DNA of 62,238 nt, filler included, from Hausera hauseri (taxonomy: Eukaryota), in assembly GCA_046269625.1 (NCBI GenBank). It is 9 parts of 9 records of this genome, joined end to end, with 100 filler letters (N's around TTAATTAATTAA, not from the genome) between each part and the next. Parts side by side here need not be neighbours in the genome. Positions count along the whole stretch, not along the records: positions 29,832 to 39,095 come from JBJURY010413255.1; 8 more parts are not named here. One strand, written 5' to 3'. Every line of letters begins with the position of its first letter. The stretch's first letter is position 1. The notes beneath the pieces are model-generated. The model worked only from the letters and a program-made list of their open reading frames with translations. It was not told where the DNA came from and ran no database searches. This document shows, in pieces, positions 1-62,238 of this stretch. Made by a program: the position numbers and the translations under genes.

Positions 1-29
1 CAATCCGACACAATAACCGATATATTCTT

Positions 30-833
30 CGCAATTATTCGTGAGAAAATTTTTCGGTTTATGCTTATTTTTCAAACTACCGTATGAAACCAATTCATCG
101 AAATCCCATGGAAATGCAGTTTAATTCTATAGCTAATGCTCAGGCATGAGGTTTTCAGTAAGTCAATGTACACTCAAAACGTTTACGGCTAGGTGGACAT
201 GTTATAATTGGTGAAAAATTGGATCTTTTTTCCAATTCGGTATCCGATATTATAGTAAAGTGGACTAAATCAGAATCAGTCTTCCGCTCATATATTATAC
301 CACACGATTTATTAATGGAAACGGAACTGGAATTATGTGAGTACGTCAAGAAAACGGCTACATTAGCTGTAAAGACATGTGAAATAAACGCAGATGGTCA
401 TATTTCGATTATACTACATGACAGGGTTACATATTTTGCCTTTGATGAATTATTGGCTAGGAATCTGGGTTTTTCAAAACGCGAATTCTAAAAAAAAGCA
501 TTGTGGGCCGATCTAATCTTGCCAAATACAAATCACAACTCTATGGAGCCTTTCATAGAATTATCATTTTAACGGATTTAACCGAATCCATACTCGTTGG
601 TGGAGAACGTAAATAACTACTGGCTTCTATTGAACTGGATTCTGACACGTACAAAAAACATGAGTGAAACTGTTCGCGTTAATATGCTCAGACCCATATA
701 CTTATTATTTTCTCACAATATTGTGCAGAGTAATTTCGTGTATATGATTGATGAATTTTGGGAACCCATTAAATTTCTGTTTGGGTCAACGACACATTTG
801 ACGTTACATTTTCGACGTCGTCAACGGCGATAA
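30..833 (+). pseudogene. Polinton/Maverick-like minor capsid (penton) paralog 1, frameshifted
   Basis: The C-terminus VNMLRPIYL...IDEFWEPIKFLFGSTTHLTLHFRR matches the Polinton penton C-terminal signature (P.Y...I.D..G.P..F......LHFRR). ORF pieces 219-491 and 597-833 are broken by stops and frameshifts. Start is approximate. Confidence 0.6.
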
Positions 834-854
834 TAAACAAACTGCGTCATCGCT

Positions 855-1901
855 ATGATCATATTCATCGAGATCATGAATATTTACATGGTGTTGCAGA
901 GCAACAGTTGTCTGACGACTCGTCCGAACAATTTAGCCAGTGAATACGTCGTAGACTGGAAAAATCCTTTGGATTTATTTGGAAAATGGGATGTTGCACT
1001 GACGGAATTTAACTTTTCCTACTCACCAGTGACATTCAAAGGTAGTATGAAAATAACATACAACAAGACTGTTACTGAAACCAAAACACATTCTTGTTAT
1101 ATGACACTTACTAACAATAAAATAACAATTGAAGAATTGGCCATTTGCACGACCAGTACAAATTACGGTTTATACGGCAAAATCGGTGTTTTTATTTTAG
1201 ACCAAAACTTAAATTTTATGGCAAATTTTGAATTTACTTTTACCTTTGATCCTCTGAGATGGCGCAGAAATTTGGATTCAAAAATACAGAGTACAAAGGT
1301 AAACATATTGAAAGTGAATATGTAGTTGATCCCAGATTAAGTCCCGTATATTACCAGACAACGGTGAAATTTAACTATACAGCAGAAAGAGTGTCAACGT
1401 CCTACGTATCGATTGGAGACAATGTCTATTGAGAATCTGTAGCACATCTCTGTTAACACTTTTCTTCAAATCAAAAGTACAAGGAAATATTTAAAGTTTT
1501 CGAATGAGATGCAAATGGATACATTAAATTTGAACTGGCTAAGGATATTATCGACATTTCATTGAACAAAGCTTTGGCCATGGTATTGGGTTTTGAAAAA
1601 CAGCGGTTTGAGGCACTGACGTCTAAGTCAAATGTACATTTACGTGAACGTCACCGAACCGATATTGGTCGGTGGAGTACGTGTACCACTACTCCGTGCA
1701 ATTTATCCGGAAAGCAGCAATTATACTGCTGGCGACAATGCAACTGTCAAACTCAATAATCCAATGTACCTATCTGTCGCATCTACATCTATAAACAATG
1801 TTGAAGTGAATATCCGATGTAACGCGGGCTACCTTATTGAATTTCCGTACCGTACTTCAACCAGTCTAACTCTTCATTTCCGTCGAATCCAACATGATTG
1901 A
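855..1901 (+). pseudogene. Polinton/Maverick-like minor capsid (penton) paralog 2, frameshifted
   Basis: N-term IYMVLQSNS...PNNLASEYVVDWKNPLDLFGKWDVALTEF and C-term MYIYVNVTEPILVGGVRVPLLR...NPMY...NIRCNAG..IEF...LTLHFRR are the two conserved halves of the Polinton penton. The middle is broken by stops. Confidence 0.8.
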
Positions 1902-2260
1902 TTCCGAAATCGTTTCCATTTACAGTAAACCCCAGCAGTTCTGTGAACTTCCGTATTTCGTTGGTAAACAGTATGACGCTGGATGCTTGCATACATTGGT
2001 ACGTTTAGCATTTCCGGTGTTGAAGCGTATTGGATCCGTGGCAGCAAAAACAGCACAGGACGTACTATATGAAAACAAATGGATTTTACCATCATTGAAG
2101 AAACACGCCTTGACAGAAATAAAAAGCGCTGCACCGGGAGCCATTGAATAAGTCAAAAAAACAATTCGCTGGCAGTGGCTTGATGAGAAAACGTGGATGT
2201 GGTAGATCAGCTAGCTTTTAAACTATAAACAAACGTCGTCGTCGTACGATTTTCGATTGA
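1894..2260 (+). pseudogene. small basic Polinton core-like protein (putative adenain substrate)
   Basis: LPYFVGKQYDAG..LVRLAFPVLKRIG, then after a frameshift FAGSGLMRKRG and an RRRRTIFD* end. It sits between penton and major capsid, as in Polinton capsid modules. Confidence 0.55.
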
Positions 2261-3504
2261 TTGATTGATAGACAAATAGCATCCGCAAAATCTGAATTGT
2301 GTATATTTGGCAAAGGCGCAACACAAGTTGTTATTGACAATGCGGCATTTGAAGAAATCTACCCCGTTGACTCGGTTTCAACGGATAATAACATTGATAT
2401 TCAATTCAACATTATGACATCGGACAATGGATACCTGGATTTAACGATACGCTACTCTATTTAAAATTCATTGTTAAAAAGGATGCATCAGCGGTTCTCA
2501 CTGCAACAGACAATGTCACACCGGCCAATTACCTTTTCCTCACACTGTTCCAGAGGCTTCACTGACCCTAAACAGCTACAAAATCCAAGGCAACAACAGT
2601 CTATACAGTATCGAAGCATTCACTGAAACGGCTCTGAATTACAGCACAGACACGAAAACGATTCATTTGACGAAAACCATCGGATATGACGCCACTGCAG
2701 CAAACCATCAGGCATGGGTGGCAGAATCAAAAACGCTTACCATGTGTGGACCGCTGTACTTTGACTTTTCGATCAGCCGTAATACCTACTACCCGGTGTT
2801 AAAGCTATGATTTGGCTTAAATGCAGCGACAGTGTCTTTTTTTGAAAACCGCAGTTCCAAATTTTAAACCCAAACGGAAAATAACCGAGGCACGATTATA
2901 CGTAAGTCGTGTAAATGTGGGGCCATTTGCGCTCATGGGACATCGATTGGGCTTGGAAACACAAAATGCCTGTTACCCGATACAACACACAAAACTCGCC
3001 TTTTACATCATACCCAAAGGTTCAACTACGTTTTACAACTACGCACTGTTTGGCGACATGCGATTGCCGAAATTTGTGCTCGTTACATTTCAAACGACTG
3101 TTCAACAAACGGGCAGTTATACCACTTATTAGGAAACATTTACCCATAGCAATGTGAATTACATCAGTTTGGGTCGGAATGCGGATTTCGTAGAGACGTG
3201 CAAACAAGACTTTGAGTCTAATGATTATGTTGCACGTATATGTAGTCTATCGTGCGCAACATGGGTTTGGTGAACAAAAATGTCAACAATGGCATATCGA
3301 TGGATTTGTTCAAGTCCACCTATCCATTCTTCACCTTTGTCCCGGCTCCGGATTATGACGTTGAGCAGATTTAACTACCGCAGCGGGGAAACTTACGACT
3401 GAAGATTCACTTTGTTGAAGCATTTGAGCAATCTACCGTGATGTACATTTCGTGTATTTGATGGCAAGGTTGAAATAACGAAAAACGAAACCGTCATTGT
3501 ATAA
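2261..3504 (+). pseudogene. Polinton/Maverick major capsid protein (double jelly-roll), degraded
   Basis: AKSELCIF...TQVVI...EIYPV...IQFNI...YLDL..TLLYLK at the N-terminus; later ARLYVSRV...ACYPI...LPKFVLVTF. Ends ..VEITKNETVIV* at 3504. Several stops and frameshifts. Confidence 0.8.
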
Positions 3505-3562
3505 ATAAAACCTTCTTCTTCCTCTTTGCGCCATAAAGTAATTTATTACCATTATTACTATA

Positions 3563-3930
3563 ATGATTAAGTCACGTTTCACGTTTAGCTCATCTGAACT
3601 CAGTCACTATGGAAAACTGCTCTTGAGTGTGAAATTCCGCGGTTTGTTTCCACTGGACCGTGTGCCGCATGACTTACGACAAAATGGTGGCGGAGGTTTC
3701 ATCGTCAATACACACAGTTCATCGTTACCGGAAGAACACTGGATAGAGGTGTACGTACATCCGACCGTCGTCAAGGTATTCGATCCGCTCGGGTTTTATT
3801 ACCTGTAATCGTTAGTTTCTTAAATTGAAAGACAATAATACCATCGTATTGAATATAATCGACTTCATTATCAACATCCACTTACCGTATTGTGTGGACA
3901 TTATTGCTATTGTGGCTTAAATTACAGATA
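3563..3930 (+). pseudogene. adenain-like cysteine protease of Polinton type
   Basis: FRGLFPLD...FIVNTHSSSLPEEHW...VFDPLG and, after a stop, YNRLHYQHPLTVLCGHYC give the His, Asp, Gln and Cys catalytic motifs. End is approximate. Confidence 0.85.
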
Positions 3931-4899
3931 TTATTGTGTACGTATTCCGCTTTTTAAATGGACAGACAGACTGTTTTTGTGCGGATAGACAGAGAGCTTT
4001 GTGATTTTGATATATATTATTTGCTATATTGCTGTTGTTGTTGTTGTTATTACCATGTATTGTTATATTGTTTCATTACCTTTGTTACATTTGTGTACAT
4101 GGCTTCAGGTATCACCTTTGCTACTACTACTAGCATTGCAGTTTTGATCATAATCATTCTCCTTGTGAGTAGTACTTAGTTATGAGCTCATGCTCATAGT
4201 GCGATTGGAATTTATTATTAACCGTTCGGTTTTAATCGTCGTCGTCGTCGTCGTCGTACAAAATAAAATTCACGCGAGATTTTTACAAAACAAACGCATT
4301 TACAAAACATAAAACGAAAATGACGATTTTGACGTTTTACAAAATGCGTTTTTCACCATGATCCATTTGTCTAATCGTGAGGCGGTTATAATATGAAATT
4401 TCCCCAACTTATGGGCAATGTACGTGACCCATTTCCAAAGCGGGCAGACTTGAACAGGGGAAAATTTTACCAGACGGAAATTTTTCCAACCGGTTTTCTC
4501 AATGTTCCCTTAGTCGGACGACGACGAAACCGAGTCCATTTGACTTGTCAACATCAATTTACCTCTGTACAAGATTCCCATATACCAACTACATATGTTG
4601 CGTTGCCGGTTGCACATTTCCCGTTTTTCTTCTTCCGCCTACTGTGCCGCTAAATTACATTTTTCGGCTTCACGGCTCTGATAAATTTTGTTCGCCTTTT
4701 TGACCTTCTTCTTTTCATGCGGCGGGGGGTCTCAGACCACGAAACATGAAATGCTCAGAATTGCGAGATAGGTTGGGAAGTGTTGGTCCGAGTCGATATG
4801 GGCACTTTTTGGAATATGCGGTAGAGCTGACACTTCTACCTACTTATTGTAATACTATTAGTTATATAATTTTTAATTAATTATTTTAACTGAAAGCCA

Positions 4900-5670
4900 T
4901 GTGCTGCACCACATAAATATTGATTTGCTTATAGGTTTTCATACATGAGAAATACCATGGATACATTAGATTATTAGAATAATTTACGCTTCATCGAGGT
5001 TTCGAGTTCGAATCGATAATTACTCAATTAGGAAACTGGATTTCCAATATGTGACATCGGATTTAGATTCGCCATATATTGTTTCCTATCCAACTCGGCT
5101 TAAAGATTTATCGATTTCAGTGCGCTTTACCTTCAGTTTCACCTCAGTTGAACAATCAATATAAGCACCGTTAAATTAAGTAGTATTTTTTTACATAATT
5201 TTACCATAATTGAAAAAATTGTTTTAATACACCGCGTTACACTGCACCGCACCAATTTCGATTTACTTATAGGATTTTGCATATGTGGAGTCGAATGACT
5301 TCATTAGTTTCTTCGAATAACGTACGCTTGACCGAATTTTCGAATTCGAATAGCTAAATATTCGACATTTAAGCTTGAATTCGAATATATAATATCATAT
5401 TCCGATTCGTCACTTATGAGTTCTTATCTGTATTCGCCAACATATTTATTCATTTATGCTTCACTGAGCTTCAAATGCACATTTTGCTGAATTCGATTTA
5501 TTGATTTTATATCTATATAGCACATGTTCGTGGAATAATTTTAATGGATCTAGGGGTTTTGGCACATGGACGATCGAATGACGTTATCAGATTTTTTCGA
5601 AAAATTCGAAGTTTGATATTCGGGCAAAAAATTTCGAAATTCGAACATTTTACTCGATATTCGAGATCTT
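4900..5670. repeat. degenerate tandem repeat, about 340-bp unit (2 copies plus a partial third)
   Basis: CTGCACC..GATTTRCTTATAGG..TTAG..GAATAA..TACGCTT..TTCGARTTCGAAT recurs at about 4903 and 5242, with a weaker partial copy near 5546. Confidence 0.55.
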
Positions 5671-7923
5671 CATAATCGGTTTCCTGTCGTTCCCCGCTGA
5701 ATGAAATATTTAATTTTGATTATGACCGCAAAACCCCATGGTCATTCGCCACTACATGCACATTCGAGTCGGTATCATTCGAAAACAATTCGATCGATTT
5801 AAATTCTAGCTGCACATTCGTATAAGGCACCGTTTTTGCAATCGACTGCACCCGGTGCCATGTGCTAATCATTAGTATTGAAATAATCGGAAATCCGATA
5901 TCTTTGATTTGCACCCATTTGCACATGTACAAGTGTACTGCACTGTGCACCAATCGATGCGCACTAATGTGAACTATTTATTAGCATTTTGTGCTAATCG
6001 ATTTGATCAATACATCACTGTGCAGCGATCGATTTGTGAAATGTGCAAAAGTTCCATGGCAACGGTGCCTAACGGCACCGCCACCATGCACATGTGTCGA
6101 TCCATAGTGCACCTTGTGCACTATCGATTAGCACATGTGCCATAGCGATTAATCGATCACCCCACGGGGTGGTGATAAATGACCATTTTCCACCTACTGG
6201 TGTTGTTATGTAATATTTGACTAATTGTGCTTTCATGATGCTTTGTTGACCTAATAAATATCCATGTAATATTTGACTATTTACGTTTTGTTAATGTTTC
6301 GTTGAAGTAACTATCACCGCCCTTAAATAGACCGTTAAATAGAGCAATGCAAGTTCGCCAAGACAAAACCGCGTTGCTGTATTTAACGGACATAGATTTA
6401 CTTCAGGGCTTAGAAAAATATTATCCACACAGTTCTTTATGCCTTTTTCGTATGATTTTTTTGGACTTTTATCTTTTTGCATTTTTATTATTTAGCCATT
6501 GTTTCTGGATTTTTGAATTTTTTTATTTATTGGTTTTTATGTTTTTCCAAAATTTTCTTAATATTACTTTATTCCAAAGCTGGCTTCTTTTTTGTTTTAA
6601 ACGCGCTTTTTGATTCCTCATCATTTATGTCAGTATATATGATTTCTAACGTGAAATTGGCATCGGTAGACCTCAGTGCTCTAACCCAACTGTTTAGTTG
6701 AGCAATCCGGTCAACAACAAGACGTCAAGGTGTACATAGTGTACATACATGTGTGTGCATATATGATTGAATATGTAAAATATGTGTGAAATATCACAAA
6801 TGTGTTATGATTGGTAATAAATGAACAGAACTCTTCTCGACTTTCGAAGAATAGAAGGGTTTAAAGGAAAATGAAAAAGTAAATGTTAAAGGTAAAAGTT
6901 CCCTAACCAGTGAGATATTGTGAATAATAGACAGGACTTTTGGATGTATCGATTAATCTTTCTTAACGGAATTTAAAAACGTTCGAAAATATGTAGAAAT
7001 CGTTTATAATCCCTTTCTAAATCACTGAAAACTTCCGAAAATAAGCCTAGCTTAAATGTTCCACCTCCGGTTATACCATTATCTGATAATTTTGTACATT
7101 TAAACGTAGTTAACGTCAAACAACAGGAAACCGAAAAACGATCATACTATTACCCAGTCAAGGCGTTTACCAATTCCAATCCGCAAACTGCAAATTCTAA
7201 GGGAAACAAAATTGGAAACATCCCATCACAAAAGTTAACTGAGGGAAAAACGAATTCGATTAATCATAAAAACCCCAATAACCATGCAGCCGACAAACTA
7301 CATCTTAAAATTTTTGAGTAAAGTCTACCTGAATCGTTAAAATCCGATTTAAAAAATATAAATTCAATACTATGAAAACGGGAGTCGAAAATAATTTCTC
7401 TGATAACGGAACTGGACAAGTGCAAATTAGAATCATTGAAATTAAATGACTTAAACACCGTATTAAATGATAAAGCAGATTTGTTACAAGACGAAGTGTG
7501 AAACCCTGCGAGAAGAAATGGGATTGTAGCAAATTAAAGTTGTTGAATATCAAAATAATATTACAGATGAATCAGAAAATTTCGAAAAGGAATTGATACC
7601 AAAACAACAAGCACTTACAAAATTGTATTTGGAGAAATGTAATACCTTAGAAATTTATTAATAGGTAGAATTCTTGTAATATTGGTACCTACATACAAGA
7701 ACAAAAATAACAGGTAGAATTCTTATAATATTGGAATTTACACACAAGAATTTGCTCATTGGTACTTGTATGTGTCTATATATTCCGTATTTTATGTATC
7801 CGTCCATGTGTCCCGTGACTCTGAGTTCCTCACCCAGGGCTTGAGACCTGGTGATGGCCCATTAACAAAGGACAATGACAAGTTGATCACCATGTATATT
7901 ATCATTGTGATTTAAAAGCAAAA

Positions 7924-7981
7924 GGAATTCAATAATATTGAATTCCAACGTTTTACATAGAATTCAATATTATTGAATTCC
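7924..7981. repeat. perfect 22-bp inverted repeat with quasi-palindromic arms
   Basis: GGAATTCAATAATATTGAATTC (7924-7945) and its exact reverse complement (7960-7981). Confidence 0.85.
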
Positions 7982-8446
7982 ATATCATTTAATTCCAATT
8001 GTGAATATGCGAAATTCACAGAAAATCAGTATTACTATTTTAACAAGATAATCCCTTATTACTGAAAATATATATTAAATGTATTCAGATTTTGATTTCC
8101 ATAATAACAGTAAACAAATGAAATTTCGTAAATCCATTCGAAAATTTCATGTGTATCAGATACTCAAATTGGCGACATAACTTTGCAAAATTTCATTTAC
8201 ATTATATCGCCAATTTAATGCACTAATGGGTAAATATGGTGGACTTTATATAACAAATATATTAATTTATTTTGTTATTTGAATAATCCAAATGAAATGA
8301 ACATTTATTTAATGTTTGTTTTATTCAATGAGATCAAATTACCCAAAAATAAATTAACGTACTGCAATTGTACTGATGATGTTTAAATGAACTAATTGTT
8401 ATTATTTATTAGTGATAAGTAATTTGCGAATTTTGAATTTGAGGAA

Positions 8447-8611
8447 ATGGATAATTTTTTCAACATCTTGAGACAGTTTAACATTAAATTTATTTCAAAT
8501 ATACCCGATTATCTCAAATGTACAATTTGTCACCAAGTGTTAATTGATTCATGTTTTTCACCTTGTGGTTGTGCATTTTGTTCAGTTTGTATTGAAGAGT
8601 ATTTGCGTGAT
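8447..8611 (+). CDS. TRAF-like RING-finger protein, 5' part (truncated by contig end)
   Basis: IKFISNIPDYLKCTICHQVLIDSCFSPCGCAFCSVCIEEYL resembles the N-terminal RING of TRAF proteins (His replaced by Cys). Confidence 0.65.
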
Positions 8612-8711
8612 NNNNNNNNNNNNNNNNNNNNNNNNNNNNNNNNNNNNNNNNNNNNTTAATTAATTAANNNNNNNNNNNNNNNNNNNNNNNNNNNNNNNNN
8701 NNNNNNNNNNN
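8612..8711. other. artificial contig-joining spacer (same spacer at 12651-12750, 23931-24030, 29732-29831, 39096-39195, 46415-46514, 53273-53372, 57404-57503)
   Basis: Identical 100-nt N-run / TTAATTAATTAA / N-run linker, with stops in all six frames, repeated eight times. Confidence 0.97.
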
Positions 8712-9060
8712 CCAATGGTAATGGTTGAAATTTAACAATTTCTTTCTGCTGTGGATCAAAATCTAAACAACCCAGTACATTACTTTCAGATGACTTTCAT
8801 CCAGTCGTCCTACCGCAAACAGATTCAATCAGTTTTCTGAATGGAGATTAGTTGCAATGTAGCATATGAATTAACCATTGAAGAGGGCGCTGAAGACTAA
8901 GCTCTAACTTTCTTATGACTCCGTTGTGTTTGCCAGTATTAACTGCAGTTCCGTCACAAACCACTGCTCTAATAGCAGACTCAGAGTTATATTCTGTTAT
9001 AGTCAACACAATTTCATTGGAAACATCTTGAGACTTTGCTGACTCGGGTACAGTGCGACC
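8712..9060 (-). mobile_element. hAT-superfamily (hATx-type) transposase fragment
   Basis: Minus-strand translation AVVCDGTAVNTGKHNGVIRKLELSLQRPLQWLIHMLHCN*SPFRKL..GRTTG shows the DGT.VNTG motif and a degraded CxxH-type motif. Confidence 0.7.
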
Positions 9061-9919
9061 TATATAGTGACCATCTGAAAATGTTATAAAATATTTTAGA
9101 AGAATTCTGCGAATTTTGCAGAATTAAATTCAAAAATTGATATTGTTCAAAAGAGAAAAAACTGTTAACAATTCCAGAAAAATTATAAATAATTCTGGAA
9201 AATCCAAAAAGAAGAAAGTCGGTCAACACAGCCAGCCATATAAATAGGTGGCAATGGTAACGCTAGAAAGAGGAAAACTTCAACCGCTATATATTAGGCA
9301 GTTGTCCGAAGATTTGTCATAATTACATTTGCGAGATAGTGATATTAGCCGGAGTGGAGAAAGTTGAATTCAGCGAAATAATTCGTGGAAGGAGTAAAAC
9401 GTTTTCTAATTATCAAAGAGACTTGCTAGGAACAGTTTGTAACGCTATGGTAATAATTATATTCTCGTTTCGAAGAATTCAAATTATTTAAATAGTTTTC
9501 CATCGATCCTTAAGATCGATTTGACTGCCTTAAGGAAAATTTTCGACTTACATTTAGATAGTTAAGAGAAGATTTGATTTAAAAATTCTGCATAAGATTC
9601 TGCACATACTACCGGCACACGAAATAAAATCCTGTTAAAGTGATTAAGGCACATCTTGTTTTACCGAGCATGGTAAAACCTAACCTGCTTAAAAGCAATC
9701 AAATAGACTATAATTATACTGTTATATAGTGGGAATTGATTAAGGGCCACCTCAATATATAACATTACTATTTATATTTTTCAGCCAATGAAGTTCATAT
9801 TCTTTGCCTGCTTTGATGTTCTTCTCTTCACTGGTTGTTAGGTGATGATAGATTATGTTTAATTCACTTTTTATTTGCCATTTGCCACTTGCTTCATTCA
9901 TTTGAACTAAATTTCAGTC

Positions 9920-12469
9920 ATGGAAGCTTCAAGTAACAGTTCAACATCATGTGAAAGTGACTCTGTTAATCCTACAAGCAATAGCTCACCACAGAAGAGA
10001 GCGCGCTTTACACGTGGTGCACCTCAGTTGTTTTGCTTGGATGGTGATGAAATATGTAATGAGAACGCAGTAATTACTGGCTGTCGGCTACCGACGTGTT
10101 TGCAATTTTTGTGATGAACGATGTACCACTGAAACTCAGTCGAAAATACGAAAAGACCACGAGCAATTGGCTCCATACAACGTTTCTCTACAACCAAGCT
10201 TGTCCTGAAAAACGTTGCCACCTATGAGAAGGCCAAAATCCCGATGGTGATAGAGCTCGATAAGATCGAGAAGCTTCTGGATGCATACAACAAGCTCCGT
10301 TCCATCCCCCCCCAAGATCGCAGAGATACTTCGGTATGTAGAAGAAGATTGATGAAAACCAACAAATGCTGCAGTCGATATTCAAGCTCTGGACACCTGA
10401 GGAAGAACGTCTGGTCAAGGATGGCGAAGATCGGGAATTTTTGCAGTTAGTGAAAATGACCGTTCAGTCAGCTTTGGTTTTTTCGACAAAATATTGGCAC
10501 AAATAGTTGAAAGGCGTCATCAGCATGAAGCGGCAGCTGTAGTACGATGGAAGCGTGCTCGATGTGAGGTGACAACAACAGCAGCTGTCACTAGTTTCGC
10601 GTCGTCTGATGACAGCGACAGAGACAAAGCTCAACAGCAGGAGTCTACCATTGATGCAACAAAAGGAGATGTGTTGGAACGCATAACACGCCTCGTCGCA
10701 AGATGCAAACTACGACGTTACTATTTGTTCCGTCAAACGTTCTGCGTAACCCCAACATTGTGACACTAGCTACTCGACTGAAAGTGACACCAGAGTACAA
10801 GCAGCATTCACTTAGGGCCTGATATTCAAGTTCGGGGGTGACGTTTCAATGATTGTTGCACCTTATGCAACTGCGGATCGTTCGAGACGCAAGATTGTCA
10901 GTCAGATTGCTGGCAGTATTATCAGGGAACGGAACCCACCAAAGCTGTACACACTGCACTAGGATGGCAAGCTAACACCAGTTTTGCCGAAACACCTGGT
11001 GGCTGAAGAAAGAGTCACAGTGCTTGCTGGTAATGTGGCACAGATGAAGCTTCTGGGACTCCAGAGTTATAACAAGACAGCTTTGCAGACGATGAAACTA
11101 ATGACTGAATGGAAGTTCAACAATGTTATTAATATGGCGTTCGATTCAACAAATATAAATACAAATCATCTGTCATTTGCCTATCTTGCAATCCAGGACA
11201 CACTCCAGCGAGCAGTTCTGTGCTCATCATATCGACGAGGTTGTGATTTCACAAGTCTTCACCGACTTGAAGATCGAAGCATCTATGCAGTAATTAGAAT
11301 TTTGTACCTTACAGTTCTAAAAATGTGTACGTGTTTCAGCCACCTGAACACAGCTGAGAAGCCCAGGCCCTGTTGAAAACAATGTCAGATGAATCAAGTG
11401 CATATATTGCTAAAGTAGTCGATTTCTTGAGGGCTGATTATGCGGAGTTCTTAAAACTGTCGCTGTTCTTTCTATGATCCAGTGAAGTGGTAGTGCACTT
11501 TTACAGAACTGGTGCACTTCAAAACGCCTGAGGGATGACAATGCTAATTTACTGCCTCAATATTTTATTACTGAAGAGGATCATTGAAAAGCTGCCATTA
11601 AGAACAATCACTAGCCGAAATTAGGTGCCGAAAGTCCTAGCATTCGTAACCTTCCTGACACACAAACTGCAAGTGGTGGCTTACTTGGACGAAAGCAGTT
11701 AACGCACCATGAAATGTCTTACAACTGTTCAAAAGATTGCCGCAGTATGAATTGGTTAACAAGAACATTTCTCAATCTGCAGTGCGAGCATTTAGTCGGC
11801 ACCTATGTTAACTGACTGCTGAAATGGTTCTACTTATACTTTTCAGCACTCCTTTGCCTTCGCCGGAACGTCAAGCAGTTGCTGATGAACTGTTGCAAGT
11901 TCAGTCAGCCAGTGAATCGTTCTGGATACGGATGGGGCAAACCGTAGTTTCCTGTCGTCACGTTGTCCACACGGCTGTCTGACCTTATTTTAGTGGATTC
12001 CTGGTTCACAATGTTCTTTTTGCAGATTGACAGCAGCTTTCGTCGTCTGGAAGTTAGCGAGTGAGATGCCGGTGTAGGATACAAAACAACCTTGAAAAAC
12101 ATCAAAACTGTCCATGTGGTGAATAATGATTCTGAATGCGGTGTCAATCTGTTAACGGATTTCGTAAATGCTGCTCGTAGGAATGAAGGTTATCAGAATG
12201 TGCTGCAAGTCGTCGAATGCAGATGTGAGGCAAAACTCGACCTCGGGAAGAACACTAGCATTTAAGAAGCAGAACCTAATGGAAAATGGCAATTAAATGC
12301 ATTATTTTGCATATTCTGTTTTTTCAAATGCATGGTGGGAACTCTAAATGACCTTGGATTTACGAAATATTTCATACTCCTGCTTCGTGCACACGTAGTA
12401 ACAAACTGGTAATCCTGACAGAAAGACGTTTGAAATATTATTTTTTGACTACATGTGTGATGTACCCTA
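9920..12469 (+). mobile_element. degraded hAT (hATm-type) DNA transposon with right terminus
   Basis: Fragments LH*DGKL..EERVTVL..KLLG, MAFDSTNINT, LRADYAEFLKL, VVNNDSECGVNLLTDF and LQVVE. The 3' end TGATGTACCCTA reads TAGGGTACATCA on the minus strand, a hAT-like TIR start. Confidence 0.7.
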
Positions 12470-13726
12470 ATACAACGATAAATAGATTATAAAAGTAGGG
12501 GGAAAAGGCCGGTTCTGGGCCAAGGGGGGAGGGAGGGTCCACCCACGCACCAGTTGACCAATCACAAGCGGCCCGCATGCTGATTGGTTAATTCGACAAC
12601 GGCGAGTTCAGTGGTGCGGTCGGATTTCCTGTGTCGCAAAAGACAAAGCCNNNNNNNNNNNNNNNNNNNNNNNNNNNNNNNNNNNNNNNNNNNNTTAATT
12701 AATTAANNNNNNNNNNNNNNNNNNNNNNNNNNNNNNNNNNNNNNNNNNNNCCAACACTTCAAAACAGGAGCTATTTGATGCCAACTAACAAAAGCACCAC
12801 ATGGATGTATTCGGGTTTCAAGTCCAATATGACCGGCATGCACACTACTTACGATATACCTGTGATATATTCTTGAGAGCTAACTTTGTGCGCTCGGCTT
12901 TCATCTGTGACATTCGTTGCCGTGCGCTGAGTGATTCTATTGTCGGGCTATTTTGGTAAAGTGAACAGCAAATTGCCAATAAAAAAATTCAGTGATTCCA
13001 TTCCAGTTATGATCCTGATCTACCGTTGGGAAACCATGAAATAATACATAAATTGAAACTTCAGTTAGGACAGGGTAATTAGGTCACTAGTCAACATGAT
13101 AATTGTAAAAACGATATTGATACACGTCACTCATTCAGTCCAGGTCATTTAGGCGTGTCAAGTGATGGCTTAGATAGACGGGTCTTTAGCTGGAAATGTT
13201 GAGACTCGGTGTTTGACACAACTGATTGTTTATGACGTTTTAACATGTTAATGCTATGATATGAAAATTGACATGACGAGGCTTCGGACCGTTTAAGTCG
13301 AACCATCACACCCTTACATGAAATGGACTGTACCAAGTGACTTGTATTCGTATAGTTTAGCATTAGAAATTTCTAGAGAGTTAATTACCATCTATTTTCA
13401 TTGCATGACACAAATTACACTGTAGTTGTGCCGAATTTTAATATGGCATTTTAAGAACCACAGACATCGCAACAAAGATTAATCTCGTTTCTAGAATGTT
13501 CACGAAAAAGCTTGCCTCAAGTATTTCTCCTGTTAAGTTCTATTTATTACCAAGCTTAACACCAAATGTTATCAGCTTATTGCAAAGATTCAGTGTCACG
13601 TGTTATGTAAGTACAATGTTACAAACTGAATAAATATTCGGTCACTTTAATTTACCTTTAAAATGTATGTAGTTTTTGCACTTATGAATTTGTAATTTAT
13701 TGTAGAAAAATGTTTTACTTATAATA

Positions 13727-13870
13727 CCGTGTTTCCCCGAAAGTAGGACCGCCCCGAAAGTAAGACAGGGTGGGGGTTTCGGGGGGGTCCTAAAATGTAA
13801 GGCCTCCCCCGAATGTAAGGCAGGGTTGGGCGCCGCTGTAAAATGTAAGGCCCTTACCTTTAGGCAGTCC
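13727..13870 (+). mobile_element. Tc1/mariner (Tc2/pogo-like) element left end
   Basis: TA followed by CCGTGTTTCCCCGAAAGTAGGAC, with subterminal repeats CCCCGAAAGTAAG / AATGTAAGGC. No right TIR found. Confidence 0.55.
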
Positions 13871-14044
13871 CCCATTGGATCCCCAGGCTCCAGAGGTGTC
13901 CTCAGGTGCAGCTGGGCGGGTCCAGCGCTCATGGGGTTAACTCGCCGTGTTAACCGCGCAATCGGCCAGCAAAACAGCTCATTGTCCGCGCATGCTCCCC
14001 ACGTCACCGCCGCCCCCCTGCTCGAGCGCTGAAAGGGCAATCAG

Positions 14045-14110
14045 CTCGAGGATTTGGACACAGTCTCAATGTTTAAGTCTAGGTTACAAACATATTTATT
14101 TACTCAGGCT
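14045..14110 (+). mobile_element. L2-type LINE ORF2 C-terminal scrap
   Basis: Translates as DTVSMFKSRLQTYLFTQA, the typical FK..LKT.LF ending of L2 ORF2. Confidence 0.45.
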
Positions 14111-14454
14111 TCTTGGTTGAGAGTGAGAAACTTAGGTGAGGTACTTTTGGTGGTGTCACCCGGCAGACTCTCCTGAAACAATCTTTGGTGGCTGCTGGAC
14201 TTAAGCAAAGCCTGCAAATAGTTTTAAAAGCAAAATAACTATAAAACGTTGCCAAGTGCAGGGACGCTGGAGAGAATCGCCACCTTTTTAAGCTGAAGCG
14301 TTGGCCGGTGAGAGGAGGTTGTTGCTGCTCCAGGAACTCCTCCCGATCAAAAGCAGTCATCGGAGGCCCTCTAGTGGTGAGTGGCGGAGCAGTAATAGAC
14401 ACGGTGGAGGAAGCAGGCTTATCTGAAAACAAAATTGCAAAACAGATATAAGAG

Positions 14455-15420
14455 CAGAGGTGGCAGAAGTACACGAGTTCCTTACTTAAGTAAAAGTACT
14501 AGTAATCTAGTAAAAAAAAAAATTACTCAAGTAAAAGTATGTCTAATTTATGTTACACAAGTATAAAAGTACATGCTCCAAAATGTACTTAAAGTATAAA
14601 AGTATTTCTTTAAAATCATTTGTAACTCAAATTTCTTTAACAGGATATCATTTTATTTAAGACTTAGGGATACACAAGCCCGATCACATGCAGTAAACCA
14701 CTTTATTTATATACTGTTCTTTTAGCAATCTTATCCAGAGATATGTGCTTATATCAACAGGACTTAATTTGCTGAAAATATTTGAATGTGCACAAATTCT
14801 AGCATGTGTAAAACTATTAAGACAAACAGTGGTTGAATAAGAACATTGTCGATGTTCAATTGCTGATTCTAAATAACAAACAATAATGGTTGGAGCCATT
14901 ATCAGTAGTTGTACATACAATCTTCTCACGGATGTTGTACTCTTAGTGTGTCATTCAGTGCACCAGCAATTGCAGAAAAAATATGGGATCCCTTGAGCTG
15001 TTTGTATGCTAAAGTAGCAGAGCATCTCTTCAGAGTTTCAGGATTTATCCAGTGAGCAGGAACACCAATGAAACTCCGTCTGAACACAGTCCAGCAATCT
15101 GTTGTTGTGGCAACAAAATCCATCTCATGCAGGGCAGCCTTCAAATTCTTCTTCATGTCCGATACAGCTTTTTCCACTTTTGCCTTCACTGTCCCACGTG
15201 ACATTACAATGAGAATTACAGGTGAAATTAAAACCCACCCAAAAATACCGGTTTCGGTCGTAGATGAAGCTCGGCTCGTGCTGTGGACACACAGAACTTT
15301 TACGTTTAGCTTCACGTGTGGAGAGTTTTTGACTTTCCATGAAGGTTCATGTATCCAGACTCACCTGAACCAGAAACTCTAATTCATGCTGCATTACAGC
15401 ACACATCTCCTGCACAGAGA
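14455..15420 (-). mobile_element. hAT (Ac-like) transposon relic with one terminus
   Basis: Terminus CAGAGGTGGCAGAAGTAC at 14455 with TACTTAAGTAAAAGTA subterminal repeats. Minus-strand ORF 14926-15315 has FVATTTDCWT..RRSFIGV.AHWI...LA...LKGSH, the hAT first catalytic Asp motif. Confidence 0.7.
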
Positions 15421-17706
15421 AGAGATTCCAACAAGAGAAACGTCACACATCATTTACTCTCCTCAGTCTGACCCCCCCTAACCTAGTCATATACAGTTCT
15501 GACCTGAAATGGCTTGGACCCAGGAACCAGGAACCTGAGCTGGTCTTCTTGACTCTGAAAAAGCTGCAGGTTCCTTTTGATCCTTTTATAAATGGTCTTT
15601 AATTCTTCCTCCGCAGCTTTGAGATCTCGGATGTAGAGCTGTCTCTGCTCCACCGATACCACTGTTCTGTACTGACTGTAGTGCACAGAAAGAGCAAAAG
15701 TTTACACACCCCCATGTAAGAATTTACGTTGGTTCTGACCACGGTTTGGGGGACTCGCAACATGTAATTGGGTATCATATGGAAGGGTGGTGGAACAAGA
15801 ATAAAGCTGCGGGTGCCTGGAAGAGAACACACACCACAACCAGTGAGATTTATTATCAAATAGATGCAAACTGAAATGATAAGGAATTTATTTGCAATAT
15901 TTAGGAAGAAATTCAATCTTAAATCCTCACATAAAACCGGGATGTTCTGGTGTGGGAGGCTGGCCAGGTTTTCCTCCTTAACCCTGCTATGGCATGCCTG
16001 TGACTCAGGGCAATGCCTTTTGCAGGGCTCTTTCTCGCTCTCAGCCTTTCGTTTTGGTCTTTGGGCTGTTTGCTTATTTATATTGGGCTCTTGTAGCCCC
16101 TTTGTTCTGCTCCTTTTGTTTTTGGGTTTTGCCAGTGGAGCATTGCCAGAGGGACCCGGGTTCAAGACCTCAGCCTTACGTTTTTGGCCCTGGTCTCTTG
16201 GCTTCTTTCTTTCGAGCTCCTGCAACTGCTCTGGTCCGCTGCGCTCATCTACAAATATAAACTGTAGAGCATTGCTGGAGGGAATTAGTGATCTGGTCAG
16301 AGGCCTGGATTTTAATAATCAGATTGATGCTTTTGCCCAGCAATTTTCATAGCTCACTCTGTTACTGTGTTAATCAGAGATTTAAAAAGTAGTTAATAGT
16401 TGATAGCTGCTAATTTAGGCTTGTTGAATGGGGTAACTGATGGCTTTAAAAAGGAAAAAAAATGTTTGATTATTGACAAAATAAAAAATGGAAGGTGTTT
16501 AGTGAAGGTATGTATGTTTGCGTGTTCCCATGTGGGTGCTACTACTACATTTGGAAATTTCTAGTTCGAATTACCACACTGTTGGTACACATCCAAAGTA
16601 GCAGAGATAGTCATGAGTTCACTTTTGGAGGAATGTCTTGTAGCACCGACTACTTCTGATGATGGTGATTTGCGCCTCTTAGGTTGTGGTGGCATTTCAT
16701 TCCTCTCAGTTGGAGGAAATGTCTCCTCTGCTGATGTTTCTATGGAAAATAATTAAAATTCAACATTCAGAAATAAGTTGTTGAGGTGGAAGTAACTGCT
16801 GCAGATGGCATAGCATGAGGATGGGGATGTTTTGTTGTGTCTTTATATTAATAAAACAATGCTTGGAAAGGAATGAATAACTCATTACCTTGATAAAACA
16901 GTGCTTATTATAGCATTATAATGCATTAATTATTATTCTTTGTTTTGCTGTTATTAATCTCAAACGGAGTAAAAAAATATGAAAAACATGGCCTTTTAGG
17001 GCTTCTGTACCAAAGACCATAGTGTGAAGGAAGTAGCTGAATTTGCAAGAGTTTTGAAGCAGTCATACGAGTCTACCAGCAGTGGCAAAAATCCCAGTCT
17101 ACAGGAAATACTTGTCAAAACTGTGGTCAAAAAGCAACAACGACTATAGGAGCCATCAGCTAAATCACTGTGGTTCTGTTTTAATGAAATAAAAATTATT
17201 TTAATGATCATGTGGTGAATCTGGCCAGATAAAATCCCCAAAATTCACATTCTAACATCTGAGCAGTGTTTTCTAACATTTTGAGCTCATTGTCTGACAT
17301 GTTCCTCATGGTTGTGAAGGGGTTGATATAATGTTGTTTAGGTGGTGACTGTACACCATTATATCTGTGTGTTATAAATGGTTATTAATGAGCTGTACAT
17401 GTGTGTTTACAACCTAATTAATAACTGTTAATAATTAAATAATAAACTATTTATAAACAGTCTATAAATGTAGTCTTATTATAAAGTGGTACCTTGGGAC
17501 TTCATGCACAAATTAAGAGTAGTATTTTGACAATCACTTACTGATACTACTCACCATTAACAGTAGATGGTTCCTCCTGTGTGCACTCATCTTCCTCATC
17601 ACTGACCTGAACTTGTTCTGTGAAAATGAGACAAAATACAACTTAACAACACAATCAAATAAAAAGGATTATATGATAAACACAGCAAAAAATAAATAAA
17701 ACCACC

Positions 17707-19681
17707 TTCAGGATCTATTGCAATTTCATCCAAGTTTTTGCCATGAAACTCAGCTAGTCTTCCTTGTTCAAGAGCCATAAGAATTTTGCTGATCTTGGCA
17801 AGTTGTAATGTCTTTTCCGGTAGTCGATAGAATTCACGATGAATTCTTATATCATGTCCAAGGAAGTTGGCCAATTGGTCCATCTCAGTGTCTGTCATGT
17901 TCAGCACAGTTGAAAGGGTTGCAACATGCTTTCGCAGTTTGGTCGACGTCAATGAATTTGGACACTTTGCACCACACGCCTTTGCGAAGCTACGAATGCA
18001 GTCTGAACCTCGGAAATGTGTCAAAGCTGCTGGTCTTGCAAACATATAACCATTATCTTTTAGAACCTCACAGGCCTCTCGATGCTTAACAAGAAGTTCT
18101 AATGCGCACAGTATTTTTGGAGTTAGAAGAATTGGAACAGGGCGACCACGTTTTCCCCGTGTTACAACACTTGCAAAGTGCCGGCACAGTTTTTTTTCTA
18201 GTTCAGAGAGTGCCCAGTCCACATCCTCATGTGGATCTGTAGTGTCTCTTGACAAAAATGCAGATAAGGGCATACTCGCCACCTCTCCTTCCCTGCGCCG
18301 GTTAAAGAGAATGATCTGGGTCAGACACACCTTTGTCAGCTCTATCCAGGCTTTTGTAGAAGGACTTTCAGAGAGTGATTTGTACCACTCATCTTGTATA
18401 TGTCTGAGATATTCATGCATTTTTTGGACATCTTCAGTGAAGGGCAGGAGAGTGGGGACATTCATTTTGCTTCCCTGATGTTCCTTAATGCTGTCGCTGA
18501 GATCATCTCATTCCACTTTTGTTGATGAACATCTAAGAACTCACTGGCATTCTTTACAAGCTCTTTGTTGTTAGATATTAAACCCAGAGCTTTTAGGAGT
18601 TTGCTTACTTTAACCAAGGTATTTCCAAGCTTGTTTGCTAGTGATGGAACAGAGAACTTGCCTGTTTCACTGTCATACCCACATGTCACCTTGACAGATC
18701 CAAAAAACTACATGGAGACTGTCAAAGCTATGAGGTCTTCCATTTTTTTAAGATTGTGATTCTCCTGGCATTAAGAATCAGCCTTCCCATTTCTCTCATC
18801 TTCTCTCACACATACTGCTGATTTTTGGCTGATGGCCCTCCTTTGTTTAACAAGTGCTGCCCAACATCAGTAATAACTTTGTAATTTCTTATTATACCTG
18901 TGATTGGGTCAGTATTCATGGCACCGATTACTGCCCCTAGTTGTTTACTAATGTGTGAAGGTACATGACCTGTGAATGTACACATGGACTGAACACGGTT
19001 CTTTCCTGGTTTGGCGACAACTGACCCTGGTTTCAGTTTACAACGACGCATATGTCGCCACAGGACGTTTCTTGTATAAAGTCCTTGACAGTATGCACAG
19101 TGCATAAAATTATTTCCCTGCGCATCTTTTCGAGGTCGTTTAAATGGCACTAGGTTCCCCTTTCCTGACTCCATAACAGCAGCATTGTGAGCATAGTTTC
19201 CTCTGTTGCGAAAATAATCTAGCTGTTTTTTTCTGTCCTTGGAACCCTTTTGAAAGCTTAGAGCTTTAGCCACATCAGATTCATTTTCATGCACACGTTC
19301 AAGATGTCTTGCCATCTTAGCAAAAGGTTTAGAACAATACAAACAATAATGTCTCTTGTCGTACACTCGTTTCCCACCTCTTTTTTTGCATGCACTAATA
19401 ATGATGCCATCATCTATGTTCTGACTTGAACAGGGTTCATCTTCTGCTTCCGTGCCTTCAGATGTAAAGCTGGGCCTGTCAAAAGTCATTTTGTCTGAAG
19501 TGCTATCACAGACAGGTGAATTCACTGAACCAAACTCACTGAGCATATCATCAAGATGATGACGTTTTGCCCGTAGATTTAGTTTAGGGCCAATAGTACG
19601 GTCACTATCACTATCGCTAGTGGTATCTGGAATATAATCATCTGCACTCTCTGAAGTAGAATCAGATCTGTGTTTTCCATC
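17707..19681 (-). pseudogene. tyrosine recombinase-like domain with upstream Cys/His (zinc-finger-like) region
   Basis: CLYC..KMARHLERVH and CAYCQG..LWRH..C, followed by FNRRREGE (Arg-I), TRGKRGR, TSTKLRK (Arg-II), FLGHD (His) and HREFY (Tyr). In-frame stops at about 18806 and 18707 and a frameshift at about 18465. Confidence 0.8.
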
Positions 19682-21512
19682 TAAAAAAGAACAAAACATT
19701 ATTAGAAATATGTGGAGCTGTTGCAAATAGTTAAATAACTGTACATTTACAATAAGTTAATATATAAGGTTTAAATAACCAATTATAAATAAAAAATATA
19801 TAACATTTTTTAATTTGTTTTGTAAATGAGAGAAGTCGCTTCTTAGTGCTCTATATACATAATAAATTCAGATTCACTGTCCAAAACACAGAGATTTAGT
19901 TATTTATCTTGGACAGTATCCACCTTTTCCTACAGCCAACCCACTGCAAAACACTATTAGTACAATTTTGTCCTGCATTATTTTAAAACTAAAAACAATA
20001 CGGTAATAATTTTAGTTTGCTCACACAGTCATAGACTAAGTGAACGCTGTGCACACTTTTAAACCAATCTTTCATCACTCTGACAACAAATGCAACTTTT
20101 AAACTGCCCTGAATCAGGGAAGAGAAACTAGTTAGCTAGTTAGTTAGCATTAAATTAACTTACTGACATGAGTTTTGTAAGATTATGTCACACTTCCCTG
20201 TCTGTGCAGACTTTCTAGCTTGCTAAAACGTATCCAGATCCAGCTTTACAGCTGGAAGTACTTAGAGAGTATTAAAGCTTTCGGTTTTGTACTTCACTTT
20301 GCAAAGTATTCTGTGTGTTCAATATGTTTATTAGCTTCTCTCAAACAACATATTGATCCTCTTACTTCCCCCAAGATTTACTTGGTGTCCATGTTTCTGT
20401 CTGTCCGTTGATAGGTTTGTTCTCCATGCTGGTATATTTGGGTCTAATCCCAGTTGGTCACACCCAGTTCAAATAATACAAATATTGCTACTTAGTGAAG
20501 AACTTACTATGATGCTTTTTGTGCGTCTCAGTCTTGGCATAAAAGTGTCATTTTCATTTTCAAACTGGTGCAAAATCTGTAAAATGACAGAATAATATTA
20601 ACATAGACAATGTAGTCTTAGAAAATTTAAAAAATATAAAAACGTAATTATAAATATGAAGGTTAAGATAAAATTACGTCATTTTTAAACACATTTTAGA
20701 ACAATAATATTTAAAATTGGAAAACAATTAACTGGCCAGATAGAAAGACTTATTTCTAATCATAAGTCATAAGCTTTCAATCATTCCATTTTAGAAATAT
20801 CATATTTATAGTAAAATATTTTTCTTCCAGTCCTGCCGAGCACTGTGAACATACACACATCTTTTAAAAACATGATCTATGGGGACCTTTCACACACAGC
20901 ACAACAGTGCTTTTTGGGGACCAGAGATGTCCAATTGTACACTGTAAGGATCTAATCAGAAAATGACTCAATGTGTGTTGTGGGGACCCCGTAAGTGTCC
21001 AGTAAAGATTGGAGTTTAACAAACATTTGGTGTAAAGGTTAAAATCTGCTCTGTACAATAAACTACCAGTAACCTTCTAGATGTGTTATGTTTAACTGTT
21101 TGGTGTACTGATTAAAACTAGATTACCATTAAAATAGACAGCATTCCATTCTTCATGTACTTAAAAATAACCAATAATAAATGACCAATAAGAATTTACC
21201 TCTTTAGAACTGTGATGTGATCCAGTAGCCTCATCTGGCTGAGTTATTGACTGGTGAAAAGGCTGAGAACTGCTCACCACTGTGGCAGGAGCTTCAGCAC
21301 TGTTCTTCTGTAAACACATTTATTAACAATATTTTAAATTAAGAAAATAGAGAATTGGCCAAACTATTGTAAACACTGCGTAACATGCAAAGGGATTAAC
21401 CATCAGTTTAGACAATACATCTAATGTATGTTTTGATCACCCTTAGAATATGGTTTAAGAGCATCAAAACTATATAAGAAACATTTTGTATTCTGTGTAC
21501 TGTACAATATAC

Positions 21513-22515
21513 CTGTGTTCTCCATGGACAATCACCACCTCCATAGTCATATGTAATTCCTTCTCCTTCATTAATGTCAGTCACAGCAAATAAGCAGAGG
21601 TGTAGGTGTCCATCTACGTCAATTTTTTTCATCTTACAGTTTGGAGTCTTGTGCTCATCATTAACTAATCGTCCAAATGACCCATCTTCTCTTGAGGCAT
21701 CAATCCTTAAAAAGATGGAAACATGAAACATGGGATAAATACATATATCACAATATGACAACTTAGTTGAATATAAGAAATTAATAATTGTCTTTTAAAT
21801 TTAAAAGTGTCATTGCTTAATCAACAAGACCAACATGCTAGTTAACTACTATTAAATCAAATCAAAATTTATTTGTATTTTTACAACAGCTGTTGTCTCA
21901 AAGCAGCTTTACAGAAAAAGACAAAATAAGAAATCATTATGGACAAGCTGGTTGACCAGCATGACCAACATTACCAAGCTCGCCCACCATAATTAGCATA
22001 ATCAAGCTGGCAAGACCAGTTTGGACTCTCTGAAACTATATACATTTAAGCTGTGTGATATATTCAGATGTAAAGCTTACCACCATGTTTTTCCTCCCCA
22101 TTTAAATGCAAACATAAATGCAGCACACATCGGGTGATAAAGGCTTCTTCTTCTCTCTGCATCATTAATCATGTCTCCCCTGTATTCCAGTACAAAATCT
22201 CCTCTGCAAATTGTATTCTTTGCAAATATACCACGTCCTATAAACAAATAACAAACAAATAAACATATTCATTACAAACATAATGAATTCATCAATGATA
22301 AATGCTCAGATAACAGTTTTACAAAAGCTTTACATTTTACAAAAGGTTTTTACATGAGATGTTATGTGAGTACTCATCAGCTGATAAATATATAAATCTG
22401 ACACTACTATACCTTTCTCTGCATTGATGTATTTTATCTCCAGTTTGTATGTTTTGTCTGTCTTTGAAACTACGTGGAATATAGCATCATTTCGGGGGCT
22501 GATTCGTGGTGGCAT
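21513..22515 (-). CDS. SET domain (SETD8/PR-Set7-like) exons of the Crypton-type ORF
   Basis: Three GT-AG exons splice in frame to give EKGRGIFAK...GDFVLEYRGD...FMFAF..WIDASREDGSFGRLVND...PNCKMK..HLCLFA..DI.EGE.ITYDYG. Confidence 0.85.
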
Positions 22516-23783
22516 TTCAAGCTGCATGGAAATAAAAAAAATTAGTTGACACTGGATTCAGTTTGATGTTGTAAAGTTATTAGGTATTTATATGTATTTT
22601 AAAAGCCAACATGTATATCTTTAAGATTTCTCATTCTCTGTCTCTGTTGCTGCACGGGCAGCAGTTAACTACATCCATACTGGGAAAAAGGCAGAATATA
22701 AACACTTTGTTTAAATAATAATTATTTGACATTATAATGATCATAGTCCTTATAGTTTTTACATTTGCTTTCAAAACTTACACATTGTAACTGAAACAAC
22801 ATTTAAGGTGGAATAGATAGCATTAGAAGCCAACTTCAGCCCTCATATGTTTTATTCCCCAGTAACATATGAACAGTGTTGAGGGTAGTTTTGATAAAAT
22901 GGCCAGTGTTCTGTTACCTTCCAACAACACTCCTGCTGCAGCTGAGAAAGTGAAGTGAGCTATTTTAAATGGTGCCTGCTTCACCCTGCTGAACCAACCT
23001 GACTCCCACACTAATGAAAGTACTGGCAGCCACGCATTAATAAATTACTTCATCTTTTGTGTGGAATGGACACTCATCTTCATCACTTAAGTCTCCCAAT
23101 GAAAGCCAGTCACACAGAAAAAAAGATCTATTTTTAAAACATTTGTCACTATTTTAATGACAACTGCAATTTCATGATTTAAATTCATCTTACTTTGATG
23201 TGCTTTTATTTATTATGAGCAGAAATCTGTGTTTATTAGATGTAATCTAGCTTAAACGTTCAATGTGAATTTAACTTCACGATTGTGATTGAAGTCACGA
23301 ATTTAATTACATGATATTATTCTCTTAACAAGCTCTTAAGTTAAAGTTTTAGCCCTGCCATTTTATTTTGCATAAACTAGGTATGTCACAGAACTAGCAG
23401 GTTAGAAAAACGTAAAACATTTAAAACTTACATTTAGTCTTTAGCTAATACGAGCTAAACAGCGAATAAGAGCTAAACCGCTAAACCGCTATTTAACCAA
23501 TTGTAAGCAGTGAACATTGGTTATAGTTGATAGTAAAACAAATCTTCTTACCTTGTGTTGTACTTTTGCTCCTCAGTAAAAGTTCCTCTGGATCTTCTGT
23601 ATATTCGCTGCTTTATTGTCCACCATCTTAATTACACCGTTTCACACTCAAAACACTTTGCGTTGATAACCTTACTTGCGAGGACCAGGAAATGACCATA
23701 TTTGGATGTACATCCTGAAGTGTGTGAACAGCAGTGAACAGCAGTGTGTGCATGTCCATTAGAGGCGCAGTGGAGCACAGCCG

Positions 23784-23804
23784 CACACACACACACACAC
23801 ACAC
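23784..23804. repeat. (CA)n microsatellite
   Basis: CACACACACACACACACACAC seen directly. Confidence 0.9.
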
Positions 23805-23817
23805 TGACCAAAATACA

Positions 23818-23930
23818 TCTTCTTCTTCTTTCGGCTAATCCCGATTAGGGGTTGCCACAGCGGATCAATTATGATCCGCATCATTGGTTTTGGCACAAGT
23901 TTTACGCCGGATGCCCTTCCTGCCGCAACC
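23818..23930 (-). mobile_element. RTE-related non-autonomous retroposon 3' end
   Basis: Minus strand reads GGTTGCGGCAGGAAGGGCATCCGGCGTAAAA...GATCCGCTGTGGCAACCCCTAATCGGGA..(GAA)n, like RTE-type termini common in fish. Confidence 0.55.
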
Positions 23931-24030
23931 NNNNNNNNNNNNNNNNNNNNNNNNNNNNNNNNNNNNNNNNNNNNTTAATTAATTAANNNNNNNNNNNNNN
24001 NNNNNNNNNNNNNNNNNNNNNNNNNNNNNN

Positions 24031-24107
<77 letters not shown>

Positions 24108-24408
24108 TTTTTTATTTCCATTCAAACATAATACAGCACATCAAATAAATATAAAATTATAAATTGAATAGAAATATACTATCTACAAAAGGAGTATACT
24201 CCTTTGCCTGTAGACAGGAGTATGGAAATTTAACAATTTTAATAAAATCTACATTCACATACAAGCACACATACACACACACACACACATCCATACCTAC
24301 ACAATCACACACAGTCAATGGATGCAGTCCCAAGCAATTAACCAGATAGCCAATCATAACCAGATCACATTTATAGAAAATGAAAACTATTCAATAATAA
24401 TTTTGAAT

Positions 24409-27372
24409 CTACCTTAATATATCAAACATTTCTTCTACCATTTCAGGAGTCAAATCAAATAACCAGTTAGAAAGTGAATTTTTAAATTTCTTAACAAAAA
24501 GGTTCGTTTTTAATTCACGTGGTACAAAGTTAAAAAATTTATATCCCAAAAAAGCAAATGATTTTTGAAATGCAGTACAGTATGATTTAGGTAATCTAAT
24601 TAAATCACTTGTTACCTGCCTTGTTACATAACTCTGAGAATCCCTATTTAAAACAGCCCCAAAATTACCACTTCTACGATAAAAAATTGTGAGAACTTTA
24701 AAAACATATAAATGACGCACTGGTTGTACACCTAAAATTCCAAACAGAGGATAAGAATGCTCCCTTCTATTCTTCCCCATAATTGACCTAACAATCGCCT
24801 TCTGAGCCCTGATTGCAGGCGCAATATGCGTCATGTATGTAGAACCCCAGCATTCAATCCCGTAACTTATTTTTGATTGGATAAATGCAAAGTACATATT
24901 TCTAAGAATTGCTACAGGAAAATTTCTTTTGAGACAATAAAATTTTCTTAACATCTGAATTAAATACTTCTTCAAATTTTGAATGTGAACCCTCCACGTT
25001 AGTTTCTCATCCACAGTTAAGCCCAAATATTTAACAACATCTGCCTTCAATATCTCAGTACAATTACACTGCGATAGTGAACAGTTAGCTTCATGACACA
25101 ATAGAGGAACAGATAGATCAAAAGTTGAAGATAGTGTGAAATTCATGTATTTAGTCTTAATGGTATTTAAAGCAAACTTATTATAATTAAACCATAAACT
25201 AAGATCATTAAGATCCTCTTGCATTATTCTACTCATTGTTTCCACATCCCTTGCATAATATGACAGAGCAGTGTCATCTGCAAACGATGTTATGCTCCCA
25301 TGAAACTTTCCAGAAAACAGGTCATTTATGTAAATAATAAAAAGTATAGGGCCAAGGACTGAACCCTGGGGAACACCACAATCCACACGCAATACATCAC
25401 TCCTGGCCCCACCAATAGAAACGCACTGTCTTCTCTCCTTCAAATAAGAAGTAAACCAGTCTAGAGCGATTCCTCGAACTCCAGCACTACTTAATTTTGA
25501 CAAAAGCATAGAATGGTTAACAGTATCAAACGCTCTTTTGATATCAAGAAATATACCTGCTACTTTACTGTTTTGAGAATTAAGATTATTATATATATTA
25601 TTAAAAAAATCATGAAGTGCAATCTCAGTACCAAGACCCTCCCTAAAACCATACTGGCCAGAATAAAAATAATTATTATTAGATAAAAATTTAAGAAGTT
25701 TAATTTTAACAAGTTTTTCTAAAAGTTTAGAGAAAACCGAAAGCAATGAAACCGGTCTATAGTTTTCAAGTTCCTCCTTAGAGCCACCTTTAAATATTGG
25801 AATTACCTTAGCATCTTTTAAGGCAGTTGGAAATTTACCTAAAACTAAACTACAATTATATATGTCCGTTAATACAGGAGTTATTAGCTTTGAAACTTTT
25901 TTAAGTATATTAGTAGATACACCATCAATTCCAGGAGCCTTATTATTTTTCAGTGAACATATTTGATCATAGAGTTCACTGCAAGTTATTGGTGAGAAAT
26001 ATATAGAATTACTACACTCTTTTACTTTAAACTTATTCTGACAATCCTTTTTCTGGCTCTCATTTAAATCACCAATAGAGGAAACTATAGATTTTGGAAA
26101 GTTAACAAAATAACTATTAAACAGTTCTGCAATATGGCGTTCATTAGTCACATAAGTATTATTAATTTTTACTTTTTTACATACACTGTTTTGTGGACCC
26201 CTTCCACTTAATCTATTAATTATATCCCATTGTTTCCTAGGCGTCATCTGCAACATTGTTTGGTAGTACTGATTCTTTGCTACTTTTATCCATTTTTTTA
26301 TTTTGTTTTTAAATACCTGATATTCACGTTTTAAAGTAACATTTCCCCTATTTCTTGCTACCTTTTTATATAATTTATCCCTTTTAGCAATAGCTTCGCA
26401 TAAGCCTCCAGAAATCCACGGTTTTAACTTTTTGCACACACTTTTCTGTACGTTAGGAACTACCACTTTCTTCGATTTATAAATAAAATTCAAAAATGTA
26501 CTAAGAAATGTATTAAATTTAAAGTCAACATCATCACTAAATAGAACCTCTGACCAGTCATGGTGCCGGAGGAAATCCTGTAATTGTTCTTGATCAACAA
26601 TCTCCACGGTTTCAGAATTGCGCCAGGTATTTGTACTCTGCTTTGCTATTGAGATTGAGATAGCCCTGTGGTCAGTTATTAGGGTCTCAATTACTGCGCT
26701 TCTCACCATATGTTTGTTCAAGTTAGATCTAAAAAATATATGGTCTAAACATGTTGAACTAATATCCGTAACTCTAGTATCACAGTTAATCATTGATCTA
26801 TATCCAAGTGAACTCAATAATTCTAAGTACACATCAACCTTAGCATCATTGGAATCATTAATGTTTAGATTTAGATCACCTATAATAACTGAGTCTTGGT
26901 GCGAGAGTGCATTTAAAGTATTACTAAAACTATCCAAGAATAGATCTGTATTATATCCATGCCATCTATACAATGCTAATACTTGAAAAGTATAACCAAA
27001 GAAATTAAGTTCCAATAACACCGCATCAGCCCCTGACACAGAACATTCATTCTTAGTACAGGTAAGCTGACCACTTCCAGTATATACATAAATAACCACC
27101 CCAGTCGCCCTAGAATGGTCACTTAATGAGCAATAGCAGTCATAACCATCTAAGGCATAGAGCGATACATCACCATCATCCTGCAACCACACCTCAGATA
27201 AGACAATAATGCAGGGTTTAACTCTCCAAACACTCATATAAGATACAAATATATCATAATTACTGGAAATACCTCTTATATTTTGATGAAGGATTGTCAT
27301 GTTACTGTTTTCCGTTACAAAGCAGGAGTTCACCTCATCAATTGAATCCAAAAATCTAAAGCTATCCTCCAT
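24409..27372 (-). CDS. LINE ORF2: AP endonuclease plus reverse transcriptase
   Basis: HQNIRG, LSEVW, GDLN, LDHIF and TDH (APE); KAPGIDG, NYRPVSLL, LDIKRAFDTV, GVPQGSVLGP, FADD and KYLG (RT). 987 aa, uninterrupted. Confidence 0.97.
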   Translation of the reverse strand: MEDSFRFLDSIDEVNSCFVTENSNMTILHQNIRGISSNYDIFVSYMSVWRVKPCIIVLSEVWLQDDGDVSLYALDGYDCYCSLSDHSRATGVVIYVYTGSGQLTCTKNECSVSGADAVLLELNFFGYTFQVLALYRWHGYNTDLFLDSFSNTLNALSHQDSVIIGDLNLNINDSNDAKVDVYLELLSSLGYRSMINCDTRVTDISSTCLDHIFFRSNLNKHMVRSAVIETLITDHRAISISIAKQSTNTWRNSETVEIVDQEQLQDFLRHHDWSEVLFSDDVDFKFNTFLSTFLNFIYKSKKVVVPNVQKSVCKKLKPWISGGLCEAIAKRDKLYKKVARNRGNVTLKREYQVFKNKIKKWIKVAKNQYYQTMLQMTPRKQWDIINRLSGRGPQNSVCKKVKINNTYVTNERHIAELFNSYFVNFPKSIVSSIGDLNESQKKDCQNKFKVKECSNSIYFSPITCSELYDQICSLKNNKAPGIDGVSTNILKKVSKLITPVLTDIYNCSLVLGKFPTALKDAKVIPIFKGGSKEELENYRPVSLLSVFSKLLEKLVKIKLLKFLSNNNYFYSGQYGFREGLGTEIALHDFFNNIYNNLNSQNSKVAGIFLDIKRAFDTVNHSMLLSKLSSAGVRGIALDWFTSYLKERRQCVSIGGARSDVLRVDCGVPQGSVLGPILFIIYINDLFSGKFHGSITSFADDTALSYYARDVETMSRIMQEDLNDLSLWFNYNKFALNTIKTKYMNFTLSSTFDLSVPLLCHEANCSLSQCNCTEILKADVVKYLGLTVDEKLTWRVHIQNLKKYLIQMLRKFYCLKRNFPVAILRNMYFAFIQSKISYGIECWGSTYMTHIAPAIRAQKAIVRSIMGKNRREHSYPLFGILGVQPVRHLYVFKVLTIFYRRSGNFGAVLNRDSQSYVTRQVTSDLIRLPKSYCTAFQKSFAFLGYKFFNFVPRELKTNLFVKKFKNSLSNWLFDLTPEMVEEMFDILR

Positions 27373-28363
27373 TTACAAACTTCAAATGCAACTTCACTAC
27401 TAGACAACATCCACTGACATCACACACACTCACATACACACATTCATTCACATAAAAAATAAACAAAATATCACTGAAGTCCATCTATTATCCGGAACAG
27501 ATACACCCGGCCTCCATGTAACATAAGTAAAAATAATAATCATAGCTGGAGAGTAACTTGCTGACCATAAAAACATAATCAATATTTAAATGAAAATTTA
27601 TATACAATGTAAATAGTTAAAAGAAAAAATACTTTCAGCATTTAACCATAGATAATTAATTAGAAATATACTTCAAATTTTAAATTCCATTACTCACCAT
27701 AAGAAAAAATAAATAAAATAAAAAATCTATCTTCCTGGATGTCTTTACAAGGTAGTGAGAGAAAATACTTGCTTAATTACAATAAACAAATTAGGCATAA
27801 AAATAAAAATTAAATTAACTAAAAATTTCATCGAGAATTCAGAATTTTTAACTGAAAAGCTGTAAGTAAACTAATATAATAATATGTTTATAAGCTCAAC
27901 AATCAAAATCACTCATGAGATAAAACTTATATCATATTCTTACCTCTAAAACGTTGTAATCAACAGTACTAAGAGGTATAGACCATTATTATCATTTTTA
28001 AATTATGATCCTCCATTTAAATTATAATTTTATATTCTTAATTAAAACCAATAGTTAATACTAACAATACAATGACTTTTTTTTAATACAATCTAATGAA
28101 ATTAAAAGTCCCAGAGGAGTCCTTCATAATTTACATAATCTACACCCCTTACCACATATTTAGATTATTAAAATAGTTTTAACAAAAATGTTAATCCCTT
28201 TTCTCTGTACATGTAATAAATATATAAGATACTCACACACGAACACACACACATACAGATATGCCTATATATTTTCTGTTTTTACAAATTCACCACAGAA
28301 TACTCAAACTTCATTACTGTTTATCCAGTTTGCATACAGTTATTATTTTTCTTTTCTTTTTTT

Positions 28364-29221
28364 TTATACCCCATACTTGATTTTTAGATTTTCCAAATCA
28401 GCAAAATCGTTAATAGAATGTATTTGCTCACCTTCTTTCTGCCTCATGAAAATTTTGCCCTTTCGGATCCATACAAACTTAAATCCATGAGACCTCCTCA
28501 AGCCCCGGGCCTCCCAGAAAAGCTTCTTGACTTCTGGCGTTAAAGACGGATTCACATAAACAACACTCTCCGAAGAAAATCCCAGATCAGCAGCTGTAAT
28601 TCTTTTCTTCTCCCTAAATAGTTTCAAAAATTGTTCAGCATCTATCCTCCTCACAAATTTCACAATTATGTCTCTGGTACCATTCGATTTGAGATAAAGT
28701 CTGTGCATAACATCTATCATATCATAACGAAATTCAAAGTTCACAAATTTCGCAGTTTTTGATATAATTTCATCTAATTGTTCATGTTCTTTTGTTGGAA
28801 TACCTGAAATTTCGATTGTGTTACTCCGTTGATACTGCATAGACTCGTTAAATCGTTTCTTTAAATCACAAGTCTCTTTCCTTAACTTTTCATTTTCAAC
28901 TTTTAAAAAATTAACTTCAAAAAAACATTCTTTAATTTTCAAGTCCTGATCACTTATTTGTTTCTTTAAGTCATCAATAGATCCCTGTATATACTCCACA
29001 GTATTAATTAAACTTTTTTGTTCGGTTTTAATTTCTTTCAGTTCCTTGAAAATTAAATCCAATTTAGTTTCAATAGAAGAGACGGGCTTTGTATTAGAGG
29101 TAAATGGTTTACCCGGCTTATCACTGCCACCGCTCTTATCGCCCTTATCGCTGGACTCCGCATCCCCAGAGGCCGATCGTAAACCTGGTCTTGTTGTCAT
29201 TTTCCACTTTAAATAATTCAA
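28364..29221 (-). CDS. LINE ORF1 (coiled coil plus RRM-like/CTD, CR1-type)
   Basis: Coiled coil, then QYQRSNTIEISGIP..HRL..IIVKF..VYVNPSLT..L..AR..FKFVWIRKGKIFMR. The likely start is MTTR near 29200. Confidence 0.9.
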   Translation of the reverse strand: MNYLKWKMTTRPGLRSASGDAESSDKGDKSGGSDKPGKPFTSNTKPVSSIETKLDLIFKELKEIKTEQKSLINTVEYIQGSIDDLKKQISDQDLKIKECFFEVNFLKVENEKLRKETCDLKKRFNESMQYQRSNTIEISGIPTKEHEQLDEIISKTAKFVNFEFRYDMIDVMHRLYLKSNGTRDIIVKFVRRIDAEQFLKLFREKKRITAADLGFSSESVVYVNPSLTPEVKKLFWEARGLRRSHGFKFVWIRKGKIFMRQKEGEQIHSINDFADLENLKIKYGV

Positions 29222-29679
29222 CGTAAGGCATAAAATTTGAAATATTTACTTTTTACGCACACCAACACGAAAACTATTTTCACGAAAAAATTGTAAATAT
29301 TAAAATACACCCGTGAGCAAAAAATTAACTTAATACTCCAACTTTATCCCTTAAAAATAAACAAAGTCACAAGGAGACCGAATAGTAGACCTATTCACTT
29401 CGGCTCATTGACTCCAACTGAAATAAAGGATAGACAATATCAGTTACATTATGTATTTTCTCTTGAAGAATTTTTCTACGATGAATTACAGGGAAAACAA
29501 TAAAATAAACCTAATAACTCATTAAATTTACTTATATTACTAAAATTTATATAATATTCCAAACTTCAAATATTTATCATAAAATTAAAAATTCATTACT
29601 AAATCAGATTAAGTATTCTCACCTATTTGGGTTAGCTGACCTCTGTCATCATCACTAGAAATGTGCAAAAGAAAAAAAA

Positions 29680-29731
29680 AACTATCTTAACTATCTTAAC
29701 TATCTTAACTATCTTAACTATCTTAACTATC
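29680..29731. repeat. 9-bp tandem repeat (AACTATCTT)n at contig end
   Basis: About 5.8 perfect units following an A-run. Confidence 0.9.
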
Positions 29732-30024
29732 NNNNNNNNNNNNNNNNNNNNNNNNNNNNNNNNNNNNNNNNNNNNTTAATTAATTAANNNNNNNNNNNNN
29801 NNNNNNNNNNNNNNNNNNNNNNNNNNNNNNNGTTGGATTAATGTTTGGCACATCAAAGATAGCTGCCTGTTGATCCACCGTTCAAATTTAAACAAAAATA
29901 TGACAACTATATCAATTGATGAATTCAATTTGCAACCTATTATTTTAAAATCAAAAGCATTATTTGCAGCCAGTAAAAACATTGAATGTTTGAAGTTGCT
30001 ACCGCTTATAATGTATCGAAGTAC

Positions 30025-33000
30025 TGGTCATCCTACGACGATGATCACTCATACAAGGGACTCTCTGGTTGAGGGACCGAGCGTGCCCGCCTCCGTTGCG
30101 CCATGTCCCCTTTCTTTCCTCGTCCTTTCGAATAATAAACATGTCCGCACATTAAGGGTTACGCACAAACAAACAGCTCATATTCTTTATACTGAATTGT
30201 TCCTCTTTTTCAGCTCCTCCGATTTTTATGCCATGCAGAACGGTGTAACTTTGCAACCTTACGACTCTCTTTCATCCTTTGCATCTGAGAAATATTCCAT
30301 CACTCTCACTGTCCATTTTCGCATGCGTGGTGGATCAAACCTTGACCCTTCTGCCGAAATTCTAACAAAAAACAGATCTTGTCGTCGTCCTGTCGACCCC
30401 ACACCATCAACATCTCCAAACCTTCGCTGCACAAACTTTTTCCTAGATAAAACGAACTCAAGTAGCACTTGGTTGCAGTTTCACTTGCAATGGCTCAAAG
30501 CCAATACATTACGGATTCCTTTCTGCGGGCTAACAGTTTGCTGCTCTTACTTCCAGCTAACATCAAGCAGCAAATCAGTAATCTGGCTGATATACTGTCT
30601 TATTCAAGCCTGTATGACATGCTGTATGAATCGGTTCTACATATCACCGACCCTTCAATCGACAGCATAATCCAGAAGTATTTTAATGAACACGCCATTA
30701 GAAATCAAAAACCATAAGATTTTCTCAAAACTGCCATCTCGCAATTGAGCTCTGGGCGTTACTAGCACAAACAATGCCGATCTTCTTCGTCGGTACTTTC
30801 TTTTATCTCTGCCAACCTTCATCCGAGTGCTGCTCACTGAAGTAGACGACTATACTGCCCTTGAAAAACTCGCTTTGTTGGCAGACAAAAGTTTTGATAT
30901 TCTACAGTCCAATAACTCGCAGCCAGTAGCCGCAGCAACTGCTCACACACTACAAGAAAACACTTTATTTGCACAACAACTGTACATGATGCAGAAGCAG
31001 TTCGACACACTCCAACAAGCAATTTTTGCAATCACAGCCCAACTTAGTGACTTATTTGTGCCTCGAGGAAGCGAAAATCGTATTTCTCGGAATCGCAGTT
31101 ATTCCAGGCACTCTTTTCGTTCTAAATCTAGAGATGGTAAAATGACGTGTTTATATCACAACAAATTCCGTAGATATGCAAGGAAATGTGTTTTAGGCTG
31201 TCGATTTTACGATGCTCGATATACCGTAGACAATCCAATCTGCATCTATCACGCAAAGTATCAGTCCAAGGCTAGGTCATGCGTGCCAGGGTGTAAACAT
31301 TATAAAAGGAATTCAAGTTCTTCTCCATCTTCTTCGCCTCCGCGCACTTACCATTCCTCCCCTTTCTACCAACAAGTCTCAACAAACCAATAATGCCACC
31401 AGATGCCACGGCACATTCTGGTAAAGGCAATATCGTTCAAACTACTGGCAGTTTCAACACCGCCTCTGCAGTCTTTCTGTTGAAAGCTGATCTGCTACTT
31501 GGATGCACATAACACAGACTTCCTTATCGATTCAGGAGTTGAGTATTCGCTTCTTCCTTTGTCTTTCACTCCTACATCTAACACAGTCTTCTCTCCTCCA
31601 CTTTTCACTGCCTGTGGTCAACCTTTGAACATTGTAGGTACCGCAAAATTGACTTTCACATTTTCCAACCTACCAGGCAAATTCTCCTGGAAATTTTACA
31701 TCGCGAACATCAGATCGCCCATAATAGGGTCCGATTTCTTGGCTGCATACGACTTGTTAGTAAACTGCAAGCACAAATGCCTCCTGCGCAAAAACGTCTT
31801 TGCAAATTCTAACAAATGCTCACCAAATGACCAGTCGGACACTTTGTCTTCCTTTGATCATTCAAATGTCACTTTGACATCCTGTTCATCGGCAACACTT
31901 AACAATTCATCAATATTTTCAATCTCGTCAAGTGGGAACATATCAATCTTAAAACAATCGGGTGAACCGAATGTCGTTAATTAATCATTCAATTATTCTA
32001 CATCAATTACAGCAACTGACTCTTATAATGATATGCCATCATCATTCTTATCGTTGGGTTCTGATCTAAAATCCTACATTAAGACTTCTTGTTCCCGTAC
32101 TCTTAAGAAGGACATCAATTTTAAGCCTCATTCTACAACATCACCATATAGTCACCGAACACCAAAGACCTATTATACAAAAGGTAAGGCCACTTTCACC
32201 TCGCAGAAGAAAAGCTATTGAATCACAGTTCAATGAACTTGAAAAGGCGGGCATCATTCGACAATCCAAATCACCATGGGCTTCTCCTTTGCATGTTGTG
32301 ACGACGAAAGATGGCACATACAGACCATGCGGTGATTGTCGGAAGTTAAATAGTCTAACAGTCATGGATGCTTATCCGTTACCTCTCATAAATGACATCC
32401 TGCACAGCCTTACCAACACTAACACGTACTCCACAATTGACTTGCATAAGGCATATTATCAAATTCCTGTTGCACCTGATGATATTCCAAAGACTGCATT
32501 TGGCTGCCATTTGGCTTAAGTATTGCTTTTCAAACTTTCCAACGGCACATTGACACCGTACTCTCAAGCCTAGATTTCGCTCATCCATATATTGATGACA
32601 TACTAGTTGCCTCTACGTCTGTCAAACAACATCAAGAACACTTTCGTATTATCTTTCACAGGTTACATCATAGCAATTTGTAAGTCAACTTCGCCAAGTG
32701 TCAATTCTTTCAAAAACGTGTAAATTTTCTAGGTCATATCATCACTCATGACGGCCACTCTCCACAACCGGATCGATTACAACAATTGAAGAACATAACT
32801 CTACCAACGACTACCACAAACATGAGAAGCTTCTTAGGCACACTCCACTTCATCCTCAAATACGTACCACATTGCTCTGAGCTTACATCACCTTTCGCAC
32901 ATTTATCTTCAGGGAAAAAAAGGCAGTTGATCCACTGGACTCCTGATTTGGTAACCAAGTTTGATCACTTGCGCGAAGGTCTTAAACCCGTAGAAATACT

Positions 33001-34887
33001 GGCTTATCCGAAACCTAAGGCAGATCTTATTTTTACAACCGATGTCTCAACCACAGCTACTGACGCTGTACTGCATTAGATCTCCAATTGCGTCGACGAG
33101 CCATTAGAATTCTATTCTAGGAAACTGACACAACCCGAGAGCTGTTACTCCACATTTGACCGTGAGTTACTCGCCATAGTTCTGGCACTAAAACACTTCA
33201 CACACTTACTTCTCTTTCCTCAATTCGTCATTCAAACTGACCATAAGCGTCTGCTGCACATTATGTCGTTAAAAGAGCCATGACTGAGGCAAGAGAGACA
33301 TATATCATACATGTCTACGTTCAGTTTTGTCTTGGAATATATCTCAGGTACAGATAACTTGGTAGCTGATTTTTTACGGAGGTCGGTTGGACCATTATAG
33401 TTAAGCCAATTTTCTCATCTGAAGTCTTAAAGGCCAATCAACCATCTGCTGATTTTCTCAGCTCCCTCAAATCCTTTGAGATCATTGATGGAACAGCTTT
33501 TGATACATCTAATACAGGTAATAAAAATGTCATTCTAGCACAACCTTTACAAAATCCAGCTTTTGTTCATACGCATTCATTCCATCATCCAGGTTCGAAA
33601 GCAACTTTTCGCCTACTTTAACGTCATGTAGTATGGCCATCAATGCGTAAAGATGTACAGGACTGGGTCAAAGAATGTATAGCCTGCCAAAAATACAAAA
33701 TCAACAAACACCTTAAACCATCACTTTATCATTTTTCCTGTACATCACGCTTTCATACAGTTAATCTTGATTTAGTTGGTTCTTTACCTGCCGACAACGG
33801 ATATCAACACATACTTACTATGATGGATCGTGCTTCTCGTTGGCCTGAAGCCGTTCCTCTTCGTTCGACAAACACTGATTCAGTAGCCGACGCCTTTATT
33901 AAAATCTGGATCAGTCGCTTTGGTTCCCCACGTTACATAATAACGGATCAAGGTCCACAATTTGAGTCAGAACTTTTCAAATCCCTTGTCAAACGCTTGG
34001 AAATATCCCATTTTCATACTACACTATATCATCCTCAAGCAAATGGCCTTCTTGAAAGGTTTCATCGCACAATAAAAATTTCTCTAAAAATCTTGGCTGT
34101 GCACATCGCAATTAGACGTCCATTTTACCATTTGTTCTACTAGGTTGGCTCAACACACTTTCGACCACGATCGGCTGTACTCCAGGCGAAGCACTTTTTG
34201 GGACTTCAATTCGGGCTTTATTTGAACTTTCTGATCTCGACGACAATTTCACAGATGAGAACATTCGTGCAACACAATTTCATTTTGTCGAGGTGAGCTC
34301 AGATTCATTCTGTCGCCTTTTTAACAACAACAAATCCTACATTCCAAAGGATCTATACTCCGCCAAGTTTGTTTGGCTGAAGGATCAATCTCCTTCAGGT
34401 TTTAAACCTCAATATGTTGGCACATACAAATTATTAAATCTTTCATCTCACATACCTACCGTTTTACGCCAAAACAAACCTTATAACGTCCACATTTCGA
34501 ATCTGAAACCTGCTTTCTTTATTGGTGACATTTCAGATACCAATTCTTCATTCAATTCAAACTCAGCTAGCACTTCTGCTGACTTTCTAAATGATTTTTC
34601 ATTACCTCCAATTGCATCGCCTTTTTTCTGGACTCATCTCCGCCACCATTTCCATCACAAACTATTACTCAACAACCCAACATAAATCTATCGAATAAGG
34701 TGCTCAGAGTGACATTCAGTACGTGCAGCAGAGGAAAGTTCATTGATGGCACACAACGCCTAACTGATACTAAAACCGATTAGGCACCAAAATTGCTCCT
34801 TTTCATGATTCATTTGCTCTCATATATTATCTTTATCATTCCGTTTCACATTTACATAGTCTCTTTTCTACACGGGGGGGGGGGTGA
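30025..34887 (+). mobile_element. Gypsy LTR retrotransposon (CsRn1-like), copy 1 internal region, degraded
   Basis: PBS-like TGGTCATCC at 30025; UBL-Gag; protease LIDSG; RT SPWASPLHV / YPLP / IDLHKAY / YIDD; RNase H; integrase (HH..CIAC, LDLVG, TDQG, ERFHR); G-run PPT at 34874-34887 followed by TGTAGT. Confidence 0.92.
30103..31393 (+). pseudogene. Gag with N-terminal ubiquitin-like domain and two CHCC zinc knuckles
   Basis: UBL ends TLTVHFRMRGG at 30334. Gag core KP..FL..LLRR.FL..LP..IR..L..LEKLA.LADK. Knuckles CLYHNKFRRYARKCVLGC and CIYHAKYQSKARSCVPGC. Confidence 0.75.
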
Positions 34888-34975
34888 TGTAGTGGCATGG
34901 TCGCTGGCGCAGCTCGATTTCTCACCAGGATGCTAGTTGTCAACGTAATGCTAAAAACAAACGTTTCATCCGAGA
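34888..34975 (+). repeat. start of 3' LTR of Gypsy copy 1
   Basis: TGTAGTGG immediately after the polypurine tract. The LTR end is not determinable. Confidence 0.55.
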
Positions 34976-35454
34976 CATCACTTTCTACCATCTTCCAGCA
35001 AAGAGGGTTCCACGACCATTTATTCCAAAAGTGAATCATCCAGAGGACATATTGACCAGTATTAACTTCAGCGATTTAGTTACCTCATCTTACACTTCTT
35101 CAATATTCTTTTCCAGCGGATAGAAGTGTGTAGACATTGATTTTTGTTTCAAAGATAAAATATAATGTACGAAAGATGTAAATAGACCTGCCAATTTTAT
35201 ACCAGAACAACCTTTGTCAGTTACATCGTCTCACTAAATCCTCATCACTCTGGACACATCTCTAATCCAAAGATATTAAAAAATGTATATGTATAGAAAC
35301 ATCTGTATATAAATAATTGAAAAAAAGTGATTGATTTATGAACTGAACCGTTCATTTGAAATTTAAAAGAAGATGAGGTGAAACTGTTTTCATGAAAATT
35401 TTGGATTTTTTCTTTTCATTAACCGTTTACCTGTTATACCGAAATTGAACCAAA

Positions 35455-36890
35455 TAAGGAATTGTCTGAAAGCTTCAATTTTTTCAGGCCTGTATATGCC
35501 TTTTGTTGCAGTATCTTGAAATTTGTCGTCTGTAATCAGTTTGACGAGGTTTGTTCCATTTAGTCTATTTGGGACGGCAGTGATGCCTCCATTTGGTAAA
35601 CTAACCCAATCTGTTTCACTTCGCCTAAACATAGGTTCCCCTAAACTCGCCTTACAATCTTTAAGGAACGTTCGTTCAGTTGCATTATCTAATAACACTC
35701 TAGTAAGCGGTGTGGCTAATCTTGGAGTATCCTGGTAGATAACGGGAAGTTCCTGTATACAATGTTTTTCTTCAACGTTGATAGATACGTCTTTTTCTCA
35801 CATTCGTAAGTCAATAATACTTCTCCAGTAACTCGACCGAAAATGTCTTCATTCATAGGAATTATTGAGGATGCAAACTCAGGATTATCATAAATAAGAG
35901 CCAGTTTTGTCCTCATTTTTTCCACGTCCAACTTACAATCATTTGTTACCATTTTATGATATAACTTGGTTATTCCGACTTGCTCTTTGTAATAGAAATA
36001 ATCGTTTCTGATAGTTAGTGGCGCCTGATAGTTAGTGGCGAACATCACTATTTCACAACTAAAAATCATTTCTTTATTAATAAATTTTAGTCCATGCTGA
36101 TCAGAGATTAATATAGTGGGCGTAAGATGCTCTGATTCGTCTTCGCGTGTCCTTGAGTTGGTATCAGATTTATCCACATGTCGCTTTCCGGTAGTTTCAT
36201 TAAACTTTAATTCCTTAATTTTTATAAAATTACACCTTCTTCCAGAGGGAGGTTCCCATATAATAACAGAGCTTCTAAACGCACAGGTTCCGTCTTGTAA
36301 ATGACATTTTTGATTCTCTGTGTATAGTTTGGTGACACTATGGAACATTACTTTCTGTGCTCGCATCTCTAATTCATAGAAATCTACGAACACTACGTTT
36401 GCTTGTAATTCTTTTTCGATGTCGTATTCCGCTCCGTTACAATGTTCGTTATGCATGTCTAACCTTCCGACAACTACCTTCTATGCCCTAATTATCTTTT
36501 CTGGTTGCATTTCTAATTCCATACTGTCCCATTGTACTCTTCCGATTTCCTTAGCCTCTTTGCAGTGCTGGCATTCTAAGTTTATCGGAATCGGCGGGGT
36601 TGTTGGATTGATTATCGAAAAATGTCCGTGCATTAAACCACAATGGAAGATACTACGAGATCTTCTCAACATGCTTTCCATTTCGTCTAGTGATAATAAT
36701 TCTTGTTGTTGGTACAAAAAATAACTTTTCTCTCTCGTTTCAAACTTGTGCGGTCGGGCGTCTTTGCATACTTCTAAATCCATTAGAGAGTATTTCCGTC
36801 CTAGTTTAAAGCTTATCGGAGTCGTAGACATTAACAGCGACTATATGTTTTATTAGCATCATCAAGGTGAATAAACTGATTAGCCAATTT
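35455..36890 (-). pseudogene. chuvirus-like (class III, gB-related) envelope glycoprotein, C-terminally truncated
   Basis: Hydrophobic signal LISLFTLMMLIKHIVA, then VYD..YSLMDLEVC, HCGLMHGHFSI, HCNGAEY, CHLQDGTC..IIW..C, LYHKMVTNDCKLD, GRVTGEVL..YEC, CIQELPV, PLTRVL, PMF..W and GIY. The Cys spacing and motif order match chuvirus-type G. Frameshifted; no TM anchor seen. Confidence 0.75.
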
Positions 36891-39095
36891 GATTCGTTTT
36901 TCCGGTTATTATTATCGGTTGTAACCAAATTACGTAAGATCCTCGAATTTTTACTATTGCCGAACCGTTTGTCTTTTTCTTTGTCCAATAGTCACAACCA
37001 ATTTACTTCTCAAGATAGTTTCCTCGCCGCTCTTTGTGTTAAGCTCATAGCTCTATCAATCTCATTTTCTTGATTCGGGTTTACTTTAATGCCTAAGTAT
37101 ATTAATACTTTCCTTAATTCTTCAGTGGTGTTTTCTACCATGATTCTTTCAATTACCAATTTGTCGTTTAAATTACTTTTTGATATTTTAAAACGTGAAC
37201 TTTTCATTATTATGGCCGCATTGAATATTGCTTTTTCTTTGTCATCTAATATGTCACCTCGAAGACTGGAATAATTTACAATACGTATCAAATTCTTCAT
37301 TAAATCGCTTAATTCTTCATTGTCTGTGCTGAAAGTCAGAACTGACATTTGTCTTAACTCCCTAATCAATTCTCCATTATAATCAACTTCTTCCCGTGTC
37401 TTCCTAGGCCTACAGACTGGACGTTTCTGTTTCGGGATACTGGCTATCATTTCACTCAGTGGTACTAAATTCTTGTTGTATTGTTCCTTGTCCTCATCCG
37501 TCTGTAAATACTCGAAATACATTGCAGCGTCTCGGACTCCCATGACTTGTCCTACACACTGTTCTGTCTCAGCCTTTCGTGTGGTTTCTTCTTTAGTCTG
37601 TTCATTTGCTAATGTTGCTATTATCTCATTTGTCTCGCCGGGGATAATCTCGACATCTATTAATTGTCCTAAGTCGTCTAATATTCTACCTCTAAAGTAA
37701 AATCTATAATTTAACTCATTTGTTCCACCATTACTTATCAACCATTCTTTTACGTCCCTTACATAGGAATACGTAGTTAGTTCACATTCTTTCTCATCCA
37801 TTCACTTAGAAGATATCATTACTTTCATCGCCATTTCAGGTTTAGCTCTCAAGATTTTAGCGTACTTCCTTATCAAAAGATTCGGCACTGCGCTATAAAC
37901 TGTACTTTCACTGGATAATTTAGTTAGGGTCGGAAGAAGTTGTCTAAGTTTGCTTTCAGCAATGATTTCGTCAGTTAGTTCAATTAGATCCTTTTCAGTT
38001 AGCGCTGAATTTAAGAGCATCTTCACGTTGAACCTTCTGTTCTGTAAACTCGTTCCTATTTCGTTTAGCTGTACCGGAGTTACAGGGTTTCCGGTCGCTA
38101 ATACTTCTAAATATGCATTCAATTGCGGTTCGTTTCCGATGTCTGAAAGCCCTGATCGACTAGTATTGTGCTTGCCTTTTGTAAATTTTCTCGAATCTCT
38201 TTTAGCCTTGGCTGTATTTCCTTCATCTGCGTGGTNNNNNNNNNNTGGTTCGAAACCCTATTCTGTTTTTACAGACATACTGAATCATTTTCAGCATTTC
38301 GCCTAATTCGTTAGATTTGATAAACCCTTTTGGTGATAATCCGTTCGTTCAATAATTACGTCTCTTTGCCATCTTTGTACAAATTCTAGCTTATTTTTAA
38401 TTTCCGAATCGGTAAAAACATATTTTTTCCGATAGATTTCAAATTTTTTTGTTAGTTTGTCTAACCTCGTTGTTCTTTGTTTGGTTCTAATTCATGTTTC
38501 TTCGACTTGCTGTGGTTTGGGCATCAAGTGCCTCATTTTCTCGTCATTAATCTCTGCCATTTCTACTAATAGGAAGATTAACTCGTACATTTTATTTATG
38601 ATTTTCGAATCAGGGTCCATTACAGCGAGCAATTTCTTTATGAACTTAGATTCCTCAAAACTGATGCGTTGATCGTTTCTGATCCGATTCAGCTTAATAT
38701 AGTAATTCTGGTCGGTCCCGATCATCCATTCTTGTGGTTTATAAAAGAATTTTATTGTTTCCGCTAAGGTTGTTCTATGTTCCAGACAAATGTCTAGGGC
38801 TTTGATACCCTGGGTTGAAATCTTGTTAATAGATTTATCTGTTAAATGTCGGATTCCTTTTAGTCGGATCTTTCTTAATCTTGGATAAAAATTGCAAGTC
38901 ATATTTTGCTTTTCTGCAAAGTTTTGTTCTTCGATCATTTTATAAATCTCTTGCAATATCGTCGCTTCTTGATTCTTCGTCATAAAGTTCAGTCGTCGTA
39001 ATGATTCGAATTGACTTAGGTTATCTATTTCTGTCTTTATTGTATCTAAGTTATGTGCGTCTTTTTCTAATTGTTTCTTTTTGGAAGGCTCGCTC
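36890..39095 (-). pseudogene. upstream part of the same decayed polyprotein: LRR-like repeats, helical region, ubiquitin-like domain
   Basis: ORFs 37802-38122, 37010-37801 and 36806-36988 share one frame, separated only by TGA codons. UBL-like MKVMISSK*MDEKECELTTYSYVRDVKEWL..NYRFYFRGRILDD..LIDVEI. LRR-like LSQFESLRRLNF and YPRLRKIRLKGIRHLTDKSINKI. Confidence 0.6.
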
Positions 39096-39195
39096 NNNNN
39101 NNNNNNNNNNNNNNNNNNNNNNNNNNNNNNNNNNNNNNNTTAATTAATTAANNNNNNNNNNNNNNNNNNNNNNNNNNNNNNNNNNNNNNNNNNNN

Positions 39196-39272
39196 ATATA
39201 TTTTTGCCTATTTGTCTTATTTTACAGTGTGATACTTTTAAATTTAATTTAATAAATTTGACGGCATAAAAC
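39196..39272 (+). repeat. 77-bp exact terminal direct repeat (second copy 46338-46414)
   Basis: The first and last 77 nt of the contig are identical. Confidence 0.95.
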
Positions 39273-40719
39273 ATTTCAATTAATTCATATAATCATCTAT
39301 CTGTGACAGAAATTTTATAAAATATTTAAATCATTACAATATTTTGGAATTGTATTAAATAATTTCAAAAATGACAATCCGTTTTTAGTGGGCATGTTGA
39401 AATTTTTGTGTGAGTAATCGTTCCAAATTTTATTAAATTTGAAAAGGCAAAATATTAGAAGGCACAATATTAGACATCTGAATTAAAAATTTTGACTTGT
39501 TACTTTGGATCGAAAATACGTTGTTTTATAATAATACTATGATAATAATATGATTAAACAATGTAGTTCAGATCCAGGGCAACAAGATCAAAATATAAAC
39601 TTTAATATCTAATTTTTGCTGGTCACTCTCAACATTCTGAATAAAAGTTAAACTGAAACAAGTAAAAATATATTTTAGGAAACACATTCATCAATTTCTT
39701 TATAACTCAAACGTTTTAATCCAGTTTTCACAACTATACCACTATGGGAAACACTGACACAGGAGATTGAAATTTTGTAACCAGAGAGCATGAAATGGTT
39801 AAAATTAATAGAAACTTTGAACATTGTTTAAAATGTTCTAAATATTAATCGTTTATTTGTGAACGAACATAATAGTGACTGTGTTTTTAACGCAATTTTC
39901 AGATGTAAATTTTTAGATAACATGGGCATCGTACTATCACTATGATACTTTTCTTTGTTTAGAACAGCAGAATATTAAAATTAGGATATCTTTATGAGAT
40001 TTGCTTCACATCAATGGCAAAAATTTAATTTAACAAATTTTTCGGCTGTATATCCTTTATATAAATATTTGTAATCATAAAGATGATAAGTTTCCAAAAA
40101 TGTGAAGTATATATTAAAAGAAATTTATTCTCTAGTAAATCTATTTTGGATGGGAAAATTCAGGAAGAATTTAAACGCTTAGATCCATCAAGCAAGAGGA
40201 TCATTGTTATCTAAAATGATCGAATTTAGGAGTGATCGCCATGTAAAAGTTGCGCTGGAAATTGGAATCGTAGACATTGCGAACATGACACTTGAGTTAA
40301 GAAATTTTATTAAATATAGAGACAATTATAGATTTCTGAACAAATTTTTAATTTTGGAGATTAAATTGTTTCAACAACAATTCCATTCTATTTCATTTAA
40401 AATTTTACCTTAAATTTATTTTATTTTAAAATTAATGTCGCTCTAAATATAACTTTAAATCAATATAATAAATCAAATTAGAAGTTTCATTTAAATATTA
40501 ATTAAATTTCACAATTATTAAAATATCTATACACTATACGATTCATAAAAAATTATTTGGAAAAATGGTAAAAAACACTAGACAATGTTACATAAAAATA
40601 CATTTATTAGAATAACATTTCGATTTCTTGTAATGAAAATTAACGATAACATTTTTCAATATCTTGATCATAAAAGTACATTTTGTATTAAATTTGAAAG
40701 CTTATCCATGTCAGAATTA

Positions 40720-41238
40720 TTACTTACGTGTTGCGTTTGAGAAAAGAGATTTCATAGTTCTTTCATTTTGAATAATCTGGCCTTTTCGATGGTCAATTTT
40801 ACGATGCACTGACATGACTTTCATGCTATTTGTAATTTTGTCTACGCTTGACTGTGTAATTCTGTCATCCATACACAGTAATTTCATCGATATCTGAGTG
40901 GATAACTGAAATATCAGCTGCAATTTTTTCATTCTTACTGTTCCAACTTGTACATTTCCAACCGGGCTGTGAACCGTTAATGCAATAATACGCTTAGTAA
41001 TTTCGTGAATGTCAACAGTTTCATCAGGCCAACAAACTGCCACATTATCGCTCTTTGTTGATTGTGTCGGTTCCAATTTTTTGAATAGAGATTGACTTGG
41101 AATTACATATTCTTCTTCGTGAAAACTTTTATACGTTTGTTGTCTGTATAGAAAACCTTTACCTGTGCTTGATATTGATGACACAACAGTATAAAAACAC
41201 GATGAAACAAATGAAATATAATTTTGCATGGACGACAT
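40720..41238 (-). CDS. hypothetical protein (172 aa open frame; may splice at GTAAG near 40727)
   Basis: Long ATG-initiated open frame in very AT-rich surroundings. No recognisable motif. Confidence 0.4.
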   Translation of the reverse strand: MSSMQNYISFVSSCFYTVVSSISSTGKGFLYRQQTYKSFHEEEYVIPSQSLFKKLEPTQSTKSDNVAVCWPDETVDIHEITKRIIALTVHSPVGNVQVGTVRMKKLQLIFQLSTQISMKLLCMDDRITQSSVDKITNSMKVMSVHRKIDHRKGQIIQNERTMKSLFSNATRK

Positions 41239-42129
41239 TTTATCGATTTATTCATAAAGTATAATGAAAAATATCTGTTACATGGCGTTAACCATCCTGA
41301 ATATTTTAATTTTAAATGATATTATTGGCTCAATGGCATTTTTCTTACATTCATGTAAATTACCGGTCATTGACTAAAATTAAAATATTAAATTTATAAT
41401 ACTAATGTCATTTACTTTTATGTCTTTGTTAGTTCATGTAGAATAGCTATTACTTGTTTTTCAACTTATTTCATTTACTTATATACCGCAAATCTATTGT
41501 TGTATCATCTATTTTTTCAGTTTCTTCACTTGTTAAAAGAAACTTTAATTTATCATTAAATTTGTAATATCAAAATTCCTACTGGCAACATTGACATGAT
41601 ATTTTCCTTATCCATTTAGAAGTCAATTTTCAAATTCGTGCAATATGATTTTGATTTGTAGTATTTCGAAATAAGTAGTAAAAGGTTGTAGACAACGGTA
41701 ATGGACGAAGTACTTATAAATCAACAAAATGCAATTAAGAAACCATTAAAAATCTTTTTACAGTACGAATTGATAGGTTGCAACTGATAATTTTGTTTAT
41801 ACATTTCGAGCAACTCTGCATGAAAATAATTTTACAGTGAGTACGGTGACGAAACAAAACACCAATGTTTCATTCAAGATATTCGATTGTATTACTCATG
41901 CACTTAAGTTCCCGTCCAAAATATAAAATTACAACTATTACTCTAATAGTTATCATATCGTAGGTAAACCCTGAATCATATGTATTGCTTTCACTCAATG
42001 ATAAGAATTCATCGGAAGATAAAATTTCAATAAAACAGATTATCATCTCATTAATATTAATCCGGATTGTCTTTAATAGGTAAAATTTTCTGAACAGATG
42101 AGTCTTATTTTTACTAATTTATTCTAACT

Positions 42130-42830
42130 TTTAATTTCTGACTATACACCTGTTATGTGGATGTCGATACTGTCTCGGTTGTTGTGAAACATTGACTGAC
42201 AAATGTATCAATGACTTTTCGGAATGTCGAATTATGTTGCACAGAGATATACAAAAGTATGTTGCTTGTAATAGAGAAATTATGAGTCTTAAGGATTGTT
42301 GTTTGTATTGCTCACATGTCAGTCACCTTTCTCAAATGCAATCACACTTGAATATTTGTGATGAAAGTTTTAATTTGTGACTGTGGACTTGAATATCTAC
42401 AAAAAGATACAAACAATCACGCAATGAATTTGTACAGAAATCGCGAAGTGGAATGTTTAATGATTTAAAATCTAATGTCATTAAAATATTCTTCTTGGAT
42501 TGATTTTACACTTTTGAATTTTGGTACCGCATTTGCTTAAAATGTTATCCATATGGAGATGGAGTTGGTTTTTGAACACATATATCATTGTATTTTGTCT
42601 TTATGAAGGGGGATTACGACGATTATTTCGATAGCCTTTTACCGATAAATTACGGAGAAAATATCACTAAAAGTGAAACTTTCCACGTGAAAGAAGATTC
42701 TCCGTTGTTCCGTTATGCAAAACCAATTGACTTGTATATTTTAAATGGATCACCAACATTCATTGATCATTGAACCTTATTTTATCAATAATAAAAAACT
42801 ATTATGTTAATGTAAGATGTACTGTGTTGA
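42130..42830 (+). pseudogene. TRAF-family pseudogene (RING remnant, zinc fingers, MATH domain)
   Basis: LLCGCRYCLGC; NREIMSL..C..C...MQSHLNIC; FYT..YRICLKCYPYGDGVG.*THISLYFVFMKGDYD, the TRAF MATH signature. Contains stops and frameshifts. Confidence 0.75.
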
Positions 42831-44009
42831 ATGTTTCTGATTAACCTTTGTTTTAATATACTTTTAATCAACTTTCTATCTTCTGCATATATATATTTGC
42901 ATTTTATCTAACGTTTCATATTTATCATTGTTGCAATCGAGTACCGATTCATGATACAACTGATAAAAATTAAGATTGTCTATAATATTATTTATACCCG
43001 TGATTTTTGAATGCATCAATTGAACCACGAAAACGATATATAGCACACCAGGATTATCGATAAAATGATCATATGGGGGATTTTTTAATACAAAACGAAT
43101 ACAACTTGGTTCAACAATTGTCATAATAACTAAAAAATACTTTTATTATTATTAAACGGATGCAACACTAAAGCAATCAATATGTTCAAAATTTTGTTTT
43201 GAAATTCTGCAACCTTGCTAAGTGTGAATATTAAAACAAAACCAATTTTAGGCCGTCAGAATTTGATAAATGCTCTGAAGCCACCAACAATTGTCGAAAA
43301 CACAAATGAATCGTGTAAAACTAAAAAAACAATATTGACCACCAAAGAAAATCGTAAATATCCAGCACAAAGAATTTCGAAAACATACCACAAGAACAAA
43401 ATTATCAAATAAAATGCGTTATACATTGGTAGTATTATAAATTGTAGGATTATTAAACAATTGCATGGTTAAATTTTCTTCTACTTGGTATTGATTGTTG
43501 ATGAACACTGAAATATTGGCTAATGAATAAATCCCAACAATAAATTCCCATATTATAATTTTGTTTGTCGCAATGAGTAATTTTCGAATCATATTCTTTA
43601 GACGTTGAATCGAAATTGAAACGAAATTATCCAAGCATAAAATAGTTTATTGTTAAAATTCTGTGAATACTTTTATTAAGTGATGACAAAATATCTTCGG
43701 TATTCATGGATTATCCAATAACGACAAAGCCTGATTACTTAACAAACGCGTACATGGATCGAAATTCGCTAAATATTTTTCCGATATTTATACTTTTTAT
43801 TGATATCGAATAAACTGTTGTGACACTGACAACGACTTGGGGAACACTTCGTAAATAAGTATTGAGATTTTAATTGAAACACTTGAGTCTTAAAATATTT
43901 ATAATCAGAACTTTGGTCGATGTATACGATTAATGTTCGTCACTAGAGTTGACGAATCATAACGATCCAGGATCTAGAAATGATAAATTACTGAAGATAA
44001 TTTTGTTAT

Positions 44010-45064
44010 ATGGTCAGTTTGAATTAGCTTTCTTCAAAGCTTTAGTTAACACATTAGCAATCACACACATTCATACGTCATCTTACCTCCCTCAAGCAAA
44101 CGGATTAATCGAAAGTTTTTATATAACGCTAAAAGTGTCGTTAAAAATCTTCGCCGAAGCCAATCAAAACTGTCTGTCAATTCTCCAATTAATTCTCCTA
44201 GGTTGCAGAAATATTCCATCAACATCAACTGACTGTTTCCCAGCACAAGCTTCGTTTGGAACATCTATCAGGGCACTGTCTGACGTTACAGAAAGTGAGC
44301 AACACCTACAGATCAGAATATTAACGCAGTAAGACAACATTTTATTTACCTGGATAATGACGCGTTTTGCAAAGTGCTAAACCAGGAAAAGACATTTGTA
44401 CGAAAGGAAATGTATGAAGCAAAGTTTGTCTGGGTGCGTAACCCATTACAGCACGCCTTTCAACCGGCATATATTGGACCATACAAATTGATCAAATTGC
44501 ATTCGCATAACACTAAAATACTTCGCGACGGAAAGAAATAGTCATTAACGTTTCAAATGTGAAACTAGCATTTGTTATTACAGACGATGCAGAAAAAACG
44601 GATAATGAAAATAAAACCCCTGATAGTAAATCATTGTTACACGATTTATTTAACTTACCGCCACCAAACTCTCCAAACAATATTAATTCAAAATAATAGC
44701 CAACGTAATCACGATTCAATGCCTCAAGCAAGAGAAATAATTGAGGAAGTCTCCAGCCTCTATAATTGTCTAAATACCGGAACAATGTCTCCTTTTCTAC
44801 CGAACATCCACATTGAGGACTGGTCAAATGGAGCGGGAAATGAGCAAACGCAAACTTCTCAAAATACGTTACTTTCCACAAACATGTCAAACGAACTACC
44901 AGCTGTCACCATAAAAACACGCAAAAAAGTGCAGTTTAAACCCTATAGTCATGTACAGTATCCTTCTGGTAGAATTAGGACGACTAAAACTTAGTGTTCA
45001 GTTTTCGGATAAATCCATCAAAATAGCTGTTAATCATAATTTGTTAACTTCTCACAGGGGGATA
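44010..45064 (+). mobile_element. Gypsy integrase C-terminal fragment with 3' region and PPT
   Basis: GQFELAFFKAL..HIHTSSYLPQANGLIESF..LK.SLK; AKFVWVR..FQPAYIGPYK. PPT AGGGGGA precedes TGTTGTG at 45065. Related to the other Gypsy copies. Confidence 0.8.
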
Positions 45065-45619
45065 TGTTGTGCCTAAAAATAATAGAATTTCGGGCATCAT
45101 TTTTCATTGACATTGAATTTTGAAAATTTCATAAATTTGTAATTAGATACAATATTTATAACATCAGTAAATTCTTATTTTTTATTTATATTATAAATTT
45201 ACAGCAAACAGGAATAATATGTGGGGAAGCAGAATAATTACCGTGACAGCAATTGCAAAGCAATAAGAAAAATGAGAAACCTTTCAGTATGTAATTTTGT
45301 TTTAATCGAAATAAAAATCTCCTTTTGGTGACTTCAAATTTCAGTACAGACTTCTTTTAATCTTCATCGAGGATAAAAAGCACATGAAGTACCTCGTTAT
45401 GCGATATATACGAACGAGAACGGAGCCAACAATCCAGAAGCTTCACACATGGAAACCATTGAAAGCCTTCTATAAATCTCGACAAACATAAACCAATTAT
45501 TCGCTAACCAAAATGCTCACTTAACAAATTAAAAACATCCATTGTCCCATACTGTCGAACATCATTGTGCACAAACCAGTAACCTTCAAATTTCTCTAAT
45601 CCATTAACATACGGTATAA

Positions 45620-46060
45620 ACTGTCGAGGCAACATGTTTTAATAAATTTCTCCTAAAACGTCTGTTGCAATAAATAAGCCACGAATTGACCTGAATATAT
45701 TCCCATATAAAACCAAAGTAAATAATCCAATTAGTGAACTTTCTGAGAATCGAAGATTGAATTTTACGAAATTGATGTTTGTAAGCATAAAAAGAGCGAT
45801 TTTAATTAAACATTGCTTTTCCATGAGGCACACTTTCAACTTAAATGATATGTATAAAATCAGAATTGACCAGAAAATCATCCTCACTCCATTTTAAAAT
45901 AACTTCATCCATTAAGAGTACCATAAGTTTTGATATGGTAATACGCCATTATTTATAGCAACAACAGTTTCGGGAGAAGTTTATTTAAACATATTACAAG
46001 ACAATTTTATACCGTATTTGTATGGATTGGAGAAAACTGAGGTTACTAGTTTATACGTCA
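45620..46060 (+). mobile_element. Tc1/mariner (maT/rosa-like) transposase fragment
   Basis: Frameshifted pieces DLNIFPYK..RRLNF, FS.EAHFQL, ENHPH..LHPLRV and TVSGEVYLNILQDNFIPYL. Confidence 0.55.
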
Positions 46061-46514
46061 ACATAGGAGTGTAGTTCAAAAAGTTTTCGGAAAATGTATT
46101 TTTGAAATTTTGCTAAACTTATTAAATCTCTATAAATTAAGTACGCGCAAGTTTGATTTTAGTTTCTAAATGTATATACATATATATACATCACGTAAAG
46201 TAAATTTATAATTTTTCTCATTTGTTTTGAACATAGTTATGCTTTTCAACTATCTAAAATAAATTTGACTGCAATAAAAATAACTGTAGTAATCTATTGA
46301 TATTATAGTATAAATGTATAAATCTATGTACAACTGTATATATTTTTGCCTATTTGTCTTATTTTACAGTGTGATACTTTTAAATTTAATTTAATAAATT
46401 TGACGGCATAAAACNNNNNNNNNNNNNNNNNNNNNNNNNNNNNNNNNNNNNNNNNNNNTTAATTAATTAANNNNNNNNNNNNNNNNNNNNNNNNNNNNNN
46501 NNNNNNNNNNNNNN

Positions 46515-48070
46515 AAAAAAAACAAAAATCATTTTCTTGTGATCACAAGGAAACCAAAATTAATGCAGTTATTCAGGAGAATTCTAGGAGTCAATTTACA
46601 CAAGATCAAGGTAATTGTTTTTCTGTTTATTTTGTCATTAGCTTTATTTTCTTTGTATCTCAGATTGGATTTCTCAGAACGGTAATTGTTTATTTTATGG
46701 GTATATTTATTTTCTTTATTTTAGACTTGATTTGGATTTCTCTAGACTGCACACTTCTACCAGGGCGCAATCAAACCCCCCAAAAAGTCAGACAATTATT
46801 ATTTTAAGATTTCCTGTCAAATGATTCAGGGAAAATTCGCATTCCGTTTGGAACCAACAATTGGTGTCAGAAAAACCAGATTTCATCCTCCAGACCAGGC
46901 TCGGCCATAAAGATTTCCGCGGGATTGAGTGATCTTCATGCAGACGATCATAATGGAAATACAAGGTGGGCGAATTTTCTATATTTCGTACTTTTGCGTT
47001 TGTTCACAAAAGTCATTTCTAAATCAAACTCCGTGACAGAAACACTGTTCAAGCATTGGTTTGAAAAGTAGCTAAAGCGAAAGGCACGGAAATTCTAAAT
47101 AATTGGAAAGAATTTCAAATGAATTTAGACTCGACGTATGGATAAATTTATAGTTATTTTATACAACAATATATACATGTTGAATAGGATCAATTTATTT
47201 ATTGATGCTAGTTATTTATGTATAGAAAATACAGAACTCTTCATGGCTGTCCACAATTTGTCATGCAGACATTTTCCACTGCTTCTTAAATATTATAGAT
47301 ATTCAACTTTAAACGAATTGTCTGAAGCTGTATTTAGTAAATAGTTACAAAGCATACTTTGGATTTTAATATCATATCAAAAAAAATTACCAACATCACT
47401 TGGAAACATTTTTCGGGAACTCCAACAAATGATTTTTTCGGTATTCGATTTTAGTAGTTTAAAAAATTCAAAACTCTCAAGTCTAGTCATTCCTGTGTTA
47501 AAAAATTTGAAATCTTTCAAAATTGCAAATTCATCCTTTGATTTGGCATCCATCGACAATATGCCAAGGAAATCTTTCGTCTTAATTGATGCAGATGTAA
47601 TGAAATTGAATTCAAATCTAGAATGGTATTTGGAAACAGTTTTTCACTCGGATGATAACTTCATCATTAACGACGATATTGTAGCGTCGGAAGAACTTCT
47701 CATGAAACTAATTAGAAGAACAAATGAAAATATTTTTCGGACGTTGGATAAATTTTATCACGCCTCATCAGATGCTCTTCAGACTTATCACTTTGCAAAA
47801 ATATTTTTGCCGAAACTGTGTCTGTGTCGAACTTTTTAAGTAGTACAGTGTTGTCTTCAAAGCGATCTTCTAGAAATTTTGCAAATTTTCTGATCAAATT
47901 AATAAGTCATGCTTAGTGTTTTCTTACACATGTTGTCGAATTAGAACCCAATGAAGAGTTACCCAATTTTCATCATTTCGAGCTCCTGCTGATATATTTT
48001 AAAAGCCCAATAGAAAAGGAAACAGTTACGATTGAAATCATCCAAGAGTCTGCAATTTATGCAGAACTAT
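46515..48070 (+). pseudogene. unidentified, probably decayed host coding region with short introns
   Basis: GTAATT..AG candidate introns of about 40-55 nt near 46611-46724, and open frames 47138-47344 and 47429-47839. No recognisable family. Confidence 0.25.
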
Positions 48071-48072
48071 TT

Positions 48073-51000
48073 TTAGTGAGGGTTTTCGACCCCTAATATG
48101 TCAGTGCCACTGTGATGCGGTTCCATTCCCGGTTCCTTGTCCCAGGGTCGTAGGTCAGGATGCGTAGCACTCGGGGCCACCGCGACATGCCTCTGGCACC
48201 AAAGTGCACACTTTCGTTTCCTTTTTCTACCAAAATAAACATCAATATGCATATAACACATACGCATACACAACACCATAACTTCTCCACTCATTCAACA
48301 CAAAACATCTATCTTTTAAAAACTTCTACCTCCATCTCAACGGTTTTCTTCATCCAACAGGCGATTCACCTCTTTTCATGCCTTTCCGATATGTTTCCTC
48401 CATTATTTGCATCACACCCAGACTTTTTGGTGGCTCTGATATTAATTCCGACACATCGGAAACGAAAAATACACATACAATTCCAATCGTCCACCTTACA
48501 AAATCCGCCACCAACACTACTTTCCAATGCGTAGATTTCTTCCTTGACAATCAAAACTCACCTCGTACCTGGTTAGATTTTCATACCCGCTGGCCCAATG
48601 CACACAAACTCACTGATCCGTTTCTTAAAGCCTGTAGCTTGCTCGTCTACTTGACTTCCTCTTTAAAGTCACGCCTTCAAACCTATCTGACATTTTCACA
48701 GAAGCTGACCCCTACAACTCCTCTACTCTGCAATACTGAAACTTACTGAACCTTCTATTGACTAAATAATCCAAAAATACTTTAATAACAACACCTTGGG
48801 CAATACCAAACCCTCCGACTTTCTTCAAACTTCTTTATCGCAACTGAGCACGCTAGGCGTAACACAATCAACCAATTCCGATCTCTTAAGACGCCGCTTT
48901 CTGCAATCCTTGCCCAAGGAAATTCGAGCTCTTCTAACTGTCGTGGAGGACAGTGCGTCACTGGAAAAATTGGAACAGTTTGCTGACAAAAGCTTTGATA
49001 TACTACTCAGTCAAACTCAACCCAAAATTGCAATAGCACTGACAACACCAGCAATACACAATCAAAACACAATATCAAACATTGATAATCAGTTTCAATC
49101 ATTGCACAGAGAGAATGTAACACTACGACAAGCAATCACAGCCATCACAGATAAGCTCAATCAAATTTCAATGCCACGCAGATCTTTTTCTGGGAATCAA
49201 CGGCTTCCACAAGATCGAATCGTTTTTCGCGCAACAGTTGTCCTGTGCTCGGTCCAACCTGTTTTTTACTCCAAATTTAAGCAAGACGCAATTAAATACT
49301 GCATAGTATGCAGATTTTACAATCAAAGCTTTATATCAAATGACACGGCCTGCATTTATCACAATAAATGACGCGACAATGCTCGCAAGTGCATATCAGG
49401 TTGTAACTTTTACAATTCTTCGGCAGTCAAACTCAACAACATTTTCAAAAAACCAACCACGCAACCAGAAGTCACGGCAACCTCTGGTCATGGTTCAAAC
49501 GCTTCATTAAACAGCCGTAACTCATTCTTTGCTGTCTTTAAACTGCAAGCCACCATTATGTCTAAATATTCTGCCGCCAATTTCCTCATTGATACTGGAG
49601 CTGCAATCTCACTCCTTCCTCTCTCTCTTATGAATCGCAAAAATCTTCTTCAAGCAGTTAATCCTTATTTACAGCCAATGATGAACCGTTGCACACCATT
49701 GGCACAGCACATCTTTCTTGTTATCTGCCAGATTTTTCCAAACCTTTTTCTTGGAAATTCATAATAGTCAATGTTTAAAGTCCAATCCTTGGATCAGACT
49801 TTCTTTCACATTACAATTTACTAGTCAATTGTAGACACAGTCGTTTGATGGTAAGCCCTTCCTCCAAAATTTTATCAGTTTCATCAGTTTTATATTCAAC
49901 TTCACCAGCGTGCGATTCAATTATAAAACCAAATATCAAATCAATTTTAAAAAATAAAAATGTTGTAAATAATCTTGTACATTATTATACCTCGAATACC
50001 TACATTTCGAACGTTGAGAGTAATGAGTCTTCCTCTTCAGGCGACATCATCTCAAAATTACCTTACTCAATGATCAAGTGTCCACGTCGTCATCATCTTT
50101 CATCCAACCCTTATCTGATCTTCAAGCATTGGTCACTACTCAATGCCCAAAAATTCTCAAAAAAAGATTCATTCTTTAAGCCTTCCCCCAACACATTTCA
50201 CCACATTGTTACTTTTCATCATCGTCAAATTAGGCAAAAGGTGCGCCTCTCTCACTACGTTGCAGAAAAGCCGTTGCTAAAAAGTTTCAGATTTTAGAGA
50301 ACGCTGGCATTATCAGACGTTCCAAATCACCATGGACATCACCTTTACACGTCGTGCCCAAGAAGGACGACACCTTCAGACATTGTGTTGACTATTGCCA
50401 GCTAAACACCATTGCAATTATGGACGCATATTTATTACTTCTGATTAACTACATCATGCACAGACTGCATGGTAAAACAATTTGTTTGTCCATCGATCTC
50501 CATAGGGCATATCAACAAATTCCTTTTGCTCCGGCTGACATACCGAAAACGGCTGTAATAACACCATTCGGTCTTTTCGAATATGTCTATATGCCTTTTG
50601 GGCTTCTCAGTACCTCACAGATATTCCAGAGACACATTGATACAGTTCTTGCCGGACTAGACTTTGCTTTCCCATATATAAACGACATTCTTTTCGCGTC
50701 GTCATCCCCCAAACAGCATGAGGAATATTTGTGCATAACTTTCCGACGCTTGCACCAGAACAACTTTGAAGTAAACTTTGCTAAATGCTGTTTTTTCCAA
50801 CATAGAATCAACTTTCTTGGACACGTTATCACCCAATCTGACCATTCTCCCCAACAAGATCGCATCACTCAACTCAAAAATGTCTAACTACCACGCACAT
50901 CAACAGAAATGCGCTCTTTCCTTGGAACGCTTCACTTCGTGCACAAGTATGTGCCTCACTGCTGAACACTCACGGCCCCATTCACCTCAGTGAGCTCCGG

Positions 51001-52680
51001 TAAGAAGAAACAGCTTATGCACTGGACTGTTGATTTAGTCAATTCTTTTGATTACCTCAAGGATAATTTAAGAACTGCGGAAATCCTTGCATACCTTGAT
51101 CCACATTCGGAACTTTTCTTAACAACTGACGCCTCCACAACAGCAGCAGGCACAGTACTGAATCAATTAAGTGACGGTTCCAATCAACCTCCTGAATTCT
51201 TTTCACGAAAATTCTCGAAAATCGAACAACGCTACTCGACTTTAGACAAGGAACTTCTTGCAATGATCCTAGCATTAAAGCATTTTAAACATCTAATTTC
51301 ACGCACATTCACCGTTCAAACGGACCATAAGCCTCTACTTCATATTCTCACCATGAAATCTCCATCTCCACATCAAGAGAGATAGATTACATATCTTTCA
51401 ACGTTCGCGTTCAAAATAAAACATATTCAGGGTTTGACAATTTAGTGGCTGATTTTTTGTCGCGCTCCGTCCACTCTATCACATTTGCACCCATTTTTGA
51501 TAGTGAGTTACTCTGACTGAACCTGTCAGACGAGTCTATTCTGTCCGCCTTCAAATCTTACAAAATCATTGATGGCGCAGCTTTTGACACCTAAAAACCT
51601 GGGTTTACTAAAGTTATTCTTTCACCTTATTTGAAAAAACCGCTTTCACCAATATCCATTCTTTGCACCATCCAGGATCAAAAGCTCCTTATCGCCTTCT
51701 TAAACGCCAAATGATGTAGTCATCAATGAAAACAGATGTGTAGGACTGGGTTAGAGAGTGTGTGGCATGACAGAAGTTTAAAGTAGCCAAACACCTCAAG
51801 CCGCCACTCTATTATTTTCCTTGCACATTACGTTTCGACACTGTCCACATCGACATAGTCGGACATCTTCCACCTGGCAACGGCCATAAATTCATTCTTA
51901 CGATGATGGGTCATGCTTCTAGATGTCAAGAAGCCGTTCCACTTTGCTCATCCAACACTGAGACCATTGCAGATGTCTTAATACGCACGTGGTTCAGCAG
52001 ATTCGGCTCACCTAAGCACATAATTACTGATCAAGGCCCTCAATTTGAGTCTAATTTTTCAAATCATTAGTAAATCGACTGGGGATCAAGCATATTCACA
52101 CAACACCTTATCGTCCTCTGTCGAATGGACTACTTGAGCGTTTTTATTATGCTATGAAAATCTCCCTTAAAATTCTAGTCGACTATATCAACACTGGAAA
52201 AACCTTCTTCCTTACGGAACACCCCATCCACAACTACTGGCTGCTTTCTGCCCGAGGCATTCTTTTGTACACCAGTGCGTGCATTGTTCGAGTTGGCAAA
52301 GTGCGATGAAACACCCACAAACAAAACTATCCGGGCTGCGCAGGAGCACTTTGTTGCACTGAATATCGATTTGTTTTACAGAATTTTAAATCACAACAAA
52401 CCATACATTCTTAACACTCTATATGCAGTCAAATTTGTCTGACTGAAGAATTCAGTGTCGCATGGGTTCCAGCCTCAGTAGGTTGAGCCTTTCAAGTTAA
52501 TTCGTTTGAATTCACATACTGCTATAATCCTCAAAAGAGGAAAATAATGCTCATTGCACATCACTAACATTAAACCAGAATTCTTTATCGATAATAACTC
52601 TGATTATTCTGTTCCGCTTCGCATCAATTCCTTTCTTAATGTTTTTACCTAGCCTTCTATTCCACCTCGCAACAAACCTC
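48073..52680 (+). mobile_element. Gypsy LTR retrotransposon (CsRn1-like), copy 2, degraded
   Basis: UBL ending ITPRLFGG (48434); Gag LGNTKPSDFL..LLRRRFLQSLP; protease LIDTGA; RT (IPKTAVITPFGLFEY.YMPFGL, YIND); RNase H TTDAS / DKELLA; integrase remnants. Confidence 0.9.
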
Positions 52681-53272
52681 AGTAGTAGGATGTGAATACA
52701 TAGTGCCAATACCCCTCCCCAGGGAAGGAAAATTGATGTGATTCGCGCATGAGTCATGGGGTAGAAAAATGATACACATGCACGGTTAATAGGGCGGAGA
52801 TAGGAAACACACAGTCACAAAGTGGATACACATAAGCATGCGTACGGCATGGATTTGGAGTGCTTTGAAAAATTTGAATTTGGCGCGTAAAAAATTTGTT
52901 TAAATTTTAATTGTGAACGAAGCATTTTCTGGCGCAGATTGGGTTTCACTATTCCCACCCGTTTTGTTTAACTTTTGGTGGTCAGGTATAAATATAGACC
53001 TTGAAAATCGCATAGCGTTGATTCAAGTAATAGTACGACAAATGGTATGGTTTTAAATCTGTTATCCGAACTAATTTATATATTTAGAATTACAAAATAG
53101 ACTTAAAAGCTCAAATTAAACGTCTCACAAATGAAATATGCAGTGGGAGAATAGAATGTGTCCAATTTCTTAATGAACTGGACAGCAATACTTTCTGTCA
53201 AAAGAAGACTATGTAGAACTTGTTGTTCGATCGATATTGATGACAAACATTAGAGATGAATTTAGAAAAAGA
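52681..53272 (+). mobile_element. candidate Polinton-like left terminus interrupting the Gypsy 3' region
   Basis: Abrupt switch at AGTAGTAGG (52681) to non-Gypsy sequence, then TATAAATA near 52987, an ATG, a 43-nt intron and a short ORF. Confidence 0.35.
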
Positions 53273-54474
53273 NNNNNNNNNNNNNNNNNNNNNNNNNNNN
53301 NNNNNNNNNNNNNNNNTTAATTAATTAANNNNNNNNNNNNNNNNNNNNNNNNNNNNNNNNNNNNNNNNNNNNCGAATAGTGCAGCACACTTTCGAAGTGC
53401 TAAAATAGATGGTGCACTGGGGGAGGGGGTTGATCTCACTTGGTAAAGAATTAAAAAAATTGAAAAAAAATGTAAAAAAGGTAAAAATAAATTAAAAAAA
53501 TTGATTATTGAATATTGATTATCGATCCTGGGGGGTTTGGTGGCATGCTGTCACATCCCTCTACTACTTAGCCTTTCAACAGGTGCTGAGTTTAAGGCTG
53601 AATCTTTAATACTTACTAACAATACCACGAGTGTATTTAAGAATACTATGGCATTAATTTTTCAAACCGCATTAAAAGATGTAAACAATCCAGATGACAT
53701 TGACACTTTTGAACACCAAATTTCTCCAGATCTACTTTTACTCAAACGAGTCGTTAGTTACTTGGAACCAGACCATTACAAACACATATCAATTCAAATA
53801 TCAATTACAAATTTTCATGACATCGCAAAAAACCGTCTGACTCACAAACTGCACCATCTTTCGCACCATTTCTTATATCCATGAATTACTAATTGCTTAT
53901 CATCAGTCTATAAACACCTTGTTTAAAATGAAAGTCGCGTATTGCACTTACAAATCGAATTTTACACTGCTCAAAACACCATGTAACTCCGCCAATATAC
54001 TTCTTATCCCTAAGAAACTGTATGCTAACCTCAAATTTTTCTATACACCAAAGATATTTACTGCAAACTCGGAACAGTATTGCTGTTCATTGTGTAAAAG
54101 CTCTCATGGTAGTAATGCATTTCACTACCTTATCAACATTTACATAGTTCTGCACGCTTCGCCTAATAATAAATGGTCACCCTCCAACGATACCAAGCTA
54201 TTCCCCAAATCCCCAAAAATTATAATCCTGTACTTATACTACGAAATTATGTCAAATACTCAATCAACGCCTGTTATTCTTGGAATCTCACCTGTTTTTG
54301 CGTTGTCGGCCCATAATTTCCAAACCAGTATATTTCTATCGAGAACTAAAATCCATTAGTCATATAAATACATACGAATATTCCAGAAAACCACACTTTC
54401 AAACCCTACCAAAGCAGCTCATTCAAGTTCATTGGTTGGAGCAACAAATAGCGCAACCAACCTCTCACCTACGA

Positions 54475-57403
54475 GCGTTGACTGCGGCATGGCGACACTT
54501 CCCGCAGCTCTGTTCGCTGCGCAACCAAGGCGCTGCCTGGTTGAGAGTCTGACCACGCCCGCCCCTACGCGCTCCAACATTCTCCCGGCATTATATTACA
54601 TTCCCTTTTTTATTTTTTTTAACAACAAACATGTATATACACTAAGTGCTACATACACACATTCTACACACACTCTTTACTCTTTATTATCTTCTTTGTT
54701 CGGCACCTTCGACTTTTACTTCATGCATAATGGTTTGATCCTGCTCTCTTCCGACTCTATCATCCTTTGCACTTTGCAAACATCCGATAATTCATCTCAC
54801 TGTTCATTGTCGCATCCGGGCATATCGGACCCTGATCCTTCTTCTTGTTTCAGCACACTCAAAATGGACTCTAATTTTAAGCCTCTAACAACAATTTATC
54901 ACCATATAGTTACCCATTATCAAAGATCTATCAAACAAAAGATCGGGCCATTATCACCTCTTAGACGAAAAGCCGTGGAATCGGAGTTTAATGAACTCGA
55001 AAAATCTGATATCATTCGTAGGTCAAAATCGCCATGGGCCTCACCATTGCATGTAGTAGCAAAAAAGATTGCACTTTTCGGCCATGTTGCTACTACCTTC
55101 AAGTAAACAATCTAACCATCATGGATGCTTACCCGTTACCTCTCATAAAGGACATCCTGCACAGTCGTAACAACACTAATAAGTATTCCACAATCGACCT
55201 GCACAAAGCCTATCATCAAATTTCAGTAGCATCTGTCGATATTCCAAAGACTGCTGTTATTACTCCATTCGGCCTCTATGAGTACACCTTTATGTCATTT
55301 GGCTTACGTAGCGCTTCCAAAAACTTTTCAACGACATATTGATATTGTTCTCTCAGTCCTTGACTTTGCTCATCCATATATTAATGACATATTAGTTTCC
55401 TCCACATCTGTTAAACAACATCAAGAACACCTCCGTATTATCTTTTACAGACTACATCACAGCAATTTACAAGTCAATTTCTCCAAGTGCCACTTCCTTC
55501 AAAAACACGTTAATTTCTTAGGCCACATCATTACTCCTCACGGCCACTCTCCAAAACCGGATCGTCTACGGCAATTGAAAAACATAACGCTACCAACTAC
55601 TACTATAAATATGATGAGTTTTTTAGGCACACTCTATTTCATCCGTAAATACATACCGCATTGCGCTGAGCTTACAGTACTTTTCGCATATCTATCATCC
55701 GGAAAAAAGGCAGTTAATTTACTGGACTCCTAATTTAGTCACCAATTTCGATCACTTACGCGAAGGCCTAAAAACCGCCGAAATACTGGCTTATCCAAAA
55801 CCCAACGCAAATCTAATACTTATCATCGATGCCTCTACCACAGCTGCCGGTGCAGTACTACACCAGATTTCCAACGGCGTCGACGAACCAACAGAATTTT
55901 ACTCCCGAAAACTCACACAACCCGAAAGCCGTAACTCAGCATTTGGCCGTGAGTTACTCGCCATAGTTTTGGCAGTAAAATATATCAAACACCTACTTTT
56001 CTCTCGTCCATTCGTTATCCAAACTGATGACAAGCCTCTCATGCACATCATTTTTCTAAAACAGCCATCACCAAGGCAAGAAAAACATATATCATACCTA
56101 TCTGCATTCAGTTTTGTTTTAAAATACATTTCAGGTACAGACAATTTAGTCGCAGATTTTCTGTCGAGGTCGGTTGGCTCCATTACAGTTGAGCCGATCT
56201 TCTCATCCAAAATCTTAAAGGCCAATCAACCATCTGCTGACTTCCTTAGCTCCTTTAGATTCTTTGAGATCATTGATGGCATTGTATATGATACGTCAAA
56301 CTTCGTTAATAAAAAGATCATTCTAACTACACCTTTACAAAAGTCAGCTTCCCTTTATACGCATTCATTCCATTATCCGGGTTCGAAAGCAACCTTTAGG
56401 CTGCTTCAACATCATGTAGTTTGGCCATCAATGCTCAAAAATGTACCGGGCTGGGTCAAGGAATGCGTATCCTGTCAAAAATACAAAATCAGCAAACACC
56501 TTAAACCGCCGCTTTACCATTTACCCTGTACATCACGTTTTCATACCGTTCATCTTGATCTCGTTGGCCCTTTACCCTCTGACAACAGGTATCAACATAT
56601 TCTTACTATGATGGATCGTGCTTCTCGTTGGCCTGAAGCCGTTCCTCCCCGTTCAACGAACACTGATTCAGTAGCCGACGCCTTCATAAAAATCTGGATC
56701 AGTCGTTTTGGTTTCCCTCGTTATATAATAACGGATCAAGGTCCACAATTTGAATAGGAACTCTTCAAATCACTTGTTAAACACTTGGGGATATCCCATT
56801 TCCACACAACATCATATCATCCTCAAGCAAATGGCCTCCTTGAAAGGTTCCATCGAAAAATGAAAATTTCTTTAAAAATATTGGCTGACATTCATCGTAA
56901 TTGGACGTCCATTCTACCATTTGTTCTACTAGAGTGGCGCAACACACCCTCCACCACTACCGGTTGTGGTCCAGCCGAGGCACTTTTTGGGACTCCAATA
57001 CGGGCTATGTTTGAACTTTCCAACCTTGACGACAATTCGACAGACGAAAACATTCGTGCGGCATAATCTCATTTCGTCGAGGTCAGCTCAGACTCGTCCT
57101 GTCGTCTCTTTAACAATAACAAACAGTACATTCCGAAGGATTTATACTCCGCCAAGTTTGTGTGGCTGAAGGATCAATCGCCTTCGGGTTTTCGATCTCA
57201 ATATGTTGGCCTATACAGACTCCTTAATCTCTCATTTCATACAGCTACCATCGTACGCCAAGACAAACCTTACAACGTCCACATTTCGAATCTGAAGTCC
57301 ACTTTCTTCACCGATGACAATCCGGATGCCAATTCTACTTCCAACTCGAACTCAACTCTTACTCCTTCAATTCCATCCTTAAACTTTCTCCATGACTTTG
57401 CTC
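54475..57403 (+). mobile_element. Gypsy copy 3 with internal deletion of Gag core and protease
   Basis: Closely parallels copy 1 in the UBL (54603-54822) and in RT-RH-IN (SPWASPLHVV, YPLP, YIND, LDLVGPLP, TDQGPQFE, ERFHR), but jumps from the UBL to pre-RT at about 54840. Confidence 0.9.
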
Positions 57404-60400
57404 NNNNNNNNNNNNNNNNNNNNNNNNNNNNNNNNNNNNNNNNNNNNTTAATTAATTAANNNNNNNNNNNNNNNNNNNNNNNNNNNNNNNNNNNNNNNNN
57501 NNNCAAAACAAGGAATCGTGTCTGTTAATTACTACATAAATAATTTCAGCAGTAAGCTCAAACATTTTCAGTTTAGAAAGAAAGAGTGAGTTTCCAGAAC
57601 AACAATGCTGTAGTGTGCAATATAAGAGTTTTTCTACTCATATCGCCCTAATGTCTTTACAAGATTGTCTTTGATCCACAGTCACTGAGCGTCAACTCTT
57701 GTTGATCACTACAAGATATGAAGCTCTTGCTATGTTGTTCACTGTGTGATCAGTGCTAGTCAACATTTCACACCAGGTATACATTCCAAATAACATAAAT
57801 GTAACCACAAATTGGCTAACTTGCTGGCTACACACACACTTGTGTTAAAATAACTTTGTTGTGCTAAACAATGGTTTATGTTTATTTTCTGGTCAGTAAT
57901 ATGGAAGAGCACTGACCAAACAAGTTCTGTCAGTTGGTGGCTTGACTTGGACTACAGCCAGAGGAAAAAGCAAAAGATAGATACATCTGGATGACTCTCT
58001 CTTTCATATATTATCAGCCCCATAAGTCAATGATACCAAGGGTGCAAAGATATAGCAGCGACTAAACACGAAGCAAAACAATTAACATTATCTTCACATT
58101 TCGTATAATTTGTACTATTGAGATGCCGATTCTTCCTCTTAATCATCGTTTGGTCAAGCATGATTATCACGGATTACTTGGATGATTTCTTCATTCATCA
58201 CCATCTCATCCGCTCGAAACTTGTCATCTTCAGCTAGTTACTGCTCGTGAGAAATCTCAGTTTGAGACGATCTGCTTTTGTACTCGACGCGTGTCTTTTA
58301 CTCACGAGAGTGAATGCGTAGTTGATGTGTCACGACGATTATGCTGCTTTATTTGTCATTATGTGTGTAAGTGACTGCTGATACTCTACTCGATTTTTCT
58401 ATATCTATTGGCAAAGTATAATTGAAGAATTCAGGCCTAGCAAACATCTCCCTCATTCCAATGGTGGCAGTATTCTCTTGTCTGCTACTAATCAAAGCCT
58501 AATTAGACTCAAGAAGGAGAGAAAAAAAACAATAAGCCAAAATTTACTCCAATCAATCCTGCCAATCTGGTTCACACTTTTTGCATAATCAACAATTCAC
58601 CAATTAAAATTTTCTTTATATGACGTTATGTCTCGGCTACCTCTTTTCATGGCATTCGAAATGGTATATTAAGTTTGAGTACAGCTTACTGCTTAACCGT
58701 ACGAGATTTATTACTTATATAGTCTGATAATTTCGACGGTTCAAATATCAATTTTAACTCTAATGCAGTTTAAGTGAACCATCAGACAAAGGTCATTACT
58801 TCTAAATGCACATTTTGATGCCTTTCTTTATTCAAATATGTAAACTATTTTTACCCATACAGAAATTTCTGATTTCTGGACAATAAATAATTTCCCAATT
58901 GGAAATAAAAAATGCACAAAATTACAATGTTTTTATTTAATAAACTAATGAATACATAAATGTCAGATATTACAAACAACTTTTTGTTCCATGCCACATG
59001 ATAAGTTTATAGGTGTAGAAATTTGATTTTACGACCTTAAACTTATTCTCTATCTTTTACCGTCTGAGGGTTCTCCTTTCCTCAGACTTTCTATTATTAT
59101 ATATCGGTCTATAGCAACCTGTGGGTTGCCGATAACTTTACTTAATTTATTTAAACTTACGGTGTGAGTCACGTCAGGGGACACATTGGCAATCCTCCCC
59201 CTTATTTGTATGATTTTTACAACCGGATTTTACTGTCCGGTATATCAAAAAGGTGGATCCCGAAATTAATTACTTAATCTATTGCAATACTTAATGTTAT
59301 TACTAATGTATGGATTCAAAATAAGATGTTAAATGTCCAATTAAACCAAACTAAAACGTTAAATAAATGTACTTTATTACTTTTAAAATAAACAATATAA
59401 ATCAATACACATATATCTTTAAGAATAAATGGTATAAATCAATGTAGAAATACTTACAAGAATCATAAAAGTATGGCACCATCATCAGAAATACTAGGTT
59501 TTATAGATAAGAGATTCTGTTATATTATTTCAATAATGCAATTTGAGAAAGAAAAATGCAAATACAATTCCAATAACGTATAAAATAAAACATAGATTTT
59601 CAGAACGTACAAGAAATTATGTGAAAATAAATCTGCACTAAACTAAACAGTTTTGTGCTAAATCATAATTTCAAAAGGTTTATGTTAATTTCAATTGTTT
59701 ATTATTTTGACCAAAATCAGTTAATCGTCGATTGATGACATTTAATTGTTATCGCCATTCAATCGTTGTCGCGCGATAGTCCGACAAATTTATGCACGAA
59801 AAAATATTTATCTAAGTCATGAAATGTAGAATATAATGAAATACTGACTTCTATGACTTTTAACCACATACATCCGTACTGACCGGAACATTATGAAATA
59901 ATTTTTGCTTTTATTGTCTTTCGTCAAATATCTTCAAACTGCTTCGATTTTAGTTAACACAGTATTAGTAGATCGCGTCTCTACCATCCCAACCTCAACC
60001 TGACTTGATGATTGTAAAACAGAATTATCCATATGAGATTTATTATAAAAGTTTGTATAACAATTATCTCCATCACTCATTAAATGAGTTTTATTTTCAT
60101 CCTTTTCTGAATTTCCTGACTTTCTATTGGCTATTTATTGAATTAACTTTGAATTGAATTTAAACATTAATATCCGTTTAAATTCCTCTTCGCAAAAACA
60201 AAGTATAGATTTATAGAAATTGTATTCGCCTTTTGACTAATTTTCAAGTAATTATCAATTTAGGCGTCTTTGATGTTGTGTTATTCAATATTCAACCGCC
60301 AGTATATTATCGTTGTGTAAATCCAAAATGTACAAAAAGAAATATTTACCATCGATTACTGAATGAATAATGTTTAGTTTTATAGAAAATTTCACTAAGG

Positions 60401-61616
60401 CTTATAACAAAAATAGATTAGCCAAATTCATAACAAAAGAGGAATTATCGAGTGGTCAGGTTCATAATTAATAATGAACAAAAACAATGATAATTTAATG
60501 AAATTAATTAAAATAATACAATTTGCTCAATTAATTTATCATAACCCATGCAATTACAAAATTGATTAATCAATCAACTTCAAGTCAATAATTATAGCAT
60601 GGAATAACTAAATGGAGTACTTGTCAGATTATTTGGGTTAAAACAATTAAACACACAAAGAGGATTAACAATTTCCGACTTTGGGTAAAACGTACAGAAG
60701 GCATTACAAATATGTGTAAGTTATATTAGCCAATTGTTACATATAATTTTACCCAAATGTTTAATATAATTTTATGATATTGCTATGAAATTTATTTTTT
60801 CGCCACTTAGCCAGACAAGTCATGAACACATGCGTATATAGACCATAAATAATTATGAAATAGTCGAAAATTAACTTCAGAAAAGGAACGATGCTATCAA
60901 AGTTCAAAATTTATAAAGGCAGTGGTTGGAGAAAGTGCAAAATGCTGTTACATTTAAAAGATCTAATTGCGTTATTTTGCATATCTTGACAAAAAGTATT
61001 TTTATACCAATAATCAGCACTATATTTTGCATGCTTCTGACTATTTGTTATTAAAGTCAGATTTACAGTAAATTTCGTTTTCTTGTTAGATGAAGATAGT
61101 TTTAAACACTTATTCAACATTGAATAAATATATCATTGTGTCAACGACTAATATTGGTATTATCATTTTGTTGAAATATTTCCAGTTATTAAAACACTCT
61201 TTGAAATTGAAATATTCGCACACTTATTACATTCCCAATAACATGGAATAATTCCCTCAGCAGATTAATGTGAACTAATAAACGATCAACAATATTAAAT
61301 GGGATGTTAATTGTGCGAAAAGCAGTTTGATTTTTGGCTGTTAATTTATTTGATTGGATTTGTTAAGTTTTATCGTTCTTTGGAATGTAGCCGTGTTGCC
61401 TCAGTTTTAATCAAAAGAAAGGAATAATAACGAACGATGTTTTACCTTTCTGGGCGTTTGAGTTCACCCAGAATAAAATCGACAATCTGGTTCGTGGATT
61501 TTTTAAGACAATTTGAATGAAAGACATTTGCATTCTTTAAAACTGACAAATATCTTCTCTGAGTCCAAAAGGTATAAAGGCGTGTTTATAAAACTAATCA
61601 CAAAAATTCAATCAAA

Positions 61617-61958
61617 TTGTATTTGCTGTGGCTAACATCTGATCTGTCCTAATAGCAACGGCCAAAGTTCTAAAGAAAATAATGTGCCTGTATGTGATAA
61701 GTTGTATATAGTAAATAAAAAGAACTATATAATATATTTGCAATTATTGATTATAAAAATTAAATTAATGACAAAATAAATGATGCAACAATTATATAAT
61801 AATGATAATTAAGTGATATAAATCTGATTATGGACATTCATCCATTTCATGTTATACTATATACTAGTTATTATTTATCACATATAGGTATATTTTATTT
61901 TTTCGAACCTTGGCCGTTGATATTAGTACAAGTCAGATGTTAGCCACAGTAAATCCAA
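61617..61958. mobile_element. MITE/foldback element with long imperfect TIRs (about 90 bp)
   Basis: ATTTGCTGTGGCTAACATCTGATCTGTCCTAATAGCAACGGCCAAAGTTC.. matches the reverse complement of 61870-61958 (ATTTACTGTGGCTAACATCTGACTTGTACTAATATCAACGGCCAAGGTTC..). Confidence 0.8.
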
Positions 61959-62238
61959 GTAAAAAATTTCGAAAGTGAAAAACGTACATGGCCGCTGTTT
62001 TTTTCTATTTTTAAATATTTAAACAAAAGTTCTATATATTTTTTGGTATAACAAGAAGGTTGATTGAGTCGGTTATATGGATTTGTAAATGTACAGATTT
62101 ATAACAGGCAGGTAAATTGACAGTATAAACTTTCCGGTGCACTTTATTTTATTCTTAATAGTAACGTAAGTACACGTATTTATGACCTAATTGAGCCAAC
62201 CGTTTCGCGACATTTTGTCACTCTTAGTTGAGATTCAT

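Follow-up and report, generated by a model that had tools for sequence, protein, structure and literature searches.

The window, a stretch of 62,238 nucleotides from Hausera hauseri, consists of separate contigs linked by N/TTAATTAATTAA spacers. One of these contigs (C413255, window 29832-39095) hosts on its minus strand a truncated and decayed gag-to-env interval of a Burro-like Ty3/gypsy element (35456..39095), colinear with many other copies at ~72-83% DNA identity. In the direction of coding, and all on the minus strand, it carries: a spacer predicted to be all-alpha (38495..39094), which lies between Gag and a ubiquitin-like domain; the rest of this spacer (37829..38494), broken by a stop at 38494 and by frame changes according to frame analysis and paralog alignment; a likely ubiquitin-like domain (UBL; 37610..37828), integral and devoid of a terminal Gly-Gly, assigned from Pfam and PDB matches and interrupted here by an in-frame stop at 37802-37804; a putative helical domain conserved in 22 copies, at the position held by BCL2 in Burro (36995..37408); an internal signal-peptide-like hydrophobic stretch (36836..36886), seen in the sequence and as a hydropathy peak in paralogs; and an Env ectodomain of gB/chuvirus type (PF24664; 35456..36835), cut off ahead of its membrane anchor.

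The copy on contig C413255 and its surroundings

A preliminary description of this DNA had reported more than 3.6 kb of minus-strand coding sequence open to the contig end, and such a sequence does run from 39095 to an abrupt break at 35456. The right limit of the copy is the contig end and its left limit is another repeat, at 35455; the same boundary recurs in 2 other contigs. This repeat (window 34930-35455), which abuts the break of the element, has 43 matches in the genome (G000).

The copy is heavily damaged. Stops occur at 38494, 37804, 37012, 36994 and 36483, and the frame changes near 38325, at a 10-N gap (38236-38245), and near 38165, 36810 and 35790. The segment 38122-36806 had been described as a single frame; it is one, although the stops at 37804, 37012 and 36994 lie within it. 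Continuity over the 10-N gap, previously assumed, holds, since one paralog gives a single match over 36021-39094 and its residue 410 flanks the gap on either side. In Env, 24 codons are missing near 36020. At this site a direct repeat of 16 bases, its period being 17 bases (window 36008-36040), resembles a repair scar. This copy makes no product.

Ahead of Env, the stretch already read as signal-peptide-like is hydrophobic (36886-36836). The Cys-rich glycoprotein that follows it, described as chuvirus-like, was recognised as such by PF24664 (Monjiviricetes_fusion) with E 2.7e-13 and 49 bits versus a cut-off of 27, the window Env being read through with X for this match; in a paralog the same family was found at E 8.6e-41. 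In paralogs the Env ectodomain is located between two hydrophobic peaks, corresponding to signal and anchor. By eye, it matches six S. mediterranea ENVs of HSV/gB type (Smed_errantivirus, PMC13524379 supplement) in its eight cysteines and their order, and has motifs in common with them. Among copies, dN/dS of Env is ~0.05. No PDB sequence matched Env, protein library searches with env among the long proteins and with the env ectodomain returned no relatives, and none was found among viral contigs. The single match of the profile search, a saposin-repeat protein scored over 4 stretches, was discarded as due to chance.

Other mobile elements were observed in the window. A separate, smaller decayed Gypsy element occupies the plus strand of the same contig (window 29832-34934) and has relatives at ~43900-57400, in other contigs of the window. 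It belongs to a different family, its RT/INT being just 36-38% identical to those of the Burro-like family. The earlier statement that no RT is visible therefore stands for the minus-strand element and fails for the contig, which has RT/INT on its plus strand. By eye, a LINE-like endonuclease/RT frame of 987 aa, open and preceded by an ORF, was seen on the minus strand (24409-27372 and 28364-29245), as were pieces of tyrosine-recombinase-like and SET-like ORFs (17599-21794, minus), possibly from a recombinase transposon. Because the parts of the window are separate contigs, the presence in it of another ubiquitin-fold gene is meaningless.

The element rebuilt from other copies

To recover what this copy lacks, its extension through paralogs had been proposed, and gag, pol and LTRs were indeed found in other copies. 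An env probe gave 215 matches in G000, a lower bound, as 110 of 9,894 candidates were scored; with the spacer and with the protease probe the number scored was 150 of 150, in each case again a lower bound. The order along the element, as deduced from copies, is LTR, primer site, gag, helical spacer, UBL, helical domain, signal peptide and gB/chuvirus-type Env, followed in the same frame by protease, RT, RNase H, integrase and a second membrane protein, and then by a RING-bearing ORF2. Upstream, gag was identified by Retrotrans_gag (E 0.0034) and by one CCHC (E 7e-6), and in these copies it shares a stop-free frame with spacer and UBL. An anchor follows env, ahead of protease, and the pol families come after env in Ty3/gypsy order: RVP, RVT_1, RT_RNaseH_2, Integrase_H2C2 and rve. 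From gag to the end of ORF1, each of the 12 successive junctions (12/12) can be read across without a stop in at least one natural stretch; for three junctions this comes from a single locus. A conserved insert of 92 residues separates PR from RT, where Burro has a dUTPase-like domain; no dUTPase match was obtained for it in Pfam scans and none in a PDB sequence search.

The loci contained 22 matches to LTR ends, one of which was dropped as a chance match in coding sequence. Primer-site-like sequence follows 16 of the 21 real LTR ends and unrelated flanks follow the other five. Of 16 rows aligned at the LTR start, 14 have a purine tract ahead of it. The LTR measures ~745 bp; its TG..CA ends, the primer-binding site and the polypurine tract are those expected of a Ty3/gypsy element. 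A single exact-pattern search for the primer tRNA gave no match. In G000:C199969 two copies are arranged in tandem with a spacing of 16,339 bp, and the unit measures ~16-17 kb. Tandem element-LTR-element junctions are frequent in the family (L029, L100, L117, L118, L080/L081), and it is because of them that the RING ORF is located ahead of gag. This ORF (L029:799-1140; L082:1658-2113) ends at the purine tract and the LTR start, and its position inside the LTR was ruled out on this ground. Among LTRs (L029:1136-1879 and others) the first part differs strongly from copy to copy and the final 300 bases are common to them, with a short inverted repeat extending over the terminal 45.

All eight segments tested by pairwise comparison of stop-free stretches gave dN/dS of 0.05-0.17, indicating purifying selection; these values are rough, with dS at 1.0-2.4, near saturation, and rows picked for being stop-free.

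An endogenised chuvirus or other RNA virus without any retroelement would account for the fact that the sole family match of the glycoprotein is Monjiviricetes_fusion. The copies, however, have env in frame with gag and with protease/RT/integrase and are bounded by LTRs, no nucleoprotein or RdRp family was found in the Pfam scans, and the viral contigs provided no relative. We consider such an origin extremely improbable, a chuvirus endogenous viral element being ruled out by the in-frame gag/pol and the LTRs. We conclude with high confidence that the stretch is the dead, truncated middle of an abundant Ty3/gypsy LTR retrotransposon carrying gag, a likely UBL, gB-type env and pol in one frame, in the Burro order. 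The earlier proposal, in which a ubiquitin-like module is fused in front of an env of chuvirus/gB type within a large enveloped retroelement, is thus borne out. Four of its points have to be revised: the stretch is not the tail of the element but its middle, since the same frame continues past env into protease, RT, RNase H and integrase; the carrier, given as unknown, is a Ty3/gypsy LTR element with LTRs, purine tract and primer site; the LRR/F-box mimic lacks support; and the architecture had already appeared in print for planarian Burro elements.

The spacer and the likely ubiquitin-like domain

The spacer probe gave 150 scored matches at 54-80% identity besides itself, and dN/dS of the spacer is ~0.13. 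This is the part that had been called LRR-like, on the basis of two F-box/LRR-like motifs. Both motifs are present (39019-38984 and 38884-38828), but the F-box/LRR identity fails. The spacer model is helical, with pLDDT ~70-93 and no strands. The Foldseek comparison proposed for this segment yielded no significant fold match, with nothing at E<=0.001 and helical bundles only. Neither LRR nor F-box occurs in the PDB profile matches of the spacer or, except for one 'F-box associated' match (1/25 rows, E 0.019), among the Pfam matches listed (25 of 39 families). The classic LRR core pattern was counted 14 times, versus 10.7+/-3.1 in shuffles. The beta-alpha solenoid of repeated LxxLxL units and the F-box motif that define an F-box/LRR protein were not found in the spacer, and protein library searches with it returned no relatives.

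The element could be as described and its spacer nonetheless contain a short, degenerate LRR patch of cysteine type, mimicking an F-box/LRR substrate receptor. When the LRR_CC unit pattern is fitted by eye, one stretch of the spacer accommodates ~1.5 LRR_CC-like units, and this motif is kept across copies; yet the same stretch is modelled as a confident helix, no LRR profile or fold matched it, and no F-box motif accompanies it. We therefore regard this patch as unlikely, and keep the spacer as a predicted helical region.

An integral UBL without di-Gly had been placed at about 37600-37830, and the sequence matches support it. At E<=0.1, 21 of the 40 copies matched Pfam ubiquitin, the best with 6.4e-4, the Pfam cut-off being reached in none of the 40; among the best 60 of 70 PDB matches, 57 are ubiquitin-fold proteins, with E>=0.03 for the single domain. 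Gly-Gly is absent from the end of the UBL in all rows (40/40), and dN/dS is ~0.13. Fold models of the UBL are poor, the model of UBL plus helical domain having a pLDDT of 37. As judged from sequence, these matches point weakly but consistently to a UBL, which makes this identity likely. For the domain at the BCL2 position, dN/dS is ~0.08, and neither a Pfam Bcl-2 match nor a PDB match was obtained.

As the UBL resembles host ubiquitin-fold proteins, it might be thought that the UBL and the 'LRR' part are host genes in their own right, or were captured recently, and that they ended up next to an env relic by coincidence. Against this, spacer, UBL and env are colinear in many copies, and all parts are under similar purifying selection. 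Moreover, stop-free frames cross from spacer to UBL in 4 loci and from UBL to env in 3 distinct contigs. These fused frames in independent copies exclude the case of separate host genes, which had been named in advance as one of two outcomes that would overturn the proposal, and leave a chance association with hardly any probability. We thus retain the UBL and the spacer as parts of the retrotransposon.

The end of ORF1, the relatives of the element and its possible working

After integrase, a second predicted membrane protein was observed (L083:1641-2950, minus), with a signal-like motif, a Cys-rich ectodomain and a strong anchor; the resemblance of the ectodomain to FN3 domains is no more than a lead, with a score of 0.86 and recognition below threshold. 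ORF2 carries a RING finger (E ~5e-7 to 5e-6) and gave weak RNase_T matches (E 0.03-0.07). Between the two, the terminal stop of ORF1 is kept in 35 of 36 alignments (L083:1638-1640, minus; other copies L121-L149). It is followed by CAR-YYA in 25 of these 36, and most of the others are off by one or two bases, a conservation that counts as one evolutionary event as copies share ancestry; as background, 0.23% of the stop-like triplets in the loci are followed by this hexamer. In most copies the frame past the stop is open for ~40 codons before the first Met. Third-position variation is 0.04 over the 45 bases after the stop, versus 0.19, codon-like, further on, and RNA folding after the stop is modest (z of -2.2, one copy). 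Similar use of readthrough is made by the soybean SIRE1 element. In tobacco mosaic virus, CAR-YYA alone directs readthrough (PMC2194720). The sequence context suggests a candidate programmed readthrough of the ORF1 stop into ORF2. No report of readthrough in Burro elements was found in the literature, as judged by titles and abstract openings.

The gag-Ubl-(Bcl2)-env-pol architecture has been described before, in planarian Burro elements. In the section of PMC6431247 devoted to them, ORF1 of Burro/GYPSM1 comprises in frame gag, Ubi2/SUMO-like, BCL2, env, PR, dUTPase-like and RT, the env region matches mononegaviral glycoproteins, and Burro is presented as the first case of an in-frame env between gag and pol; in PMC11410931, Burro is mentioned only. 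Like Burro1-4/GYPSM1 as described there, the present element has one ORF with gag, UBL, a domain at the BCL2 position, a mononegaviral-type env and PR-RT-RH-INT, an accessory ORF with ubiquitination-related domains, and many copies. It differs in its unit of ~16.3 kb with an LTR of ~0.75 kb, versus an internal region up to 25 kb and >30 kb in total for Burro, in its ORF1 of ~4,000 aa (summed from two loci) versus 4,873-5,140, and in its one CCHC versus 2-3. BCL2 and dUTPase are Burro features, whereas no profile match was obtained here at either position, and BIR, MATH and ankyrin, the Burro cargo, were all absent from Pfam scans of ORF pieces. Conversely, the second membrane protein and the readthrough context found here are unmentioned in the Burro section of PMC6431247. 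Protein library searches returned no Burro sequence and no named relative. By its domain order, the element is filed as a compact Burro-like GAG-ENV-POL element, and not as Burro because the Burro size and the BIR/MATH/ankyrin features are lacking.

PMC13524379 describes GAG-ENV-POL elements of gB type in flatworms, nematodes and bryozoans, those of flatworms having ENV of HSV/gB type only. With Smed_errantivirus_1-6 of that study our element shares a Ty3/gypsy pol, an env between gag and pol, and a gB-type ectodomain between signal peptide and anchor with, by eye, the same eight-cysteine order. Unlike them, all its copies seen here are decayed; the words ubiquitin and RING have 0 occurrences in the main text of PMC13524379. 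Mosquito BEL/Pao elements with a chuvirus-like glycoprotein (Dezordi 2020, as cited in PMC13524379) likewise are LTR retroelements that captured a glycoprotein of this kind, but here the gag and pol families are those of Ty3/gypsy and env is ahead of pol.

An intact element would produce a polyprotein of ~4,000 residues threaded through the ER membrane. Gag, spacer, UBL and helical domain would stay on the cytosolic side, the internal signal would direct the Env ectodomain to the lumen, and the Env anchor would bring protease, RT, RNase H and integrase back to the cytosol; another surface protein would then be formed with a second signal and anchor. The pieces would likely be separated by signal peptidase and by the element's own protease, and particles would likely fuse with neighbouring cells via Env, copies spreading by reverse transcription and integration. 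Because it has no Gly-Gly, the UBL is probably a non-conjugated module for binding or decoy rather than a tag.

More tentatively, and with somewhat more doubt than conviction on our part, the family may be a compact Burro lineage with two surface proteins, in which TGA-CAR-YYA readthrough would extend the second protein, on its cytosolic tail, by an exonuclease-like/RING E3 module and, together with the UBL, form a membrane-anchored ubiquitin-manipulating kit. The copy in the window is the relic of an element whose kind was already in the literature, and matters little in itself. Its analysis enlarges the Burro-like GAG-ENV-POL elements by one compact family and disposes of the LRR claim. If true, the readthrough joining the second membrane protein to the RING ORF would show how giant polyprotein elements dose host-interfering cargo.
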